A stretch of 64,000 nt of DNA from an uncultured Pseudomonadota bacterium (GTDB taxonomy: Bacteria; Desulfobacterota; Syntrophorhabdia; Syntrophorhabdales; CAYQXL01), in NCBI GenBank assembly GCA_964651435.1, contig CAZYVU010000010.1:11392-75391 (forward strand), written 5' to 3'. This document shows, piece by piece, positions 1 through 64,000 of the stretch; position 1 is the stretch's first letter, and each line of letters starts with the position of its first letter. The position numbers and the translations under genes were made by a program. A model generated the notes under the pieces. That model made no database searches and was not told where the DNA came from. It worked only from the letters and a program-made list of their open reading frames with translations.

Positions 1-230
1 CTGCCAGCCCGATAAGCGACTTCACCTTTTCAGTCTCCGGAGGATCTTTTGCTGCTCAACGAGGCCGGAACTTGCGGCCGGCCTATGGTGCAGAAGCGCA
101 GATTCGAAGGCATCATCAAGGCCCTCTATGGCCCCCTGGGTGCTTATGACGTCGGTGCCGCGCTGCCGTTCAGTATTAAGGCGCTCCTCCACCCTTCGCC
201 ATCTCTGGACAAACGCTGCGAGAATGGTCC

Positions 231-412
231 CCGGGGTCACATCTTCAATTGTCAATTTTCGGCTACCTGTATTATCCTGGAAGCGAGAAGAGCCCAGGAT
301 GGTCTGGGTTTTGAGTTTCGGGTTCTGGGTTCTGGGTTTTTGGGTTCTCAGTTTTGGGGTAACACAAGCCGGAACGGGACATGGGAGATGGAATGCCGGA
401 AATGGGAAGCGG
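231..412. repeat. Composite intergenic repeat, copy L1: 25-nt core (reverse form CCGGGGTCACATCTTCAATTGTCAA) plus a ~150-nt tail with GGGTTYT-type and GGGARAT-type heptamer runs
   Basis: Read directly: 231-257 = CCGGGGTCACATCTTCAATTGTCAATT. The following ~150 nt aligns by eye with 1489-1633 (shared GGCTRCCTGYATTATCC..GCGAGAAGAGCCCAGGATG..TCTGGGTTTTGAGTTT..CCGGAACGGGA). It fills the gap downstream of the GT2 stop at 439. Confidence 0.9.
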
Positions 413-438
413 TTCAAAATTTTGCCTACCCTCAGCAG

Positions 439-1449
439 TCACGTGGCCTTGAACAGAAGGTCTACAATGGAGCTGTAGACGCCCTTTGAATATCGTTGGT
501 AGTGGCCTGTGCTCAACTCCCTTGCGATGGGCACCACCCTTCGGAACAGGCTTCCCGGCAAATGGCCGCGCACCCGAAGGTGGCTGAGCTTGCTATCGAT
601 TTTCGATAGGGCATCGGGGGCTGCCGGCCGGGCCGAGGCTTCCGCTACGCGACGGCGAAGCATCATGAATTGTTCAAACTGCCGATCGTAGGCCGAAGGG
701 GGGGCTTGCAGCGCCCCTCTTACCTTTCCCCAAAAGGTGAGCCTTCTGCCCCCGGCCTGATTGGCGGCGTGCTGGCGATACTTTGCCAAAGGCCTTTCAA
801 CCATGCCTACCCTGCCGAAAACCGCGATGACCAGACCGATCCAGTGGTCGTGCATCCACTCTGCCGGGATGGGAAGGAGCACCTCTCTGAACCGGGCCCG
901 GAAGGCCATTGTCATGCCTGTTGCCACGTTGTGGCGCAGGAGAACCTCCAGGGCATGGCCCTCCCGGACAAGCTTTCTGCTGCCGACGGGAAAGAATGTG
1001 GTGCTCTTGTCCCAGAGCAGGAGACCCATGGGCTCAAGCCCTTCACGGACCAGCTCCGCATCGGAAAACAGCGCATCGAGGTCCGGGTGCTCCAGGAAGG
1101 CCGCCGACAGCGCCGCAATCTTTTCCGGGTGCCACACGTCATCCTGGTCGCAGAGAGCGATAACGTCGCCGCTGCAGAGGCCTATTGCTTTCTCGAAGTT
1201 CTTCGTCGAGCCCAACCGGACATCGTTCACGGAGATGGACACCGGGAAACCTGCTTCCGCCGCGAAGTCCCTGCAAATCTTCAGGGTACGGTCCGTCGAG
1301 CAGTCATCGGAGATGACGACCTCGTCAGGCAGCCTGGTCTGAGCCGCAATGCTCTGAAGTTGTTCGGCGAGATAGAGCTCACCATTGTACGTACATAGAG
1401 CCACCGATATTCCCGTCCCCGGGCCCGTCCCCGGCGTCCCCGGGGTCAC
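439..1449 (-). CDS. Family 2 (GT-A fold) glycosyltransferase
   Basis: ISVALCTYNGELYLAEQLQSI, ISDDCSTD and CDQDDVW motifs are typical of GT2 enzymes. The ORF track gives 439..1500, but that start is the TTG of the repeat core. The GTG at 1449 (also repeat-derived) is my preferred start; the start is uncertain and the stop is firm. Confidence 0.8.
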   Translation of the reverse strand: MTPGTPGTGPGTGISVALCTYNGELYLAEQLQSIAAQTRLPDEVVISDDCSTDRTLKICRDFAAEAGFPVSISVNDVRLGSTKNFEKAIGLCSGDVIALCDQDDVWHPEKIAALSAAFLEHPDLDALFSDAELVREGLEPMGLLLWDKSTTFFPVGSRKLVREGHALEVLLRHNVATGMTMAFRARFREVLLPIPAEWMHDHWIGLVIAVFGRVGMVERPLAKYRQHAANQAGGRRLTFWGKVRGALQAPPSAYDRQFEQFMMLRRRVAEASARPAAPDALSKIDSKLSHLRVRGHLPGSLFRRVVPIARELSTGHYQRYSKGVYSSIVDLLFKAT

Positions 1450-1633
1450 ATTCCTGTCCCTGTCCCCGTAAGGGGGCCCGAATGGGGGTTCAATTGTCAA
1501 TTTTGGCTGCCTGCATTATCCCGGAGGCGAGAAGAGCCCAGGATGTTCTGGGTTTTGAGTTTTGGGTTTTGGGTTCTCGGTTTTAGGTTAACAGAAACCG
1601 GAACGGGAAATGGGAAATGGGAAATGGGAGAGG
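1439..1633. repeat. Composite intergenic repeat, copy L2 (core split by a 36-bp insertion, plus heptamer tail)
   Basis: The core halves CCGGGGTCACAT (1439-1451) and TTCAATTGTCAATTTT (1489-1504) are separated by TCCTGTCCCTGTCCCCGTAAGGGGGCCCGAATGGGGG. The tail 1505-1633 is similar to L1 and ends in GGGAAATGGGAAATGGGAAATGGGAGAGG, 3 nt before the fcl stop. Confidence 0.9.
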
Positions 1634-1636
1634 CCG

Positions 1637-2947
1637 TTACTGCACGGCCTTCACATACCACTCATAGGCCTTGCCGATGCCGCGGCCAAGCTCTACCTTG
1701 TGGTGCCAGCCGAGGCCGTGAAGGCGGGACACATCCATGAGCTTTCTCGGGGTGCCGTCGGGCTTCGATACGTCGAAGGCAATGGCGCCCTTGAAGCCGA
1801 CCACTTGGGCGACCATGAGCGCAAGGTCCCGAATGGTCAAGTCTTTTCCCATCCCGATATTGATCTGCGAAATACCGTTTTCGTAGAGGTCCGGCGCGTT
1901 TATGCGCTCCGCGATGTAGTATATGGCATCGGCCACGTCATCGACGTAGAGGAACTCCCGAAGGGGGCTCCCCGTGCCCCAGACGGTGACGGTGACCGAA
2001 GAGGGGTCCGAAGGGCCCGATGGATGGGCGGCAATCGGTGACCCGGCATTGGTCGAGGGCGCGGCGGCGTTCGGTGACCCGGCGGCTCCTGCAAGGCCCG
2101 TTGTCGCCCCGAGGCCGGTGGCGGGCCGCGAAGGGTCCGTCCCCTGAGTACTAATATTGACAATTGAAGATGTGACCCCGGCAGGGTCCGTGCCCTGAAT
2201 GCCGAAGGCGCCCAGGACGGCCAGAACGTCCGCCTCGGGCGACTGGCGGGAAATCACAATCTCCCTCCCCCCGGACCGGAGCCGGCCATTGCCGTATCTG
2301 AGAAAGTCGGCTCTGATGGCATCCCATTCTCCCTCGGCAAGAAGGCGGGCAAGGTGAAACTTGCGGATCAGCGCCGGCAGGACGTGAGACGTCTCCAGAT
2401 TGTAATTGTCGTTAGGGCCATAGAGGTTCGTGGGCATGACAGAAATGAAGTTGTCCCTGTATTGGCGGTAGTAGCTTTCGCACAGCTTGATGCCTGCTAT
2501 CTTCGCGATGGCATAGGGCTCGTTCGTGTATTCAAGGTAGCCGGAGAGCAGGCACTCTTCCCGCAACGGCTGGGGTGCGAGCTTCGGGTAGATGCAGGAG
2601 CTGCCGAGGAAGATGAGCTTCTTCACGCCGTGCTGGTGGGCCGCCTCGATGAGGTTGGCCTCGATCATGAGGTTCTGGTAAATGAATTCGGCCCGATAGG
2701 TGTTGTTGGCCATGATGCCGCCCACGCGGGCTGCGGCGATGATAACGTATTCCGGTCGCACCTCGGCGAAGAAGCGTTCCGTAGCGTCCTGGCGGATCAG
2801 ATCGAGCTCGTCCAACTCTCGCGTAACGATATTCTTGTGGCCTTCCGCAGCAAACTTGCGCAGGATCGCCGATCCCACCATTCCGGCATGGCCGGCTATG
2901 TATATCTTTGCATCCTTGTTGATTCCGTGTTGGTCTGCTTGCGACAT
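1637..2947 (-). CDS. fcl: GDP-L-fucose synthase (GDP-4-keto-6-deoxymannose 3,5-epimerase/4-reductase) carrying a ~65-codon in-frame insert
   Basis: N-terminal Rossmann [14 protein letters not shown], then [47 protein letters not shown] and [18 protein letters not shown] all match the Fcl/WcaG family as I remember it. The length is 436 aa. Confidence 0.9.
2147..2182. repeat. Core repeat copy inside fcl, bracketed by 15-nt direct repeats
   Basis: 2157-2181 = TTGACAATTGAAGATGTGACCCCGG. Flanks are AGGGTCCGTCCCCTG (2132-2146) and AGGGTCCGTGCCCTG (2183-2197), 51 nt apart. Confidence 0.9.
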
Positions 2948-3227
2948 GATGCCTCCGCCCAGCTTAAGGTCGAGCAGAAAGGGCCGATGCTTAAGACCGC
3001 TCTTTCAAAAAACCTTACTGCTTCGGACTGCTTCGGAAGAATTGCGTTGCTTTTGTCCGTGCTCGAGAAACTGAATGTGCGGCTTCCGTCGTACGAAATA
3101 TCTTCGAAGCGCCGGCATCGAGCACGCCCTCGGCCCTTTCGGTAAAGAATACCACAAGAAGCCTCGAATTCATAGAATGTCCGATAAAGGTCCGATAGTG
3201 ATCTCGCAGGGCCCCGCACGCCTTCGA

Positions 3228-4403
3228 TCACTGCCCGAACATGGCGACGGGCGCAGACACGGGTGCGCCGACATAGGAGAGGATGATGTGGCGGATGCGC
3301 TCTGCCGCCTTGCCGTCTCCGTAAGGATTGTGGGCATGGGACATCGTTGCGTATTCATTGCCGTCGGCCATGAGGCGGGTCACCTCTTCGACGATCGTTC
3401 CGTAATCGGTGCCAACAAGCCTGACCGTTCCTGCCGCCACCCCCTCGGGCCTCTCTGTCGTGTTGCGCATGACGAGCACGGGCTTGCCGAGGCCCGGCGC
3501 CTCCTCCTGAACGCCGCCCGAGTCGGTGAGGATGAGGTGCGCTCGGTTCATGAGGGCCACGAAGGGCAGATAGGGAAGGGGCTCGATAAGATGGATGTTC
3601 TGCGATGGCCGCTCGGCGAGGCCCAGAATGCGTTTCACGGGCTCCCGCACATTGGGGTTAAGGTGCACGGGATAGACGAACTGGGTCTCGGGGAAACGCC
3701 GGCCAAGCTCTGCGATGGCGTTGCAGATGTTCTCGAAGCCTTCCCCGAAGTTTTCCCGGCGGTGGCCCGTGATGAGGACGACGGGCTTGCCGTCCCAGGA
3801 GACAAAGGACTTGTCGGGCAATCCGTCTATGGCGGGTGGGGCTGTCCTCACCCGCTCCACCGCCATCAGGAGGGCGTCGATGACCGTATTGCCCGTGACG
3901 AAAATTCCGTCGGGCTTCACGCCCTCAGCCAGAAGGTTCTGCCTGTTCGTTTCGGTGGGCGCGAAATGGAGTGTCGTGATGCGCGTCGCTAACTGCCGGT
4001 TTATCTCCTCCGGCCATGGCGAATAGATGTCGCCGGTGCGCAGCCCCGCCTCCACGTGCCCGACCGGTATCTTGTGGTAGAAGGCGGCAAGGGCGGCGCA
4101 GAAAACCGTCGTCGTATCGCCCTGTACGAGGACAAGGTCGGGACGGTGCTCGGCCATGTAGCGGTCGAGGGCTCTGATCGCTCGGGCCGTCAGGTCGCCA
4201 AGCGTCTGGTTTTTCTGCATAAGGTTCAAGTCTACATCCGGCACGATGCCGAATATCTCCAGGACCTGGTCGAGCATCTCGCGGTGCTGGGCCGTCACAC
4301 AGACGTGAGAGATGATGTCAGGGCTCTTTTTAAGCCCAAGGATAACCGGCGCCAGCTTGATAGCCTCCGGTCGCGTGCCGAATATGATGGATACTTTTTT
4401 CAT
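3228..4403 (-). CDS. wecB: UDP-N-acetylglucosamine 2-epimerase family (non-hydrolysing; WecB/WbpI-like)
   Basis: [60 protein letters not shown] and [12 protein letters not shown] are hallmark WecB-family motifs. ATG start. Confidence 0.9.
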
Positions 4404-4637
4404 CTATAGTCCTCAGCGTTCCCTTGCATGGTGTTGCTTCGGTAACGAACCTTTCCGCAGCAAGATGTGGAGACGGTCTCCTGCCGCATCTCCTACCCTA
4501 TCGCTTGCCTCCGCCTCCGGCCTCTGTTTCTGACCTCTATCGCTTGCCCATCTCCTACCACATCTCCGACTCTACCCCCGCTTACTCCTCCCCCATCGAG
4601 GGGAGAGGATTGAGGTGGGGGTCAAAAGGGTGCCGGC

Positions 4638-5555
4638 TTATGGTGCGTCAGGCCTTGCCAATCCCGAATATTGACAATTGAAGATGTGACCCCGAGGAAG
4701 GCGGAGGAAGGCGGAGAGGGCATCGCGCCAGGGCCGCATGGTGATGCCAAGCTCGCGGGCAAGCTTCGCCTTCGACATGTAGGAGTTCCTCGGTCGCGTT
4801 GCCTTCGTCGGATACTCCTCGGTGGATATGGGGACAATGCGCACGTCCCTCGTCACGAGGCCCCTTTCCCGGGCCAGGCGGTAGATTTCGGCGGCAAATG
4901 CGTGCCAGTTGGTTCTGCCCTCGTTCGTCACGTGATAGGTGCCGAAGCTGCTCGCATCGGCCTCGATGATCTGGGCGATTGTCCGGGCAAGGTCCACGGC
5001 GTAGGTGGGGCTTCCCCACTGATCGCAAACCACCCGCACCTCGTCTCTCTCGTTGAAGAGCCTGAGCATGGTGACGACAAAGTTGCCTCCGTACCTGCCG
5101 TAGAGCCAGGCGGTACGCAGAATAAAATGCCTGTCCCACGTAGCCTCCACGTATTGCTCGCCCAGGGCCTTGCTTTCACCGTATACGCAGAGAGGGTGAA
5201 GGGGGTCGGTCTCGCAGAGCTCTGCCCTATCGTCGCCGCCGCCTCCGAAGACGTAATCCGTGGAAATGTGGATCAGCCGCGCCCCCATATGGCGGGCAAT
5301 CTCGGCTACATTCCTGGCCCCGTCCGCGTTCAGCTCAAAGGCTCGGCCCCGTTCATCTTCCGCCCGGTCCACCGCCGTATAGGCGGCACAGTTGACGATC
5401 CATGAGAGCGGCTTGTGGCGGGCGAATTGCTCGAGGATCGCTTTATCTGCGATATCCACCTCGGCATCCGTGGCGGCGAAGGCCAAGCCGCGCTCCTTGA
5501 GGCACTCCTCCACCTCTCGGCCGAGCATGCCTTTATTTCCGATGAGCCAGATCAT
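4638..5555 (-). CDS. rmlD: dTDP-4-dehydrorhamnose reductase with a repeat-encoded C-terminal tail
   Basis: MIWLIGNKGMLGREV, NCAAYTAVDRAEDE, HISTDYVFGG, VYGESKALGE and RTAWLYG are the RmlD pattern. The last ~20 codons ([20 protein letters not shown]) are a translation of the repeat core at 4671-4694. Confidence 0.88.
   Translation of the reverse strand: MIWLIGNKGMLGREVEECLKERGLAFAATDAEVDIADKAILEQFARHKPLSWIVNCAAYTAVDRAEDERGRAFELNADGARNVAEIARHMGARLIHISTDYVFGGGGDDRAELCETDPLHPLCVYGESKALGEQYVEATWDRHFILRTAWLYGRYGGNFVVTMLRLFNERDEVRVVCDQWGSPTYAVDLARTIAQIIEADASSFGTYHVTNEGRTNWHAFAAEIYRLARERGLVTRDVRIVPISTEEYPTKATRPRNSYMSKAKLARELGITMRPWRDALSAFLRLPRGHIFNCQYSGLARPDAP
4655..4694. repeat. Core repeat copy with an upstream inverted-repeat arm (TTGCCAAT-N7-ATTGACAA)
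   Basis: 4671-4694 = TTGACAATTGAAGATGTGACCCCG. 4655-4662 TTGCCAAT is an imperfect complement of 4670-4677 ATTGACAA. Confidence 0.9.
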
Positions 5556-5785
5556 ATGAGTTCGGGGTTGGAAGTTACGAGTTCGGAGATTGGAGGAAGG
5601 ACAAAAAGCGACGAATGTCCCCTCAGGCGAAAAACCAACTCACCGAAATCCTTGTCGGTCGTGATTAGCAGGGCCTGTTTGTTGCGCGCCCCGAGATACG
5701 GTTGTCAGGGCTCTCCGAGAGACAAGCTTTCTGTCGTGCCTTATCCGGCATCAAGTATCCAGCGACCAGTATCCAAGACAACAAA

Positions 5786-5864
5786 TTGACAATTGAAGAT
5801 GTGACCCCGGAGAGAGGCAGGCCTTGTCAATCCGTAATATTGACAATTGAAGATGTGACCCCGG
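5786..5864. repeat. Two tandem core repeat copies (5786-5810 and 5840-5864), the second with the hairpin arm TTGTCAAT (5824-5831)
   Basis: Both copies read TTGACAATTGAAGATGTGACCCCGG exactly. The second ends flush against the GT4 stop codon (TTA on plus, 5865-5867). Confidence 0.95.
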
Positions 5865-7082
5865 TTAGGCCCCGGAGAGGACGCTGTCGAAGACGGCCGC
5901 CAGTTTGCCCGTCAGGCCTTCGCTCGAATATTGGCGGTCGATGGCATCATAGTCGGGCTGAAAGAAGTCGTACCGGCCCTTTTGCGCGATGATCTTCCTG
6001 AGCACGGCAGCTATCTCCTCCACCCGGTAGGGGTTGACGCATATCCCTGTCCGCGTCTCGCCGATGAACCGCTCCGCCTCGCTTCCTGCCGTGAGGGCCA
6101 GTATGGGTTTCCGTGCGCCGAAGTACTCATAGAGTTTCCCGGGCGCCGCGCTGGCTATCCCCTCCCCCGCAAAGAGGAGCAGAACATCGGCCGATACCTG
6201 GTATGTCAGGGCCTCCTCCCTCGGGACAGGGCCGTCACACCGAACCAGGTCGCGGTAGCGATCCGAGCCGAAGAGGGCCTTCTCCTCCTCCGTAAAGTCG
6301 CCCACCATCTGGATCGCCAGCCGGGCCTGCTCGTCCTTCTGCAGGCTTGCCGCGGCCTTGAGCAGAGGCTCGATGGTGGCCACGGCCCGGCTCTTGTACA
6401 GCCTGCCCGTAAATACGATGTTCATCTTCCCTCCCAGGTCCCGGGGCTTGATATGCTCATAGTCGGACCGGTCGAAGCCGTTGGTGATGGTCACGGCGTT
6501 ACAGCCCGGCCTTTGGAGGCAGAAGTAGTTCGTGATGGGATCGGACACGGCCGTAACAGCGGCGGCACGATTCACAACCTCGCTCTCGACACGAAGGTAC
6601 TTTTTCGATACAAGCGGCGGTTGGCTCTTCACCGGCTCAAAGGCAAGGCCGTCCCGGAAATCGGCAACGAGAGGAATAGAGTGTCTTCCGGCAACTTCAA
6701 GCCCTATGGCAAGGTTGTCGACGATGGGGTAAGTGGCGAAAATGAGCTGTACGTCGGCGGCCTTCAGGAGGCCCGAGAGTCCGTCGAGAACGGCCCTCTG
6801 CCAAAGACGCCGCCAGCCGGGCCACATGCCCGCCCGCCATGCAACTGCCCTGACGCCCTGCCAAAAGAGGCTCTTCGCATCCTTCGATCCCTCCATGGCA
6901 TCCATGGGGTCGGCGAAACGGAGGATGTCTTTCTCCCCCGGAGCCGTCAGGCCCACGTCGACGGTGGCCACGATGGCGCGATAGCCATAGCGCGGCAGAT
7001 AGGCGGCAAACTTCACGGGCCGGTGCACGCCGCCGTTGTTCATTGGCGCGTAGTAGTAGGCGATGAACAGGACGTTACGCAT
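5865..7082 (-). CDS. GT-B fold glycosyltransferase (GT4-like)
   Basis: The N-terminus MRNVLFIAYYYAPMNNGGVHRP is typical of GT4 N-domains. The C-domain shows NIVFTGRL..ADVLLLFAGEG..PGKLYEYFGARKPILAL (an E-x7-E-like region). ATG start, 3 nt from the next gene. Confidence 0.8.
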   Translation of the reverse strand: MRNVLFIAYYYAPMNNGGVHRPVKFAAYLPRYGYRAIVATVDVGLTAPGEKDILRFADPMDAMEGSKDAKSLFWQGVRAVAWRAGMWPGWRRLWQRAVLDGLSGLLKAADVQLIFATYPIVDNLAIGLEVAGRHSIPLVADFRDGLAFEPVKSQPPLVSKKYLRVESEVVNRAAAVTAVSDPITNYFCLQRPGCNAVTITNGFDRSDYEHIKPRDLGGKMNIVFTGRLYKSRAVATIEPLLKAAASLQKDEQARLAIQMVGDFTEEEKALFGSDRYRDLVRCDGPVPREEALTYQVSADVLLLFAGEGIASAAPGKLYEYFGARKPILALTAGSEAERFIGETRTGICVNPYRVEEIAAVLRKIIAQKGRYDFFQPDYDAIDRQYSSEGLTGKLAAVFDSVLSGA

Positions 7083-7085
7083 CTT

Positions 7086-8213
7086 TTATCGGCCCGCAGG
7101 GCCGGACTCATTCTCCCTTTCCCACCAGCGGCCTATCTCCTTTGCCGGAGCGAACCAGGGGCCGTTTTTCGCGAGGGCTTCCAGAACCCTTCCGTAGAGC
7201 TGGAACGAGTCTTTCCGTACGCCGTAGCCTGCGTGCCAGGAAAGGGTCAGCACGCCGCCCACTCCCTCGACGGCCGAGGCAAGGCGCAGGACATACCGAA
7301 AGGCGGTCTCCGTGTCCAGCCTCAGGCCCTTCGAAGGGTTGAGCATGGCGCTGTCCTGGACGATAAGGGGTACCTCCAGGACGGACGTCCCTGCGGCCGC
7401 CCTCTCGCCCCGGAAGCGCCACGGGTAACAGGTTCCGAACCGAAAACCGACGTTGTCGTTAAAGCCTCCTGTCGAATCGTACCGGAGCCCCGCCCGGGCC
7501 TGCGCAGAAGGCGTGCAGCGGACGTCGTAGTGGAGGTAATGCTGCCGAACGCTTACCACGTCGCTGCCGATGGAGTCTTCCAGGCGTTCCCTTTCCCGCG
7601 CCATGGCGGCGCCGTCGTCAAAGGAATGCCACGCCGGATGAAGGCCTATTTCCCATCCCTGCGAGTGAATGAGCCGAAAGACCTCGCCCACCTCCCGCTC
7701 CCCTCCCGCGAAAACGACGGTATCCGACAGCTCGTAGGTGAGGTCCGAGACGTGGCGCTTCGTTACGCCGCTGAAACCGGACCCGACAAAGAATGTGGAG
7801 CGGACCCCCACCTCGCGCTCGACGTCCAGCCAAGGATTGAGGCTGTCGACAAAGAGGCCGTCCCGGTTTCCACCCTTTCCCATGAGGTAAGCGGCCCCTT
7901 TTGAAAGGGCGTGCCGCGCCGCCGCCTTGCCGGACAGCATCTTGGCGGCCCGCCTGGCCTCCCTGGCCGATTGCGGGGCCATGAAGTCCACGTCGTGGGT
8001 GAGGCAAACGGCAAAGGGCCTACCGTCGGGCCAGCGGGGCCGCACCCCGCCCTTGTCGAGATAGGCCTCGTCGACCACCGGCCTGTAGAGCAGCCCCAGA
8101 GGGTTGAGGACGTTGTAGCCGAAATCGGGAACGATGCCCTCCAGGAAGCGGCCCTCGTTGAGCTGCTCCGCCTCGTACCCGCCCGCCAGGAGCTTGTCCA
8201 GGTCAATTTCCAT
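7086..8213 (-). CDS. Polysaccharide deacetylase-fold protein (HDVD motif)
   Basis: CLTHDVDFMAP, STFFVGSG and EIGLHPAWHSF resemble CE4-like deacetylase-family proteins. I start at the ATG at 8213 (MEIDLDKLL), overlapping the upstream gene end by 11 nt; the ORF-track start at 8315 lies inside the upstream gene. Confidence 0.7.
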   Translation of the reverse strand: MEIDLDKLLAGGYEAEQLNEGRFLEGIVPDFGYNVLNPLGLLYRPVVDEAYLDKGGVRPRWPDGRPFAVCLTHDVDFMAPQSAREARRAAKMLSGKAAARHALSKGAAYLMGKGGNRDGLFVDSLNPWLDVEREVGVRSTFFVGSGFSGVTKRHVSDLTYELSDTVVFAGGEREVGEVFRLIHSQGWEIGLHPAWHSFDDGAAMARERERLEDSIGSDVVSVRQHYLHYDVRCTPSAQARAGLRYDSTGGFNDNVGFRFGTCYPWRFRGERAAAGTSVLEVPLIVQDSAMLNPSKGLRLDTETAFRYVLRLASAVEGVGGVLTLSWHAGYGVRKDSFQLYGRVLEALAKNGPWFAPAKEIGRWWERENESGPAGR

Positions 8214-9429
8214 CGGACGGAACGGCGGAGAGGCCGTTGATGAGCGCCTTGGGGAGGTTTGCGTGGGGCGACGCATCGCCGCCCCGCATGAGCATGCGCG
8301 CCACACCGTAGGCACGCGTCATGTCGAACTTCAGGTCCTTTCCATCGATGTCCGTAAAGGTCCTCCTGTACGGGGCCCGGTCGATGGCTCCCCACACGCC
8401 GAACTCCCTCACCAACTGCCGGTAGGCAATAGCGGCCTGCGGAAACCAGAATTTGTATCGGAGACCGGCTTCATACGTGGGTTCGCGCGCGGGTGCCCGG
8501 CCCAGAAGGGCGTCCCGTATCATGCCGGGGAAGTCAACGCCCGCCTTGATGGAGAGATCGAGGGTGCCCCACAGCTTGGGGTTGATCTCGATGAGCTTGT
8601 ACTTCCCGTCCCGCTCGTCGAACTTGAACTCAATCTGTGCCGGGCCGTGCCACTTCAGCGCCTCCAGGATGCGCGTCGCGTGCCCCCGCACCGTCCTGTT
8701 GTGGGTTGTCACATTGACGGCGCCCACACCCCCGTAGATGGGATACATGATATGGCGGCGCTGTGTGAGAACGGCGAGGACGCGGCCACGGTCGGTGACG
8801 GTGCAGGCGTCATGGATAAAACCGGGGACGAATTCCTGAATGAGGGGCAGCGTAAAGTCGAAGGCGCCCGTCCGGGCCTCGAAGGAGGTGACCTCCCGAT
8901 AGAAGCGCAGCAGCTCCACCTTGTCATTGGCATAGCGCAGCCCCGTTGAGACACCCACGCCGCTTCGCGCCTTAATGACGACGGGATACCGGAGCTCCCC
9001 CGCAATTTCCTCAAGGCCTTTCTCGTCAAGACCGACGAAGGATTGCGGCGTTTCAATCCCCAGGGAACGGCACAAATCAAGGGTCTTCGCCTTGTCGTGG
9101 GCGAACCGGAAGGTCTCAAAATCCGGTGCCATGAACCTGACGCCGGCCCTTTTAAGCCTGTCGCAGTGTTTCGACACGGCATAGCAAGACGTGTTCCCGA
9201 AGGGAAGGATGAAATCGTAGCCCTTCTCCCTACACAGGCCGATAACATCGGCTATGTAGGCCTCGTCATCGACGTCCGACGGCGTGATGCGGATGAAATC
9301 ATTGACGTAGACGCTCCTGACGCCGCAGAAACCCCAGGCGAGATCGCAGGTGTCCCCTCTCCTGACGAGGGCCCGCATACCCGCCCTGACCTGGGGGCCC
9401 AGATATTCAGGCACGAGCACCCTGGCCAT
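8203..9429 (-). CDS. ATP-grasp domain ligase
   Basis: YPVVIKARSGVGVSTGLRYANDKVEL, LIQEFVPG and GPAQIEFKFDERDGKYKLIEINPKLWG match the ATP-grasp fold pattern. Its ATG directly follows the stop of the ABC ATPase gene (TAG-ATG). Confidence 0.8.
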   Translation of the reverse strand: MARVLVPEYLGPQVRAGMRALVRRGDTCDLAWGFCGVRSVYVNDFIRITPSDVDDEAYIADVIGLCREKGYDFILPFGNTSCYAVSKHCDRLKRAGVRFMAPDFETFRFAHDKAKTLDLCRSLGIETPQSFVGLDEKGLEEIAGELRYPVVIKARSGVGVSTGLRYANDKVELLRFYREVTSFEARTGAFDFTLPLIQEFVPGFIHDACTVTDRGRVLAVLTQRRHIMYPIYGGVGAVNVTTHNRTVRGHATRILEALKWHGPAQIEFKFDERDGKYKLIEINPKLWGTLDLSIKAGVDFPGMIRDALLGRAPAREPTYEAGLRYKFWFPQAAIAYRQLVREFGVWGAIDRAPYRRTFTDIDGKDLKFDMTRAYGVARMLMRGGDASPHANLPKALINGLSAVPSDGN

Positions 9430-10218
9430 CTACGGCCGATCCATGCGAATCTCTTTGTCCACCTCTTCCTCCAGCGACGTAAGCACCCGCTTGCGGAGGC
9501 TTATGTATGCGTCGCTCACGTAGTCCCTCGGCCGCGTGATGGAGGACTCGAATATGTGCTTCACGGTGCCGGGCCTGGCCGTCATGACGACGATTATGTC
9601 GGAAAGAAAGGTGGCCTCGATGACGCTGTGCGTCACGAAGATGACGGTCTTTCTGAGCCGCTCCCATATGCGCACCAGCTCACCCTGCATATACTTTTTT
9701 GTCTGCGCGTCCAGGGCGCCGAAGGGCTCGTCCATCAGGAGCACGTCGGGCTCGTAGGCCAGCGCCCGCGCAATGGCAACCCGCTGTTTCATGCCGCCCG
9801 ACAACGTGTGGGGGTAGGCGTTCTCAAAGCCCTGTAGGTTCACCAGCTCCACATATTGCATGGCGATCTCCCTGGCCTCCCTTTTCGTCCGGCCGTTGCT
9901 CCTGAGGCCGAACATGATGTTACCGAGGACGGTCTTCCAGGGGAAGAGCGCGTAGTCCTGAAAAACGAACCCGCGGTCCGGCGCCGGGCCCTCTATCGCC
10001 TTGCCATTCAGCAGGATCTCGCCGGACGTCGGCCTCTCGAATCCCGCTATGAGGTTGAGAAGGGTGGATTTGCCGCACCCCGAAGGGCCGACGAGCGTGA
10101 CAAACTTCCCGTCGGGAACGGCGAAGGTGATATCTTCCAGGGCCTGTATGTGTGCGCCTTCGTGGCGGTAGACCTTCGAGACCTTTCGGAGCTCTATCCT
10201 TAAGGGGTCCTGACTCAT
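9430..10218 (-). CDS. ABC transporter ATP-binding protein (NitT/TauT nitrate/sulfonate/taurine family type)
   Basis: Walker A GPSGCGKST, signature LSGGMKQRVAIARAL and Walker B LLMDEPFGALD. The ATG at 10218 forms an ATGA overlap with the permease stop. Confidence 0.9.
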   Translation of the reverse strand: MSQDPLRIELRKVSKVYRHEGAHIQALEDITFAVPDGKFVTLVGPSGCGKSTLLNLIAGFERPTSGEILLNGKAIEGPAPDRGFVFQDYALFPWKTVLGNIMFGLRSNGRTKREAREIAMQYVELVNLQGFENAYPHTLSGGMKQRVAIARALAYEPDVLLMDEPFGALDAQTKKYMQGELVRIWERLRKTVIFVTHSVIEATFLSDIIVVMTARPGTVKHIFESSITRPRDYVSDAYISLRKRVLTSLEEEVDKEIRMDRP

Positions 10219-11006
10219 GAGCCCGCCACGATGCCCCACCGGCGCAGCGTGCCCGCTTCCACCCTCTGGAGGACGGCCCGGTCCAGAAGGGCGCCGATGA
10301 TACCGATGGAGGCAAGCCCGACAAGCATTATTCCGGCGTCATTCCAGAATCGCGCATCGTAGATCATCTTGCCCAGGCCCCAGCCTACGGCCGCGGCCAG
10401 CATCTCGCTCCCCACCAGCGCCCGCCAGCAGTAACCCACGGAAAGGCGAAGGGCGGGCAGAACATAGACCAGGGTGCCCGGCAAAATGACCTCCAGGTAG
10501 AGCCGCGGGCCGCCGACGCCCATGATGCGGGCCGCGTTGACCTGGCGGGGGCTTAGTGCGGCCATGCCTGCCATGGTGCTCATGGTGATCTCAAAAACGC
10601 CCCCGAGAAAAACGGCCATGATGACGGTGCCGCTCCCGAGGCCTGCAGTCACGAGCAGTAGGGGCACCCAGGCGATGGTGGGCACTGCCATGAGGAAGCT
10701 CAGGGTGGGCGAGAAGGCCTCCCGGGCCGTTCTGCTCAACCCCAGGAGGGTACCCGCCGCTATGCCCGCAGCGGCCGCCAGCAGGTACCCCACGGAAAGG
10801 CGGCCCAGGCTGTTAAGCATATGGCGCATCAGCGTCCCTTTCTCGAAGAGAAGCACGGCAAACTGGCCGGCGATGGCCGTAGGGGGTGGCAGTATGGCAG
10901 GGTTCACGATGCCCGTCCTGCAAAGGGCCTCCCAGGCCGCGCAGATGACGAGCCAGGGGAGAATGATGTCGACGACGGTTCTCCTCACCGGCCCACCATG
11001 CCCCAC
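10215..11006 (-). CDS. ABC transporter permease (NitT/TauT type), copy 2
   Basis: Multi-pass hydrophobic protein with the EAA-like loop region AALSPRQVNAARIMGVGGPRLYLEVILP. An alternative GTG start at 10988 would make a GTGA overlap with the upstream stop. Confidence 0.85.
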   Translation of the reverse strand: MGHGGPVRRTVVDIILPWLVICAAWEALCRTGIVNPAILPPPTAIAGQFAVLLFEKGTLMRHMLNSLGRLSVGYLLAAAAGIAAGTLLGLSRTAREAFSPTLSFLMAVPTIAWVPLLLVTAGLGSGTVIMAVFLGGVFEITMSTMAGMAALSPRQVNAARIMGVGGPRLYLEVILPGTLVYVLPALRLSVGYCWRALVGSEMLAAAVGWGLGKMIYDARFWNDAGIMLVGLASIGIIGALLDRAVLQRVEAGTLRRWGIVAGS

Positions 11007-11761
11007 TTGCGCACCGTCGCGCGCTCAAGCGCCGCCATGAGCCCCTTATCGATAACGGTGAAGGTGATACCCAGCAGAATGATGCCCCCGAAAACGACGC
11101 TGACGCGCAGGTGCTCCGCCGCGTCCCAGATCATGTAGCCCATTCCGAGGCCAGTGGCGGCGACAAGCTCGACGGCCACAACCGTTCGCCAGCACCGGGC
11201 AAGCCCTTGTCTAACACCCGTGAGAATGTGGATGGCAGCCCAGGGCACGTACACGTGAAGCACCATGGCAGGCCCCCGCACGCCCATTACCAGGGCCGCG
11301 CGCACCAGTCTCCTGTCGACGCTGCGCACCCCGGCCGATGCATTGTAGGCAAGGGGAAAAAAGCTCGCAACAGCCCCGATGGCGACGATCGTTCCGTCGC
11401 CGAAGCCCATCCAGATGATGAAGAGCGGCGCCATGGCGATGCCCGGTATGGGGAGGATCACGGCAAGGACAGGGGAAAGCAGCCGGTTCAGGCGGTCAAA
11501 AAGGCCCATGAGGACACCCGCCACTATACCCAGCGAGATGCCGATGAGCGAACCCAGCAGAAGGCGCCGCAACGTTGCCAGGAAATGGCCCAGCAGAACC
11601 GGTTTGCCTCCGGCCGAGAGGCGTTCGAGGCCCAGCATGTCGCTGAAGACCTGCGCGGGGGACGAGAAAAGGCCTTGTTCGAGCATGCCTGCCCATGCCA
11701 GGGCCTGCCAGAGGAGCAGGATGCCTGCCGGCGGCGCCAGAGCCAAGAGCATCTTTCTCAC
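10985..11761 (-). CDS. ABC transporter permease (NitT/TauT type), copy 1
   Basis: Hydrophobic multi-pass protein with SVDRRLVRAALVMGVRGPAMVLHVYVP. The ORF-track start at 11761 is a GTG touching the repeat core; an ATG lies at 11752. Confidence 0.85.
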   Translation of the reverse strand: MRKMLLALAPPAGILLLWQALAWAGMLEQGLFSSPAQVFSDMLGLERLSAGGKPVLLGHFLATLRRLLLGSLIGISLGIVAGVLMGLFDRLNRLLSPVLAVILPIPGIAMAPLFIIWMGFGDGTIVAIGAVASFFPLAYNASAGVRSVDRRLVRAALVMGVRGPAMVLHVYVPWAAIHILTGVRQGLARCWRTVVAVELVAATGLGMGYMIWDAAEHLRVSVVFGGIILLGITFTVIDKGLMAALERATVRKWGMVGR

Positions 11762-11784
11762 GGGGTCACATCTTCAATTGTCAA
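11761..11784. repeat. Core repeat copy (reverse form) between the SBP and permease genes
   Basis: 11761-11784 = CGGGGTCACATCTTCAATTGTCAA. The extended match CAGTATCCARGACAACAAATTGACAATTGAAG is shared with 5768-5797 (reverse complement). Confidence 0.95.
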
Positions 11785-11886
11785 TTTGTTGTCCTGGATA
11801 CTGGGGGCTGGTGATTGGGTTTGTCTGGTTTGTCTCGTTGTGAACAAAATAAACCTAACAAACCATATAGACCATATAAACCGCCT

Positions 11887-12885
11887 CTATTTCGCAGTTC
11901 GGCGCTCCCGTTCGCGAAGGGCCTTGGCCTCGGCAAGCAGGGAGGCGTCCCACTTGATGGCGGGGATACGGTCGATCTTCTTCTCGGCGTGGAGGAACCT
12001 TGCCGCCTCCTGCACGTCCTTTACAATCCCTTCATCAAGGTCCAGAGAGAAGTCGATGCGCTTAAACACCCGCTCGAAGACCTCGGGGGACACGTTGTAG
12101 CCTTTCTGATTTGCGGCCTGCGCCGCCACCTTGGCCGCCCTTTTCGGGTCGGTCCGGATGAAATCGGCCTTATCGAGGTGGGCGGCCAGAAACCGCACGA
12201 TCTCCGCCCGGTTCGTACGAACAAAGTCCGCTGTTGTGTGGAGGAGGACGGGAACACGCGAAACGTCGCCGTATGTCCGGAGCACCCGGCCCGACCCTTG
12301 AGCCTCCGCGATGGCGCAGGTCGGCTCCCATGCCGTGAAGGCCTCGATGGAGCCGCCTTTGAGCGCCGCACCCATGTCCTCGATCTTCAGGTTCACCCAC
12401 CGAAAGTCGTCCCAGGAGAGGCCTTTTGTCCTCTCGAAATACTTCCTCAGCACCTGTTCGGCCCCGGTGCCGAGACGCGTCGCCACCGTCTTGCCCTTGA
12501 GGTCGCTCCACGAGCCGTATTTCGAGTTGGCCCTCACCACCGTGGCGTATCGGTCGCCCCGCTGAACGACGCCGACGATGACGGCCCGGTCGCCGAGGGC
12601 ATTGAAGAGTTCTACGCTCTTGCTGTCGCTTCCACAGTTGATCTTGCAGCGCCCGGCAATGAGGGCCTGGTTGCCCTCCGTACCGGAACTGAAGAGGAGG
12701 TGCTCCACCGCCAGCCCGTAGCGTTTCCAAAGCTCAGGCTGCCCCTGGAGCAGAAACTCCTCCGGATAATACTGCCCTGCGTAGCAGAAGGGGCTGCTCT
12801 TCTGGGCCCAAGCCGTCGTGCCATGCCCTGCCAGGAGAAGTGCAAAAATGACGATACCAATGGATAAAGCGGTTCCTGTCTTCAT
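11887..12885 (-). CDS. ABC transporter periplasmic substrate-binding protein (NMT1/THI5-like, NitT/TauT type)
   Basis: Signal peptide MKTGTALSIGIVIFALLLAGHGTTAWA. The size, alternating pattern and gene context with two permeases and an ATPase fit this family. Confidence 0.8.
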   Translation of the reverse strand: MKTGTALSIGIVIFALLLAGHGTTAWAQKSSPFCYAGQYYPEEFLLQGQPELWKRYGLAVEHLLFSSGTEGNQALIAGRCKINCGSDSKSVELFNALGDRAVIVGVVQRGDRYATVVRANSKYGSWSDLKGKTVATRLGTGAEQVLRKYFERTKGLSWDDFRWVNLKIEDMGAALKGGSIEAFTAWEPTCAIAEAQGSGRVLRTYGDVSRVPVLLHTTADFVRTNRAEIVRFLAAHLDKADFIRTDPKRAAKVAAQAANQKGYNVSPEVFERVFKRIDFSLDLDEGIVKDVQEAARFLHAEKKIDRIPAIKWDASLLAEAKALRERERRTAK

Positions 12886-12888
12886 TCT

Positions 12889-13539
12889 CTAATGATCCTT
12901 TGAAAAATGAAAGTATCTCCACGATAGATACTCAAGGGTCTCCCCCGGCACAAAGCCACGGGAGACACATTCGCGGCCCAGCCTCTTTTCGTCAAAACCC
13001 CCATAGCCCAGCTCCCACCTGTGGTTCTTAGTCTCCAGCCGGCTCTTTTTCCACCTGACGTACATGCTCTTTCTCAACCGGAGCACTTTGACGTCAAAGA
13101 TGCACCTGCGCACGGAAAAAAGCGGCAGGCTTATGAACAGGCCCCCGGTGACGTAGTCCTTGATATTGTCCAGCACGACGCCCAACTCCTCAAACTCCAT
13201 ATGCTCGAATACCTCGAAGGCACAGAAATGATCGAAGGGTCCGGCGGGGCGGTAGTCAACGGCGTCGATGACGATATCGGGCGACTTTGCCGGATCGATG
13301 TCCAGCGTAGTCACCGTGACGCCCTTTGTCCTCAGGTAATTGGCCAGGAAGCCCGTCCCGATGCCAAGCTCCACGACAGAATCCCCCGGCCTAACGTGGC
13401 CCTCCATGAGCTTCAACTGATACCAGTAGGAATTCCAGTGCTCGATCCGTTCGAGACTGTGAATCCATTCCGAATCGTAGCTTCTCTTTCGGTCTGCCAA
13501 ACCGTTACCGGATGAAGCCGTGCCTTCTGAGCAGGGCAA
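12889..13539 (-). CDS. Class I SAM-dependent methyltransferase
   Basis: Motif I VVELGIGTGFLANYL followed by the acidic TLDID. The start is a TTG in the ORF track and is uncertain. Confidence 0.75.
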   Translation of the reverse strand: MPCSEGTASSGNGLADRKRSYDSEWIHSLERIEHWNSYWYQLKLMEGHVRPGDSVVELGIGTGFLANYLRTKGVTVTTLDIDPAKSPDIVIDAVDYRPAGPFDHFCAFEVFEHMEFEELGVVLDNIKDYVTGGLFISLPLFSVRRCIFDVKVLRLRKSMYVRWKKSRLETKNHRWELGYGGFDEKRLGRECVSRGFVPGETLEYLSWRYFHFSKDH

Positions 13540-15082
13540 AGGCAGGTCTTCGCAGCTCGTCGTCTCTCAGAAAAACAAGGAGGTAGTAGCCGAGCGTTGC
13601 GGCCGCCATGACCGCCACCAACGGAAAATGTGACAGTCCGAACCACCACTTGCCGATTGCGATGGCTGCCAGGAAGGGGCTGCCGACGAGACAGCATCTT
13701 GCCAGGTGGAATAACGTCCGTCCGGCCGAAAGCCCGACCATGGTATTGAGCCACACGCAGAGGGCACCATAGCAGAGGGCGCTGGACACAGTGAACAAAG
13801 CGAGCGTCAGCATAATGTTGCCCGTCAGGCCGCCTATTACGAGCGACAGAAGCCTGACCGTGAAGAGTATGGCGTTAAATAGAAGGGCCTGGCTCTGCTT
13901 CTCCATGACGCTGGTGAGGGTGCTCATGGGGGACGAAATAAACTGGAGAAAGAGCCACACCCCCGTAATCTGAACGTACGTTCCAGCCTCCGCCCATTTG
14001 TCCCCGAAAACGATGATGAAGAGCTCCCGGCCCGCTATCGTGAGCAGGAGGATGGGAAACATGCCGTAGCCGATAAGCCTCTTGTACACGTCATCAACGA
14101 GCCCGGCAAGGTTGTCCCGCGACCGGAACGCCTCTGCCGTCCTCTGAAAAAAGACCTGCGCTATGGCCCCCCCGGCCAGGACCATGGGTGCGGCGAGCAC
14201 CGTTCGCCCAAGGTCGTAGAAGCCCACGATAGCCGGTGAAAAATAGATGGCCAGGACCCAGGTGGGGACGCTGTGGGACGCCGCGTTCAGCAGGGCGGAC
14301 CAGGAACCGAAAAGCGGAAACCTCTTATAGCGCCTCAGGCCCACCTGCACGGACCGCCAATTGACACCGGGACGGAGCCTTCGCCGGTCATCCCTTAAGA
14401 TTTGGCCGCCCAGAAAGAGGACCGACAGGAGGTTGCCGAGAACGGCCGAGCAGATCAGAACGCCCCCGCTCACGAAGCCCGAAAACCCGAGGCCCAGCTT
14501 GGTCCCCTGGGCGAAGATCGATGAAAGGCCCTGGGCAACGGAGAGGCGGCCGAACCGCCTCCTCCTCGTGTTCCACGAATTGAGTGCCAGAAAAAAACCT
14601 CCAAGGCACACGGACAGGGGCATGAGCCAGAGGTATTTGAGGAGCATGGGCGCATTGAGGGCCCTCGCCAGGTCCTTTCCGAAAAAGAAAAGCAGTATCG
14701 AGACGAGGGCGGTCATTGCGATGGTAAGCAGAATGCAGAGCACGAAGAGACCCGCCGCCTCCTCGTCCGTCTCGGGCAGCATGATGGCGAGCTCGTACCG
14801 CAAGCAGGTCACGAGGGTGATGACGACGGATATGGAGACAAAGAGCGCGGCAACGCCGAAGGCCTCCGGCGCAAAGAGGCGCGTTGTTACCGGGGCCGCC
14901 AGGATGCCGATGGCGTGGGCGAAGACGTTGCCCGTGATGAGCTTGAACACACTGCCGGCAAAGCTGTAAGGCCTTCCCGTTTCCGGCCCTGCCTCCGGCC
15001 CGTCAGCCTGCAACAGGGGTCTCCAGGGCAGCGCGAAGCGCCTCGGCGACGACGGCCTGCTGACCCTCCGCCAGAAAGGCAC
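13505..15082 (-). CDS. Polysaccharide flippase, MOP/Wzx-like
   Basis: About 12-14 hydrophobic segments. The N-terminal LITGNVFAHAIGILAAPVTTRLFAPEAFG is typical of polysaccharide-biosynthesis (Wzx/RfbX) proteins. The annotated GTG start overlaps the upstream gene by 80 nt, so the true start is probably further in. Confidence 0.75.
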   Translation of the reverse strand: MPFWRRVSRPSSPRRFALPWRPLLQADGPEAGPETGRPYSFAGSVFKLITGNVFAHAIGILAAPVTTRLFAPEAFGVAALFVSISVVITLVTCLRYELAIMLPETDEEAAGLFVLCILLTIAMTALVSILLFFFGKDLARALNAPMLLKYLWLMPLSVCLGGFFLALNSWNTRRRRFGRLSVAQGLSSIFAQGTKLGLGFSGFVSGGVLICSAVLGNLLSVLFLGGQILRDDRRRLRPGVNWRSVQVGLRRYKRFPLFGSWSALLNAASHSVPTWVLAIYFSPAIVGFYDLGRTVLAAPMVLAGGAIAQVFFQRTAEAFRSRDNLAGLVDDVYKRLIGYGMFPILLLTIAGRELFIIVFGDKWAEAGTYVQITGVWLFLQFISSPMSTLTSVMEKQSQALLFNAILFTVRLLSLVIGGLTGNIMLTLALFTVSSALCYGALCVWLNTMVGLSAGRTLFHLARCCLVGSPFLAAIAIGKWWFGLSHFPLVAVMAAATLGYYLLVFLRDDELRRPAFALLRRHGFIR

Positions 15083-16121
15083 CCATTGGAAGGCTCATGA
15101 CCTCCCGGCTCGTTTCTTCGGCCACGGGAAAACTGTTCTTCCCATGGCCCAGGTGCGCATAGGCGGGCTGGAGGTGGACAGGCGTTTCATAGTAGACGGC
15201 GACGGAAATGCCGCCGGCGCGCAACGCCCTCACCACAGCGTCCCGGCGGGGTACGAGGATGGAGTACTGGGCGAAAACCGGTCTCACCCCTTCTCGAATG
15301 ACGGGCCTCTTTAGGCCCGGCAGACCGGCCAAGAGCGCCCCGTAGCGGGCGGCGGCCTCCTCTCTTCTCGCGATCTCATCATCGAGGCGTCTCAGTTTGA
15401 CCCTGAGGATCGCCGCCTGGATGGCATCCAGCCTCGAGTTCAGCCCGACCGAATAAGCCTCGCCTTTCCCGTCTAATCCGTGGCGCCTCAACTCTTTCAG
15501 CTTCAGGGCCAGGGAGGGATCGTCCGTAAAAACGGCCCCACCGTCGCCGTAGCCGCCCAGGGGCTTGGACGGAAAAAAGCTTGTGCAGCCTATGCCGGAA
15601 AGGGCGCAGGACCGCGTCCCCTTGTAACGGGCGCCAAAGCTTTGGGCACCGTCCTCTATCACAGGAAGGGAGTGGCGGGCGGCGACGGCGTTAATCTCAT
15701 CAAAATCGGCCGGTTGTCCGAAGAGGCCGACGGCAACGATGGCCTTGGTCCGCTCCGTAATCTTCGGCTCAATCCGGGCGGCGTCGATGTTGAACGTCTC
15801 CTTGTCGATATCGGCGAAAACGGGTGTTGCCCCGCGCAGCGCGATGGCCCCTGCCGTTGCCGCGAAGGTAAACGGCGTGGTGATCACCTCATCCCCCGCC
15901 CCTATCCGGAGGGCCATGAGGCTCAGGACGAGCGCATCGGTGCCGCTGGCGCAGGTAACGGCATGCCTAACGCCCACATAGGAGGAAAGCTCCGTCTCCA
16001 GCGCCTCCACCTCTTCTCCGCCGATAAAGGCGGCAGAATCGAGGACACGCTGAATGGCGCCGTCGATCTCTTCCTTGTATGCGCGATACTGGGCCTTTAG
16101 GTCAACAAGGGGGATCTTCAT
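15003..16121 (-). CDS. wbpE: DegT/DnrJ/EryC1 family sugar aminotransferase, WbpE-like
   Basis: MKIPLVDLKAQY, CASGTDAL, VIEDGAQSFGA, CTSFFPSKPLGGYGDGGA and NSRLDAIQAAIL closely follow the P. aeruginosa WbpE sequence as I recall it. Confidence 0.88.
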   Translation of the reverse strand: MKIPLVDLKAQYRAYKEEIDGAIQRVLDSAAFIGGEEVEALETELSSYVGVRHAVTCASGTDALVLSLMALRIGAGDEVITTPFTFAATAGAIALRGATPVFADIDKETFNIDAARIEPKITERTKAIVAVGLFGQPADFDEINAVAARHSLPVIEDGAQSFGARYKGTRSCALSGIGCTSFFPSKPLGGYGDGGAVFTDDPSLALKLKELRRHGLDGKGEAYSVGLNSRLDAIQAAILRVKLRRLDDEIARREEAAARYGALLAGLPGLKRPVIREGVRPVFAQYSILVPRRDAVVRALRAGGISVAVYYETPVHLQPAYAHLGHGKNSFPVAEETSREVMSLPMGAFLAEGQQAVVAEALRAALETPVAG

Positions 16122-16127
16122 GGCGAT

Positions 16128-16793
16128 CTACGATTCGCGTAACGGCCGAAGCACTCCGTCTTGGAGGCTGTATTGGTTGCCGCAGGCGCGGCACCTTACC
16201 TCTCCTCCGGCCATGGCAGGCGCCCGGTAGTCGTCTGCCGGCAACGCCCCGGCCACACCGGACGGGGTAAACCCGATCTCAAGCGTCGTGCCGCACTTAC
16301 AGACCCAGCCCTTCTGTACGGCGGGCACGCCGGCCACAAGGGCATAGTCGGGCACGCCGGCCGTAACGACGGCGCCGGCCGCCACCATTGCGTAACACCC
16401 GATGGTGTTTCCGCACAGTATGGTGGCGTTGGCCCCGATGGTGGCGCCTTGCCTCACCAGGGTTTTCCTGAACTCATGCTTCCTTTCGATGAATGCCCTG
16501 GGGTTGTAAACGTTTGTGAAAACACACGAGGGGCCACAGAAGACCTCGTCCTCCAGGGTGACGCCCGTGAAGACGGACACGTTGTTCTGGATCTTGCAAC
16601 GGTCGCCGACAGAGACGTCGGGACCGATGGAGACGTTCTGCCCGATGGTGCAACCTTCGCCGATAACGGAGTTGCGGAGAATGTGGGAAAAGTGCCATAT
16701 CTTCGTGCCCCGGCCGATCTTGACGCCGTCATCGACGCTGGCGCTTTCGTGAACGAACATTTGCGGTTCCGATCCGTTTTGTGGGGAGGTCAT
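16128..16793 (-). CDS. wbpD: Hexapeptide-repeat N-acetyltransferase, WbpD-like
   Basis: VWHF-type region [39 protein letters not shown] and [13 protein letters not shown] are the WbpD/WlbB pattern. ATGA overlap with the upstream gene at 16790-16793. Confidence 0.85.
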
Positions 16794-17554
16794 TCGCCCT
16801 CGATAATCAGCCGTCCGTCCCTGCGGGACACAAAGGCGAGGTTTCCGCAGAGGTAGTCCTCTGCCGCCTCACCTTCTGCGGCGAGGTAGGCCCGGAGCAC
16901 CTCCGACCGCGTTGCCGGTCTTGTGGTCCACCAGATGGGATGGATGACAAGCTGGAGAGGCTGCCCCTCAAAGGATGGGACCTCCGAGCAGACACAGCCC
17001 GTCCTCCAGACCCTTCGCGAATCCGTTCTGGTGACAAAGACGCCGGACTGGCTCATGGCGTGAGCGTCCGGGGGAAGGTGCGCCGGCAACCGGCCCTCCG
17101 GTAACCCATCAAGCATCCCGTGGGTAAGGGGGCGGTGCCAGCTAAAGGAGTCGAGGGTGCCAAGCTCCAGGCGGGCCAGGGAGAAGAGCGAAAGCAGGGC
17201 CTCGCCGGCATCGGGCCGACCGTCGCCGTCGCCGAAAAGGGCCTTTGCGTCCACATGCAGCCCGACGTGGTGCCCCAGAGACCTCAGCTCTTCGATGATT
17301 GCCCGTGAACCGCCCGTGGCCGGATTGTAGGCATCGGACGTAACCATAACGTGGTATACGGCCGAGATACCCATCTCGGCCTCAATGCGGGCCATACGCA
17401 GGGCTTCTCGCAGGCTCAGATCCACATCGTGACGCATGACGATCCTATGGGGCCGGCCCGCCTCGGGCGACGAAAAGCAGGTGAACCGGTATCCCGCAGA
17501 CAGGAAGGCCCGGACAATCTCTTTGTAATGCTCCTCGGTAAACGCACAGGTCAT
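16790..17554 (-). CDS. Polysaccharide deacetylase-fold protein (second HDVD-motif paralogue)
   Basis: [32 protein letters not shown] and [13 protein letters not shown] overlap with the upstream gene (17551-17554). Confidence 0.6.
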
Positions 17555-18537
17555 TTGACTATCTTTTCATCCTCGTCGCCGCGTTCGGGGTAGCGCTTCC
17601 GGAGCCTCCTCGCGGGCACCCCTGCCACGATCTCGTTTTCCCCCACGGACCGCGTGACGATCGATCCGAGGCCGGTCATCGACCGGTCACCGAAGGTGAT
17701 GCCGTTCATGAGCGTCGTCGAAGGGGCAAGCCAGGCCGAAGCTCCGACGACGCTGCTACCGCCGAGCACATCGCTTCCCGTAACCAGGGCCCCCCGCCCG
17801 ATCAGCACGTTGTGTCCCACGTTGACCAGGTGGCCGATCTTGACGTGATCCTCGATGATCGTATCGTTCAGGGAGCCCCTGCAGACGCAGGCGTTGGAAA
17901 GGATCTCCACGTCCTCTCCGATGCGCACCAGGCCGAAGTGGACGAACTTCACCGCCTCGCCCGTGGCCTCGTCGAGCTCGTATCCGAAACTGTCCAGGCC
18001 GATGGTGCAGTTGGCACCGATGACGCAGTTGGGGCCGATTCTGGCATGGTCGATGACCGTGTTGGGGCCGATGACGCAGTTAGGGCCGATCTGCGTGTCG
18101 GGGCCGATGACCACCCCCGGCCCGAGACGGACCCCGGCCGCTATCGTGGCGCTTCGGCTGATGCGCTGTCTCTGCCTGGCCACCGGCTCGTCGGACCGGA
18201 ACGGCAGCAGAAGGAGCGCCATGACAAACCGCGGCTTCGCGGTGATGATCAGCACGCGGCCGGTGGAAAAGTCGTCCGGCAGGAGGCGGGCAAGGACGGG
18301 CGGGAGAACGATGAAGCAGGATTGTGAGGCCAGCAGCGCCTTGAGCCTCGCCGGTCCATCGTCCTTGCAGAAGACCAGGTCCGTCTCGGCGGCAAGCTCC
18401 AGAGACCTGCCGCCCGAAATGGCCAGCTCGCGCCTCAGCCCTCTCCTGTCCCGGATCTCAGCGATGAGCTCGCGCCACCGGGGCCGGATGGTCTCCAGAA
18501 GATCATCGAGGAAGAGGTTTTTGGGCTTCCTATTCAT
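17551..18537 (-). CDS. Left-handed beta-helix (LbH) acyltransferase, LpxD-like
   Basis: Long run of hexapeptide repeats (GVRLGPGVVIGPDTQIGPNCVIGPNTVIDHARIGPNCVIGANCTIG ...) with an N-terminal non-repeat domain. Confidence 0.8.
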   Translation of the reverse strand: MNRKPKNLFLDDLLETIRPRWRELIAEIRDRRGLRRELAISGGRSLELAAETDLVFCKDDGPARLKALLASQSCFIVLPPVLARLLPDDFSTGRVLIITAKPRFVMALLLLPFRSDEPVARQRQRISRSATIAAGVRLGPGVVIGPDTQIGPNCVIGPNTVIDHARIGPNCVIGANCTIGLDSFGYELDEATGEAVKFVHFGLVRIGEDVEILSNACVCRGSLNDTIIEDHVKIGHLVNVGHNVLIGRGALVTGSDVLGGSSVVGASAWLAPSTTLMNGITFGDRSMTGLGSIVTRSVGENEIVAGVPARRLRKRYPERGDEDEKIVK

Positions 18538-18570
18538 AACTCTAAGTCTCCGGAAGCAATGCGGGAGTCG

Positions 18571-19527
18571 CTACGGCGAATCCTTTACGAGGGGGTGATA
18601 GTCGCCTTTGAGCCCCACGGGTACGGCATGGCGGATTGCATAGACGATGTCGATCGACGGCCTCACGTCGTCGAGGCCGAAGCCGCTGCCCGAGAGGATC
18701 TCCTCGTAGCTGGCGGTGTGCAGGTCGAACATGCCCTCGGAAAAATCTATTCTGGTATCGTCAACGACCATGTATCGCAGCGATTTGGGGAGCGGGCAAT
18801 CCGGGGTTTGGGGAAGGTCCCGCCCGTCGATGGAGAGAAACCATCGCACCCGGGCCCTTTTGAACTCCAGGTATCCGGCGGCGCGGGACGGCTCCGACAG
18901 GTGAACCTTCAGGTCTTCGAAGGGTCCGAAAATCCACTGAAGCGCATCGAAAAAGTGGATACCGATGTTGGTGGGCAGGCCGCCCGACTTGGGCGTCTCG
19001 CCCTTCCACGAGTAGAGGTACCAGCGCCCTCTCGGCGTAATGTAGGTCAGGTCGATGTCGGCCTTGCGATCGCTGGGCCGCCTAAGCACCTCGCTCTTCA
19101 GGGCAACGACGGACGGGTGGAGGCGAAGCTGCAGAATGGCGTTCACACGCCGGCCCGTTTCCGCCTCCAATTCCTTGAGGGCATCGACATTCCAGGGGTT
19201 GAGCACAAGCGGCTTTTCGCAGACGGCATCGGCTCCCACCCTCAGGGCGAAGCGAATATGGGCATCGTGAAGGTAGTTGGGAGACGTGATGCTGACGTAG
19301 TGAATCCGGCGGTCCTCTCCCATTCTCTTCAGCTTCTCGACGTGCCTGTCGAACCGTTCGAATTCAACGAAAAAAGAGGCATCGGGAAAGTAGCTGTCCA
19401 TGACGCCCACGGCATCGTGCGGGTCCATGGCCGCAACGAGCCTGTTGCCCGTCTCCTTGATCGCTTTCATGTGCCTGGGTGCGATGTATCCTGCCGCTCC
19501 AAGAAGTGCAAAGTTTTTCATTGTCAT
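18571..19527 (-). CDS. wbpB: Gfo/Idh/MocA oxidoreductase, WbpB-like (UDP-GlcNAcA 3-dehydrogenase type)
   Basis: MKNFALLGAAGYIAPRHMKAIKETGN, SPNYLH, CEKPLV, ILQLR, DLTYIT.RG.WY..SWKG, TNIGIHFFD, AGYLEF..ARVRWFLS and SYEEIL track WbpB almost motif for motif. Confidence 0.9.
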   Translation of the reverse strand: MTMKNFALLGAAGYIAPRHMKAIKETGNRLVAAMDPHDAVGVMDSYFPDASFFVEFERFDRHVEKLKRMGEDRRIHYVSITSPNYLHDAHIRFALRVGADAVCEKPLVLNPWNVDALKELEAETGRRVNAILQLRLHPSVVALKSEVLRRPSDRKADIDLTYITPRGRWYLYSWKGETPKSGGLPTNIGIHFFDALQWIFGPFEDLKVHLSEPSRAAGYLEFKRARVRWFLSIDGRDLPQTPDCPLPKSLRYMVVDDTRIDFSEGMFDLHTASYEEILSGSGFGLDDVRPSIDIVYAIRHAVPVGLKGDYHPLVKDSP

Positions 19528-21824
19528 CTTCTCCGGCTCATGCTCCGCAACTGCTCCATGCCCTGGAGTGCGTACTGGTCTTCGGGGGCGTAAACGAGTA
19601 TACGCTCGAAGGCGCTGCGCGCCTTGGCAATGTCGCCGAGAGAACCGTAAGCACCGCCCACGATGAGGAGTGCTATTGCGTTATTGGGATCTTCCTTGAG
19701 CACATCCTCGGCCTCCTTTAAAGCCTCGGCGAAACGCCCCTGCTGGCTCAGGATGAGCGCCAGTGTGAGCTTGGCCGTCTCCCACTCTTCTTCTCGGTCT
19801 CCACGGGCCTCCAGGGCATGGACGCGGGCGCGATAGGTCCGCTCGGAAGCGGCAAACCCGCCCGCCGCTTCGAGAATCTCCGCCTCCAAAAGATAATGCG
19901 AGAAGTCGCCCGGCCGCATCTCCTTGGCCCGGCGGGCGGAGGAGAGCGCTTGGTCAAGCTTGTTCTGCTGCTTGTAATAAACGGCCAGCACCATGTGGAC
20001 CGTGTCGTTGTTCGGATCCATCGCCAGGACTTGCCGAACGGCCTCTTCGGCATCGGCGTCCGGTTCGGAGGCCCTTCCGTGGGCGAGCTCGGCAGATTCC
20101 AGGTTTATCTGATGGAGCAGCACGTAGGCGTCAAAGGGGTTTGCCCGTTCGGCCTCGTCGAGCACCGTTGCGGCCGCCTCGTGGGCCTTGAGGTCGCCCG
20201 TCTCGGCAAACCGGGCCGAATAGATCTGCCCGGCCACGTCGTAATAGTGGTAATCGCTGCCGGCCAGCTCGAGGCCGGACTGTATGTTCGACTCGATCCG
20301 GGGCCACTGCCTCTTCACGTCCATGGACAGGCTCTGCCAGAATAGGCGGTCGACGACCATCGTTCGCGCCGTGTCTGCACATAAGAGGACCAGAAATATG
20401 ATGGTGATGGACGCCCCGGCGAGGGCAGCACGCCTTGTCGACGGATGGGGCTGAGCGGCAGGCTTGGGGACCTCAAAAGGTACCGCTGCGGCGACGGCAA
20501 GGCCGAGAATGGCCCAGAAATATGCCGCATGGGAGATCTCCGGCCATCCCGTGAGGTCCTCTGCCAGGTAGCTCACAATGGCGGCCAGAAAGGCGGCCTT
20601 TAGGAGAGGAGGCGCGCCTGCGTTGTTAGGAGAGGGCCTGCGGAGGAGCAGAGAGAGCACGGCAGCGATGAGCAATAGGTAAAGGAGGAGGCCGGGGATA
20701 CCGCTTTCGACGGCCACCTGGAGATACATGTTATGCACTTTCGTGGGGGTCATATCCTTGGTCTGAGCCAGTCGGCCCTCGGCCTCAAGACGATACCGCG
20801 GGTAGGTGAGCCGGAAACCGTCGAATCCCACACCAAACCAGGGATAGTCCCTTATGCTCAGCGCTGCGCCCCTGTACCAGTAGCCCCTGTCTGTCGTGGC
20901 CAGCTCGTCCTTCAGGGAAATGATGGCCCGGAAGCGCTCGCCGACCTGGACGACGCTTCTCCAGTTGGTCGCCAGGATGACCGACAGCCCCAGGAGGAAC
21001 AGTGCGGCGACGATGAGCGCCTTTTTGCGATCCATACCTTTTTGGAGCAGCAACGCGCCGACCATGATCACGGCCGACAAGAGGCTGCCGACGAGCGGCG
21101 CCCTGCTCAGGGTCGCCACAACGGCCGAAAGCAGAATGAATGCCGCAACCGCCCACAGAATGCGCTCAAAGGGCCTGGCGGCGGAGATGGCAAAGAACAG
21201 CGCAAAGGGAAAGCACAGGGAGAGCAACGTCGCCGTTACCGTCGGATTGCCGATCGTCGACCCTCCGTTCCTGACAACACCCCTCCACGCCATGAAATCC
21301 ATGCCGTAGCACTGGGCGATGGCATAGAGGGCTACCGGAATAAAGGTGCAGACCAGGATCCCCAGAATCCTCTTCAGCTTTCCCTCGTCGATGGGGAGGG
21401 TCGAGCAGGTCACAAAGAGGATGAGATAGTTTATGTGCGTCCAAAGGCCCTTGTACCCGTCGTGCACGCCGGAGAGCGCCGTGGGCTTGTGGAGGGCAAA
21501 AAAGGTGCTGAACACCCACCAGGCAAAGAGGGCGAACAGCGGGTAGGAGACAACCCTCGGCGGAAACCGGAGCCGGCCCTGCCTCAGCCGGTAGACCCAC
21601 AGAATGACCAGAAGGAGCGTCGATATCCTGAGCGCGAAGAGCTTCGCGAGGATGAACTGTGACGCCAAGCCGGTGGAAAAGACGAAGGCGACGGATAGGA
21701 AGAGAATGGCAAGGGCTGCCTCTTCGAGGCCGAAGCCGGTGCCTGTCCGGGCGATAGCGGTACGGCCGGGAGTCGTCGCGGCACGGCCGGGGGCTCGAGC
21801 TGCCGGGGCTGATTTCTTACTCAT
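19524..21824 (-). CDS. O-antigen ligase/polymerase-like (Wzy_C) membrane domain fused to C-terminal TPR repeats
   Basis: About 12 hydrophobic helices over the first ~480 aa with the TLSRAPLVGSLL loop, then ~280 aa of TPR-like helical repeats (AVYYKQQNKLDQALSSARRAKEMRP ..). Confidence 0.8.
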   Translation of the reverse strand: MSKKSAPAARAPGRAATTPGRTAIARTGTGFGLEEAALAILFLSVAFVFSTGLASQFILAKLFALRISTLLLVILWVYRLRQGRLRFPPRVVSYPLFALFAWWVFSTFFALHKPTALSGVHDGYKGLWTHINYLILFVTCSTLPIDEGKLKRILGILVCTFIPVALYAIAQCYGMDFMAWRGVVRNGGSTIGNPTVTATLLSLCFPFALFFAISAARPFERILWAVAAFILLSAVVATLSRAPLVGSLLSAVIMVGALLLQKGMDRKKALIVAALFLLGLSVILATNWRSVVQVGERFRAIISLKDELATTDRGYWYRGAALSIRDYPWFGVGFDGFRLTYPRYRLEAEGRLAQTKDMTPTKVHNMYLQVAVESGIPGLLLYLLLIAAVLSLLLRRPSPNNAGAPPLLKAAFLAAIVSYLAEDLTGWPEISHAAYFWAILGLAVAAAVPFEVPKPAAQPHPSTRRAALAGASITIIFLVLLCADTARTMVVDRLFWQSLSMDVKRQWPRIESNIQSGLELAGSDYHYYDVAGQIYSARFAETGDLKAHEAAATVLDEAERANPFDAYVLLHQINLESAELAHGRASEPDADAEEAVRQVLAMDPNNDTVHMVLAVYYKQQNKLDQALSSARRAKEMRPGDFSHYLLEAEILEAAGGFAASERTYRARVHALEARGDREEEWETAKLTLALILSQQGRFAEALKEAEDVLKEDPNNAIALLIVGGAYGSLGDIAKARSAFERILVYAPEDQYALQGMEQLRSMSRRR

Positions 21825-22124
21825 AGGTTTGAAATAATGTTACGGCAATTAGGTCTTGACAGTGCTTGTTCGAGCAGGCTACCGCCCTCGATGTCTTAAA
21901 ACACCCGGTATTGAACACGACTTCACAACAGCAAAAAAGGCCTGCGTCATACCCCAAGGGAGTATCGCATCAGCCCCTCATTCCTTCCTGCCCAAAAGGC
22001 CAACGATATCCCTCCGGAACAGGTCCCAGCATGCCAATGTATTATTCGTTGTTATATCCCACATGGTTAGTTGCCGTCAAGCTTGAGACCCCTTGATAGA
22101 CAACGGAAAAGGGGGCATGGGGCG

Positions 22125-23072
22125 CTATTTTGCCAACGGCCGGCCCGAGGGCTGCGAACCGTCCGACACGATCTTTCGGGGGGTGGCCCCGGGAAAGAGG
22201 TCGAGGTACCAGAGATCGGATGTGGCCCTCGAATCGGCACCAGGCCTTTCGAAAATGATGGCCCTGCCGTGGCTCACGAAGGTGGGGTTCGACCCCTCGG
22301 TGATTCTGCGCTTTGTGCCCTTCTGAACGTTGACCAGATAGATTGTGCCCCGGGAGGATTCATAGTTGCCCGGACCGTAGCAGAGGATTGCGCTCCCATC
22401 CCGATCAAAACGAGGGCGCCAATAGGGGGTGCTATCGGTGCCTTGGGGGAAATGAAAAACAGGCTTTCCGCCCGACTCTATGACCTCCAACCCTCCGGAC
22501 AGGTCATTCGTGTGCTCGCTGTATGCCACCTGCCTGCCGTCAGGCGAAAAGGAAGGCCAGGCATATACGCGGCCCGTGTCTATCAACACGTCGGAGCTGC
22601 CCGCAAAAACGGACGATGTGAGGCTCAGCAAATCGATGACGATAAGGGCCACATTGGCAAATGAAATGGAGTCGTCGCCGATCCAATATGTTTTCATGTT
22701 GGAAACGCCCGCAAAGATGAGACTCGTACCGTCGGGTGAAAAGGCGGGGTGGGCCCCTCCCCGTATGCCGCGCAGCGAAAATCGCTTGGCGGGGCCGCCT
22801 CTTGCGGGAACGAGATAGATGCTTCCGAGATCCGGCGATTCGTCGGTGCCGGTAATATAGGCCACCCACTTTCCGTCGGGCGAAATGGCGGGGTGGGTAT
22901 CCTGCCCCGAAAAGGTCAATTGCTTCTCCCAGCTCCCCTTCGCATTGGCGACCCATATGTTGCCCCGGCGGACAAAAGCGATAGCAGCCTCTTCGGCCGC
23001 CGCGGGGATGGTCAAAAGGAGGGACGCGAAAATAACAAAGAATACCAACAAGCGGACTGGGGCACGACTCAT
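22125..23072 (-). CDS. Periplasmic PD40/TolB-like beta-propeller protein
   Basis: Signal peptide MSRAPVRLLVFFVIFASLLLTIPAAA. Repeated P.xSPDG motifs (HPAISPDGKWVAY, HPAFSPDGTSLIF, WPSFSPDGRQVAY). I use the ATG at 23072. Confidence 0.85.
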   Translation of the reverse strand: MSRAPVRLLVFFVIFASLLLTIPAAAEEAAIAFVRRGNIWVANAKGSWEKQLTFSGQDTHPAISPDGKWVAYITGTDESPDLGSIYLVPARGGPAKRFSLRGIRGGAHPAFSPDGTSLIFAGVSNMKTYWIGDDSISFANVALIVIDLLSLTSSVFAGSSDVLIDTGRVYAWPSFSPDGRQVAYSEHTNDLSGGLEVIESGGKPVFHFPQGTDSTPYWRPRFDRDGSAILCYGPGNYESSRGTIYLVNVQKGTKRRITEGSNPTFVSHGRAIIFERPGADSRATSDLWYLDLFPGATPRKIVSDGSQPSGRPLAK

Positions 23073-23151
23073 AGGTACCTCATTATACCACGGAGCGGAC
23101 CGGGAAAGTCCATGCATACCTCGCCTATCTCCGGAGCTGTCCCTATATTCT

Positions 23152-23180
23152 TTGACAATCGGTTTTGCACCTGGTACCAT
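23152..23180 (+). promoter_or_regulatory. Putative sigma70-type promoter (TTGACA-N17-TACCAT) ending 6 nt before the ATG
   Basis: TTGACA at 23152-23157 and TACCAT at 23175-23180 with a 17-nt spacer. The ATG of the TPR lipoprotein is at 23187. Confidence 0.4.
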
Positions 23181-23186
23181 GCTTGT

Positions 23187-23702
23187 ATGTTACGGGTTAC
23201 AGCGCTTATGGCGGTTCTGGTGGGGACCCTTTTCCTCCCCGGTTGCTTCAACTACGTCTACGACATGAACCGGGAGGCCGACGAGGCCATCACCGCCGGC
23301 AATTACGGCCAAGCCCTCGGGGCCTACGACCGGGCCATCAACCTAAACCCCAGGGATGCCGAAGCCTATATGGGGCGAGGCTACGTGCACCAGCGTCTGG
23401 GCAACTATCATGGGGCGATTGCGGACTTCTCGCGCGCTATCGAACTCATGCCGAACAACGCCACGCCCTTCTTCCTGCGGGGTATGGCCTACAGCATGAG
23501 CGGCGACAACGAGCGGGCCGTGAAGGATTACTGGCAGTCCATAGCCCGCGACCCCGGCAACAGCGACGTCTACTTCAACCTTGCCGAGTCTTACAATGCC
23601 CTCGGCGACAGGGGTAAAGCGCTTGAAAACTATCGCAAAGCGGCCAAGCTCGGCAACGCCGACGCCCAAAACGCATTGAAGCAGCAAGGGTTCGGCTGGT
23701 AA
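23187..23702 (+). CDS. TPR-repeat lipoprotein
   Basis: Lipobox LFLPGC after a hydrophobic N-terminus. Four TPR units (AYDRAINLNPRDAEAYMGRGYV .. ). The ORF-track start at 22749 lies antisense to the neighbouring gene. Confidence 0.8.
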   Translation: MLRVTALMAVLVGTLFLPGCFNYVYDMNREADEAITAGNYGQALGAYDRAINLNPRDAEAYMGRGYVHQRLGNYHGAIADFSRAIELMPNNATPFFLRGMAYSMSGDNERAVKDYWQSIARDPGNSDVYFNLAESYNALGDRGKALENYRKAAKLGNADAQNALKQQGFGW

Positions 23703-23746
23703 GATACCCGTCGTTCCAGGTGCAACCCGGGCAAACTCCCAGCAAA

Positions 23747-23771
23747 TTGACAATTGAAGATGTGACCCCGG
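23747..23771. repeat. Core repeat copy flush against the stop codon of the Moco subunit gene
   Basis: 23747-23771 = TTGACAATTGAAGATGTGACCCCGG, followed immediately by TTA (the stop of the minus-strand gene). Confidence 0.95.
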
Positions 23772-26111
23772 TTAGCGGCGGAGGGCGGTAAAGAGACGCT
23801 CCGCCGTGACGGGCAGCTCGTCGATGCGCACGCCGACGGCATCGTAAATCGCATTCAGTATTGCCGGAATGGTGGGCATGATGGCCCCTTCGCCCACCTC
23901 TTTGGCCCCGAAGGGGCCGTTGGGCTCGTCGCTCTCGATGATGATCGTCTTCACGTTGGGCATGTCGAGAGACGTCGGTATGCGATACTCGCCGAAGGTG
24001 GGGTTGGCCACCCTCCCCGCTGCATCGAACTTCACCTCTTCAAAGAGGGCCTCACCGAGGCCCATGGACAGGGACCCCTGCATCTGCCCCTCCACGTTCG
24101 TCTTGTTGATGGCAAAACCGCAGTCGTGGGCGTCCGTCATGGCATCGACCGTCACCTTTCCCGTGGCCGTATCGACGGTCACCTCTACCACCTGTGCCGA
24201 ACACCCGTATGCGGGCGATGTTCCCACTGCCGCTCCCTTGTACTTGCCGCCAAGCTCGCCGGGCTTGTAGGCGCCTGTGGCGGCGATTGTCCCGCGGGCG
24301 AGAAAGGCGACCCGTGCCGCCTCGGAAAAGGTGAGCACCTCTTCGCCTGGAGGCAAGGTCCAGCCTCGGTGCTCCTGCGCGTACCGTTTTCTCAGCGGCG
24401 TAAAATCGACGCCCGGCTCACGGAACAGGATGAGGCCGTCCTTAATGTCCATCTGGTCCACGGGGACCTTGAGGCTCTCCGAGAGCGCCTCAAGGATCCG
24501 GCCCTTCACCGATTCGGCGGCCTGCTTGACGGCATGTCCCGTCATCAGGGTCTGGCGGGACGAATATGCGCCAAGGTCGACGCCGAAATCGGTGTCTCCC
24601 GAATGGACGCGCACATCCTCGTAACGAACGCCGAGTGCCTCTGCTGCGATCATGGCGAGGGTCGTATCGGACCCTTGTCCTATTTCCGCCGAGGCCGTAT
24701 AAAGGTTGACGGTGCCGCCGTCTTCCGAGACCTTGATCATGCACGTGGAATGGAAGGTGTCGGACCGGTAGATGGGGTAACCGGCGCCCGAAACGAAGAA
24801 GCCGCACGCCATGCCGATGCCTTTCCCCGGCGGCAGCTTGCCCTTCTTGGCCTTCCAGTCCGACCCGTCCCTAACGGCTTCGATGCACTCGCGCATGCCG
24901 AGGCTGCTCATGTTGAAGTCGTTGCACGTAACGTCTCCCCTCTCGATGATGTTTTTCAGACGAAATTCTATAGGATCTATGCCCAAGTCGTTCGCTATGG
25001 TGTCGAGCTGCTGCTCCCATGCCGCCCTGGCCGCCACGCCGCCGTGGCCCCGCTGGGCTCCGCAGGCAGGCTTGTTCGTGTAGATGCGGAATCCGTCGTA
25101 CTTCATGTTGGGCAGCTTGTACGGTGCCCCCAGCAAGGAGCCTGCATAGTAGATCGTGGCGATGCCGAAGCTCGAATAGGCGCCGCCCTCGAGATAGCAG
25201 GTATTGTGTAGGGCCACGAGCGTCCCGTCCTTTTTGACGCCCGTCGTCAGCTCATGGACAAACTGGTGGCGGGACCTGGAATGGAGGAAGACCTGTTCCC
25301 TGGTGAAGCACATCTTGACGGGCCGCCCCGTTCGCATGGACAGCAGGCAGGCGCCGAGCTCCATTGTGTTGGCCGCAGCCTTGGGTCCGAACCCGCCGCC
25401 GACATAGGGCTTCACCACCCGCACCTTGCCGACGGGCAGCCCGAGAACCATGGCGATCGTTCTTTGCACATAGTGAGGCGTCTGGGTCGATGAGTGGAGG
25501 GTCAGGTTCCCGTTAAGGTCGTAAACGGCGACACATGCCTGTGGCTCAAGGAAGGCGGCATCCTGCCTCTTGTTGGTGAAACGGTCCGTCCGGATATAGT
25601 CACACTCTTTGAACGCCTCGTCGACGTCGCCGAAATGTTGGTGCACTTCGGCGCAGATGTTGCCGGGAAAATCGTCATGGACCAAAGGGGCGCCCTCGGC
25701 CATGGCCTCGGAAACGGTAAAAAGCGGTGGCAGCTCCTCATACTCGACGTCGATAAGGGATATGGCCTCCAGGGCCGTCTCCATGTCGACGGCGGCCACG
25801 GCGGCGATCTCGTCACCCACGTACCGCACCTTGTCGATGCAGAAGACCGTTTCGTCATACCGGGCGGGGCTGACGCCGAACCGGACCGGCCCCGCCTCTT
25901 TCGCCGTAACCACATCCTTGACTCCCGGCAGCCTGCGGGCCCTGGATGTATCAATCTTCAGGATCCGTGCATGGGCTATTGGGCTCTGCAGGAGGGCGCC
26001 GAAAAGCATGTTCGGCATGGAGAGGTCCGCGGCATAGCGCGCGTCACCCGTTACCTTCGACCTGGCATCCACCCTCGGAAGCCGCTTATTGATAACACGG
26101 TAGTCGTTCAT
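23772..26111 (-). CDS. Xanthine dehydrogenase/aldehyde oxidoreductase family, molybdopterin-binding large subunit
   Basis: RVDARSKVTGDARYAADL, PQACVAVYD, VGGGFGPK, CGAQRGHGG, SAEIGQGSDT and GAKEVGEGAI are canonical for this family. Start MNDYRV at 26111 with GGAGG upstream. Confidence 0.9.
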   Translation of the reverse strand: MNDYRVINKRLPRVDARSKVTGDARYAADLSMPNMLFGALLQSPIAHARILKIDTSRARRLPGVKDVVTAKEAGPVRFGVSPARYDETVFCIDKVRYVGDEIAAVAAVDMETALEAISLIDVEYEELPPLFTVSEAMAEGAPLVHDDFPGNICAEVHQHFGDVDEAFKECDYIRTDRFTNKRQDAAFLEPQACVAVYDLNGNLTLHSSTQTPHYVQRTIAMVLGLPVGKVRVVKPYVGGGFGPKAAANTMELGACLLSMRTGRPVKMCFTREQVFLHSRSRHQFVHELTTGVKKDGTLVALHNTCYLEGGAYSSFGIATIYYAGSLLGAPYKLPNMKYDGFRIYTNKPACGAQRGHGGVAARAAWEQQLDTIANDLGIDPIEFRLKNIIERGDVTCNDFNMSSLGMRECIEAVRDGSDWKAKKGKLPPGKGIGMACGFFVSGAGYPIYRSDTFHSTCMIKVSEDGGTVNLYTASAEIGQGSDTTLAMIAAEALGVRYEDVRVHSGDTDFGVDLGAYSSRQTLMTGHAVKQAAESVKGRILEALSESLKVPVDQMDIKDGLILFREPGVDFTPLRKRYAQEHRGWTLPPGEEVLTFSEAARVAFLARGTIAATGAYKPGELGGKYKGAAVGTSPAYGCSAQVVEVTVDTATGKVTVDAMTDAHDCGFAINKTNVEGQMQGSLSMGLGEALFEEVKFDAAGRVANPTFGEYRIPTSLDMPNVKTIIIESDEPNGPFGAKEVGEGAIMPTIPAILNAIYDAVGVRIDELPVTAERLFTALRR

Positions 26112-26124
26112 CGTCGCCCCCTCC

Positions 26125-26601
26125 TCACGTACTCTTCTTCGCAGACCGGGAGGCTGACTGAAGGGCCTCGACGATCTTCTGGTAACCCGTGCAGCGGCAA
26201 AGGTTTCCCGAAATGGCCTCCCGAATCTCCGCCTCCGACGGCTCGGAATTTTTGTCCAGAAGACTCTTGCCCACCAGCACCATGCCGGGCGTGCAGAAGC
26301 CGCATTGCACGGCACCGTTCTCGATGAAGGCCTCCTGGACAGGGTGCAGGGTGGGCCCGTCGGCTATCCCTTCTATTGTGGTTACCGTCCGTCCATCGCA
26401 CTGCACCGCCAAAACGAGGCAGGAATTGACGGGGTTGCCGTCGAGGAGAACAGTGCAGGTACCGCAGTCACCGACACCGCAACCCTCCTTTGTACCCAGC
26501 AGGCCCAGGTCTTCCCGAAGAAACTGCGTCAGGGTCCGGTTGGGGATAACGGCCGCTTCATAGTCCCTTTCGTTTACGGTGATCCGGATAAGCCGCTTCA
26601 T
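26125..26601 (-). CDS. Xanthine dehydrogenase family [2Fe-2S] small subunit
   Basis: GCGVGDCGTCTV, NSCL, QCGFCTPG and NLCRCTGY are the two 2Fe-2S cluster motifs. ATGA overlap with the FAD subunit stop. Confidence 0.92.
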   Translation of the reverse strand: MKRLIRITVNERDYEAAVIPNRTLTQFLREDLGLLGTKEGCGVGDCGTCTVLLDGNPVNSCLVLAVQCDGRTVTTIEGIADGPTLHPVQEAFIENGAVQCGFCTPGMVLVGKSLLDKNSEPSEAEIREAISGNLCRCTGYQKIVEALQSASRSAKKST

Positions 26602-27497
26602 CGGCCGGTCCTCCCTCTGTTCAGCCGTCCATGATCGAGCGCCTTTGCAAGCGTTCTCCGCGTCAGCACCTCCACCATGGCGCACCGGTACTCGGCGCTG
26701 CCCCGGCCATCGGTTATGGGGGCGCACTCGGTGGCCGCCTGTGCGGCCGCCTTATCGAAGAGCCCTTCGCCGGGCGCCTCCCCCAGAAGCATCGCCTCCG
26801 CCCTCGATGCGCGAACAGCCGTGGGCGCCACGGAGCTGAGGACGATCTTCGCCCCGCAAATTTTTCCGCCGGGGCTTTCAAGCGTTATGAGGGAGGCAAC
26901 GGCGACAATGGCGATCTCCAGGGCGTTGCGGTGGCCGAGCTTCATGTACTCACCCCCCGTAAACGGCGGTGGTTCGTCAACGAGTATGGCCTCAATCAGC
27001 TCGTCGGCATCGAGAACCGTTTGGCCGGGGCCGACAAAGAACCGGTCCAGCGAAACCTCGCGGGTCCCGCGGAGGCTCGTTACCTTCGCCCGCGCACCGT
27101 AGGCGAGCAGGGCCGGTGGCAGGTCGGCCGCGGGCCTTGCCGTAGCCAGGTTGCCGCCTATGGTGGCACGATTGCGAATGAGAGGCGATCCGAGGCAGGA
27201 CGCCGCCCGGGCAAGGGCCGGAAGAACGGACCCGATGGCGGGAGACTCTTTCAGCTCTGCGGCCGTCACGAGAGGGCCGATGGAAAGGCCACGTCCCGTG
27301 CGTCTGACCCCGGCCAAATCCGGCACCCTGCCAAGGCTCACGAGGGCCCGGGGTTTTTCAACGCCCTGCTTCATCTTTACGAGAATGTCCGTGCCGCCGG
27401 CGATGATCTTGCCGTCTGCCTTTAGCCCAGCCAAACAATCGAGGGCATGAGCAAGGTCGGGCGGCTCGTAATACTCAAATCCGGGTAAGAGCAGCAT
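26598..27497 (-). CDS. Xanthine dehydrogenase family FAD-binding medium subunit (CoxM-like)
   Basis: IIAGGTDILV, ATIGGNLA and a C-terminal SAEYR motif. GGAGG RBS upstream of the ATG at 27497. Confidence 0.88.
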   Translation of the reverse strand: MLLLPGFEYYEPPDLAHALDCLAGLKADGKIIAGGTDILVKMKQGVEKPRALVSLGRVPDLAGVRRTGRGLSIGPLVTAAELKESPAIGSVLPALARAASCLGSPLIRNRATIGGNLATARPAADLPPALLAYGARAKVTSLRGTREVSLDRFFVGPGQTVLDADELIEAILVDEPPPFTGGEYMKLGHRNALEIAIVAVASLITLESPGGKICGAKIVLSSVAPTAVRASRAEAMLLGEAPGEGLFDKAAAQAATECAPITDGRGSAEYRCAMVEVLTRRTLAKALDHGRLNRGRTGR

Positions 27498-27662
27498 GAA
27501 ATATTCCTCCTACGCTAAGCATGCAAAGCATTTTCGCACATCAATCATGGCCGGCGCAAGCGCCTCTGCGGTACACGCGAAGGGTCCCCTTTTTTTTACA
27601 TATCCGACGGGAGACTCTTGCGCGTAAGGGCCCCGATGAAGATGGGGGCCAAACATCCCGCG

Positions 27663-27692
27663 TTGACAAGGGCCCACGCTCTCCGGTACTAT
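27663..27692 (+). promoter_or_regulatory. Putative sigma70-type promoter (TTGACA-N18-TACTAT) for the SYLF/radical-SAM pair
   Basis: Hexamers at 27663-27668 and 27687-27692. AAGGAGG RBS before the ATG at 27745. Confidence 0.4.
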
Positions 27693-27744
27693 TTGCCAGG
27701 TTTGATTGCCGCTGTCATACCTCACACCTTAATAAGGAGGGGCC

Positions 27745-28494
27745 ATGGACCGCAACGATTTTCAGAGGAAAAAGGGGCTTAAAGGAGCGTACGTCGCTTT
27801 CTTGCTGGTTTGCCTCTTCGTCTTTGCGCTCTGCCCGGGCACGGCACGGGCCGCCAGCGCAGAGCTCGACGCCCGCCACCTCGTCGACAAGGCAAGGTTT
27901 ACCTTTGAGAGCTTCATGCAGGCGCGAGAGATGGAGGCCTTCAGGAACCTTCTTAAGAATGCCCGCGCCCTTTATATTGCGCCCCAGGTTCTGCGCGGCG
28001 CCTTCATCTTCGGTGCCTCCGGAGGGAGCGGCGTCCTCATAGCCCGGGAGGGCATGGAGAACAAATGGGTCGGACCGGCCTTTTATACCATCGGGGACGT
28101 AAGCTTCGGGCTCCAGATCGGAGGCGACGCTTCGGAGATCATCCTTCTCATCATGTCCCAGCGCGGGATAACGGCCATGCTCGGAACAAGCCTGAAGCTG
28201 GGCGCAGACTTGAGCGTGGCCTTGGGCCCCGTTGGAATGGGCGCCAAGGCCTCGACGGCAAACCTGAGCGCCGATATCATAGCGTTCTCTCGCTCGAAGG
28301 GCCTTTACGGAGGCATTTCGGTCGACGGCGCCATCGTGGCCGTTCGGGAGAGTCTGAACTCAGCCTACTACAAGAAGCCGACGACACCTTCCGACATCTT
28401 TGTGATGCAGGAGGTCACCAACCCGCACGCCGACGACCTTCTCAACGTCGTGGCGCGGGGAGCCGCATTGGAGCCCCCAACCCCTCAGCCGTAG
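27745..28494 (+). CDS. SYLF (Ysc84/DUF500) lipid-binding domain protein, secreted
   Basis: Signal peptide LLVCLFVFALCPGTARA. FGLQIGGDASEIILLIMS, LKLGADLSVALGPVG and SRSKGLYGGISVDGAIV match the SYLF domain pattern. Confidence 0.8.
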   Translation: MDRNDFQRKKGLKGAYVAFLLVCLFVFALCPGTARAASAELDARHLVDKARFTFESFMQAREMEAFRNLLKNARALYIAPQVLRGAFIFGASGGSGVLIAREGMENKWVGPAFYTIGDVSFGLQIGGDASEIILLIMSQRGITAMLGTSLKLGADLSVALGPVGMGAKASTANLSADIIAFSRSKGLYGGISVDGAIVAVRESLNSAYYKKPTTPSDIFVMQEVTNPHADDLLNVVARGAALEPPTPQP

Positions 28495-28497
28495 AGG

Positions 28498-29781
28498 ATG
28501 ACTGTGCCCCTTGTCGGATGCACCTCCATCGAGCCCTTTGAGGTCTGCTCTATCCGGCCTCCCACGGAGAACTACAGCCTCACCTTCAGACTTACCCGGA
28601 ACTGCGGCTGGAATCGCTGCAAGTTCTGCCCCGTCTACAAGTTGGGGGCCAGGTTCAGCAGGAGAAGCATCGATGAGGTAAAGGGCGATATAGACCGGGC
28701 CCGCCGCATCGATGATCTCCTCGCGGACTTGGGGGTCGACAGCCCATCGCGACGGCACGACCTCTACGGAAAGGTCGGAGCGCTCATCGAAAAGCTGGGT
28801 GCCGGGAAAGGGAATCGGGAGGCCCACGCCACACCTGGCGACAACGATGATGATGAACGGATGGCCTGGTTCGCCTCGTGGTTCAAGGAGAAGCCTTCCC
28901 TGGAAGACAGCATTTACCACGTACTTACGTGGCGGCTTTACGGCGGAGGCACGGCCTTCCTTGGCGATGCCGATTCGCTTCTGCTGCGGCCCGACTTTTT
29001 CTCCGACGTCATGGGGTACGTCAGGGAACGGTTTCCCGCCATAGGACGGTTTACCGTATACGGCCGTACGCGGTCGGCAGTGCGGAAACCCTTCGACGAC
29101 CTTCGTGCATTCGCCCGTGCGGGCCTTCACCGCATCCATTTCGGCATCGAGAGCGGGAGTGACAGGGTACTCACGTTCATGAGTAAAGGCGAAACGGCAG
29201 GGGACCACGTGGAGGGTTGCCGAAAAGCGAGAGAAGCGGGCATCTCCCCGTCCGTTTACGTTATGCCCGGACTCGGAGGGACAGCATGGTCGGAGGAACA
29301 TGCCTACGAGACGGCACGGGTCATCACGGAGGCAAAGCCCGACTACGTGCGACTCCGCACCCTGGAGATCTTTCCGGGGACGCCTCTTGCCGAGGCCGTG
29401 GCCGCCGGAGGGTTTACGGAGGCGACAGAGGAGCAGGTGGTCAGGGAGATCAGGATCATTGTCGCACATGCCGACGGCCCCATGACGCTGGTGAGTGACA
29501 GCGCGTCAAACCTCCTCGACGTGGGCGGCAGACTTCCTCAGGACAGGGAAAAGACGCTTTCAGTGATCGATGGCTACCTGGCCATGAGCGGGCGCGAGAA
29601 GCTCGAGTTCAGCCTCCTGTCACGCCTTCAGTCCTTCCTCGGCCAGTACGGCAACCTGTCGCCTGACATTGCGAGGATCGTCGCGCCCTACCTCGGAGAG
29701 GATAGCATCAACACATCGCGTATGTCCGAGGAACTTCTTCACGGAACGATCAGGCTGATCCGTTCGAAGCTTATGCCTTAG
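28498..29781 (+). CDS. Radical SAM superfamily protein with a CX4CX2C cluster motif
   Basis: RNCGWNRCKFCPVY, then FLGDADSLL (GGE-like region), GLHRIHFGIESGS and YVMPGLGG. It starts 4 nt after the SYLF stop. Confidence 0.8.
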   Translation: MTVPLVGCTSIEPFEVCSIRPPTENYSLTFRLTRNCGWNRCKFCPVYKLGARFSRRSIDEVKGDIDRARRIDDLLADLGVDSPSRRHDLYGKVGALIEKLGAGKGNREAHATPGDNDDDERMAWFASWFKEKPSLEDSIYHVLTWRLYGGGTAFLGDADSLLLRPDFFSDVMGYVRERFPAIGRFTVYGRTRSAVRKPFDDLRAFARAGLHRIHFGIESGSDRVLTFMSKGETAGDHVEGCRKAREAGISPSVYVMPGLGGTAWSEEHAYETARVITEAKPDYVRLRTLEIFPGTPLAEAVAAGGFTEATEEQVVREIRIIVAHADGPMTLVSDSASNLLDVGGRLPQDREKTLSVIDGYLAMSGREKLEFSLLSRLQSFLGQYGNLSPDIARIVAPYLGEDSINTSRMSEELLHGTIRLIRSKLMP

Positions 29782-30707
29782 GCCGCCGACCGTCCCGGGC
29801 CCCAGCCCTTCTTCGCTTCGAGCCATACGACATAGAGGATTGCCACCACCGACGTCACTGTTGCGGGAACGACTGCCGTCTCGTTGAAAAAAAAGAGCGC
29901 CAGGCCCCCTGCGAGCCCGAAGTTCTTGAAGGTCCCGAGGAGAAGGAGGCTCGTGGACCGTGGACCGGGAACCCCCATGGTTCGGGCCACCACCTTGATG
30001 ATCGATCCGAGCACAAAGGTGCTCAGAACGGCGATTGCGGTAACCGGAAGGAGCCCCAGGGGATCGGACAAAAAGAGCCCCCTGTTGAGCCCAACCATGG
30101 TGTAGGTGAGGATGAAAAAGCTCCAGTTCGTAAGGGGTCCTTTGAGGAACTCGATCCTGGCTGCCGCACCGGTTCGAATAAGAATACGCGACAGGATCAG
30201 GGGGCCGGCGATGAGCTCCAGCAGGGTGATGATGAGCTTCCAGGGACTGACAAATCCGGCACCGAGAAGGGCCACGACGATGAGGGGCTGGATGGCAAGG
30301 GCACCGACGTAGCCACCGACGGTGCCTATAAGCGCGTACTCGTTGTCTCCCCCAAGGAAGAAGGAGAAGGGGATGACGGCCACTGCCGGCGGAACGGCGG
30401 CCAGAACGACGAACCCCGTCCAGAGGTCCGTATCGTCAATGAGAAACCGGGCCAGGAGAAGGAGCACCGTCGCATGAAGGGCATAGCTCATGAGGATGCC
30501 GGCCAAGGCCGGCTTGAGGATGTGCCTCGTCGATCGCAGCGATGCACCGGTCACGCCGAGCGTCGATATGGTCATGATGATCGCAAGCGCGGGCAGCGTG
30601 GCCCCACTCGTCCACCGGGCGGCCCCGTCCCAGACAAGGCCGAGCACGATGCCCAGCAGCATGACGGCGTTTCGGTTCTTCACAATGGTAAGAAAGGAAA
30701 TTTTCAT
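29778..30707 (-). CDS. Integral membrane permease, BASS/AEC-like fold (function uncertain)
   Basis: About 9-10 hydrophobic segments. LGTFKNFGLAGGLALFF resembles the bile-acid:Na+ symporter / auxin-efflux-carrier superfamily. ATG start. Confidence 0.6.
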   Translation of the reverse strand: MKISFLTIVKNRNAVMLLGIVLGLVWDGAARWTSGATLPALAIIMTISTLGVTGASLRSTRHILKPALAGILMSYALHATVLLLLARFLIDDTDLWTGFVVLAAVPPAVAVIPFSFFLGGDNEYALIGTVGGYVGALAIQPLIVVALLGAGFVSPWKLIITLLELIAGPLILSRILIRTGAAARIEFLKGPLTNWSFFILTYTMVGLNRGLFLSDPLGLLPVTAIAVLSTFVLGSIIKVVARTMGVPGPRSTSLLLLGTFKNFGLAGGLALFFFNETAVVPATVTSVVAILYVVWLEAKKGWGPGRSAA

Positions 30708-30839
30708 GTTGCCCCTTCACCTTCAACGCGTTATCAAAAAAAGTTAGGCAGCGGTGAGAACCGGAAACAAGTATGCCACAGGAGGCCGGCCCTGACAAGA
30801 AGCGCCGCGCAAGAGATAGGATGGTGGAGTGACGGCCCG

Positions 30840-30868
30840 TTGACAGATTAGAGGGTCGCTGCTACAAT
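30840..30868 (+). promoter_or_regulatory. Near-consensus sigma70 promoter (TTGACA-N17-TACAAT) upstream of the giant RCC1 gene
   Basis: TTGACA at 30840-30845 and TACAAT at 30863-30868 with an exact 17-nt spacer. AGGAGGA RBS at 31001-31007. Confidence 0.5.
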
Positions 30869-31014
30869 TCAAAAAAGGGAGTGGTGGTAAAATGGGCGGG
30901 GTAGATATCGAGGCACGGTCATTTCAGACTATTGAGGGGACATGGACCCTCATCTGCCGGGTTGTCTCTCACAACATAAGTACATCGAATCATTGCGCGA
31001 ATTAGGAGGACCAC

Positions 31015-34000
31015 ATGGGCCGCCGTCTTTGCTTGTTCACCTGGACAGTCATTGCTGTCATTTTCTTTACATTTCAGGCATACGCTCACGCGTCCGGCGT
31101 ACCCGGCGCGCCACAGGATGCGCTGGAGGACGCCAGCGACAACACCGTCTGGACGTGGGGCGCAAATTTCAGCGGCGAACTGGGGAATGGTACGTGGGAG
31201 CCCGGCACAAGAACCCCCGGCGAGCTGGCCGACTTTGCGGACGTAACATCCGTCGCCGCCGGCGACGCTTTCACGGTTGCCCTCAAATCGGACGGCACCG
31301 TCTGGACCTGGGGGAACAATGCGTTCGGCCAGCTCGGTGATGGGACGACAGTGAACAAGAATGTGCCGACCCAGGTGCCGACCCTCTCCGACATCATCGC
31401 GATGGCGGCCGGGCCGTATCACACCGTCGCCCTTACATCGGCCGGCACGGTCTGGGCCTGGGGCAGGAATGATTACGGTCAGGTCGGCGATGGGACGACG
31501 ACAAACCGGCTGAGCCCCGTCGTCGTCGCGGGCGTTACGGGGGTTACGGCCATTGCGGCCGGGTATGAGCACACCTTGGCAGTCAGATCGGACGGCACCG
31601 TCTGGACCTGGGGACGCAACAATGGCGGCCAGCTCGGTGACGGGACGACGACAAACCGGCTGAGCCCCGTCCAGGTGTCGGTGCTCACGGGCGCTGTGCG
31701 CTTGGCGGGCGGGGGCTGGCACTCCATGGCCCTCAAGTCGGACGGCACCGTCTGGACCTGGGGGTCGAACCTCCACGGCCAGTTGGGTGACGGCTCGTAC
31801 GACTGGAGCGTCATCCCCAAGGTGGTGCCTGGCTTCGCGGGCATAGCGAACATCGCATGCGGCGGCGACTACTCCATGGCCCTCAAGTCTGACGGCACCG
31901 TGTGGACCTGGGGTTTCGGCGGCCAAGGGTCTCTGGGGACGGGCGAGTGGACCAACAGGCTAAGCCCCGTTCAGGTGCCGGGGCTTACAGGCGTCGGAGG
32001 TGCCACCGCCAGGGCGTGCACGACAATAGCCTGGAAATCAGACGGTTCAGGCTTCTGGGCATGGGGCTGTAACGAAGCCGGCCAGTTCGGGGACGGCACA
32101 TTCGGATACCAGAATCCGAGCCCCACCGCCGTGTCGGCGCTTTCGGGCATCGCGACCATGGCAAGCGGCGCCGGTCACACGGTCGCCCTTGCAAACCCGG
32201 CACCGCCCTCGTCCTACATCCTCACCGTTGCCAAGTCGGGGACAGGAGCGGACGCCGTGACATCGTCTCCGGCTGGCATCGACTGCGGCGCCACGTGCAG
32301 CTATGTCTTTACGGCTGGAACGGTCGTCACGTTGACGGCGACCCCTGCCGCAGGCTCCATGTTCACCGGCTGGTCAGGCGGGGGCTGCTCGGGCACGGGA
32401 ACGTGCACGGTGACGCTTGATGCCGATGTTACGGTCACGGCAACCTTTGCAGCCATGCCGATCCTTACCGTTGCCACGTCAGGGACAGGGTCGGGAACGG
32501 TAACGTCGTCGCCGGCGGGCATCGACTGCGGCGCCACGTGCAGCTATGCCTTTACGGCTGGAACGGTCGTCACGTTGACGGCGACCCCTGCCGCAGGCTC
32601 CATGTTCACCGGCTGGTCAGGCGGGGGCTGCTCGGGCACGGGAACGTGCACGGTGACGATGAACAGCGCTACGGCCGTCACTGCAACCTTCGGCAATACG
32701 GCGGTCTTGACCCTCACGAGATTCGGTACCGGCCTGGGAACCGTCACGTCTTCCCCCGCGGGCATCATTTGCGGGAACACCTGCAGCGCCTCCTTCAGCC
32801 CCGGCTCCGTCGTTACCTTGACCGCAACGCCTGCGGCCGGTTCCACCTTTCTGGGCTGGCTTGGCGGCGGCTGCTCGGGCACGGGAACGTGCACGGTGAC
32901 GCCCGGCGCCGCCACGATGGTGGCCGCCATTTTCTCGTCTGCCGCAACGGGTAACATGGTCTGGGCATGGGGAGACAATTATTATTGTCAGATTGGTGAC
33001 GGGACGACGACGGACCGGCTGAGCCCCGTCCAGGTACCGGGGCTGACGGGCGTCGTGGCTGTTGCCGGAGGGGGCTATCACTCCATGGCCCTCACATCGG
33101 CCGGCACCCTATGGACCTGGGGACTCAATGAGGATGGTCAGCTCGGGGATGGGACAAGAACGCAGAGGTGCAGTCCTGTTCAGGTGCCAGGGCTTACCGG
33201 TGTTACGGCCATTTCGGGAGGTTGGGGTCACTCTCTGGCCGTGAAGGCTGACGGCACCGTCTGGGTATGGGGCGGCAACGGTTACGGTCAGCTTGGGGAT
33301 GGGACGACGACGGACCGGCTGAGCCCCGTCCAGGTACCGGGCATGGCGGGCGTTGTGGCCGCGGCTGGAGGCGGCTATCACTCCCTGGTGTTGACATCTG
33401 ATGGAACCGTATGGGCGTTCGGGCACAATACGAATGGCCAGCTCGGGGACGGCACAACGACGGACCGGCTGAGCCCCGTCCAGGTGCCGGGGCTGACGGG
33501 CATCGTGGCCGTAGCAGCAGGGGGCAGCTATTCTGCGGCCCTTAGATCGGATGGCACGGTCTGGGCATGGGGGGACAATTATTATTGCCAGATCGGGGAC
33601 GGGACGACGACGGACCGGTTGAGCCCCGTCCAGGTGCCGGGGCTGACGGACGTTGCCGGGATAGCGGGCGGCGATGCCCACGTTGTAGCAAAAAAGACGG
33701 ACGGCACCGCCAGGGCATGGGGATACAACGCTTACGGTCAGCTTGGGGATGGGACGACAACAAAGAGGTGCAGCCCCGTTCAGGTGTCGGGGCTGACAAA
33801 TGTTGCCGGCATGGCCGGGGGGTACGGGCACAGCCCGGCGCTCACATCAAGCGGTACCTTTTGGGCCTGGGGCCGCAATTTTAACGGTCAGCTTGGGGAT
33901 GGGACGACAACAAACAGATCAAGTCCTGGCCAGGTACCGGGGCTGACGGGAGGTCTCAGCGTTTCAGCGGGCTGGGAACACAGCATCGCCCTTCGGGCCG

Positions 34001-37000
34001 GTGAGACGCCCTCTTCCTACGCCCTTGCTGTCACAAGGACCGGTACCGGCGCGGGCGCGGTAGCCTCCTCCCCGGCCGGCATCGACTGCGGGGCCACCTG
34101 CAGCGCCTCCTTCAGCGCCGGCACCGTCGTTACCTTGACCGCAACGCCCGATGCCGGTTCCATCTTTACGGGCTGGTTGGGCAGCGGGTGCTCGGGCACG
34201 GGAACATGTACGGTGACACTGAACAGCAATACGGTGGTTGCCGCCCTCTTTTCACCGGAGGCAACCAGCAATGTGGTGTGGACCTGGGGACACAACGAAT
34301 ATGGCCAGCTCGGGGATGGAACGACGGCGGACAGACACAGCCCGATTGCTGTATCGGGCGTCACGAATGCCGTTGGGATTACCGGTGGGGATGCCCATAC
34401 GCTGGCTGTCACATCGGCCGGTACGGTCTGGGCGTGGGGGTGGAACCTCTATGGCCAGCTCGGGGACGGAACGACGGCGGACAGGCTGAGCCCCGTCCAG
34501 GTGCCGGGCATGGCGGGCGTTGCCGATGCTGGGGCCGGCGCCTCTCATACCGTCGCGGTGAAGTTCGACAGCACGGTCTGGGCCTGGGGAAGCAACAACT
34601 CCGGCCAAGTCGGGGACGGGACGACGACAAACAGGCTAAGCCCCGTTCAGGTGCCGGGGCTGACGGGTGTGGTGGCCATCGCGGCCGGTGGTTACCACTC
34701 CATGGCCCTCAAATCGGACGGGACCGTCTGGGCGTGGGGATGGAATGCATTCGGTCAAATCGGGGACGGGACGACGACAAACAGGCTAAGCCCCGTTCAG
34801 GTGCCGGGGCTGACGGGTGTGGTGGCCATCGCGGCCGGTGCTTACCACTCCATGGCCCTCAAATCGGACGGGACCATCTGGGCGTGGGGAGGAAATATGT
34901 ACGGCCAGGTCGGTGACGGGACAGTGACGGACAGGCTGAGTCCCGTTCAGGTGCCCGCCTTCACCGGTACTAAGGGTATTGCAGCGGGGGGCTTTCACTC
35001 TGTGGCCCTCAAATCGGATGGGACCATCTGGGCGTGGGGGGACAACACCCTGGGACAAATCGGGGACGGCACGACAACGGAACGGCGCAGTCCCGTTCAG
35101 GTGCCGGGCATGGCAGCAGTTGCACGAATCGGAGGCGGCGGCGGACACACGGTAGCCCTCGCGTCGAACGGCACCCTCTGGACTTGGGGCAACAACTCCA
35201 AGGGTCAGATCGGGGACGGAACGACGACGAACAGGCTGAGCCCCGTCCAGGTGCCGGGGCTGACGGCGGTTACGGGGATTGCCGGCGGGTGGAAGCACAC
35301 AATGGCCGTCAGGGCCGGAGGAGAGCCCACTTCCCACACCCTTACCGCCACAAGGACCGGTACCGGCGCGGGCGCGGTAGCCTCCTCCCCGGCCGGCATC
35401 GACTGCGGGGCCACCTGCAGCGCCTCCTTCAGCGCCGGCACCGTCGTTACCTTGACCGCAACGCCCGATGCCGGTTCCATCTTTACGGGCTGGTTGGGCA
35501 GCGGGTGCTCGGGCACGGGAACATGCACAATAACGCTCAGCGGCGACAGCATCGTCGTTGCCCTATTCTCACAGCAGGGAACGGATAGCAGCCTCTGGAC
35601 CTGGGGCAACAACGAGAATGGCCAGCTCGGGGACGGAACGACGACGAACAGGCTAAGCCCCGTTCAGGTGCCGGGGCTGACGGGTCTGCAAGGAACGGCG
35701 GGCGGAGCGGAACACTCAATGGCCCTGAAGTCGGACGGCACGGTCTGGGCATGGGGCAACAATTTCTACGGCCAGCTCGGGGATGGGACGACGACGGACA
35801 GCCTGAGCCCTATCCAGGTGCCGGGGCTCGCGGGCATAGTTGCCGTGGCAGCCGGGGACTATCACAGTGCGGCCTTGAAGTATGATGGTACGGTCTGGAC
35901 CTGGGGATCAAACGGCAACGGACAGCTCGGGGACGGTACGACGACGGACAGCCTGAGCCCTATCCAGGTGCCGGGGCTCGCGGGTGTCATCGACCTTGCG
36001 AGCGGCGGTTATCACATTGTGGCGCTCAAATCGGATGGCACGGTCCGGGCCTGGGGTTGGAACGAGGACGGCCAGATTGGGGACGGAACCACTACAGAGA
36101 GACTGAGCCCTGTCCAGGTGCCGGGGCTCGCGGGTGTTAAAGCTATCGCCACCGGCGACTATCATTCTATGGCCATCAAGTCCGACGGAACGGTCTGGGC
36201 CTGGGGCTGGAATGAGAATGGTCAACTTGGGGATGGGACGACGACGAACGGGCTGAGCCCTGTTCAGGTACCGGGGCTTGCGGGTATGACAGCAGTCGCT
36301 GGCGGGAACTCCCACACCGTTGCCCTAAAATCGGACGGTACGGTCTGGGCCTGGGGTTGGAACGAAGCGGGTCAGCTTGGGGACGGAACGACAACCCAGC
36401 GGCTGAGCCCTGTCCAGACAACGGGGCTGACGGGCGCTGTCACTGTCGCCACCGGCGGCTATCATTCCCTGGCCATCAAGTCGGACGGTACCCTCTGGAC
36501 CTGGGGCTGGAACGAGGACGGTCAACTTGGGGACGGGACGACGACGAACAGGCTGAGCCCTGTCCAGGTACCGGGGCTTGCGGGTATCGCGAAGATTGCC
36601 GCGGGATACGTCCATTCCCTTGCCCTCAAGTTTCCCTCCTCCTATATGCTCACCGTTACTAAGACGGGGGCCGGCACGGGCACCGTGACGTCGTCACCGG
36701 CGGGCATCGACTGCGGGGCCGTCTGCAGCGCCCAGTTCATCCAAACTACGGTCATTACCCTCACTGCCACGGCAGCATCCAACTCCTCCCTAACGGGCTG
36801 GTCAGGCTGTGACAGCACCCCTGCTGCAAACCAATGTGTGGTAACCATGAATGCCGCACGGTTTGTAGAAGCGTCATTCGCGCTGAAGACCTACGTCGTC
36901 ACCCCGTCTGCGGGCGCCAACGGCACGATGACACCTAACACGCCACAGACCGTCACCCATAACGCCACCACCTCTTTTACCGTTACCCCCGCCACGGGCT

Positions 37001-38571
37001 ACCACATCGACTCCGCAACGGGCTGCGGCGGGACCCTTTCGGGCTCCACCTACACCACGGGCCCCATCACCGCCGACTGCACGGTCAGTGCCACCTTTGC
37101 CATTAACACGTACACCATCTCCGCCTCCGTCTCCGGAGGCCACGGCACGGTCACCGTCGTAACCCCTACGGTTCCCCATGGCGGCACGGCTACTATTAAT
37201 ATTTCCCCCGACACGGGTTACCACATAGCAGGCATTACGGACAACGGCATCTCCGTGAGGATAATAAACCCCTACACCATCCAGAACGTCACGGCGGCCC
37301 ACACCATCGTCGCCACCTTTGAAGTGAACAGGTACACGCTCACGGCTACTACATCCGGACCGGGCACCGTAAGCGCCGCCGGCCTCATATGCTCCGGAAG
37401 CACGTGCACGGGCACGTATGATTACGGCACAACCGTGGCAGTGACGGCCGCACCCGCTGCGGGCTCCATGCTGAGCGGCTGGTCAGGCTGTGACAGCTCA
37501 TCGGGTAACACGTGTTCGGTGAGCATGACGTCCGACCGGAGTATCAGCGCAACCTTCATCGTTATCAAGACCTTGACCGTTTCCAAAGCCGGTTCCGGTA
37601 CCGTTGCCTCGGCCCCTCCGGGCATCGCTTGCGGCAGCGCCTGCAGTGCACCGTTCACGCCCGGCACCGTCGTAACGCTCACCCCAACTCCTGACACAGG
37701 GAATGTCTTTGCTTACTGGTCGGGGGCCTGCACGGGTAAGCTTGCGACCTGTCTTGTAACGATGGACGCCGACAAGACGGTGGGGGCCGTCTTCGTGCCG
37801 GCGAAAACAAAGACAGTAAAGCTCACCGTCACAAAGGTGAAGACAGCCAAAGGGGACGGCACCGTCGAGAGCAGCGACGGTACGATCAATTGCGGAAAGG
37901 ATTGCTCGGAACTTTTTTATCCCAATACACCCGTCCTTCTCCGCGCCACCCCCAACGCCGACTCGGTGTTTACCGGCTGGTCGGGCACAGGCATTACCTG
38001 TCCCGGTACGGGGACCTGCTCCGTTACCATGGACAAGGCCTATACGGTGAAGGCTACATTTGTCGGGCCGTCGCTTCTGAAGGTCCAAAAGGCCCCAAAG
38101 AACAAGGGAACGGGCGTCATCACCAGCAGCGACGGCGCCATTGACTGCGGAGAGGAGTGTCAGAAGAGTTATGTTTACAACACCGCCGTCACCCTGACGG
38201 CAACGCCTGATCCCGGCTCCGTCTTCATCTCCTGGACGGGCTGTGATGCTGTGTCGGCAAACGTGTGCACCTTTGCGATGAAAAAAGCGAGGACCGCCAA
38301 GGCCACTTTTGAAGGCCCCGTCATCGTCACGGTGACAAGGGCATACCAGAAGAAGGGCGCGGGGACCGTTACGTCTTCCCCGTCCGGCATCGACTGCGGA
38401 ACCACATGCAAGGCCGGGTTTACGAAGGGGACTGAGGTCACCCTGACGGCTACCCCTGCTGCCGGCTCGGTCTTTGGCGGCTGGTCAGGGGGCGGTTGTT
38501 CGGGGACGGGGACGTGTACCATCACCGCCGAGAAGACTACGACCGTGAGGGCGACGTTTATCGGGAGGTGA
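31015..38571 (+). CDS. Giant secreted protein: 4 x seven-bladed RCC1-like beta-propellers interleaved with 13 Ig-like (divergent InlB B-repeat-type) modules
   Basis: Signal-like N-terminus MGRRLCLFTWTVIAVIFFTFQAYAHA. There are 28 blades with the signature DGTVWxWGxNxxGQLGDGTTxxRxSPVQVxGL, counted 7+7+7+7. The modules are of the type GTVTSSPAGIDCGxxCS..TLTATPxxGSxFxGWSGxxCSGTGTCTVT. Confidence 0.9.
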   Translation: MGRRLCLFTWTVIAVIFFTFQAYAHASGVPGAPQDALEDASDNTVWTWGANFSGELGNGTWEPGTRTPGELADFADVTSVAAGDAFTVALKSDGTVWTWGNNAFGQLGDGTTVNKNVPTQVPTLSDIIAMAAGPYHTVALTSAGTVWAWGRNDYGQVGDGTTTNRLSPVVVAGVTGVTAIAAGYEHTLAVRSDGTVWTWGRNNGGQLGDGTTTNRLSPVQVSVLTGAVRLAGGGWHSMALKSDGTVWTWGSNLHGQLGDGSYDWSVIPKVVPGFAGIANIACGGDYSMALKSDGTVWTWGFGGQGSLGTGEWTNRLSPVQVPGLTGVGGATARACTTIAWKSDGSGFWAWGCNEAGQFGDGTFGYQNPSPTAVSALSGIATMASGAGHTVALANPAPPSSYILTVAKSGTGADAVTSSPAGIDCGATCSYVFTAGTVVTLTATPAAGSMFTGWSGGGCSGTGTCTVTLDADVTVTATFAAMPILTVATSGTGSGTVTSSPAGIDCGATCSYAFTAGTVVTLTATPAAGSMFTGWSGGGCSGTGTCTVTMNSATAVTATFGNTAVLTLTRFGTGLGTVTSSPAGIICGNTCSASFSPGSVVTLTATPAAGSTFLGWLGGGCSGTGTCTVTPGAATMVAAIFSSAATGNMVWAWGDNYYCQIGDGTTTDRLSPVQVPGLTGVVAVAGGGYHSMALTSAGTLWTWGLNEDGQLGDGTRTQRCSPVQVPGLTGVTAISGGWGHSLAVKADGTVWVWGGNGYGQLGDGTTTDRLSPVQVPGMAGVVAAAGGGYHSLVLTSDGTVWAFGHNTNGQLGDGTTTDRLSPVQVPGLTGIVAVAAGGSYSAALRSDGTVWAWGDNYYCQIGDGTTTDRLSPVQVPGLTDVAGIAGGDAHVVAKKTDGTARAWGYNAYGQLGDGTTTKRCSPVQVSGLTNVAGMAGGYGHSPALTSSGTFWAWGRNFNGQLGDGTTTNRSSPGQVPGLTGGLSVSAGWEHSIALRAGETPSSYALAVTRTGTGAGAVASSPAGIDCGATCSASFSAGTVVTLTATPDAGSIFTGWLGSGCSGTGTCTVTLNSNTVVAALFSPEATSNVVWTWGHNEYGQLGDGTTADRHSPIAVSGVTNAVGITGGDAHTLAVTSAGTVWAWGWNLYGQLGDGTTADRLSPVQVPGMAGVADAGAGASHTVAVKFDSTVWAWGSNNSGQVGDGTTTNRLSPVQVPGLTGVVAIAAGGYHSMALKSDGTVWAWGWNAFGQIGDGTTTNRLSPVQVPGLTGVVAIAAGAYHSMALKSDGTIWAWGGNMYGQVGDGTVTDRLSPVQVPAFTGTKGIAAGGFHSVALKSDGTIWAWGDNTLGQIGDGTTTERRSPVQVPGMAAVARIGGGGGHTVALASNGTLWTWGNNSKGQIGDGTTTNRLSPVQVPGLTAVTGIAGGWKHTMAVRAGGEPTSHTLTATRTGTGAGAVASSPAGIDCGATCSASFSAGTVVTLTATPDAGSIFTGWLGSGCSGTGTCTITLSGDSIVVALFSQQGTDSSLWTWGNNENGQLGDGTTTNRLSPVQVPGLTGLQGTAGGAEHSMALKSDGTVWAWGNNFYGQLGDGTTTDSLSPIQVPGLAGIVAVAAGDYHSAALKYDGTVWTWGSNGNGQLGDGTTTDSLSPIQVPGLAGVIDLASGGYHIVALKSDGTVRAWGWNEDGQIGDGTTTERLSPVQVPGLAGVKAIATGDYHSMAIKSDGTVWAWGWNENGQLGDGTTTNGLSPVQVPGLAGMTAVAGGNSHTVALKSDGTVWAWGWNEAGQLGDGTTTQRLSPVQTTGLTGAVTVATGGYHSLAIKSDGTLWTWGWNEDGQLGDGTTTNRLSPVQVPGLAGIAKIAAGYVHSLALKFPSSYMLTVTKTGAGTGTVTSSPAGIDCGAVCSAQFIQTTVITLTATAASNSSLTGWSGCDSTPAANQCVVTMNAARFVEASFALKTYVVTPSAGANGTMTPNTPQTVTHNATTSFTVTPATGYHIDSATGCGGTLSGSTYTTGPITADCTVSATFAINTYTISASVSGGHGTVTVVTPTVPHGGTATINISPDTGYHIAGITDNGISVRIINPYTIQNVTAAHTIVATFEVNRYTLTATTSGPGTVSAAGLICSGSTCTGTYDYGTTVAVTAAPAAGSMLSGWSGCDSSSGNTCSVSMTSDRSISATFIVIKTLTVSKAGSGTVASAPPGIACGSACSAPFTPGTVVTLTPTPDTGNVFAYWSGACTGKLATCLVTMDADKTVGAVFVPAKTKTVKLTVTKVKTAKGDGTVESSDGTINCGKDCSELFYPNTPVLLRATPNADSVFTGWSGTGITCPGTGTCSVTMDKAYTVKATFVGPSLLKVQKAPKNKGTGVITSSDGAIDCGEECQKSYVYNTAVTLTATPDPGSVFISWTGCDAVSANVCTFAMKKARTAKATFEGPVIVTVTRAYQKKGAGTVTSSPSGIDCGTTCKAGFTKGTEVTLTATPAAGSVFGGWSGGGCSGTGTCTITAEKTTTVRATFIGR
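32275..32658 (+). repeat. Intragenic direct repeat: two 141-nt copies (32275-32415, 32518-32658), 1 mismatch
   Basis: Read directly. The offset is 243 nt (81 codons). It covers adjacent Ig-like modules. Confidence 0.9.
34032..35525 (+). repeat. Intragenic long-range direct repeat: identical 177-nt blocks at 34032-34208 and 35349-35525
   Basis: Read directly. The offset is 1317 nt (439 codons). Both encode TRTGTGAGAVASSPAGIDCGATCSASFSAGTVVTLTATPDAGSIFTGWLGSGCSGTGTC. Confidence 0.85.
34610..34890 (+). repeat. Intragenic tandem repeat: two 131-nt copies (34610-34740, 34760-34890), 2 mismatches
   Basis: Read directly. The offset is 150 nt, which is one RCC1 blade. Confidence 0.85.
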
Positions 38572-38641
38572 AGAACTGCCAAAAGAACAGCGTATACGAT
38601 TTTTGACCTGAAGAGGCTTTTGTAGAGTCGCGACTTTGAAG

Positions 38642-39517
38642 ATGCGTGTTTATAGCAGGCACATTCTGTTCCTTGTCGTCTCAGCCGCCCTGTTCATGGC
38701 CGCGGCGACGGGGGCGAAGGGCTGCACCCTATGGGCTGCTGCCGGCGACCGAGTGGAAGGCGGCGGCACGCTCCTCGCCAAAAACCGCGACATGCCTCCT
38801 CAGGTCAGCGAGCTGAGGATATACACGCCGAAGGCGGGAAACCGCTTTCTTGGCCTCTTCCACGTAAAAGGCGCCAAGTCTTTTCCCGTGGCCGGCGTTA
38901 ACGAGAAAGGGCTTGCCATTGTGTCCGCCACGGCGAGCAGCATTCCCAGGGCCGAGAGGTACGCAACAGGGCGGGGCCTCAACGAAAAGCTGCTCACGGC
39001 CTTCGATTCTGTCGACGGCCTTCTTGCGAGCCCGGATGCCCTGTCGGCAAGCCACCCCACCTTCTATGTGGTGGCCGACCGCACAAAGATTGCCGTCATC
39101 GAGATAGGCCCCAAGGGGCAGGTTGCAACGAAAACCGAGAACAGCGGCGTGCTCTTTCATACAAACCACTACCTCGACCCTAAGCTCCTCTGGGTAAACG
39201 AAAGAACCGGCAGGAGCTCGCAGGTTCGCCTCGACCGCATCCGCGAACTCCTGGCCTCACATGCCGGACCTTTGACCCTGGAGGCCTTCACCGCCTTCAG
39301 CGAAGACACGAAGGGGGGGCCCGATGACGGCATATGGAGAACGGGCAGCGCCCCCAACAAGGAGAGAACCCTTGCCACATGGATCGTCTCCCTGCCGAAA
39401 ACCGCTGATCCCGTCGTCGCCGTTAAATTGGCCAATCCGGGGGAGCCGGTGAAGACCTTTACCTTCACCCTCGACAACTCTTTCTGGACAGATCGCTCCA
39501 AAGCCATAGTATACTGA
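38642..39517 (+). CDS. Ntn-hydrolase, peptidase C45 / acyl-CoA:6-APA acyltransferase-like, secreted
   Basis: A signal peptide is followed by GCTLWAA (candidate nucleophile Cys), then LLAKNRD and FHTNHY. The ORF-track start at 38636 is TTG; an ATG lies at 38642. Confidence 0.7.
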   Translation: MRVYSRHILFLVVSAALFMAAATGAKGCTLWAAAGDRVEGGGTLLAKNRDMPPQVSELRIYTPKAGNRFLGLFHVKGAKSFPVAGVNEKGLAIVSATASSIPRAERYATGRGLNEKLLTAFDSVDGLLASPDALSASHPTFYVVADRTKIAVIEIGPKGQVATKTENSGVLFHTNHYLDPKLLWVNERTGRSSQVRLDRIRELLASHAGPLTLEAFTAFSEDTKGGPDDGIWRTGSAPNKERTLATWIVSLPKTADPVVAVKLANPGEPVKTFTFTLDNSFWTDRSKAIVY

Positions 39518-39588
39518 GTGATACATTTACACAGGCTTTTTGCGGGGTGAGGGGGGGCAATGTGAACCTCTTTAATCGGTGAGGAACG

Positions 39589-40194
39589 ATGACGGAAGAA
39601 GACCTTCGTTGCGTCAAGGAGCTTTACCACCTTTGGAAGCCCGTTTACCCCTTCCTGGCCCGGCACGTTGCCGGACTCTATGGGAGGCACGGGGGCCGGG
39701 CCGTTGAGCTGGGGCCCTTCGCGGGCGCAATCTACGCCCTTGCGGACAGGGGCGTGGCAGAACATTTCACCCTGGCACCCTTTTCCACCGAGCTGGCCAC
39801 CTTCTTCCGGGAAGAGACGAACCATTCGGGTTACGGGTCGAGGATAGAAGTCTTGTCAACGGATCAGTCCTTTACCAACATTCCATCCTTCGGGGCTGAT
39901 CTTATCGTTTTTCGCGGAGCTTTCTTCTTTCCCGGCCATTTTCATGCCGACCTGAAGGCCGTCGGCCGCATTCTCAGCCCCGGCGGCATGGCCTTTGTCG
40001 GCGGCGGGTTCGGCAGAGACACCCCTGCAGGCGTCATCTCCTCGATAGCGGCCCGCAGCCACGAACTCAATGAACGGCTCGGAAAACAAGATGTGCACCC
40101 CCATGACCTTAAGGGCAGGATAGCGGAGGCAGGCCTTGAGGGCATGGCAACGGTGACGACGGAAGGGGGGCTCTGGGTGGTACTGAGGAAATGA
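39589..40194 (+). CDS. Methyltransferase-fold protein (degenerate motif I), function unknown
   Basis: RAVELGPFAGAIYAL..ADLIVFRGAFFF..ILSPGGMAFVGGG resembles a class I MTase layout. ATGA overlap with the downstream permease. Confidence 0.5.
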   Translation: MTEEDLRCVKELYHLWKPVYPFLARHVAGLYGRHGGRAVELGPFAGAIYALADRGVAEHFTLAPFSTELATFFREETNHSGYGSRIEVLSTDQSFTNIPSFGADLIVFRGAFFFPGHFHADLKAVGRILSPGGMAFVGGGFGRDTPAGVISSIAARSHELNERLGKQDVHPHDLKGRIAEAGLEGMATVTTEGGLWVVLRK

Positions 40195-41495
40195 ACGTAA
40201 GGTACGGCCTCGATGACCGCCCCCCGCTCAAACAGCTTATCGCCTTCGGTATCCAGTGGTTTGCCGTTTCCGTTCCCGCGCTTGTCATTATCGGCAAGAT
40301 CGTGGCGGACGTCCACTCAGCCGATGACGCCGCTCAGGTGCTTTACCTGCAGAAGATGACGTTTATTATCGGCTTTACCCTTTTTGGCCAGATCCTCTGG
40401 GGCCACCGCCTTCCACTTCTCGCCGGCCCTTCCACGGCCATTCTTATCGCCGTCCTGGCCTCCCGCCAATCGGGCACGGCGGCCATCTACGGATCGGTCC
40501 TGGCCGGCGGCCTCATACTTACCGGCATCGGCCTGACTGGGCTCTTCGGCAGGCTGCGGCGCCTCTTCACCCCCCGGGTCGTTGCCGTAGTCTTGCTTCT
40601 CATCGCATTCACCCTCATACCTACGGTGCTGCAGCTCATGATGGGGAGCGGTGCGTCGAGCAGGCCCCTGTCAAACCTCCTCTTTTCTCTTGCCCTCCTG
40701 CTCTCCATGGCCATAGCATACCAATTCCTCAGGGGCACCTTAAGGCTCACGCTCATCATCTGGACCATGGTCGCCGGTTCGGTCTCCCATCACCTCCTCC
40801 TCGCAGGCACGCCGCCCCAGGGCGCCCTTGACAGCCCTGCGGTCTTTTCGTTTTTTTTCTCGGGCCTTACCACATCCCCCGCCTTCGAGTCGGGCGTACT
40901 CCTTTCCTTTCTTTTCTCCTTCCTGGCCCTCATCGTCAACGACTTCGGCTCCATCCAGTCGCTCAACGAGATCCTCAGACCGCAAGGTGCGGCGAGAAGG
41001 ATAGACCGCGGCATAACGGCAACGGGGCTTGCCAATGTGGCTGCCGGATTTTTGGGGGTCCTGGGGCCTGTCAACTTCTCCCTCTCCCCGGGCATCATCA
41101 TGGCTACCCGGTGCGCCTCACGATTCACCCTTCTGCCGGCCGCAGCGCTTCTCTGCGTGATCTCCTTCTCGCCCGCCCTCATCGGCGTCATGGGCGCCAT
41201 TCCCGCATCCGTCATCGGCGCCGTCCTCGCCTACATCCTGTCGTCCCAGATCGCAGCCGGCCTCGGCGTGCTTATGCAGCAACAGATCCCTCTCGACTTC
41301 GAGGGAGGCCTCGTTGTGGGCATCCCCGTGCTCGTGTCGATTCTCATAGCCTTTCTCCCTGGGGCGATTCTCGGCGATGTGCCTCCATTCCTCAAGCCTT
41401 TGCTGGGAAACGGATTTGCGGCAGGCCTTCTGGTCTGTCTCGTCCTGGAGCACGTCGTTTTCCGCCGCCGGAGAGAGGTCCCTCCAACGTCATAA
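40191..41495 (+). CDS. NCS2 (xanthine/uracil/vitamin C permease) family transporter
   Basis: N-terminus PPLKQLIAFGIQWFAVSVPALVII and ~12-14 hydrophobic segments, as expected for nucleobase:cation symporter-2 proteins. Confidence 0.7.
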   Translation: MNVRYGLDDRPPLKQLIAFGIQWFAVSVPALVIIGKIVADVHSADDAAQVLYLQKMTFIIGFTLFGQILWGHRLPLLAGPSTAILIAVLASRQSGTAAIYGSVLAGGLILTGIGLTGLFGRLRRLFTPRVVAVVLLLIAFTLIPTVLQLMMGSGASSRPLSNLLFSLALLLSMAIAYQFLRGTLRLTLIIWTMVAGSVSHHLLLAGTPPQGALDSPAVFSFFFSGLTTSPAFESGVLLSFLFSFLALIVNDFGSIQSLNEILRPQGAARRIDRGITATGLANVAAGFLGVLGPVNFSLSPGIIMATRCASRFTLLPAAALLCVISFSPALIGVMGAIPASVIGAVLAYILSSQIAAGLGVLMQQQIPLDFEGGLVVGIPVLVSILIAFLPGAILGDVPPFLKPLLGNGFAAGLLVCLVLEHVVFRRRREVPPTS

Positions 41496-41570
41496 CCCCC
41501 ATTCTTGCGCTGCCATTTGCCTTCTGTTACAATTGATAGGCAGTTCAATACGTTACTACGAGGGGGAATA

Positions 41571-42008
41571 ATGAAGCTTCCGGAGTACATCACACAAGAA
41601 GAAGTGAAGAGGGTCTGCAAGGAGATCAAGGTCCGCGACTGGACAACCCTCAAAGAACCGAAGACGACACCAAAGGAGGCAAAAACCATCCTCGACCTCG
41701 TCAATACGGAGAAGATGCCCATCGACGTCAGTGAATTCCGGGCGGGCCTCGACGTGGAGCTCGAACACGGGACCCGCTTTAAGGATGCCAACGTGACGAA
41801 CAACCACCCCATCATCACGGGCATGATCGTCCTCGCGCACCTGAAGGAATCTCTCGATTACTACAAGCTCCTCGATGTAGCCGAGCTGGAGGGCGACCTT
41901 CTGAAGGCCGTCGCCAAGGGCGACATGAAGAAGACAAAGGAGAAATACAAAAAACTCGCCGCGGCGAGGATCGTCCTTGCCAAGGCGGAGGCGGCACAGG
42001 TCAAATAG
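41571..42008 (+). CDS. Conserved hypothetical protein (VELEHG motif; DUF5661-like by recollection)
   Basis: GAGGGGG RBS then ATG at 41571. Good coding pattern with GLDVELEHGTRFKDANVTNNHP. Confidence 0.6.
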   Translation: MKLPEYITQEEVKRVCKEIKVRDWTTLKEPKTTPKEAKTILDLVNTEKMPIDVSEFRAGLDVELEHGTRFKDANVTNNHPIITGMIVLAHLKESLDYYKLLDVAELEGDLLKAVAKGDMKKTKEKYKKLAAARIVLAKAEAAQVK

Positions 42009-42137
42009 GAGAAATTTGATCCGGGGCATCCATGTCTTTCGTAAGAAAACAGATGATATTCTCACCCTGATAGGCTATATTTATGACCGGGGAAGCTTCT
42101 GGAGGTGATTACAAATCATCACAAGGAGGCTTTACCT

Positions 42138-42695
42138 ATGGAAGAGAAGCTCGCAAACCCGGCACCGCTCGGCCTCATGGGATTCGGCATGACAACGGTG
42201 CTCCTCAACATCCACAATGCCGGCTTTTTCCCCATCGGGTCCATGATCCTCGCCATGGGCTTGTGCTACGGGGGGCTGGCCCAGATCATTGCCGGCATCA
42301 TGGAGTTCAAGAAGGGCAACACCTTCGGATTTACCGCTTTTACGTCATACGGCCTCTTCTGGTGGACCCTCGTGTTTATCCTCGTTTTCAAGGCCCTTCC
42401 CGGCAATCCCGAACCTTTTATGGGCTGGTATCTCTTCATGTGGGGACTCTTCACCTTCTTCATGTGGTTCGGCACCTTCGGCAAGAACAGGCTCATCCAG
42501 TTCGTATTTCTGAGTCTCACCATCCTCTTCTGGCTCCTGGCCATTCGCGATTGGACGGGAAGTCACACCGTCGGCACCATAGCGGGCTGGGAAGGCATCA
42601 TCTGCGGCCTTTCGGCGGTCTACCTCGCCATGGCTGAGGTGCTCAACGAGGCAAAGGGTCGGACCGTTCTGCCAATCGGGGACCTGGGCAAGTAA
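42138..42695 (+). CDS. satP: GPR1/FUN34/YaaH family acetate/succinate transporter
   Basis: [23 protein letters not shown] is the family signature. There are six hydrophobic segments. AGGAGG RBS before the ATG at 42138. Confidence 0.88.
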
Positions 42696-42785
42696 GTTCG
42701 GAGTGGGGAGTTCGGAGTGAAAGGCAGAAGCGGGGAAACGGCGAGAAGAGTTCGGAGTTCGGAGACCGCAGCAAGTGAGTTCGGG
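42694..42785. repeat. Cluster of GAGTTCGGRG short repeats
   Basis: AAGTTCGGAG 42694-42703, GAGTTCGGAG 42708-42717, GAGTTCGGAGTTCGGAG 42748-42764 and GAGTTCGGG 42777-42785. The same decamer occurs at 5558-5567 and 5579-5588. Confidence 0.85.
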
Positions 42786-42867
42786 TGCTAAAGAGCGTTC
42801 TCTTGCTCTGCGCTCCTAAAATTCAACGCTCTTGAAGGCCGTCAGACCGCTCGTCGAGTCCCGCAGT

Positions 42868-43614
42868 CTACCGCCGGTTTACGCTCCGGAGGAGTGCCTC
42901 CTGTGCCTTGGGTGAAAGACCAAGGCCAGGCAGGTCCTTCCGCAGGGATTCGACAGTACCGAAGCCCCCCACGTATCCGTTGACCCGCGTAACGGCCGGG
43001 GAAGCAATAAAATCCTTAAGGTCCGGATACCTGGCATAGTATTCCTTCGCGATCTCCGGCCGGCCTCGCAGGTAATACTTCTGGTGGTAGTCCTCGGCAA
43101 GATAGAACTTGCGAAAGGGTACGACCTCCGTTTGGGCCTTGTGGCCCACTTTCTTTTCAAGCTGTCCCAAAAAGGCCGCGGCGGCCTTCTGCTGCTCGGC
43201 GCTGTGGTAAAAGATGACAGAGGCATACTGACGTGACCACGACCGGCTGAAGGGTTCGTGGCTGTCGGCAAAAACCTTAAGAAGCCCTTCATAGGTCACC
43301 CTTGCCGGGTCAAAGTCTATCTGAATCGTCTCGGAATGGTCACCCAAACTTCGGTAGGTTGGATTTTCTTTGGTCCCGCCGCTGTAGCCGACACGCGTCC
43401 TCACCACTCCATCGATAAGCCCGAACCGGGCATCGGGACCCCAAAATCACCCAAGGGCAAAGGTGGCTGTTTCAAGCGCCTTCTTTTCGCCGGCCCGGCT
43501 GTGGTCGACCACTCCTGGGAGCATAAGCATGCAGATGGCCGTGAGTCCAACAAGGGATAGGTGGGCCAAGAGGCTGCCCGGGGACTTTACCCTGATACGC
43601 AATCTGCTTTTCAT
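42868..43614 (-). CDS. msrA: Peptide methionine-S-sulfoxide reductase MsrA with in-frame UGA (selenocysteine) at the catalytic position and an N-terminal signal/anchor
   Basis: ORFs 43447..43725 and 42868..43407 are in the same frame and are separated only by TGA at 43447-43449. The read-through gives ..ETATFALG-U-FWGPDARFGLIDGVVRTRVGYSGG, i.e. the GCFWG active-site motif with U for C. The start MKSRLRIRV is at 43614. Confidence 0.8.
43413..43435 (-). promoter_or_regulatory. Candidate bacterial SECIS hairpin
   Basis: Minus-sense CGAUGCCCG-GUU-CGGGC-UU-AUCG begins 12 nt after the UGA codon. It has a GC-rich upper stem, a GU-containing apical loop and a UU bulge. Confidence 0.5.
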
Positions 43615-43762
43615 GCTCACAATATAAGTCCTTTTGGCCGTTTCGCAAGGGATGGTTGCGATGGACTCCGGTGAAGGGGCGCTTGCCGGCTCCAGCATTG
43701 ATACGGAGGGAAATCGCAAAGGCAAAGAAGGGCGCGTCGTTCGTAAGGGAATTGGGGCGGAG

Positions 43763-43793
43763 AAAAAGCCGGCCCGGCATTATCCGGGCCGGC
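43763..43793 (-). terminator. Rho-independent terminator downstream of csp
   Basis: Perfect 10-bp stem GCCGGCCCGG/CCGGGCCGGC (43768-43777 / 43784-43793) with a 6-nt loop, followed on the minus strand by TTTTT (43763-43767). Confidence 0.8.
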
Positions 43794-43804
43794 TTCGAGA
43801 TGGC

Positions 43805-44005
43805 TTACCTTTTTACTACGTTTGCTGCTGCAGGACCCTTCGGTCCGCTGACAACGTCAAAAGTCACCGCATCCCCTTCTGATAAGGATCTGAAACCACT
43901 GCCCTGAATGACCGTATGATGAACAAAAACATCGGAGCCATCGTCTGTGGTAATAAATCCAAATCCTTTTGCATCATTAAACCACTTCACTGTACCTCTT
44001 GCCAT
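43805..44005 (-). CDS. Cold-shock domain protein (CspA family)
   Basis: [15 protein letters not shown] (RNP1) and DVFVHH (RNP2). 66 aa. Confidence 0.95.
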
Positions 44006-44170
44006 ATTGGCACCTCTTTGTTTGAATTTGAAGGATACGGAGTCTAAGTTAAGAAGAAACGAGAAACAAGAAAATTTCTGCGGTTGCTACTAACCGATAC
44101 TTCCGGCTGCTTCGACCATTATTATCGCACAGACCGGCGAGAATTACAAGAGCCGTTAAAAAAAGCCACG

Positions 44171-45919
44171 CTATGAATCCTGCTTTGCCCTCTTTTGCCG
44201 GTACATCATCTTGTCGGCACGGCCAAGAATCTCGTCGAGGGTCAAAGGTGCATCGGGGTTGTAGCGGGCCGCACCCATGCTCGCCGAGAGGGCATATCGT
44301 CTGGTCCTGAAACGGTTAAATTCCTGAACGGCTGAAGACCATCGCCCGGCAATGACCTCTCGGGTCTCCTGAGAGGCGTCGATGACAAGGACGGCAAACT
44401 CGTCTCCCCCCATGCGGGCAAGAATATCGGACTCGCGAAACGTCTTCCTTAAAATGTCGGCCATGTCTACAAGGGCCATGTCGCCCTCGTGGTGCCCCAG
44501 CGTGTCGTTTATCCATTTCATGTTGTCCAGATCAAAAAAGAAAAGCTCCATGGCCCTGCCCGTTCTTTCGGCCAGCTTCATCTGTCTCTGAGCAAGGGCA
44601 AAGAACCCCCGTCGATTGTAGAGCCCTGTCAACTCGTCCATAACGGACATGGTGCGAAGCCTCTCCTCCAGCCTTTTTCGATCCGTCACGTCCCTGAGGT
44701 GAGCGAGAGAAACCCGTTGTCCATGATAGGCAATGCCGGCCACGGAGGTTTCTACGGTAAGAACCGAACCATCCTTGCGGACGCCTTTGAATTCGTACCG
44801 GGGAGGCACAGGCTCGCACCGTTGCCGCCTGCGGTTGAGCTCCATGACTCTCTGGCGGTCGTCGGGATGAACGACCACAAAGGGGTCTTGGCCCACAACG
44901 TCCTCGGGCTTGTCATACCCGAACATCTCAAGGAACTTTTGGTTCACATAGATGTGCTGGTCTCCCGAAACAAGTGCTATGCCGTCATTTGAGTGCTCGA
45001 TCGCCATTCTGCAACGCTCTTCCGATTCCAGCAGCTTCTCCTCCGTCTCCTTTCGTTCCGTGATATTCTCGTGGGTGCCCTCGTAGTAGAGCAGGCTCCC
45101 TCTCCCGTCCCGAACGACCCGCGCGTTGACGGAGACCCAGACGGCCCCGCCATCCTTCTTCCGTATCTGGTGCTCAAAGTTTCGCACCGATCCCTGTTCG
45201 GCCAGCAGTTTCTTGAAGAGTTTCCTCTTCCCCGGATCGACATAGTGCTGCGTGGCGATGTCGGTAATGCTTTCCATCATCTCCCTGGCCGAATCATACC
45301 CGCACATCTTGACGAAGGCAGGGTTGACGCTTAGGAAACGCCCCTCCGGGGTGCTCTGGAAAATGCCTTCAACGGCGTTCTCAAAAATGCTCCGGTACTT
45401 CTCCTCGCTTTTTTTTAGGGCTTCCTCCGCCGCCCTCTTTCTGGTCACATCACGCCACACGACATGGGTCAACGTCCTGCCACGAAAGGGAATTAACGTC
45501 AGGGCCACCTCCACCAACAGGTCCTGGTCTTCCGCTGTCCGGTGAAGCCACTCGAAATGGCTGCCGCCATCCCTCTGGGCCACAGACAGCAGACCCTTCT
45601 CCTTCTCCGAAGAGCTTTGGCCGTCGGGCTGGAACTCAGGAGACAGCTCCGATGGGCGCCTCCCTATGACCTGGCCCTTTGTCGAAAGACCTAAAACCCG
45701 CACCGCAGCCTCGTTGGCATCAATAAAATTGTCACCGTCGATAAGAAGGACGGGGTCAGCCGATTTTTCAAAGATGAGATGAAACTTGTTCTCACTTTCC
45801 TCAAGCTGCTTTTCCACGCCTGCGAATCGGAGGAGGTCCGCTTCCAGCTCGGAAACGCGTTTCCGAAGCGCGTTAAGTTCCTGCTGAAGAGCAGTCATTC
45901 GGGGGTTTGGGTTTTTCAT
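44171..45919 (-). CDS. PAS-domain diguanylate cyclase (coiled coil + 3 PAS + GGDEF)
   Basis: C-terminal RMGGDEFAVL with the RESD (RxxD I-site) five residues upstream. There are repeated PAS-like blocks (FENAVEGIFQSTPEGRFLSVNPAF..) and an N-terminal heptad-rich segment. Confidence 0.88.
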   Translation of the reverse strand: MKNPNPRMTALQQELNALRKRVSELEADLLRFAGVEKQLEESENKFHLIFEKSADPVLLIDGDNFIDANEAAVRVLGLSTKGQVIGRRPSELSPEFQPDGQSSSEKEKGLLSVAQRDGGSHFEWLHRTAEDQDLLVEVALTLIPFRGRTLTHVVWRDVTRKRAAEEALKKSEEKYRSIFENAVEGIFQSTPEGRFLSVNPAFVKMCGYDSAREMMESITDIATQHYVDPGKRKLFKKLLAEQGSVRNFEHQIRKKDGGAVWVSVNARVVRDGRGSLLYYEGTHENITERKETEEKLLESEERCRMAIEHSNDGIALVSGDQHIYVNQKFLEMFGYDKPEDVVGQDPFVVVHPDDRQRVMELNRRRQRCEPVPPRYEFKGVRKDGSVLTVETSVAGIAYHGQRVSLAHLRDVTDRKRLEERLRTMSVMDELTGLYNRRGFFALAQRQMKLAERTGRAMELFFFDLDNMKWINDTLGHHEGDMALVDMADILRKTFRESDILARMGGDEFAVLVIDASQETREVIAGRWSSAVQEFNRFRTRRYALSASMGAARYNPDAPLTLDEILGRADKMMYRQKRAKQDS

Positions 45920-46137
45920 TCGCTATGCCTGACGGCAGGCCTGTCCTTGCAGGTAGGGGCCGATTCATTATACCATGTGCAGGCCGCCCTTCCAACCCTA
46001 TTGCCGAAGCGGCCTGCCTGTCGGCGCGGGGAGATCGTTGCCGGAGAGCGGCCCTCGGAGGAGAGGTGCAGGGTCTTTTCTGATATAATCTGTAACAGGC
46101 CGGGTGGTGCCACAGCCGCGACAACAAAGGAGGGGAC

Positions 46138-46338
46138 ATGCCGTACGTTAACATCAGGATCACGAAGGATGGAGCAACAGCGGAACAGAAGGCAAGGCTG
46201 ATCGCCGGGACGACCCAGCTCCTCGTCGATGTGTTGGGGAAAAACCCCCAGACCACTTTCGTCGTCATCGACGAAGTGGATACGGACAACTGGGGCATCG
46301 GGGGCGAAAGCGTGACGGTAAGGCGCAGACGGGGCTGA
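46138..46338 (+). CDS. 4-oxalocrotonate tautomerase family protein
   Basis: MPYVNIRITK (catalytic Pro1 after Met removal). 66 aa. GGAGG RBS. Confidence 0.85.
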   Translation: MPYVNIRITKDGATAEQKARLIAGTTQLLVDVLGKNPQTTFVVIDEVDTDNWGIGGESVTVRRRRG

Positions 46339-46360
46339 TGGGAGCCCACTCAGGTTTCCA

Positions 46361-47947
46361 GTGGCGTCCAAAAAGCAGAAGCGGCAACAGGCCTCGGCGC
46401 CTATTGCCCTGACCGAGGAACAAAGGGATATCATCAGGCGTATTGAGGAGACGACCCAGACATTCTTCATTACCGGCAGGGCGGGCACGGGAAAGTCGAC
46501 CATCATCGACCATTTCATGGGCCTGACGAAGAAGACCGCCGTCAAGCTGGCCCCGACGGGCGTGGCAGCCCTCAACATAGGCGGCCACACGATCCACAGC
46601 TTTTTTGGCTTTCCAACAAACCTGACGGAAGAGAAATTTCTGAAGCTGCGCAAGGACGAGGAAAAGTACCGGGCCCTCGACACGATCATCATCGATGAGA
46701 TATCCATGGTCAGGGCCGACATGCTCGATTTTATCGACCGGTTCCTCGGCGAGGCGCGGCGAAAACCGAAGGCACCTTTTGGCGGCTGTCAGATGGTCTT
46801 CATCGGTGACCTCTATCAGCTTCCCCCCGTCGTTGAGCAGAGGGAGCGCGGCTACTTTCGGGAGGCATACGGAAGCGAGTATTTTTTCAGCGCCCAGGTG
46901 GTGCAGAAGCATAAGTTCAGGATTGTTGAGCTCAACGACATCTTCCGCCAGAGAGACCTCCAGTTTATCCAAATCTTGAATGCAATCCGACACAACGACG
47001 TGGGCAATGAACATCTGGCAATCCTCAACAGCCGCTGCGACCCCGAGTTTGAGCCTCCGGAGGAGGAATTCTTCCTCACCCTTTGCACGCGCCGGGACCT
47101 CGCCGCGCAGATCAACACAAGCAAGCTCGAACGCCTAAGGGGACCGCTCTTCGTAAGTCACGCCGAGATCGTCGGGGACGTGGAGCCCGGCGACTTTCCG
47201 GCTGAGGCGGAGCTTAACCTGAAAAAGAATGCCCAGGTCATGTTCATCCGGAACGACCCGTACGGACGGTGGGTCAACGGCTCCATCGGTATCGTAACGG
47301 CCATCGACACAGAAAACCAGTGTATTTACGTGGAGCTTTCGACGGGCGACGAGGTGGAGGTGGAAAGGGAGACATGGATTATCGAGCAGGTCGAGTACGA
47401 CAAGCGACGCAAGCGTCTTCAGTCAGTCGCCGTGGGTCAGTTCATCCAGTTTCCCCTTTCCTTGTCGTGGGCCATCACGATCCATAAAAGCCAGGGAAAA
47501 ACCTTTGAAAAGGTGATTGTCGACCTGGGAAAAGGCATCTTTGCAGGGGGGCAGCTCTATGTGGCGCTGAGCCGGTGTACGAGCCTCGACGGCCTCGTGC
47601 TCAGACAAAGAATCGAACCGAAACACATTCGGCTCGACCACACGGTATTGCGGTTTTTCTCCAACTACTACGTAGAGCTTGCCGAAACCATCATGACCTA
47701 TGAAGCGAAGCGTCGCCTTCTTGAGGAATCGATACAAAGGCAGATTCCTATCGACATCCGGTACCTCAACGCCCGCAACATAGTAAGTACGCGGCGCATC
47801 CTCCCCCACTCCCTGGAGGAAAAGGAGTACCGGGGAACGACCTTCGTGGGGCTAACGGCCTTCGACCACAAGAGAGGGGAGGTGAGGACCTTCCAGCCGA
47901 AGAGAATCCTTGAAATACTGAACATCCAGGATATCCTCACGGCCTAG
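46361..47947 (+). CDS. Pif1/RecD-like SF1B helicase with a C-terminal WYL-like domain
   Basis: Walker A GRAGTGKST, then APTGVAALNIGG, IIIDEISMV, FIGDLYQLPPV and HKSQGKTF..LYVALSRC. The last ~80 aa (IDIRY..TRRILPH..VGLTAFDHKRGEVRTFQPKRI) look WYL-like. GTG start. Confidence 0.8.
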   Translation: MASKKQKRQQASAPIALTEEQRDIIRRIEETTQTFFITGRAGTGKSTIIDHFMGLTKKTAVKLAPTGVAALNIGGHTIHSFFGFPTNLTEEKFLKLRKDEEKYRALDTIIIDEISMVRADMLDFIDRFLGEARRKPKAPFGGCQMVFIGDLYQLPPVVEQRERGYFREAYGSEYFFSAQVVQKHKFRIVELNDIFRQRDLQFIQILNAIRHNDVGNEHLAILNSRCDPEFEPPEEEFFLTLCTRRDLAAQINTSKLERLRGPLFVSHAEIVGDVEPGDFPAEAELNLKKNAQVMFIRNDPYGRWVNGSIGIVTAIDTENQCIYVELSTGDEVEVERETWIIEQVEYDKRRKRLQSVAVGQFIQFPLSLSWAITIHKSQGKTFEKVIVDLGKGIFAGGQLYVALSRCTSLDGLVLRQRIEPKHIRLDHTVLRFFSNYYVELAETIMTYEAKRRLLEESIQRQIPIDIRYLNARNIVSTRRILPHSLEEKEYRGTTFVGLTAFDHKRGEVRTFQPKRILEILNIQDILTA

Positions 47948-48002
47948 CCCTCCCATCCTCTCGCGAGGAGGATCCTACAAGAGGCGGGGGCCACCTCCAG
48001 CC

Positions 48003-49424
48003 TTACTGCTGCCTGGAGAATTCCAACCTGAGGTTCCCCGTTCCAATCACCCCCGTGTCGGCGTGTATCGTCGCCTTTCCCGTGATAATGACAGACATGA
48101 CCTGCCCCGAAGCGTCCTTCTTCATCGTCCCCTTGGCCTCGAACATGGAGAAGCCGGGATAGTACCGGTCAGGCGGCAGAAGGATCGCTCCCGGGCCGCT
48201 TCCGTTCACCATCACCTGCTCCGTTTTCATCTTCGGCATCTCCGTTCCAAGGTGGCTGAGGTTTTCAAGCATAAAATAGGTACCGTCGAGGGCATAGCAG
48301 GAAAGCGCCGTCGGCCGTCTATAGGTGGCCGTCATGTAACAGGTGCCCTGTATTGCCTTTGTCGTGGTCTTGAATTTGACGTTGCCGCTCTTGTCCTCCT
48401 CCAGGGACGTGACCCTAAGGGACGCCGAGAGGGGGGCCGTCCAGAGCGTACTCGTACTAATGAACCGGCCGGCGCCGCTGGGGTTCGCTCCGACGGGTAC
48501 CGTGGCGGCCACATACTGGGCCTTCCAATCGACAACCGACACCGTGTTGTCGAGGGTGTTCATCGTGTAGAGATACCGGTCCGACCGGTCTACGTCGATG
48601 TTGTAAGGGTAGTCCCCCACAGGTATCGTGGCCACCACCGTGCCCGTCGCTGTCTTGATGACGGAAACGGTATCGGACAGGCTGTTTGTCACAAATGCAT
48701 ATGTGCCGGAACGGTTGAAGACAACCGAGGTGGGCCCCGATCCGACAGGGATCTTGGAGAACGAATAGGTGTAAGGATTGACAACTGCAACTGCCCCTTC
48801 GCCATAATCGCAGACGAAGACCGATGCCCCCGACGGATGGACGGCTACACCGGCAAGAGATGTGCCGACGGCAATGGTGGCTATGATCGACTTGTAACGA
48901 GTGTCAACGATAGAAAGGCCATCGCCTCCTGAGACATAGACGTACCTATTTGACGGGTCAACGGCAATGTAGCTGCAAAGCCGGCCCATGGGAATAGTCG
49001 CCGTCACGGTCTGCGAGAAGAGGTCGAGAACCTGGACAGAATGGCTCGGCCCATCTATAACGTAGGCCGTCGTTTCCGTGCTGTTGACGGCAAGTGCCCC
49101 CGGTCCTCCCCCTCCCGTTGGAATGGTGGCCCACACCGCGTTGCTGACCGTGTCGATTACGGAGATGGTTTGGTCAGTGCGGTTCGTCACGTACACATTG
49201 TAACCGCCGGCGCCGACGGCGACTCCGCTGGGCTCACCGCCCACGGGGATCGTTGCGGTGACAACCCAGGCGTCCGTATCAACGACGGAAACGCTACTGC
49301 CGGCCCAATTGACGACGTACGCAAAGTGCCCCGGTGGAGGTGTAAGTGCCGCTGCGGGCGACAGGGTGAGCAACGAAAGTATAAATGCTGCCGATACCGA
49401 TGCCTTTACAAGAAATCGATTCAT
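48003..49424 (-). CDS. Secreted YVTN-family beta-propeller repeat protein with an extra C-terminal domain
   Basis: Signal peptide MNRFLVKASVSAAFILSLLTLSPAAA. Repeated blocks of the form YVTNxxxxTVSVID (VYVTNRTDQTISVIDT, AFVTNSLSDTVSVIKT, LYTMNTLDNTVSVVD). Confidence 0.8.
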   Translation of the reverse strand: MNRFLVKASVSAAFILSLLTLSPAAALTPPPGHFAYVVNWAGSSVSVVDTDAWVVTATIPVGGEPSGVAVGAGGYNVYVTNRTDQTISVIDTVSNAVWATIPTGGGGPGALAVNSTETTAYVIDGPSHSVQVLDLFSQTVTATIPMGRLCSYIAVDPSNRYVYVSGGDGLSIVDTRYKSIIATIAVGTSLAGVAVHPSGASVFVCDYGEGAVAVVNPYTYSFSKIPVGSGPTSVVFNRSGTYAFVTNSLSDTVSVIKTATGTVVATIPVGDYPYNIDVDRSDRYLYTMNTLDNTVSVVDWKAQYVAATVPVGANPSGAGRFISTSTLWTAPLSASLRVTSLEEDKSGNVKFKTTTKAIQGTCYMTATYRRPTALSCYALDGTYFMLENLSHLGTEMPKMKTEQVMVNGSGPGAILLPPDRYYPGFSMFEAKGTMKKDASGQVMSVIITGKATIHADTGVIGTGNLRLEFSRQQ

Positions 49425-49777
49425 GGCGCAACCCCCTTTGTGTAATGTGCTCATTTCCTTAGTATGCACCACAAATCCGTTTTTGTGAAGACCATACACA
49501 CGGTCATTTTACGGGCCTCCGTGTCTCCATCGGCAGCCCTGCCTTTTGAATTTACTTGTCAAAGGCCCTTCCTTGAGCTAAGATTGCGGTGCAGAAGGAA
49601 ACTGCCCCGGCGCCGTGCCACGGCCGGGGGCAAATTGGCTGGCGGTTACACCGCCTCCGTAGGGCAGGACCACACGGTCGCGCCTCGGAGAGCGGGAGAT
49701 CCCGGGGCACCGGCGGGAAGACAGGCCCGCCGATAGGGCACCGTCCGAATCACTGACTTGGAGGTAGGGGTTTTACG

Positions 49778-50023
49778 ATGGAACTAACTGCGGCCGAAAG
49801 GGACATGCTCGTCAAGATAGCAAACAATCAATTCACGGGGGGTGCCTACCGGCGCGCCACATTTATCGATAGGGTCTGCAGGAGCAAGGAGGACAGGGCC
49901 GTCCTTGACGAGCTCTGCCGGAAGGGACTGGCTGAAACGGGACTCGGCGGAACGGTGGCGGGCGATGTCTATGACGGCTGCTGGCTTACCGAGCAGGGCA
50001 AGGCAGAGGCGGGCATCGGTTAG
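49778..50023 (+). CDS. Hypothetical 81-aa protein
   Basis: ATG preceded by GGAGGTAGGGG. No motif recognised. Confidence 0.45.
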   Translation: MELTAAERDMLVKIANNQFTGGAYRRATFIDRVCRSKEDRAVLDELCRKGLAETGLGGTVAGDVYDGCWLTEQGKAEAGIG

Positions 50024-50053
50024 CCGGTGGGCTTGAGTCTCCAACCCGGCCTG

Positions 50054-50899
50054 TCAGTTTTTGAACCAATACGCTGACGCCGGGCGCTCGCCGCCAATGG
50101 GCTTCTTCGCCCCAATCCACGCAAAGGCCTCCTCGGCCGTTCCCAAGTAGTGGTACTTGGCGAAAATTTCCCGGCTCTCCTTCGACACCATAAAACTCTT
50201 AAACCTTTCGGCCAAGGAAATATTCTCGGCGTGGGCAAGGACGGCTGCCTGTCCGGCCCCGATTCTCTGAACTTCGCTTGCCTTCAGCTTGATTGTGTCG
50301 ATCTTCTCCGGGTACAGATCGCTCATGTTGTGAAGCCCGATGATTGCATCTACATTCTTGAAAGTGAGGGCCATCGCAAGCCTGTTGGCGTCGATGGGAT
50401 AGGCGACCACGTTTCTCCTGAAGGCAGCCAGTTGCTCTGCGTTGAACGCCTTTTCTACAATCTCGGCAGCCACCATGCCCGCAAACACCACCTCCGGATT
50501 GGCAATGGCCACCTTCAGTGATGGCCTCGTAAGATCCTGGAGCCCCTTAATGTTCTTAGGGTTGCCCTTCTGTACGTTAATGGCGGGGACAAAATATGCA
50601 ATCGGCTCTGCCGGTGATGTCGCCAGCAACCCTTTTGTTCTGGCCTGCTCCATGGCATAGACCGACGGCCCGACAAAGAGGTCGCCCTTCTTCGTAAGGG
50701 AGATTTGGGCAAGGAGCGTACCCACGCCCCCATAGCTCACCTGCACATTCACCTTGGTCCGCGATGCAAAAGCCTTGCTTATCTCCTCTATCGGCTGCTT
50801 AAATGCGGCCCCGCAAAAAACCATGAGCCGATCTTCCGCCTGAGCGGCAGCGGTCCATGTCAGTATCGCAACAACGAGCACAAAACCTACAAGCCTCAT
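50054..50899 (-). CDS. Periplasmic molybdate/tungstate-type (ModA-like) substrate-binding protein, orphan
   Basis: Signal peptide MRLVGFVLVVAILTWTAAAQA. FCGAAFKQPIEEI..YGGVGTLLAQI..GDLFVGPS resembles ModA-type PBPs. A ModE-box-like palindrome lies upstream. Confidence 0.6.
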   Translation of the reverse strand: MRLVGFVLVVAILTWTAAAQAEDRLMVFCGAAFKQPIEEISKAFASRTKVNVQVSYGGVGTLLAQISLTKKGDLFVGPSVYAMEQARTKGLLATSPAEPIAYFVPAINVQKGNPKNIKGLQDLTRPSLKVAIANPEVVFAGMVAAEIVEKAFNAEQLAAFRRNVVAYPIDANRLAMALTFKNVDAIIGLHNMSDLYPEKIDTIKLKASEVQRIGAGQAAVLAHAENISLAERFKSFMVSKESREIFAKYHYLGTAEEAFAWIGAKKPIGGERPASAYWFKN

Positions 50900-50949
50900 G
50901 AAGCTCACGATGCCCCTCCTTGATCCCAAGCCGATTCTTGTTTTGGCAC

Positions 50950-50976
50950 ATCGTTATATACTAATTTATATAACGC
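50950..50976. promoter_or_regulatory. ModE-box-like palindromic operator
   Basis: ATCGTTATATA-CTAATT-TATATAACGC has perfect 8-bp arms GTTATATA/TATATAAC with a 6-bp spacer, ~50 bp upstream of the ModA-like gene. It matches the CGnTATATA-N6-TATATAnCG Mo-box pattern as I recall it. Confidence 0.6.
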
Positions 50977-51042
50977 ACTGTCAAGAGGTTTTCAGTACAG
51001 GGGACCGACGGGACACATACCGGCCTGCCTGATGGTCTTAAA

Positions 51043-51609
51043 TTATTGCGTTGGAAGGGGTGCGAAAATCGCCAGAACCCCCAGCACGATGAACAGGGCG
51101 GCGGCTATCCAGTGCATCACCTTCATATTGATCCGGTGCGTGAGTTTTTCCCCTACCCATACGGCCGGCACGTTGGCGATCATCATGCCGAGGGTGGTTC
51201 CCATAACCACGGCCGTCAATGAATTATATCTCGCCGCCAGCGCAACGGTTGCCAACTGCGTCTTATCGCCCATCTCCACGAGGAAAAAGGCGATCAGCGT
51301 TGTGACAAATACGCCCGTACCCCTGAGCTTCTGGTCGTCACCCAGCTTGTCCGGCTTCAGGGCCCATATGCCAAAGGCAAAGAAGGAGAGTGCCACAATC
51401 CACTTCAGCGTCGTCGGCGAAACAAGTGAGGCAAGCCACGAGCCTACATAGCCGGCAAAGAAATGGTTGGCCACAGTGGCAAAAAAGATGCCCAGGATGA
51501 TTGCCAGCCTGTGTTTCAGCTTGGCGGCAAGAACGAAAGATAGTAGCTGCGTCTTATCGCCCATCTCGGCGAGCGTCACAATCGACGTGGACAGAAAAAA
51601 GGCTTCCAT
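51043..51609 (-). CDS. UPF0016/GDT1/TMEM165 family cation (Mn2+/Ca2+) transporter
   Basis: Two copies of the family signature E-x-G-D-K-T (LAEMGDKTQLL and LVEMGDKTQLA) in a 6-TM protein. ATG at 51609. Confidence 0.88.
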   Translation of the reverse strand: MEAFFLSTSIVTLAEMGDKTQLLSFVLAAKLKHRLAIILGIFFATVANHFFAGYVGSWLASLVSPTTLKWIVALSFFAFGIWALKPDKLGDDQKLRGTGVFVTTLIAFFLVEMGDKTQLATVALAARYNSLTAVVMGTTLGMMIANVPAVWVGEKLTHRINMKVMHWIAAALFIVLGVLAIFAPLPTQ

Positions 51610-51929
51610 TACGCGGTTTTCCTTTGCTGAAGATGAAGTCAGCTTGTGCCGGCTGGGCGGAACAAGGATCATACGAGTGAGCGCTAAACCGTAGAGTCTT
51701 TACCCTCCGGTATGGCCGGCAAGCCACCGCGCCCTTGCGGCGAGCTGCACTCAAGTATAACCAAAAATCCTCAACTGGGCAAGGGGCGGGAACAGGGCGC
51801 AGCCTCTGATTATGGCTCTCGTGGGCATGACAGGCATATGGTTTTGCTATGGCCGGAACAACAGCGGAACCATCCTTGCCCGAGTGCCGCAAGCAGGATG
51901 GCCCCAGGAGCCCCACGATGCCGGGAAAC

Positions 51930-52514
51930 TCACAAGCCTTCTGCCAAACTGACAAGCCCTGCTGCCACGTTCTTGAAAGCAGCTATGAGAGACAGGTACA
52001 GGTACGATGCCTTGGGCATGCACGCGCCCGTGATAAGCCTCCCCTCATGCATCAATGCGCACCTGTCGGCCATTTCGATGATCTTCTCCCTCCCTGTCCT
52101 GATGTTTACCTTGAGGGTGGGATTCCTCGTGAGAATGAAGTCGTGTGTTTCCTTGAACTGTTGCTTCATCGCCACAAAAAGGTCCGATATCTCTACGGTG
52201 GCCTTCACGCTAAGCATAATGTTGAGCTGCAGGATCGTCTTCTGTCTGGCTGTCATGTCCCGAACGGCCAATGCAACACGTTGCAGGGGCACCAATAGGC
52301 CCAAAAACTTCTTTTCTATTTCGTTTTTCTGCTCTTTGGCCGCAATCTCTTCAAACACCGGAAGGTTGGAAGAAAGGACGGTCACGAACTGCTGCTCCCC
52401 CTGCAACAGCATCTTTTGATCCTGTGTCAAAAACCCTTTCGAAATATTCTCTAAAGCGGGCATTGCTGCATCGAAAATCTCATGAAGCTTCTGTGTCAAA
52501 TCTTTTTCTTCCAT
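51930..52514 (-). CDS. Hypothetical helical protein (194 aa)
   Basis: Long ORF with an ATG start in a more AT-rich stretch. Heptad-rich and helical-looking, with no diagnostic motif. Confidence 0.5.
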   Translation of the reverse strand: MEEKDLTQKLHEIFDAAMPALENISKGFLTQDQKMLLQGEQQFVTVLSSNLPVFEEIAAKEQKNEIEKKFLGLLVPLQRVALAVRDMTARQKTILQLNIMLSVKATVEISDLFVAMKQQFKETHDFILTRNPTLKVNIRTGREKIIEMADRCALMHEGRLITGACMPKASYLYLSLIAAFKNVAAGLVSLAEGL

Positions 52515-52985
52515 GGCTTACACCTCCTCGATGAACCATCTGAGGCTCGCCTTCTGCCATGAGGCTGCGATTTCCGGCTCCGCACGTCTCCGAAACGGCA
52601 TTCGGGCGCTGTGCTATTTAATGGAGCGCATACTATTCCTAATAGCACGCACAACCTATTTGTCAATCGGGATCCGACAGCGCCCCCCGTACCGGCCTCT
52701 ACCCGTCTTTTTGGCAAGGCCACGCGGATAGCTCTTCTGGCGTCACCATTGGCGCTATGGGCCACTTTGTCGATGAAACCCTATCTCCCCTTTCGCCGTG
52801 CATCTGCTATGCCCTTGGCGAGAACGTCACTCCGAAAGCAACTATGCGGGGAAGAATGAAGGGATGGAGTTTGCTCTACTCTGCGGCCATCGACAACGGA
52901 TGACATTCTTCCTTGGAAGTGTTATAAGCCTTGAAGGAGCACTGCTTCGGCAGACTAACGTTTCGAGAAAGCTTTTGGAGGGGTT

Positions 52986-53960
52986 ATGAAGATTGTAACG
53001 TTGGAAGAGGGGTTTCTGACCCCGGATGTACTGAAGATATTTGGCGAGAAGGCCGACACAGATCCGTACACCATGAAGACTTCCGCCGCCCTCGTCGGCA
53101 CCAATGTGATGGAGGCGTATCTGGACCTGGGGGAAGGGCGGATTGCCGCCATGGACGAAGCGGGAATCGATATGCAGGTCCTTTCCTTTTCCGCGCCCCA
53201 GATTGCAGATACCGAGACGGCCATTCACATCATGACGGAGGCCAACGATAAGGCCGCAGAAGCCGTCAGCAAATATCCATCGCGATTTGCCGCCTTTGCA
53301 GCACTGACGGCAACGGATCCCTCGGCCGTCGTTACGGAATTTGAGCGGGTCTTGGCTAAGCCGGGCTTTGTGGGCGGATTCATCTGCGGAACCATGAACG
53401 GCGAATTCCTCGATGAGAGGAAATATTGGCCCATTCTTGAGTGCGCCGAGGCGCATCGTGCGCCCATCTATCTCCATCCGTATTTTCCTCTTCCCGGGGT
53501 TATGCAGACCTATTTCAAAGGGCGGGAAGAGCTATCGGCGCCGGTATGGGGCTTCATGGTCGACGCGAGCTGTCATTTTCTTCGGCTGCTGACGGCCGGG
53601 GTCTTTGACCAGTTCCCGGAACTGAAGATCATCCTGGGGCACCTCGGCGAATCGATCCCCTACAACCTTGACAGGATCAACACGCGCCTATCCGCCTTCG
53701 CACGCGAGAAGCTAAAAAGAAGCCCGGCGGACTATATTCTGAACAATCTGGTCATCACGACCAGCGGCAACTTCTCTCCTCAGTCGCTGCTATGCGCAAT
53801 GAACACGATCGGCGCAGACAATATTCTATTTTCGGCTGACTGGCCCAACGAATCGAACAAAACGGCCGTCGATTTCCTGGAACACCTGCCCGTCAGCAGA
53901 CCCGATCTGGAAAAGATTGCTTACAGGAACGCGGAACGGGTGCTCGGGTTAACGTCATAA
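52986..53960 (+). CDS. Amidohydrolase-2 (ACMSD-like decarboxylase/hydrolase) family protein
   Basis: Size and pattern (IDMQVLS.., YLHPYFP, ILGHLGE, FSADWP) are typical of PF04909-type TIM-barrel metal hydrolases. GGAGG RBS. Confidence 0.75.
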   Translation: MKIVTLEEGFLTPDVLKIFGEKADTDPYTMKTSAALVGTNVMEAYLDLGEGRIAAMDEAGIDMQVLSFSAPQIADTETAIHIMTEANDKAAEAVSKYPSRFAAFAALTATDPSAVVTEFERVLAKPGFVGGFICGTMNGEFLDERKYWPILECAEAHRAPIYLHPYFPLPGVMQTYFKGREELSAPVWGFMVDASCHFLRLLTAGVFDQFPELKIILGHLGESIPYNLDRINTRLSAFAREKLKRSPADYILNNLVITTSGNFSPQSLLCAMNTIGADNILFSADWPNESNKTAVDFLEHLPVSRPDLEKIAYRNAERVLGLTS

Positions 53961-54221
53961 GGGAGAGGGCCGCCTCGGACATCCTTTCGCTCATCTGCCA
54001 AGAACAAGTGCCAAACGGTCAGGTACTGGAGCGGCAAGTTCGCCGCTGCGATGTCCCGTTCCCTGGGGGAGTCGCGAGACACTCCTGATGGGCCGGCACC
54101 CGTTCTAAGAGATTGGGTTCGTACCAGAACCGCATGTCAAACCCACACCGTTGCCATAGTGGCAGTCCTGCGTTGCTACTGAGCCATCATCACAGCCTGT
54201 CATTCCGCTGCCCGTTGCTAC

Positions 54222-54368
54222 CTAGACCGTCGGCATACACCATCCCGAAGCCGAAACGCCATCTCCGTTGGAGCAGTGTCCATCATTGACCGCATCAGAA
54301 CCACTTATGCACTGTCCCACGGCGAGTCTACTGGAAAGCGAAATACATTGCGGCACTTCGTATCGCAT
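54222..54368 (-). CDS. Small Cys-periodic peptide (48 aa; continues in frame past a TAG to 54105)
   Basis: GGGGAG RBS then ATG at 54368, giving MRYEVPQCISLSSRLAVGQCISGSDAVNDGHCSNGDGVSASGWCMPTV. Cys residues fall at 8, 20, 32 and 44. A promoter-like element lies upstream. Confidence 0.45.
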   Translation of the reverse strand: MRYEVPQCISLSSRLAVGQCISGSDAVNDGHCSNGDGVSASGWCMPTV

Positions 54369-54407
54369 AGCTACTCCCCCTTTCCCCTTGACCTCATTGA
54401 AGAGCAA

Positions 54408-54521
54408 CGTATGTTTTGAAAATAGCAGCGATTTTACCGATCGTCAAGGGATAGTTTTCCCCTTCCCTGTTTCCCAATGCGTACAACAGAACTTTTTTCT
54501 GCGGTTAGAACCCGGTTAGAA
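54408..54521. repeat. 114-bp direct repeat, copy A (partner at 58555-58668)
   Basis: CGTATGTTTTGAAAATAGCAGCGATTTTAYCGATCGTYAAGGGATAGTTTTCCCC ... TTCTGCGGTTAGAACCCGGTTAGAA is shared. The ends are nearly identical and the middle is diverged. Weaker similarity extends ~37 bp further left in both copies. Confidence 0.9.
54419..54447 (-). promoter_or_regulatory. Putative sigma70-type promoter (TTGACG-N17-TATTTT) for the peptide gene
   Basis: On the minus strand the -35 is at 54447-54442 and the -10 at 54424-54419. Upstream are two TTCTAACCG direct repeats with 11-bp period (plus-strand CGGTTAGAA at 54502-54510 and 54513-54521). Confidence 0.45.
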
Positions 54522-54576
54522 TCTCTCTCCTGCACCAAAAACGTCCCGGGAACTTTCCCTGAGCCGTTGTCTGCGT

Positions 54577-54626
54577 TGGTTGCGGGGATTGGATTTGAAC
54601 CAATGACCATCGGGGATGAGCCGGTT
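54577..54626 (-). pseudogene. tRNA-fMet-like 3' half remnant (anticodon arm to CCA), no 5' half
   Basis: Minus-sense AACCGGCTCATCCCCGATGGTCATTGGTTCAAATCCAATCCCCGCAACCA. The T-arm ATTGG-TTCAAAT-CCAAT and the 3' end CCCCGCAACCA mirror the initiator tRNA 3' end. A CAT anticodon lies in a degenerate loop. No matching CGCGGGG 5' strand occurs within 350 nt. Confidence 0.6.
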
Positions 54627-55065
54627 AAGTGACCTTAAATCAAGCAATGACAGGTATCGCGAGGAGAGACCACGACTTACCCCTGCTCTACGGTGTGTCG
54701 TGAGATTGGTCTTTGTGGATGACAAAAAGACATTTTTCAGGAATACTCAAAATGGTATAGTTTTGGATATCAATAATGCCGACGGACTCTCTATATGAAC
54801 GCGGGCTCAAGGGAAAGAGTTGCCCATGCATATTAGATTAAAGATCCGGGAGCCCTCCGGGATTGTTGGTATCTACAAGAAGCGCTCACTATACCTATCC
54901 ATGACGGGGTACCGATAATTATGCCCGAAATGAAAGAAGATCTGTCGGTTGAGTCTTCAGAGGAGGATTAGGTTTTGTCCGTAGAAACCGAAGACCCCAT
55001 TGGGACAAACGCCTGAGGCTTATTCAACAATTGGTTGCGGCTCATTGCAGAGACAGGAGGAATCC

Positions 55066-57432
55066 ATGGATAAAGACATCACTCAGGGTCGGTTTGACGG
55101 CCTGTCGCGTCGAAGATTTCTTGCAATGCTGGGGGCTGCCGGCGCAACTCTTGCTGCATACAAGATCGGTGCAAAGAGGGCGTCTGCCGCCGAGAGTATT
55201 GAACCCGTTTCCGTTCAGGACGTACAACAGGGCGAGGACATCTTTGCATACATAAAGAGAATGAAAGGCGGTTTTGATCAGAGATTCTTCCAGCAGGTTA
55301 TCGGCGCCGCCAATGAGTTCAAAGAAGGAGACTTGACGATCGGAGTAGGTGCTAAGGATGACGCTGCCCGTCACAATGCCCGCGCTCTTCTGTCGAGCAC
55401 GAAGATCAAAGACCTCTATGAGCATCCCCTTCTCGTAGACAGCCTCCAGAAATTGATCTGGCAGACTACCGACCAGGCCCGGTATGCCGAGATTAAAGAG
55501 TGGACCATGGGGCGGTTGAAAGAATTTCTCCTTACACAGCCCGAGGTCGAGATTAAAGCCATTATGGCTGGTCTCACAAGCGACACCATCGGCTGCGTGC
55601 CCAAGCTGATGACCAATGAAGAGCTTATAAAACTGAGTCAAAAGATCTTCAACGTGCTGCCCGGCGCCAAAATAGGGGCAAAAGGCTACATGGGCGCCCG
55701 CATCCAGCCCAATTCACCAACAGACCATCCCGATGATGTGGCGTGGCAGGTTTTTGACGCATTTTCCTATGCAACTGGTGATATCGTCATCGGGACCAAC
55801 CCCGTCGACAGCCAGGTCAAGAATAACCTTGCGGTGCAAAAGACCCTCAGAGAGATTGTGGAAGCATTCCAACTCCAGGATACGATCCCCTGGTGCGTGC
55901 TTGCCCATATCGACGTGCAGGCAGAGGTGAGAAAACAATATCCCGGAATGGTCGAAACGATGTTCCAAAGCATCGCCGGAACGGATGACTGCAACAAGAC
56001 CTTCGATGTCACCGTTGATAAGATTCTGCATTATGCGAGATCGAAGAGGGGCGAAAGATACGGGCTTTACTTCGAGACAGGGCAGGGTTCCGAGTTCACC
56101 AACGGGGCGGCAAAGGGCGTCGATATGATGGTGCTCGAGTCCCGTAAATACGGTTTTTCCAGGGCCGTCGGCATGGAGCTGGCCAAAGTTCAGCCCAAAG
56201 GCGCCTGGCTCCACGTCAATGATGTGGCAGGCTTTATCGGGCCTGAAGTCTTCAAGACACGCGATCAATTGGTGCGGTGCTGCCTTGAAGACCTGGCAAT
56301 GGGCAAACTCCATGGACTGACTATCGGCCTCGATATTTGTTCCACCCTTCACATGACAGTGAGTTTGGATGATCTGGATTGGTGCCAGGATCAGATCATG
56401 CCGGCTAACCCCGTGTACCTCATTGCGCTGCCTACCAAGAACGATCCCATGCTTGGGTATCTGACAACGGCCTTTCAGGACCATGTTCGCTTGAGAGATA
56501 GATTCGGCTATAAAGTTGACGATGCAATGTGGAGTTTCTATAAAAGGATCGGGATCGTCGATAAGAACAACGGATATACAGGCCATTTCGGGGATCCGCT
56601 CTGGGTCTATTACCAGTATTGTCTTGCCAAGGAAGACGCACGCTCGAAGGACGCCATCTATGCCGAGGGGAAACGAAAAATGAAAGAGGTGGAGGAGAGA
56701 GGCGTTGATTTGGCCACCGGTCATGGCAAACATCTCTGGGATCTCAATCCCGAACTGGCGGCCAAAGTTACAACGCTCTACCATGATGCAAAAAAATGTA
56801 TCCGGACGGAACTCACCCCCGAGTTCGTAAAAACAATACCCAATGCGTTGCCGATCAAGACTCTATCCGGGAGCCGCGATGAGTACATTTCCCACCCCGA
56901 AACAGGTGAAAAGTTACGCCCTCAGTCGATAACGGCCCTGGTAAAACTGAGAGATTCCTGGGTAGACCCGGCTAACCCGGTCAAAGGCCAAATCGTCATT
57001 TCCGACGGTCTGAACGCCAACGCCATTATGGACGAGAACCACCTTGCCCCGTATCTCGCTGAAATACGAAAACTCTTTGCCGAGGCCGGCGTTACGCTGA
57101 GCAATACAAACATCGTCGTCACCGGAGGAAGGGTCCGCGCAGGATACAGGATTGGGGAGCTGCTCTTTGAAAAGTCGAACGCCAACGAGTTTAGAGCCGT
57201 CCTGCACATCATCGGCGAACGGCCCGGAACCATGCATCATTCCTATTCCGTCTACATCACGGTTGTAAGGGGCAGCGTGTGGGCGCAGAAAAAAATCGAC
57301 CATGACATAACAAAGGTCGTCTCCAATATCGCCGATACGGCCTTACCGCCCAAGGAAGCGGCTCGGGAGACGTTGATGATCATACGGGAGCTGGTAGGGA
57401 AAGAAGCCCATAACAGCCGCCGCCTCCGCTGA
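55066..57432 (+). CDS. Ethanolamine ammonia-lyase-like EutB-EutC fusion with an N-terminal twin-arginine (Tat) signal
   Basis: Tat signal SRRRFLAMLGAAGATLAA...ASAAE. The EutB part has ARIQPN, GDIVIGTNPV, VLAHI, LYFETGQGSEF, GFIGPEV and YLTTAFQDH. The EutC part has VISDGLNANAI, GGRVRAGYRIGELL, IIGERPG and VSNI. AGGAGG RBS before the ATG at 55066. Confidence 0.85.
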   Translation: MDKDITQGRFDGLSRRRFLAMLGAAGATLAAYKIGAKRASAAESIEPVSVQDVQQGEDIFAYIKRMKGGFDQRFFQQVIGAANEFKEGDLTIGVGAKDDAARHNARALLSSTKIKDLYEHPLLVDSLQKLIWQTTDQARYAEIKEWTMGRLKEFLLTQPEVEIKAIMAGLTSDTIGCVPKLMTNEELIKLSQKIFNVLPGAKIGAKGYMGARIQPNSPTDHPDDVAWQVFDAFSYATGDIVIGTNPVDSQVKNNLAVQKTLREIVEAFQLQDTIPWCVLAHIDVQAEVRKQYPGMVETMFQSIAGTDDCNKTFDVTVDKILHYARSKRGERYGLYFETGQGSEFTNGAAKGVDMMVLESRKYGFSRAVGMELAKVQPKGAWLHVNDVAGFIGPEVFKTRDQLVRCCLEDLAMGKLHGLTIGLDICSTLHMTVSLDDLDWCQDQIMPANPVYLIALPTKNDPMLGYLTTAFQDHVRLRDRFGYKVDDAMWSFYKRIGIVDKNNGYTGHFGDPLWVYYQYCLAKEDARSKDAIYAEGKRKMKEVEERGVDLATGHGKHLWDLNPELAAKVTTLYHDAKKCIRTELTPEFVKTIPNALPIKTLSGSRDEYISHPETGEKLRPQSITALVKLRDSWVDPANPVKGQIVISDGLNANAIMDENHLAPYLAEIRKLFAEAGVTLSNTNIVVTGGRVRAGYRIGELLFEKSNANEFRAVLHIIGERPGTMHHSYSVYITVVRGSVWAQKKIDHDITKVVSNIADTALPPKEAARETLMIIRELVGKEAHNSRRLR

Positions 57433-57487
57433 GAATACATGCAAGGCCGAAGGCACAGGCCAAGGCGGTGAACAGAGGAAGCCGGCA

Positions 57488-58519
57488 ATGAAAGAAGAGG
57501 CGCAGATGAATGCCCTTTGTGTATCAATTGTTTTCGCATTATTTCTGGCAGGTTTTGCCATCCCCGGCGACTCGTACGGAAAAGATGAGGCGGTGCGGTA
57601 TGCTGTTGTGGACAACCACATCCACTTCCTCGATTTTGTCCAGGAAACGGACGGCTTCGAACGGCTCATTCAGGCCATGGACAAGGCCGGCGTTGAGAAG
57701 GCGGTCATCTTCGGTGTGCCGGTCGTAAAAACCTGGACAGAGGCAGACCCGGTTCGGCCGGTCTACTACCTTGACACGGATTCTCCCGCTTACTATTTCA
57801 GCGGCACAGACTTCATCCTTGCCCACGACCTCTCACGGCAACCGCCCGAGGTAAGGAGAAGATTCTTCCCCTTTCTGTGCGGATTCAACCCCGTAGACAT
57901 GAACGCTGCAAAGCAGATCGAGTTGATGCTGAAGACGTACCCGGGGTTCTGGAGGGGCATCGGCGAGATCATGTCTCGCCACGACGAATTGACCGCCTTC
58001 ATCCATGGTCAGACCCCCCGTGCGGACCACCCGGCGCTGATGCTCGTCTACAAGTTTGCAGCCGCTCAAGGGCTCCCCGTTCTTATCCACCATAACATCT
58101 CCTCCGCCCGGAAGGAAGATCCTATCTATTTGAGAGAACTGGAGCATGCCATACGGGAAAATCCCCGGACGGTCTTTATCTGGGCGCATGGCGGTATCTC
58201 GCGGCGCCTTGAGGTCCCCTCTTTGCTCACCGATCTCAGGAGAATGCTATCGGCTTACCCGAACCTCTCCATCGATATCTCGTGGGTCATTTACCCTGAC
58301 TATATAGCAAAAGACAAAGAATCAATGGCGAGGTGGGTCGCTTTCATAGAAGAGTTCCCGGACAGGGTCGTGATCGGCTCCGATATGGTCGGGCACTGGA
58401 AAACATATCCCCGGGAAATCATGAAGTACTACCGCCTGCTCGACTCCCTCAAGCCCGCCACGGCGGAGAAAGTTGCGAGAAGCAACATCCTGCGCCTCCT
58501 CGGCGAGAAGGCTCCTTAG
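57488..58519 (+). CDS. Periplasmic amidohydrolase (TIM-barrel metal-dependent hydrolase)
   Basis: Sec-type signal NALCVSIVFALFLAGFAIPG. VVDNHIHFLDF (HxH metal motif), LIHHN, FIWAHGG and VIGSDM. Confidence 0.8.
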   Translation: MKEEAQMNALCVSIVFALFLAGFAIPGDSYGKDEAVRYAVVDNHIHFLDFVQETDGFERLIQAMDKAGVEKAVIFGVPVVKTWTEADPVRPVYYLDTDSPAYYFSGTDFILAHDLSRQPPEVRRRFFPFLCGFNPVDMNAAKQIELMLKTYPGFWRGIGEIMSRHDELTAFIHGQTPRADHPALMLVYKFAAAQGLPVLIHHNISSARKEDPIYLRELEHAIRENPRTVFIWAHGGISRRLEVPSLLTDLRRMLSAYPNLSIDISWVIYPDYIAKDKESMARWVAFIEEFPDRVVIGSDMVGHWKTYPREIMKYYRLLDSLKPATAEKVARSNILRLLGEKAP

Positions 58520-58554
58520 CTGCTCCCCCTTCCCTCCATTTCATTAAGGAGTAC

Positions 58555-58668
58555 CGTATGTTTTGAAAATAGCAGCGATTTTATCGATCGTTAAGGGATA
58601 GTTTTCCCCCTCTCTGCACGTCAATGCATACAAGAAAACTTCTTTCTGCGGTTAGAACCCGGTTAGAA
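58555..58668. repeat. 114-bp direct repeat, copy B
   Basis: See copy A. It carries the same promoter-like hexamers (TTAACG-N17-TATTTT on minus, 58594-58566), pointing antisense into the amidohydrolase gene. Confidence 0.9.
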
Positions 58669-58673
58669 CAGGA

Positions 58674-59204
58674 TCACTTCCCCGGCAGCGTGTAGGTCCA
58701 GGTAAAATCGCTAAAGACCCGTGCAGCCTCTTTTTCTCCTGGCGGGAAATTTCTGCCCGTAGCAGAGCCCGTTCCTTTGATCCCTTCAAAACGTCCTGTC
58801 CCTTTGACGAATTCGCTGGTAGTCTTGGCGGAGTAAGTTCCGCTGCTGTCGGGAACGAGCAGCCGCTTGCTTCGGTTGACGACGGTGGAACCATCATCGA
58901 AGGTCCAAATGTTGTACGTGATTGCCTGAGAACTTTTTCCCGGCATCATGTCGATAACGCTGTGGCTTCTCAGCTTTGCCACGTCTCCGTTCTCGAAGAA
59001 CGCCAAGCCTTCATATACTGCCAACTCAAGGTGATGCCCGGGTTCGTCGTTCACTGCGATTGTCTCGTCTTTCGTAGCCGTGGCGACACTCCTCCCCTTA
59101 AGCGTCTCGGCCGCCTGCGCCAGAGCGCCAAGCAGGAAGCCTGCTATAACCACGATGCTTATGAAACCCAGAACTGCGCCCTTCGCCTTCATTCCTCTCT
59201 TCAT
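58674..59204 (-). CDS. Secreted hypothetical protein (176 aa)
   Basis: Strong RBS GAAAGGAGGAAGAACC before the ATG at 59204. Signal peptide AVLGFISIVVIAGFLLGALAQA. No diagnostic motif. Confidence 0.65.
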   Translation of the reverse strand: MKRGMKAKGAVLGFISIVVIAGFLLGALAQAAETLKGRSVATATKDETIAVNDEPGHHLELAVYEGLAFFENGDVAKLRSHSVIDMMPGKSSQAITYNIWTFDDGSTVVNRSKRLLVPDSSGTYSAKTTSEFVKGTGRFEGIKGTGSATGRNFPPGEKEAARVFSDFTWTYTLPGK

Positions 59205-59463
59205 GGTTCTTCCTCCTTTCTCGGTTAACACTCAGAAAACATATTCTTCCCGCATACCGCTCAATGGAAACGAGAATCGCCGAAGCCGGTAGGGGGTGCA
59301 GAATAACTCTTGTCGATCGGTCACAGCCTCTATTTCTTGCACTCCCGATATCGTTCTCGAAGTATAACTCAACTTGTTGGTGGGTGCGTGATTGATAATG
59401 GCGTGAGAAATGAATTTGTCAATATCATGTCACTGCGCCACAGATGCAAACCATTCTCCTCGA

Positions 59464-59612
59464 AAGGCAGGCCTCCATCATGTCTCGCTTCACAGCGCCA
59501 GACATACCAGCGCCGGCATGAGGACACATGCAGGCCAGAACATCAAGCGCGTATCGAGTCAGTTGGGGCATGCTTCGATCAAGAGATCACCCTCGACACC
59601 TACAGCAACCCG
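59464..59612 (+). pseudogene. Tyrosine recombinase/integrase C-terminal remnant, frameshifted
   Basis: KAGLHHVSLHSARHTSAG..AGQNIKRVSSQLGHASIK is read in one frame, followed by ITLDTYSNP in the -1 frame. This matches the box II region (H-x-x-R-H-T ... LGHasi..T..tY) of phage-type integrases. No N-terminal part is present. Confidence 0.65.
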
Positions 59613-59815
59613 TCTCAAGGTGTAGCGTCCATCAAGCAGCAGGTGGAGCTGCTGGGGGGATCGCAGCCACATCGAAAGAGGGCGACAAGTCCCAAGTTCA
59701 TTCTCCATTGATATGACCAAATACAGGAGCAGGCCAACCCGGACAGTTGCATCGGCGGATCAGGCGACGAGGCTCAGAGCATCAAGAAGCCTGAACCAGG
59801 GTGGATTGTCGACTT

Positions 59816-59841
59816 CCGCCGTTCACTTCGGCGGTTTATTT
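59816..59841 (+). terminator. Hairpin plus T-tract (plus-strand rho-independent terminator candidate) overlapping the mltF stop
   Basis: CCGCCG-TTCACTT-CGGCGG followed by TTTATTT. Confidence 0.4.
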
Positions 59842-61413
59842 ACTCTCGTCCTTCACTTCCTCAACGGCTCGCTTCTTCTCTTCCCGGGCATCCATGATGA
59901 GCCGGTAGGCAATGTAGTACTTGTAGATGTTACTTACATAGGTTACCGTTTCCGCGCCGATTTTCTCTGCGGCGACATATTCGACGTTGTGAAACCAGAC
60001 GTTTGGGTCCAGTCCGCGTTTCTCCGCCTCCCTGCGTAACTGCGAAATCCGACCCGCTCCCGCATTGTATGAAGCGAAGGCAAACAGGGCTTTGTCCAAC
60101 TGTGTCATCGGTTCTTTGCCGTAGTATTGATCGATCATCCAGCGCATGTATTTGACGCCTGCGTGGATGTTCGGCTCCACCTGGGCGATGTCCCCCACCC
60201 CGAGATCCTTGCCTGTTTCGGGCATGATCTGCATCACTCCAACGGCGCCCACCGAGCTGCGGGCGGCCTGATTGAGCTGGGATTCCTGATACCCCTGGGC
60301 GGCCATGAGCAGCCAGTCCACATCATATTGGTCTCCGTACTTCTGAAAATACTGGATCAAAGCAATGAATTTCCTGCGCTCAGCTTCAGAGGCGGCGTCC
60401 TTCACATACTTTGCACTCTTGAAGTACCGTGCCAGGATTCGACTCCCCACCGCCGTTTCTTGACCGTGGCGTTTCAAAAAATCGTCGAGGGCGGCCTTGA
60501 GGTGTGGGCTCCCCTTTCGGATAGCCCAACCGATATCTCCTCCGGCCCTCAGGGAAACCCCGTCGTGCACCATAATCCCCGGGAAGACCTGCTTCCAGAA
60601 AACCGCCTTATGACTGTCCACAACAATGAGAGAAACAAGGCCCGCGCTCACCATCTCGATGAGATCCTCGTCCTCCAGCGTCTCCGGAGCGTCCCTGAGG
60701 ATGACTGCCGGCTTTTTCTCTGTTGAGAAGCGCTTGTTAAGAGCAGTCAGGCTCTCGTAATAGCTCGAGGACTTACGGACGAAGACTTCCTTTCCGGCAA
60801 GGTCATCCAAGCTGGACACCTGAGGAGACGCAGGACCGGACACCAGCAGTTCTCTCACACCGGAGTAGACAGGCGAAGAGAAGTCTACCAGCTTCTGCCT
60901 TTCCGGGGTAACCGTGAGGTTGGCCGCGGCAATGTCCCCCTTGCCGGCAACGAGGGCGTTCAGCAATTCGTCCCTGGCCACGGGAATGAACAGCACCCGC
61001 ACCTTGAGATGCCTGTGTTTCAGCTTCTTCTGCTTTGCCAGTTTCTTGTTGAGGTCCTCCTCGAAGAGGCGAAACGCGTCGTAGGTCGCGCCGCGCTGGG
61101 TCGCCTTGTCGAGAAAATAGAAGGTCTTGCTGTACGCCGTCAGCACCCGGATGGTTCTCCGGTTGATCATTCCGTCGAGATCGCCTTTCCAGGGCTTCAT
61201 GGCTTCGGAAGGACTGAGGGTGAGCTCTTCACGTTGCTGCTTCTGAGCTAACGGCTTGGGCTTAGGAGCTGCATGAATGGGGCCGGCAAGAAGAAAGCAG
61301 AGAACGCACACGGTGGAGACAAGGGCCGCTAATGGCGCGATCGACAATGCAACCCTGCAGCATGTCGGCCTGCACAGAGCAGAGACAGGGTCCTGGGTGC
61401 GCCTGTTCAGCAT
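59836..61413 (-). CDS. mltF: Membrane-bound lytic murein transglycosylase F-like (SBP_bac_3 domain + SLT domain)
   Basis: The N-terminal half is periplasmic-binding-protein type 3-like (TIRVLTAYSKTFYF..). The C-terminal SLT domain has GYQESQLNQAARSSVGAVGVMQIMPETG and ASYNAGAGRI. Confidence 0.85.
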   Translation of the reverse strand: MLNRRTQDPVSALCRPTCCRVALSIAPLAALVSTVCVLCFLLAGPIHAAPKPKPLAQKQQREELTLSPSEAMKPWKGDLDGMINRRTIRVLTAYSKTFYFLDKATQRGATYDAFRLFEEDLNKKLAKQKKLKHRHLKVRVLFIPVARDELLNALVAGKGDIAAANLTVTPERQKLVDFSSPVYSGVRELLVSGPASPQVSSLDDLAGKEVFVRKSSSYYESLTALNKRFSTEKKPAVILRDAPETLEDEDLIEMVSAGLVSLIVVDSHKAVFWKQVFPGIMVHDGVSLRAGGDIGWAIRKGSPHLKAALDDFLKRHGQETAVGSRILARYFKSAKYVKDAASEAERRKFIALIQYFQKYGDQYDVDWLLMAAQGYQESQLNQAARSSVGAVGVMQIMPETGKDLGVGDIAQVEPNIHAGVKYMRWMIDQYYGKEPMTQLDKALFAFASYNAGAGRISQLRREAEKRGLDPNVWFHNVEYVAAEKIGAETVTYVSNIYKYYIAYRLIMDAREEKKRAVEEVKDESK

Positions 61414-61580
61414 CTAAACGTATTACTATTCCCGGAAGCAGATATCAAGCCAAAAGTTTGAAAGCCGTGTTGCTCATTACATGTCGGTGTTCATCCCTGT
61501 CTATCGGTAACACGTTCGCCTCGGTCTTGCCTTTGAACAGCAGCAGAGCGCGCCTGTTCACCGGCTGCCTCATTTCAAAA

Positions 61581-62096
61581 TCACTTTTGATCCTTACTGC
61601 TTATCTGCGCAAACGTCGATTTGATGAATTCGAGTACCGTTGCCGAAAGGTTCTTGAAGAGGTCTTGCAGCGAATCTTCGTAATCGCTGACGGTAGCCAC
61701 TTGAATGTTCCCTGTCTTTCCTTTCTCAACGATGGATTCTTTGCGGACTATCTGGGACCCTTTATTCAGTTGGAGTTCGCCGTGCATCGTCGAATCAATG
61801 CCGGCATTCCAGAAGCCTATTCTCGCGCGAGAGTCCAACGAGAGAATCCTCCCAGACAACACAAATTCGCTATCATTCACCAGTTTAATGCCTGCATTTT
61901 CAGCCGTTTTCCTAACCACTTCAGCAACAAAATCAACTACAGCGACATCCTCGCTCGTCAGTCTCCCCATGGACTGCCCCATATTGCTGTTTTTGTAATA
62001 CACAAATTTCGGATCATCCACCTTTCTCGAATCTGTGAAAGTTTTTACGGTAATTGCAGGTATTGAATCGAGCTTCTCAACCGTGATTCCTGGCAT
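61581..62096 (-). CDS. Hypothetical protein (171 aa)
   Basis: GAGGGG RBS before the ATG at 62096. AT-richer coding region with no motif recognised. Confidence 0.5.
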   Translation of the reverse strand: MPGITVEKLDSIPAITVKTFTDSRKVDDPKFVYYKNSNMGQSMGRLTSEDVAVVDFVAEVVRKTAENAGIKLVNDSEFVLSGRILSLDSRARIGFWNAGIDSTMHGELQLNKGSQIVRKESIVEKGKTGNIQVATVSDYEDSLQDLFKNLSATVLEFIKSTFAQISSKDQK

Positions 62097-62156
62097 CCAG
62101 CCCCTCGCGAGGGCCTACGAGAATGCCTTCGGATAGGATGGATAGGCTAAGCGGAC

Positions 62157-63779
62157 TAGGAGCCTGTCGGACTTTTCCCGTCCAATAACCATCGTAATAG
62201 GTTATAATCATTCATCTTTAAAGCAACTACCCCCAGGAGCGTACGAGAATGAGTGTGCGGTTTGTCGACTGCGATCGAGCCACCCCCTACTTACTTCCTC
62301 CCTCACTGGAAGACTGGCTGCCCGAAGGCCATCTTGCCAGGTTTGTGGTGGAGATTGTGGAACGCCTTGACCTTCGTTCAATACGAGACTCCTATACCGG
62401 CCGGGGGTCTTACCCCTACGAGCCTGCGATGCTCGCAGCGCTGCTTTTCTACGGCTACGCAATGGGAGTGTTCTCCAGCAGAAAGCTGGAGGCGAGCACC
62501 TATGATTCTGTTGCATTCCGGTACATTGCCGCCAACAGTCACCCCGATCACGACACCATCGCCAGTTTCCGGAAGAGATTCCTGCCGGAACTGGAAAGCC
62601 TCTTTACGCAGATCCTTGCCATTGCAGGACAGATGGGGGTTCTCAAGCTGGGGGCCGTGAGTCTCGATGGCACGAAGGTGAAGGCAAATGCATCCAAACA
62701 TAGGGCGCTCAGTTATGGTCATGCGACCGTGCTTGAGGAGCAATTGAGGGCTGAGGTTGCCGACCTGATGCGACGGGCGGAAGCTGCCGACGAGACGGAC
62801 ATTCCCGACGGCATGAGCATTCCCGAAGAGCTGGCCCGACGGGAAAAGCGGCTCACGGCAATTGCCCAAGCGAAGGCCGAGATCGAGCGACGGGCCCAAG
62901 AGCGCCATGCCGCTCAAGCGGAAGCCTATGCGAACAAGGTGGCCGAGCGGGTGAAGCAGGAGCACGCTACCGGCAAGAAGCCTAACGGTCCGGCGCCGCA
63001 GGCGCCCCTTCCGGGCCCTACCGCCAAAGACCAGGTGAACCTGACCGACGGCGAATCGCGGATCATGCCCGCATCGAACGGCTTCACACAGGCCTATAAC
63101 GCCCAGGCTGCTGTGGATGTGGGTTCCATGCTCATCGTTACCGGACAGATAAGCCAGCACCCCAATGATAAACAGGAGCTGAAGCCGATGCTCGACGCCA
63201 TTGCCTGCCTGCCCGATGCGCTTGGCGCAATCGGCGTCCTGCTTGCCGACAGCGGTTATTTCAGCGAAGCGAACGTGGCGGGCTGCGAAGCAAGGAAGAT
63301 AACCCCCTACATCGCCCCGGGCCGTGAAGCCCACAATCAGTCACTCGTGGAACGATTTACCGAACCGCCCCCCATTCCCTGTGAGGCCGATTGCGTCACT
63401 ACGATGCGACACCGGCTCAAGACGGCTGCCGGCAAAGCGCTCTATGCCCTCCGGAAGAGCACGGCGGAACCGGTGTTCGGGATTATCAAATCGGTGATGG
63501 GGTTCCGCTCTTTTCTCCTGCGTGGTGTTACGGCCGTGAGCGGCGAATGGAACCTGGTATGTATCGCCTGGAACCTGAAGCGGCTTCACGCATTACAGAG
63601 GTAAGAGGAAGTAGATGAGAAGCTCTTCACCAAACACCGCCTACTCTACGGCAGCGAGCAGCGGGCTGAAACAAATGGGGAACAGATGACCGGCACAGAA
63701 GGTGCGCGCGCTCCTTTTTTGAGACGATGACAGTATTCCTGGATGGAGCTATCAAGACTTCAAGTCCGACAGGCTCCTA
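62157..63779 (+). mobile_element. IS1182-family (IS5-like DDE) insertion sequence, apparently intact
   Basis: 18-bp terminal inverted repeats TAGGAGCCTGTCGGACTT (62157-62174) and its complement (63762-63779) enclose a single transposase ORF. Confidence 0.85.
62249..63604 (+). CDS. IS1182 family transposase
   Basis: The N-terminal LLPPSLEDWLPEGHLARFV..YTGRGSYPYEPAMLAALLFYGY..SSRKLE is characteristic of IS1182/IS5-type transposases. The C-terminal DDE region has LADSGYFS and EPVFGIIK. Confidence 0.9.
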   Translation: MSVRFVDCDRATPYLLPPSLEDWLPEGHLARFVVEIVERLDLRSIRDSYTGRGSYPYEPAMLAALLFYGYAMGVFSSRKLEASTYDSVAFRYIAANSHPDHDTIASFRKRFLPELESLFTQILAIAGQMGVLKLGAVSLDGTKVKANASKHRALSYGHATVLEEQLRAEVADLMRRAEAADETDIPDGMSIPEELARREKRLTAIAQAKAEIERRAQERHAAQAEAYANKVAERVKQEHATGKKPNGPAPQAPLPGPTAKDQVNLTDGESRIMPASNGFTQAYNAQAAVDVGSMLIVTGQISQHPNDKQELKPMLDAIACLPDALGAIGVLLADSGYFSEANVAGCEARKITPYIAPGREAHNQSLVERFTEPPPIPCEADCVTTMRHRLKTAAGKALYALRKSTAEPVFGIIKSVMGFRSFLLRGVTAVSGEWNLVCIAWNLKRLHALQR

Positions 63780-63896
63780 TCAACAGGCTCTTACATCATT
63801 ACCCCAAGCAAGGTAGATTACAGCTTTAGCCCCTTTAGTCTGACTGTACCAATAGAGGACAGGAGCGTGCTGGGACAAAGATTTGTAGGGAATTGA
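63780..63896 (+). pseudogene. C-terminal fragment of a carboxypeptidase-regulatory/Big-like domain protein, cut by the IS
   Basis: The frame opens at the IS boundary and reads S-TGSYIITPSKVDYSFSPFSLTVPIEDRSVLGQRFVGN-stop. The pattern GxYxITPSKxGYxFxP is typical of such beta-sandwich modules. Confidence 0.4.
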
Positions 63897-64000
63897 AGAA
63901 AGAAGAGCTCTTTGGTTTTGCCGGTCTCTATAATCACTGGCACACTCCCGACGGCAGCGAAATCTCTACCTGTACCATCATCACCACGGAAGCCAACGAG
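63897..64000 (+). pseudogene. SOS-response-associated peptidase (SRAP/YedK) internal fragment, 5'-truncated, runs off the window
   Basis: KKEELFGFAGLYNHWHTPDGSEISTCTIITTEANE matches the mid-protein FAGLW..W...G....T.TIiTt.aN block. The N-terminal catalytic Cys region is absent upstream. Confidence 0.45.

Follow-up and report, generated by a model that had tools for sequence, protein, structure and literature searches.

Arm sites of heterobivalent tyrosine integrases are known from lambda Int (P'1-3), Tn916 Int and IntDOT of CTnDOT. Prophages such as e14 and phage 21, both located in icd, and HP1, located in a tRNA operon, carry a surrogate 3' end of their target gene; in these prophages, repeats arise since the element brings a replacement for the displaced sequence. 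It is established that integrative elements insert at the 3' ends of tRNAs, that direct repeats flank them and that they form tandem arrays which then undergo deletion; typical att repeats comprise 10-60 bp (PMC5812530).

The window analyzed here is the whole stretch of 64,000 nucleotides (64 kb). It contains a pair of direct repeats, R1 copy a and copy b, on either side of genes encoding a EutB-EutC fusion (EutBC) and an amidohydrolase (amidohydrolase-2). These repeats look like leftover attachment-site ends of mobile elements and not like a duplicated regulated promoter; such leftover integration-site repeats are an ordinary kind of genome scar. We favor, with a probability of roughly 0.55, the reading that related elements targeting tRNA-fMet piled up in tandem and decayed, with EutBC and amidohydrolase-2 being their cargo. 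The features of the locus are as follows:

54222..54368, minus strand: ORF with a Cys period of 12, 48 codons, downstream of copy a; coding status doubtful
54368..54521, minus strand: R1 copy a; two TTCTAACCG units, promoter-like block and 5' leader with GGGGGAG, ending at ATG 54368
54419..54447, minus strand: sigma-70-like site of copy a; -35 TTGACG (54442-54447), 17 nt, TG-extended TATTTT (54419-54424)
54502..54521, minus strand: direct repeat TTCTAACCG-GG-TTCTAACCG of copy a; 11-bp phase, 55 nt from the 3' end of the tRNA fragment
54525..54597, minus strand: R2 copy a; spacer and last 21 nt of the tRNA
54575..54622, minus strand: 3' portion of a tRNA-Met gene of the initiator type, not intact; remnant of the anticodon arm, followed by T arm, acceptor strand and CCA
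55066..57432, plus strand: EutB-EutC fusion (Pfam) with N-terminal twin-arginine motif SRRRFL, between the repeats
57488..58519, plus strand: amidohydrolase-2 (Pfam Amidohydro_2) with hydrophobic N-terminus; stop codon inside copy b
58517..58668, minus strand: R1 copy b; 84% identical to copy a, AAG where copy a has ATG
58566..58594, minus strand: same promoter-like site in copy b; -35 TTAACG (58589-58594), 17 nt, TG-extended TATTTT (58566-58571), antisense into amidohydrolase-2
58649..58668, minus strand: direct repeat TTCTAACCG-GG-TTCTAACCG of copy b; starts 5 nt past the stop codon of the 176-aa gene
58674..59204, minus strand: conserved hypothetical protein of 176 aa; first gene of the 12.46-kb segment splitting copy b
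59461..59655, plus strand: pseudogene fragment of a tyrosine-integrase C-terminus (R3 copy a); 81% partner at about 67550-67742, outside the window
62249..63604, plus strand: IS transposase (DUF772 / DDE_Tnp_1) inside the segment splitting copy b
about 71130-71203 (extended coordinates; 87-160 of L077), beyond the window end: R2 partner

As in attL and attR junctions of tRNA-gene elements (ICESt1-related elements, SXT/R391 arrays; PMC5812530), the 3' part of a tRNA belongs to the direct repeats, whose block of perfect identity starts inside this tRNA. The repeats enclose cargo genes, an IS and remnants of integrases, and several related junctions follow each other in series, as they do in such arrays. 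Unlike typical att repeats (PMC5812530), the homology extends over at least 228 nt at about 85% identity. Also unlike attL and attR junctions, neither an intact tRNA nor an intact integrase was found in the 71 kb searched, and one copy of the junction is split by 12.5 kb. Long imperfect direct repeats (>100 nt) flanking the insert are shared with the surrogate-3'-end prophages e14, phage 21 and HP1; in contrast to these, the duplication continues for about 200 nt past the tRNA, is non-coding and shows no obvious need for restoration.

The first-pass annotation had described direct repeats at 54408 and 58555 bracketing a cassette with EutBC and amidohydrolase genes, with conserved ends and a diverged middle. 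All of this was borne out, and the homology proved to be longer. The 114-bp segments 54408-54521 and 58555-58668 are identical at 101 of 114 positions; R1 as a whole (54368-54521 and 58517-58668) comprises 154 nt with 84.4% identity and one indel of 2 nt. Perfect runs between the copies are 29, 26 and 17 nt long, the ends being kept and the middle having diverged. Clustering of the differences is significant when the three longest runs are summed (P = 0.004) and for the top two (P = 0.012), with the longest perfect run taken alone being not significant (P = 0.08). Both perfectly conserved blocks occur exactly twice each in the 64-kb window and were found 0 times in 100 shuffles. Homology between copies a and b ends exactly at the TTCTAACCG pair of copy b (58668), and copy b lies between the stop codons of amidohydrolase-2 (TAG at 58517-58519, inside the repeat) and of the 176-aa gene (58674).

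The repeat unit is longer than R1 and comprises at least 228 nt. Copy a continues via the 55-nt spacer into the tRNA-fMet 3' part, and this 74-nt continuation recurs about 7 kb past the window end with 85% identity (R2). A perfect block of 41 nt within R2 (54557-54597 and 71163-71203) begins in the T loop and extends 20 nt beyond the tRNA end. The contig with the distal R2 copy is 99.98% identical to the window across an overlap of 5352 nt. Since the R2 continuation recurs beyond the window end, copy b is the same unit as copy a, split by 12.5 kb; when the 71.2-kb piece is joined to copy b, it is collinear with the contiguous copy a except for a 3-nt gap. The split point in copy b showed no transposon-like ends. 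A tRNA remnant had previously been placed in the cassette. The remnant is real, with a match of about 84% between 54575-54622 and annotated tRNA-Met genes, but it belongs to the repeat unit and not to the cassette, because a further copy of the R2 continuation, 85% identical, is located at about 71.2 kb. ARAGORN called no tRNA in the 64-kb window, the remnant was unmatched in Rfam at gathering scores and at E up to 10, and an intact tRNA-fMet was not found in the 71 kb of sequence searched. The distal R2 copy holds 21 nt of the tRNA tail that are not joined to a tRNA 5' half; a second copy of the longer tRNA fragment was looked for and not found.

Pfam confirmed the EutB+EutC fusion and Amidohydro_2 as cassette proteins. 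The cassette looks acquired, and in this respect the first-pass interpretation is supported. The 12.46-kb segment splitting copy b carries the IS transposase and two integrase C-terminal fragments, and homologues of its 176-aa protein are located elsewhere among transposases and integrases. The integrase fragments represent the third of three direct-repeat pairs found within 17 kb, which show similar identities (84%, 85% and 81%). The fragment at about 67.5 kb matches PF00589 with E = 3e-11. The fragment at 59.5 kb does so with E = 0.006 and 16.9 bits, under the cut-off of 27.1 bits, and its identity rests mainly on 74% identity to the other fragment and 66% to an integrase of contig L031. No full-length integrase was detected in the 71 kb searched, and neither an amidohydrolase nor an integrase remnant was found in the DNA left of copy a. 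Likewise, the 128 nt adjoining the arm repeats showed no similarity to integrase genes or any other locus.

The sequence CGGTTAGAA-N2-CGGTTAGAA was scanned in a genome collection and a viral collection. The genome collection yielded 41 matches vs about 17 expected (18 fixed bases, equal base frequencies assumed), the viral collection yielded 2. In unrelated genomes, the TTCTAACCG repeat recurs either next to a gene for a tyrosine integrase or downstream of a tRNA, 55-90 nt from its 3' end and oriented as it is here; pairs of the 9-mer located in this way were found in contigs L025, L031, L034, L035, L053, L054 and L082. In L025, the motif borders on a prophage-like region, 63 nt beyond an intact tRNA-Leu. 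In L053 and L082, about 20 nt separate it from the stop codon of an integrase, with L082 having a motif copy on either side of a tRNA-like core. In L034, L035 and L054, an integrase gene is directly followed by the motif and, 70-90 nt on, by a tRNA 3' fragment, the orientation being as at our locus. The integrase fragments found here are kin to an integrase having the motif, namely that of L031, where the motif is located 165 nt upstream of the integrase gene. Both fragments are 66% identical to this integrase, the one at about 67.5 kb over 80 aa (E = 3e-29) and the one at 59.5 kb over 41 aa. Motif and T arm are 66 nt apart at our locus; in L031, the motif is followed after 69 nt by a T-arm-like sequence.

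Motif occurrences belong to Clostridia, an acidobacterial genome and a Syntrophorhabdaceae genome, and the association with integrases and tRNAs rests on about four independent lineages. A looser scan of viral contigs gave 48 matches with almost no integrase association; thus, many motif matches are due to chance. None of the genome contigs from the motif scan shared more than the 20-nt motif with R1, integrases of the L031 type were not found in viral contigs, and the 9-mer matched only primer sequences in the papers searched. Judged from these comparisons, the TTCTAACCG repeat is probably an arm-type site of an integrase. It resembles the arm sites of heterobivalent integrases in that two or more direct repeats of 9-11 bp are arranged at about one helical turn, in their fixed distance (tens of bp) from the core, which is shared with elements having the same integrase type, and in their position beside the integrase gene in L034, L054 and L082. 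Unlike such arm sites, the repeats at our locus are predicted binding sites and the adjacent integrase gene is missing.

In the course of events which we propose, the 154-bp repeat would belong to a longer module representing an attachment-site junction, of which it would form the inner part. Read on the tRNA strand, this module would consist of the tRNA-fMet 3' fragment, a spacer of about 55 nt, two TTCTAACCG units and an element end of 128 nt carrying an inward-facing promoter-like site. We infer that the two 9-bp TTCTAACCG units served as arm-type integrase-binding repeats. Related elements with the same integrase type may have entered one tRNA-fMet gene successively (tandem accretion) and then decayed. 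Copy a would thereby represent the displaced tRNA-proximal junction of an older element; EutBC and amidohydrolase-2 would be cargo of the next element, and copy b would be the own junction of this cargo-bearing element, presumably split later by 12.5 kb of further mobile-element debris that separates the spacer from the arm repeats. The perfectly conserved blocks (core, arm repeats and promoter/operator block) may be those parts that were selected while the elements were active.

Alternatively, a native sigma-70 promoter with a response-regulator site, belonging to a Cys-peptide gene, could have been duplicated by recombination of the cassette, both copies being active and copy b giving rise to antisense RNA over amidohydrolase-2 and EutBC. 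We regard this as unlikely, although several observations agree with it. The minus-strand -35 and -10 hexamers separated by 17 nt that the first-pass annotation had assigned to each copy are present (TTGACG or TTAACG, and TATTTT) and lie in a 55-nt block with just 2 positions differing between the copies; the site of copy a with its TG extension scores 9/12 and has the expected hexamers and spacer. This site was kept while the middle diverged, and so were the two 9-bp repeats with their phase of 11 bp; furthermore, copy a has a strong Shine-Dalgarno sequence with ATG, and R1 homology stops at this start codon. However, promoter-like matches occur in the region at chance frequency (4 found vs 3.9 expected from shuffles), copy b is split, and the TTCTAACCG motif tracks tRNA ends and integrases elsewhere. 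The annotated promoter-bearing unit is duplicated, but it is not a promoter-only unit, since copy a runs into the tRNA-fMet fragment. Of the claimed response-regulator-like site, the two repeats and their 11-bp phase were confirmed, but an arm-type site of an integrase explains them better. In PhoB/OmpR boxes, a -35/-10 pair is likewise preceded by two direct repeats spaced with a period of 11 bp; unlike these boxes, the present repeats are located about 50 nt upstream of -35, a scan of 30 neighbouring ORFs (19.5-64 kb) revealed no DNA-binding (winged-helix) response regulator, and no further TTCTAACCG-type regulon sites exist in the 64-kb window. Copy a is located directly upstream of the Cys-periodic ORF, as had been noted, but this ORF looks unconstrained. 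It ends with TAG at 54222-54224, the periodic frame goes on beyond this in-frame TAG to 54105, and a second TAG is present in one strain. A word-index search revealed no homologues of the peptide, and an exhaustive search revealed only two low-complexity repeat proteins. The start codon is lost and the downstream ORF absent in copy b, which, according to its position, faces antisense into the amidohydrolase gene as previously described; present-day promoter activity of either copy is a prediction.

Homologous recombination of the Campbell type with circular DNA from a related strain could have introduced this strain's version of the tRNA-downstream region together with EutBC and amidohydrolase-2, the repeats then being host flank; this would resemble a specialised transducing element integrating through captured flanking DNA. 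It would fit a repeat length well beyond that of typical att repeats (PMC5812530), a cassette without its own integrase and the observation that base composition shows no sharp break along the cassette. Nevertheless, it appears improbable, as it leaves unexplained why unrelated phyla have the 9-bp repeat next to integrases with the same spacing to tRNA ends, and why the locus contains integrase fragments of this same subfamily. The locus could also be a neutral relic without present function, its patchy conservation being caused by short gene-conversion tracts or by chance and not by selection. The existence of only two copies, the missing start codon and downstream ORF of copy b, the stop codons in the peptide ORF and the longest perfect run, which is not significant by itself, are compatible with this; the significant clustering of differences over the top two or three runs and the fact that the conserved blocks are recognisable sites (arm repeats, promoter-like block) make it doubtful. 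Finally, the module might have been domesticated, with copy b as a live promoter/operator directing antisense RNA across the operon of the exported amidohydrolase and EutBC, copy a likewise reading antisense toward amidohydrolase-1, and a single TTCTAACCG-binding protein controlling both. Candidates for this controller would be an integrase arm-binding domain or a response regulator. We consider this very unlikely; if true, a former attachment-site arm would have become a shared regulatory switch for two amidohydrolase loci.

Other identities of R1 were rejected. A MITE, an IS end or a target-site duplication does not agree with only two copies, both direct and without inverted partner. A structured RNA was discarded with fold z-scores of -2.07 to +1.01 and predicted structures that differ between the copies; neither the gathering scores nor a threshold of E up to 10 (for 53900-55100) yielded an Rfam match for the repeat region. 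A coding origin of the conserved block was rejected as well: the FENSSDF frame yielded chance matches to PAS domains alone, and copy b has an in-frame stop. A larger duplication comprising an amidohydrolase and its flank was dismissed because the two amidohydrolases show no significant similarity and because the DNA left of copy a is free of amidohydrolase and integrase remnants.

If tandem elements decayed at tRNA-fMet, the unusual pair of a Tat-signal EutBC and an exported amidohydrolase would be marked as cargo that was acquired horizontally and now lies in a decayed stack of islands. Two units of CGGTTAGAA at about 55-90 nt from a tRNA end are a candidate arm-site motif and, provided that integrase binding holds true, the motif could help to find attachment sites of one integrase subfamily. 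The locus also calls for caution, as a neat promoter and regulator-box pattern read from sequence alone can be the arm of a recombination site.

No relatives carrying R1 were found in searches of genome contigs and metagenomes; a metagenome scan with a 20-mer returned the same species (L067) and chance matches. Viral contigs scanned with the tRNA tail, with the spacer and with the promoter block contained nothing related, and the tRNA part was the sole match in phage and plasmid collections. The 176-aa protein and amidohydrolase-1 have homologues with up to 73% and up to 84% identity, respectively, which occur in unrelated contexts with no repeat, Cys peptide or tRNA nearby. The same-species contigs (L001-L015 and L067) are collinear with the window; no deletion junction, empty site or sign of excision or circularisation was found among them. 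One of these contigs, L002, carries an odd tail of 118 nt which consists of unrelated sequence.

Repeat search and BLAST identified a direct repeat of 154 nt (84.4% identity, one 2-nt indel) at 54368-54521 (copy a) and 58517-58668 (copy b), enclosing EutBC and amidohydrolase-2. The 114-bp segments reported in the first-pass annotation are contained in this repeat and are identical at 101 of 114 positions. Two perfectly conserved blocks, a 29-mer and a 25-mer, each occur exactly twice in the window and not once in shuffled sequence. Perfect runs of 29, 26, and 17 nt are shared by the two copies. The earlier description of conserved ends and a diverged middle was borne out by the clustering of differences (sum of the top three runs, P = 0.004; top two, P = 0.012; the longest run by itself was non-significant, P = 0.08). 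Copy a is organized as follows.

54521-54502, minus strand: two 9-bp direct repeats, TTCTAACCG-GG-TTCTAACCG
30 nt between the 9-bp repeats and the 55-nt block, minus strand: diverged stretch
55 nt, minus strand: conserved block with only 2 differences from copy b, holding a -35/-10-like site
54447-54442 and 54424-54419, minus strand: promoter-like site, TTGACG, 17-nt spacer, TG-TATTTT
Up to 54368, minus strand: diverged leader, then GGGGGAG, then ATG at 54368

Copy b is laid out alike, except for TTAACG at -35 and AAG replacing ATG; on the opposite strand, this spot provides the TAG stop of amidohydrolase-2. It occupies the gap between two convergent genes, amidohydrolase-2 (stop 58519) and a gene encoding 176 aa (stop 58674), and is followed on the minus strand by no plausible ORF. 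The two 9-mers at the head of copy a had been noticed before and are indeed present. The promoter hexamers were also described correctly for both copies (TTGACG/TTAACG, 17 nt, TATTTT) and match well (9/12 plus TG), but promoter-like matches are no more frequent in the region than in shuffles. A response-regulator-like site was not supported: a scan of 30 ORFs between 19.5 and 64 kb turned up no DNA-binding response regulator, the window contains no further sites of the 9-bp motif, and elsewhere the motif tracks integrases and tRNA ends.

The ORF following copy a encodes Cys at positions 8, 20, 32, and 44 and ends with TAG at codon 49; in the whole Cys-periodic region (54105-54368, minus strand) the period is 12 residues and then 10 past the in-frame TAG. 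TAG also terminates amidohydrolase-2. Homologues were limited to two low-complexity repeat proteins, and the annotation of public contigs lists no gene for this ORF. Only two strain differences were found in the 48 codons, P46A and W43-to-TAG, on different strain contigs. The ORF looks unconstrained and could represent either non-coding DNA or a gene in decay.

Adjoining copy a, a 55-nt spacer leads to the 3' part of an initiator-type tRNA-Met consisting of an anticodon-arm remnant, T arm, acceptor strand, and CCA. The stretch 54575-54622 matches annotated tRNA-Met genes at about 84%, and by our reading of the sequence the changes in the T-arm stem are fully compensated. ARAGORN called no tRNA across the window, and Rfam gave no match at the remnant at gathering scores or at E up to 10. 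A same-species contig (L077/L080) that matches the window at 99.98% identity across 5352 nt and reaches 7.3 kb past its end was used to extend the numbering. This single contig, on which the distal repeat copies beyond the window are known, carries an 85% copy of 54525-54597 at extended 71130-71203 (L077 87-160), including a 41-nt perfect block (54557-54597 = 71163-71203) from the T loop to 20 nt beyond the tRNA end. Joined to copy b, the distal piece aligns with contiguous copy a with a 3-nt gap only. Since the two pieces together reproduce contiguous copy a, alignment indicates a repeat unit of at least 228 nt comprising tRNA tail, spacer, 9-bp repeats, and promoter-like end. Thus, 12.46 kb (58669-71129) splits copy b, with the break precisely on the outer border of the 9-bp repeats. 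The distal tRNA tail has no tRNA body upstream, only a tandem duplication of GCTGGAT. The intervening segment contains the following features.

Within 58669-71129: the 176-aa gene, a lytic transglycosylase gene, and a 171-aa gene
Within 58669-71129: an IS transposase
Within 58669-71129: several hypothetical genes, a phosphatase, a hydrolase, and a SnoaL-like gene
59461-59655 and about 67550-67742 extended (L080 8902-9094), direct orientation: two tyrosine-integrase C-terminal pseudogene fragments

The integrase fragments form a third direct-repeat pair (81% identity). A Syntrophorhabdaceae integrase (L031) is 66% identical to the 67.5-kb fragment over 80 aa (E = 3e-29) and 66% identical to the 59.5-kb fragment over 41 aa.

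With each species represented by a single genome, a scan for CGGTTAGAA-N2-CGGTTAGAA yielded 41 loci, and the viral collection contributed 2 more; for the 41, about 17 were expected by our own calculation for 18 fixed bases at equal base frequencies. None of the 41 resembled the window beyond the motif. Several of the hits had the same architecture as the window.

L025: intact tRNA-Leu with the motif 63 nt beyond it, on the margin of a prophage-like region carrying genes for protease and capsid
L034 and L035: motif overlapping the final codons of an integrase gene, with a tRNA 3' fragment about 70 nt further on
L054: 4-5 motif copies in 11-bp phase, 28 nt beyond the stop codon of an integrase, then a tRNA fragment
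L053 and L082 (viral): motif about 20 nt from an integrase stop
L031: motif 165 nt upstream of the integrase gene

In L082 a tRNA-like core separates this motif from a second copy, an attP-like arrangement. Wherever a tRNA or tRNA fragment was present, the repeats had the same orientation to it as in the window, and the distance from the motif to T-arm-like sequence was 69 nt in L031 and 66 nt in the window. Because the motif-bearing L031 integrase is akin to both fragments, the motif is linked to this locus. By our estimate, well under 1% of random genomic sites would have an integrase gene no more than 200 nt away or a tRNA end no more than 100 nt away; hence, the association seen at 6-7 of 43 loci in about four lineages is real. 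Many other occurrences are chance or other tandem repeats, since a looser scan of viral contigs gave 48 matches, almost none near an integrase or tRNA. Clusters of 5-7 GGTTAGAA-type units were observed in further contexts of a mobile or regulatory kind: on an actinophage-like contig (L083 8405-8500), upstream of an AlbA_2-like gene (L049 about 5900-6000), and downstream of an integrase (L054 6975-7040).

The locus is most simply explained by related integrative elements that accumulated in tandem at a single tRNA-fMet gene and decayed, a known process (PMC5812530). Each element would supply a tRNA-proximal junction (core, spacer, arm repeats, element end), and the next one to integrate would push the earlier junction away, leaving only the tRNA 3' part attached. 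EutBC and amidohydrolase-2 would be cargo between two such junctions, the outer of which would subsequently have been broken by further mobile-element debris. In active elements using the same integrase, selection would retain the parts that are perfectly conserved here: core, arm repeats, and promoter/operator block. Binding of an integrase to the repeats, any present firing of the promoter block, and the order of events are inferences.

The main rivals are the native promoter proposed in the first-pass annotation, a Campbell-type insertion via captured flanking homology, and a purely neutral relic. The promoter-like sequence does belong to the duplicated unit, but this unit also spans the spacer and tRNA tail. 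All same-species contigs L001-L015 and L067 show the arrangement of the window and contain no deletion junctions; the flanking genes have their nearest homologues in unrelated surroundings that lack the repeat. Neither an intact tRNA nor an intact integrase was seen in about 71 kb of locus sequence. A wider gene duplication was rejected, as the two amidohydrolases are not close paralogues and left of copy a no remnant of an amidohydrolase or integrase was detectable. A structured RNA was likewise rejected: no Rfam family matched, and neither strand folds convincingly or alike in both copies.

The organism is known from metagenome contigs only, and its nearest named relative by amidohydrolase-1 is a metagenome-assembled deltaproteobacterial genome. 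Several independent assemblies end right after copy b (58649-58703), inside the integrase-fragment repeat (59493), or just past the distal tRNA-tail repeat (end of L077), and a 98% variant of the 176-aa gene stands alone on its own short contig (P0001). Together, these breaks and the variant suggest strain heterogeneity in the region. The final 118 nt of L002 (13004-13121) are unrelated to the locus; this contig is probably a chimeric assembly broken inside EutBC.

Within 55066-58519, a twin-arginine motif (SRRRFLAML...ASA) opens the EutB-EutC fusion, and its neighbor, the Amidohydro_2 protein, starts with a hydrophobic stretch resembling a signal. An ethanolamine-ammonia-lyase-like enzyme would depend on adenosylcobalamin, and an exported one would be unusual; a full-text literature search on both terms retrieved no paper on such an enzyme. 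Elsewhere, 31015-38571 encodes a 2518-aa protein composed nearly throughout of RCC1 repeats (at least 28), with 13 InlB B-repeat-like domains. An MsrA-like ORF (42868-43407, minus strand) matches its Pfam profile only from position 23 and also matches the helical domain that takes its name from selenoprotein MsrA; a selenocysteine codon (UGA, in frame) may lie upstream.

What the first reader, a model, noticed from the sequence alone, without database searches (positions are those of the whole stretch)
55066..58519. Twin-arginine signal peptide on a fused EutB-EutC (ethanolamine ammonia-lyase-like) enzyme, paired with a periplasmic amidohydrolase
The protein starts MDKDITQGRFDGLSRRRFLAMLGAAGATLAAYKIGAKRASA-AE. 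This is a textbook Tat signal (SRRxFL, a hydrophobic stretch, AxA). It is followed by a full EutB domain and, after a linker, a EutC domain in one polypeptide.

Ethanolamine ammonia-lyase is normally a cytoplasmic or microcompartment AdoCbl enzyme that needs ATP-dependent reactivation (EutA). No eutA, eutL/K/M/N shell genes, eat/eutH or other eut genes are present in the window. The next gene encodes a Sec-signal amidohydrolase.

Export of a folded, cofactor-loaded B12 enzyme by Tat has precedent in other enzyme classes. For an EAL-like enzyme it would imply a periplasmic amino-alcohol deamination step and a different substrate or reactivation logic.
Basis: partly seen in the sequence, partly recalled or inferred. 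Interest (0 to 1): 0.7.

Follow-up and report, generated by a model that had tools for sequence, protein, structure and literature searches.

The report
Exported fused ethanolamine ammonia-lyase (EutBC)
This gene encodes a B12-dependent ethanolamine-splitting enzyme whose two subunits are fused and which carries an export signal, so it probably works outside the cytoplasm; hundreds of bacterial species have the same arrangement, and I found no paper that reports it.

Summary
Window 55066-57432(+) is an intact 788-aa ORF with an AGGAGG ribosome-binding site. It has a canonical Tat leader (SRRRFL, mild h-region, KR-ASA|AE), a full EutB domain, a conserved 70-aa connector and a EutC domain. All five EutB substrate-binding residues are conserved.

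The leader is not a quirk of this gene. About 110 of the 120 closest homologues carry the RR motif, as do about 64 of 77 evaluable species genomes (Desulfobacterota, Rhizobiales including S. meliloti pSymA, and others). Thirteen orthologues, and a whole 760-aa sister group, carry a short hydrophobic Sec-type signal instead, and some have lipoboxes. Signal-less fused EutBC proteins branch outside this clade. Export is therefore the conserved trait, and the Tat route is not obligatory.

The pairing with the amidohydrolase is not conserved (0 of 80 loci). Recurrent neighbours elsewhere handle acetaldehyde:
- aldehyde:ferredoxin oxidoreductase with Ech-type hydrogenase in Desulfobacterota;
- AdhP in rhizobia;
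- a porin-like protein and a PotD-like binding protein;
- BtuFCD-like genes next to Sec-type copies.

No eutA or shell genes were found.

The best reading is a periplasmic, reactivase-free ethanolamine ammonia-lyase. The fusion was noted in Pelobacter carbinolicus in 2012; I found no report of export. It is a new variant of a known enzyme.

The parts
55055..55060 (+). Shine-Dalgarno AGGAGG, 5 nt before the ATG
   Evidence: Read directly from the sequence.
55066..55188 (+). Predicted Tat signal peptide, residues 1-41. It has an n-region, SRRRFL, the h-region AMLGAAGATLAAY, and a c-region with K37-R38 and A39-S-A41 followed by the predicted cleavage site before AE.
   Evidence: TIGR01409 scores 17.7 against a 16.7 cut-off. 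The motif is conserved in homologues. The presequence is 54 residues long with maximum hydrophobicity 1.87, typical of the Tat-type set and unlike the Sec-type set at 2.9.
55105..55122 (+). Twin-arginine motif S14-R-R-R-F-L19
   Evidence: R16 is invariant and R15 is at least 90% conserved in alignment A1.
55288..56574 (+). EutB (large subunit, TIM-barrel) domain, residues 75-503. It holds R212, Q214, N245, E337 and D423.
   Evidence: Pfam PF06751, E=3e-140. NCBIfam NF011649 scores 621 against 554. It aligns to 3ABO_A and 2QEZ_A.
56575..56778 (+). Conserved connector, residues 504-571, between the EutB and EutC domains. It replaces the free EutC N-terminus that carries the microcompartment-targeting peptide in enteric EutC.
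   Evidence: Many columns are invariant, e.g. G509-D-P-L-W-V-Y515 and R545-G-V-D548. The EutC profile match starts only at profile position 36.
56779..57399 (+). EutC (small subunit, cobalamin lower-face) domain, residues 572-778
   Evidence: Pfam PF05985, E=7e-31. It aligns to E. coli EutC 3ANY_B and 3ABO_B. It falls below the NCBIfam EutC equivalog cut-off, 82 against 230.
57430..57432 (+). Stop codon of eutBC
57488..58519 (+). Downstream Amidohydro_2 protein with a Sec-type leader. It is on the same strand after a 55-nt gap and is probably co-transcribed, but it is not a conserved partner.
   Evidence: Pfam PF04909. No terminator-like site lies in the gap. It is absent next to EutBC in 80 loci. 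Its family is generally exported.

Best explanation
The gene encodes a single-polypeptide, adenosylcobalamin-dependent ethanolamine ammonia-lyase (EutB fused to EutC) that is exported to the periplasm. In this organism export would go through the Tat pathway.

Proposed mechanism. Steps 1 and 3 rest on sequence and comparative evidence; the rest is inferred.
1. The leader (SRRRFL, a mildly hydrophobic h-region, a KR 'Sec-avoidance' c-region, ASA followed by AE) targets the protein to TatABC.
2. Because EutB and EutC are one chain, a single signal carries both halves of the cobalamin site. The protein can fold, and possibly bind AdoCbl, before transport.
3. In the periplasm the enzyme converts ethanolamine, or a very close vicinal amino alcohol, to acetaldehyde and ammonium. 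It uses the same active-site residues as E. coli EutB.
4. Acetaldehyde is uncharged and membrane-permeant. It diffuses into the cytoplasm, where signal-less enzymes consume it. In related genomes these are encoded next door: AOR with an Ech-type hydrogenase in Desulfobacterota, and AdhP in rhizobia.
5. No ethanolamine permease, microcompartment or ATP-dependent EutA reactivase is used.

In this window the gene is an isolated copy in a non-native context. Its adjacency to the amidohydrolase is probably incidental.
For: Enzyme identity:
- The EutB and EutC domains and the PDB alignments support it.
- E. coli R160, Q162, N193, E287 and D362 correspond to query R212, Q214, N245, E337 and D423, all invariant in the family.

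Export:
- The start codon has a strong SD.
- The Tat motif is conserved in about 110 of 120 homologues and about 64 of 77 species loci.
- Thirteen orthologues, and a 760-aa sister family of over 100 clusters, have classical Sec signals instead. Their median presequence is 31 residues against 51, and hydrophobicity is 2.9 against 2.0.
- Some members have lipoboxes.
- Signal-less fused EutBC proteins fall outside the clade in an NJ tree, and the Tat and Sec types interleave within it.

Pathway context:
- A sigma54 activator-Ech-AOR-EutBC-porin-like operon occurs in the closest relatives.
- AOR, Fe-ADH, a PotD-like binding protein and a Gcw_chp porin-like protein lie next to the gene in Syntrophus, Syntrophorhabdus and ORM2a.
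- AdhP lies immediately upstream in about 30 rhizobial loci and on S. meliloti pSymA.
- BtuFCD-like genes lie beside Sec-type copies.
- P. carbinolicus ferments ethanolamine. It has two fused eutBC genes in the same kind of neighbourhood and has no eutA (PMC3543383).
Against: - There is no experimental localisation for any member.
- No AdoCbl-dependent enzyme is known to work outside the cytoplasm (my knowledge). I found no paper linking EAL and Tat.
- EAL undergoes suicide inactivation, and there is no ATP in the periplasm for reactivation.
- Canonical EAL is a roughly 500 kDa (alpha-beta)6 complex, too large for Tat as a whole. Export would have to be as a monomer or dimer.
- The TIGR01409 score is only just above its cut-off.
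- The EutC domain is divergent and falls below the NCBIfam equivalog cut-off.
- Sec-type orthologues imply periplasmic cofactor loading, for which no AdoCbl source is known.
- The window holds no tat genes and no acetaldehyde-consuming enzyme.
- The AF2 model was too poor to check the cofactor pocket.
Confidence: 0.7

Rival explanations
1. The enzyme is cytoplasmic and the RR leader is a vestige or a chaperone-binding tag, as in E. coli NarG, which keeps a remnant Tat motif. On this view the leader helps cofactor insertion or membrane association but does not drive export.
For: All characterised EALs are cytoplasmic or in microcompartments. The TIGR01409 score is marginal. The downstream acetaldehyde enzymes are cytoplasmic. 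The P. carbinolicus paper assumed ethanolamine is taken up.
Against: The leader is complete, with n, h and c regions and an AxA site, and it is conserved. Orthologues replace it with bona fide Sec signals or lipoboxes, which makes sense only if export is the selected function. Signal-less fused forms exist as separate lineages.
Confidence: 0.12
2. One reading: EutBC and the downstream periplasmic amidohydrolase form a two-step periplasmic pathway. The hydrolase would release an amino alcohol from a conjugate and the lyase would deaminate it, possibly acting on a substrate other than ethanolamine.
For: The two genes are on the same strand with a 55-nt gap and no terminator-like site between them. 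Both products have export signals. The pair recurs on 4 metagenome contigs that carry the identical protein.
Against: The amidohydrolase is found next to EutBC homologues in 0 of 80 species loci. Relatives at 81-82% identity have other neighbours. DNA similarity to a close relative ends at the borders of the eutBC coding sequence, which indicates a relocated gene. The active site is fully canonical. The amidohydrolase family is widespread on its own.
Confidence: 0.08
3. The protein is exported but has a different chemistry or role. It might act on another vicinal amino alcohol or on choline-like substrates, or it might serve as a periplasmic cobamide-binding or scavenging protein rather than a working lyase.
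For: The family is only about 40% identical to characterised EutB and has an insertion at residues 370-383. The residue aligned to E. coli M392 is Ile. The EutC domain is divergent. Sec-type copies sit beside BtuFCD-like transport genes. The P. carbinolicus authors speculated that one paralogue might use choline.
Against: All five substrate hydrogen-bonding residues and the surrounding motifs are invariant. The neighbours are acetaldehyde-handling enzymes. P. carbinolicus grows on ethanolamine.
Confidence: 0.1

Closest known systems
Canonical two-subunit ethanolamine ammonia-lyase EutB/EutC of E. coli, Salmonella and Listeria (PDB 3ABO, 2QEZ)
   Same: It has the same two domains in the same order as the eutB and eutC genes. 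The substrate-binding residues are identical (R160, Q162, N193, E287, D362). The presumed reaction is the same: AdoCbl-dependent deamination of ethanolamine to acetaldehyde and ammonia.
   Different: - It is one polypeptide, with a conserved 70-aa connector in place of the EutC N-terminal encapsulation peptide.
- It has an N-terminal export signal.
- It is only about 40% identical.
- There are no eutA, shell or permease genes nearby.
- The EutC part falls below the NCBIfam equivalog cut-off.
Fused eutBC genes of Pelobacter (Syntrophotalea) carbinolicus, Pcar_0491 and Pcar_0467 (Aklujkar et al. 2012, PMC3543383)
   Same: [quoted passage not shown] The genome has no eutA. The neighbours are a periplasmic binding protein, a conserved hypothetical membrane protein, AOR, a corrinoid-type ABC transporter and VWA/ATPase genes. 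This is the same neighbourhood I see around the Desulfobacterota homologues.
   Different: The paper does not mention a signal peptide and assumes ethanolamine is taken up. I could not retrieve those two sequences to see which signal type they carry.
Microcompartment-free cytoplasmic EAL systems (short eutBC-eat loci, e.g. Acinetobacter baumannii, PMC9426561)
   Same: EAL works without a metabolosome and without most eut accessory genes.
   Different: Those enzymes have two subunits, are cytoplasmic, and are paired with an ethanolamine permease.
Tat-exported corrinoid enzymes (reductive dehalogenases, RdhA)
   Same: They are the precedent for a corrinoid-containing enzyme with a Tat leader that is loaded with cofactor before export (my knowledge).
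   Different: RdhA uses a tightly bound cob(I/II)alamin for reductive chemistry. It does not use the labile Co-C bond of AdoCbl for radical rearrangement, and it is unrelated in fold.

Membership tests
Ethanolamine ammonia-lyase (EC 4.3.1.7) | Full-length EutB large-subunit domain | tested here: met
   PF06751 covers residues 75-503 and profile positions 6-431 of 435, E=3e-140. NF011649 scores 621 bits against a 554 cut-off.
Ethanolamine ammonia-lyase (EC 4.3.1.7) | EutC small-subunit domain | tested here: inconclusive
   PF05985 scores 107.8 bits against a 25.8 cut-off, so Pfam membership is met. The NCBIfam EutC equivalog NF003971 scores 82 against 230, so that test is not met. The domain is a divergent EutC.
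Ethanolamine ammonia-lyase (EC 4.3.1.7) | Substrate-binding residues of E. coli EutB: R160, Q162, N193, E287, D362. The list is from my knowledge of Shibata 2010 and Mori 2014; the positions were checked on the 3ABO_A alignment. | tested here: met
   They align to query R212, Q214, N245, E337 and D423. All five are invariant in alignment A1.
Ethanolamine ammonia-lyase (EC 4.3.1.7) | Two separate subunits forming (alpha-beta)6 | tested here: not met
   It is a single 788-aa ORF. The oligomeric state could not be tested.
Ethanolamine ammonia-lyase (EC 4.3.1.7) | AdoCbl-dependent conversion of ethanolamine to acetaldehyde and ammonia | not testable with these tools
   This needs an enzyme assay. 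Indirect support comes from acetaldehyde-enzyme neighbours and from P. carbinolicus growing on ethanolamine.
Tat (twin-arginine) substrates | S/T-R-R-x-F-L-K motif at the boundary of the n and h regions | tested here: met
   S14-R-R-R-F-L19 is present. TIGR01409 scores 17.7 against 16.7.
Tat (twin-arginine) substrates | A long leader with a weakly hydrophobic h-region, a basic residue in the c-region, and an AxA cleavage site | tested here: met
   The presequence is 54 residues with maximum hydrophobicity 1.87, against 2.9 in Sec-type orthologues. K37-R38 precede A39-S-A41.
Tat (twin-arginine) substrates | Leader conserved among orthologues | tested here: met
   About 110 of 120 homologues have it. 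About 64 of 77 species loci have it. R16 is invariant.
Tat (twin-arginine) substrates | TatABC-dependent export of the folded protein | not testable with these tools
   No tat genes lie in the window. Localisation needs an experiment.
eut operon / ethanolamine metabolosome | Co-located eutA reactivase, shell genes (eutS/M/N/L/K), eutE/D/G and eutH | tested here: not met
   None was found among the window ORFs scanned. No such cluster recurs in 80 related loci.
Conserved EutBC-amidohydrolase gene pair | Synteny retained in other genomes | tested here: not met
   tblastn of both Amidohydro_2 proteins finds them in 0 of 80 loci, even at E<=1e-3.

The most novel reading that the evidence does not exclude
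Members of this family carry out AdoCbl radical chemistry in the periplasm. In the Sec-signal members the apo-enzyme must fold and pick up adenosylcobamide outside the cytoplasm. That would imply a usable periplasmic AdoCbl pool, either scavenged through BtuB or released by the cell. It would also imply an enzyme that runs without any ATP-dependent reactivase. Placing the enzyme in the periplasm would then be a second solution to acetaldehyde toxicity and ethanolamine transport, an alternative to the microcompartment.
Probability: 0.4. Interest if true: 0.85.

Novelty: new variant of a known kind. Interest (0 to 1): 0.68.

Why it matters
Ethanolamine ammonia-lyase is a textbook AdoCbl radical enzyme. 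It has always been studied as a cytoplasmic or microcompartment enzyme that needs the EutA reactivase.

A large, conserved clade carrying Tat or Sec export signals would move B12 radical chemistry outside the cytoplasm. At least 207 species genomes and thousands of metagenomic proteins belong to it, including S. meliloti pSymA, Geobacteraceae, syntrophs and the benzene degrader ORM2a. This raises three concrete questions:
- How does AdoCbl reach the enzyme?
- How does the enzyme survive without reactivation?
- How do cells handle acetaldehyde without a shell?

It would also change how ethanolamine use is inferred from genomes of soil, sediment and syntrophic bacteria. No permease or microcompartment genes would be needed, and Ech-AOR-EutBC would form an energy-conserving module. 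Cultured, genetically tractable hosts carry the gene, so the idea can be tested directly.

Tried and rejected
- Amidohydrolase partnership. tblastn of nine window neighbours against 80 related loci gave no relevant hit. I rejected it as a conserved system. The two flanking Amidohydro_2 genes are not close paralogues of each other.
- Remnants of AOR or Ech genes in the window. There are none, and similarity to a close relative is confined to the coding sequence.
- Cobalamin riboswitch or other RNA upstream. There were no Rfam hits in the whole window at gathering threshold, none in 53800-55200 at E<=1, and none in six related loci.
- Sigma-54 promoter upstream, looked for because relatives have a sigma54 activator. 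None was found, and matches across the window were below the shuffled expectation. Sigma-70 and terminator scans were at background level.
- AlphaFold2 model from the 25-sequence alignment. Mean pLDDT was 55 and the barrel scored under 50, so it was unusable. I ran no fold search.
- Literature. Eight searches combining EAL or eutBC with Tat, twin-arginine, periplasmic, signal peptide or AdoCbl found nothing on export. Tsoy et al. 2009 is not held.
- I could not retrieve the P. carbinolicus sequences to see which signal type they carry.
Full report
**1. What is in the window**

- The ORF listing shows a 810-aa frame at 55000-57432(+), counted from a TTG.
- The ATG at 55066 is preceded by AGGAGG at 55055-55060.
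- Pfam places EutB at residues 75-503 (E=3e-140, almost the whole profile) and EutC at 572-778 (E=7e-31).
- The NCBIfam EutB subfamily model scores 621 bits against a 554 cut-off. The EutC equivalog scores only 82 against 230. The TIGR01409 Tat-signal model scores 17.7 against 16.7.
- phmmer against PDB sequences aligns residues 74-512 to the EutB of E. coli and Listeria (3ABO_A, 2QEZ_A; E about 1e-60 to 1e-64). It aligns residues 575-781 to E. coli EutC.
- I counted along the 3ABO_A alignment. The E. coli substrate-binding residues R160, Q162, N193, E287 and D362 correspond to query R212, Q214, N245, E337 and D423. The list of residues is from my knowledge of Shibata et al. 2010 and Mori et al. 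2014. All five are invariant in a 25-sequence family alignment. E. coli M392 aligns to Ile.
- The 70 residues between the two domains form a conserved segment with many invariant columns. They are not a loose linker.

**2. Is the leader real?**

- The protein has thousands of homologues. The top 120 are 72-81% identical and about 784 aa long.
- About 110 of these show [ST]RRxF/LL, a weakly hydrophobic stretch and an AxA site. Most exceptions are gene calls that start at a Met inside the h-region. A few have a lipobox (LAGC). One has a Sec-like leader.
- A scan of one genome per GTDB species found 207 species with a relative. The best 80 loci were fetched. They include Syntrophus, Syntrophorhabdus, Geobacteraceae, Desulfobacterales, the benzene degrader ORM2a, Thermodesulfovibrionales, Geminicoccaceae and many Rhizobiales (Ensifer/Sinorhizobium, Rhizobium, Mesorhizobium, Bradyrhizobium, Phyllobacterium).
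- I translated upstream of each match. About 64 of 77 evaluable loci have a Tat leader. Thirteen have a short, strongly hydrophobic leader without RR.
- A search seeded with one of the Sec-type proteins returned 120 more clusters of about 760 aa, nearly all with MKR-hydrophobic-(S/C)A|ITIKDVK leaders.
- The two sets differ as Tat and Sec signals should. Median presequence length is 51 against 31 residues. Maximum 10-residue hydropathy is 2.0 against 2.9. The window protein has 54 and 1.87.
- An alignment of N-termini shows that the mature proteins align from the 'VKxGEDVF' motif onward, while the leaders are of either type.

**3. Where the clade sits**

- An all-against-library HMMER search of 50%-identity representatives found other full-length EutB-EutC fusions down to 30% identity.
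- Several of these begin directly at the EutB core with no leader (P0141, P0142, P0189, P0203, P0209, P0210, P0262). Others have a Tat-lipobox leader (P0130), an RK-lipobox leader (P0121) or a membrane anchor (P0124).
- In a neighbour-joining tree the signal-less fusions are outgroups. The exported proteins form one clade. Sec-type members appear both as a deep branch and scattered among Tat-type members, for example L048 next to L027.
- The tree is a simple NJ tree, so the number of switches is only indicative.
- The pattern still says that fusion came before export, that export is the conserved property, and that the route has changed more than once.
- This argues strongly against a vestigial RR tag. 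It also means that cytoplasmic folding with cofactor, the usual rationale for Tat, cannot be obligatory for this enzyme.

**4. Neighbourhood**

- None of nine window neighbours, including both Amidohydro_2 genes, is found beside a EutBC homologue in the 80 loci, even at E<=1e-3.
- I clustered the flanking ORFs of those loci and scanned representatives with Pfam. The recurrent neighbours differ by lineage:
  - **Rhizobiales.** A cytoplasmic Zn-alcohol dehydrogenase lies immediately upstream in about 30 loci. A phosphoketolase, a GH94 protein and a glucoamylase-family protein are often present too. On S. meliloti pSymA the annotated order is adhP, phosphoketolase, histidine phosphatase, GH94, glucoamylase, 'eutB'.
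  - **Desulfobacterota.** Neighbours are aldehyde:ferredoxin oxidoreductase, an Fe-ADH, a Gcw_chp (TorF-like) porin-like protein, a PotD-like solute-binding protein and RND pumps.
  - **Sec-type deep clade.** Neighbours are Peripla_BP_2/FecCD/ABC-ATPase (BtuFCD-like) genes followed by MoxR, DUF58 and VWA genes.
- The two closest relatives with context (81% identity) sit in the order sigma54 activator, six-subunit Ech-type [NiFe] hydrogenase, AOR, EutBC, porin-like protein.
- That arrangement is a coherent module. Ethanolamine gives acetaldehyde, which gives acetate and reduced ferredoxin, which gives H2 with ion translocation.
- AOR and the alcohol dehydrogenases have no signal peptides. Acetaldehyde would therefore have to cross the membrane, which it does freely.

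**5. The window copy is out of context**

- The window has no AOR or Ech gene. Nucleotide similarity to the close relative L085 covers only about 55105-57435, which is the coding sequence.
- The surrounding 20 kb has lower G+C than the rest of the window (0.52-0.56 against about 0.61).
- An IS-type transposase lies at 62249-63604.
- The rest of the window encodes polysaccharide biosynthesis, an ABC transporter, a xanthine-dehydrogenase-family enzyme, a 2518-aa RCC1-repeat protein and other unrelated functions.
- The identical protein with the same downstream amidohydrolase occurs on four other metagenome contigs. The arrangement is therefore real in this lineage but lineage-specific.
- The amidohydrolase belongs to a widespread family that is itself usually exported. 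In that family 84 of 120 members have a hydrophobic leader and 24 have RR motifs.
- A local functional link cannot be excluded, but nothing supports it.

**6. Literature**

- Aklujkar et al. [quoted passage not shown]
- They note that the genome has no eutA. They list neighbours that match what I see: a periplasmic binding protein, conserved hypothetical proteins, AOR, a corrinoid-type ABC transporter, VWA proteins and an ATPase.
- The organism ferments ethanolamine.
- They assume ethanolamine is taken up and do not mention a signal peptide.
- Eight full-text searches found no paper connecting EAL with Tat, Sec or the periplasm.
- The library lacks many subscription papers, so an earlier mention cannot be ruled out.
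- GenBank annotation of the S. meliloti gene is simply 'ethanolamine ammonia-lyase subunit EutB'.

**7. Mechanism and its weak points**

The best-supported reading is a periplasmic, single-chain, AdoCbl-dependent ethanolamine ammonia-lyase.

- Shown here: enzyme family, active-site conservation, a conserved export signal of two interchangeable types, absence of eut accessory genes, and association with acetaldehyde-consuming enzymes.
- Inferred: actual localisation, cofactor loading before Tat export, diffusion of acetaldehyde inward, and operation without reactivation.

Open problems:
- the source of AdoCbl for Sec-type members;
- turnover-linked inactivation with no ATP available;
- the size of the canonical hexamer relative to what Tat can carry.

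The AF2 model was too poor to add anything.

**8. Verdict**

- The Tat-EutBC enzyme is real and is part of a large, unrecognised exported clade.
- The amidohydrolase pairing and the idea of a different substrate are not supported.
- The 'folded holo-enzyme via Tat' logic needs to be widened to account for Sec-type orthologues.
- This is a new variant of a known enzyme kind. It is of clear interest to B12 enzymology and to the reading of anaerobic and soil metabolism from genomes. It can be tested directly in cultured hosts.

Noticed in passing
L085:974-11351 and L086:3-9741: The closest relatives (81% identity) place eutBC in an apparent operon: PAS/sigma54 activator, six-subunit Ech/Mbh-type [NiFe] hydrogenase, aldehyde:ferredoxin oxidoreductase, EutBC, and a Gcw_chp porin-like protein. 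This looks like an energy-conserving module that turns ethanolamine into acetate and H2. The same parts recur in L036 (Syntrophorhabdus), L079 (ORM2a), L067 and L073.
   Followed up: partly
L077:12381-22262; also L075, L081, L082: Sec-signal EutBC copies are followed by BtuFCD-like genes (ABC ATPase, Peripla_BP_2, FecCD) and a MoxR-DUF58-VWA (Bat-like) set. This matches the description of the P. carbinolicus eutBC2 locus. Why a corrinoid-type importer and a VWA/MoxR system accompany an exported B12 enzyme is unexplained.
   Followed up: partly
P0122 (1110 aa), P0251 (1144 aa): These are long proteins with N-terminal extensions followed by EutB and EutC. P0122 has two C2 domains in its extension. 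They are 31-51% identical to the query. C2 domains suggest a eukaryotic origin, and a membrane-targeted eukaryotic EAL fusion would be unusual.
   Followed up: partly
P0141, P0142, P0189, P0203, P0209, P0210, P0262: There are several separate lineages of EutB-EutC fusions with no signal peptide, 685-750 aa long and 29-39% identical to the query. The fusion itself is therefore widespread and older than the exported clade.
   Followed up: partly
L087 (S. meliloti pSymA, CP140920.1 1427278-1447617): In S. meliloti and many rhizobia the Tat-EutBC gene ends a block made of adhP, phosphoketolase, histidine phosphatase, a GH94 glycosyl hydrolase (1288 aa) and a glucoamylase-family protein. A CBS-domain protein is often nearby in other rhizobial loci. 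The link between glucan or phosphoketolase metabolism and ethanolamine is unexplained.
   Followed up: no
window 42000-64000; 62249-63604: G+C drops from about 0.61 to 0.52-0.56 over the last 22 kb. A DDE_Tnp_1/DUF772 transposase lies 4.8 kb downstream of eutBC. Similarity to relatives stops at the borders of the eutBC coding sequence. The region looks rearranged or acquired.
   Followed up: partly
window 53961-55065: A 1.1-kb stretch upstream of eutBC has no convincing ORF, no Rfam match and only background promoter or terminator matches. Relatives have only 65-100 nt between AOR and eutBC.
   Followed up: partly
window 31015-38571 (+): A single 2518-aa ORF is made of about 28 RCC1 repeats (seven RCC1-like propeller domains) followed by eight divergent InlB B-repeat domains. 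It is a giant, probably surface-associated, repeat protein.
   Followed up: no
window 57488-58519 and its homologues P0271-P0390: The downstream Amidohydro_2 family is almost always exported, by Sec, lipoprotein or Tat leaders. Some members are fused to PF09394 or Big_2 domains. No function is assigned. The upstream Amidohydro_2 gene (52986-53960) has no leader and is only remotely related to it.
   Followed up: partly
CP113000.1 (ORM2a): L079:9920-12241 and P0471: The anaerobic benzene degrader ORM2a carries two different Sec-type EutBC copies on its chromosome. One lies between AOR and an Ech-type hydrogenase.
   Followed up: no
window 42105-42695 (+): A GPR1/FUN34/YaaH (SatP-type acetate/succinate channel) gene lies 12 kb upstream of eutBC. 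Acetate is the expected end product of ethanolamine oxidation, but there is no evidence linking the two genes.
   Followed up: no
window 55066-57432, residues 370-383: Relative to E. coli and Listeria EutB, the family has an insertion of about 11 residues (MELAKVQPKGAWLH) between barrel elements. The residue aligned to E. coli M392 is Ile. The effect on the active-site lid or on specificity is unknown.
   Followed up: no
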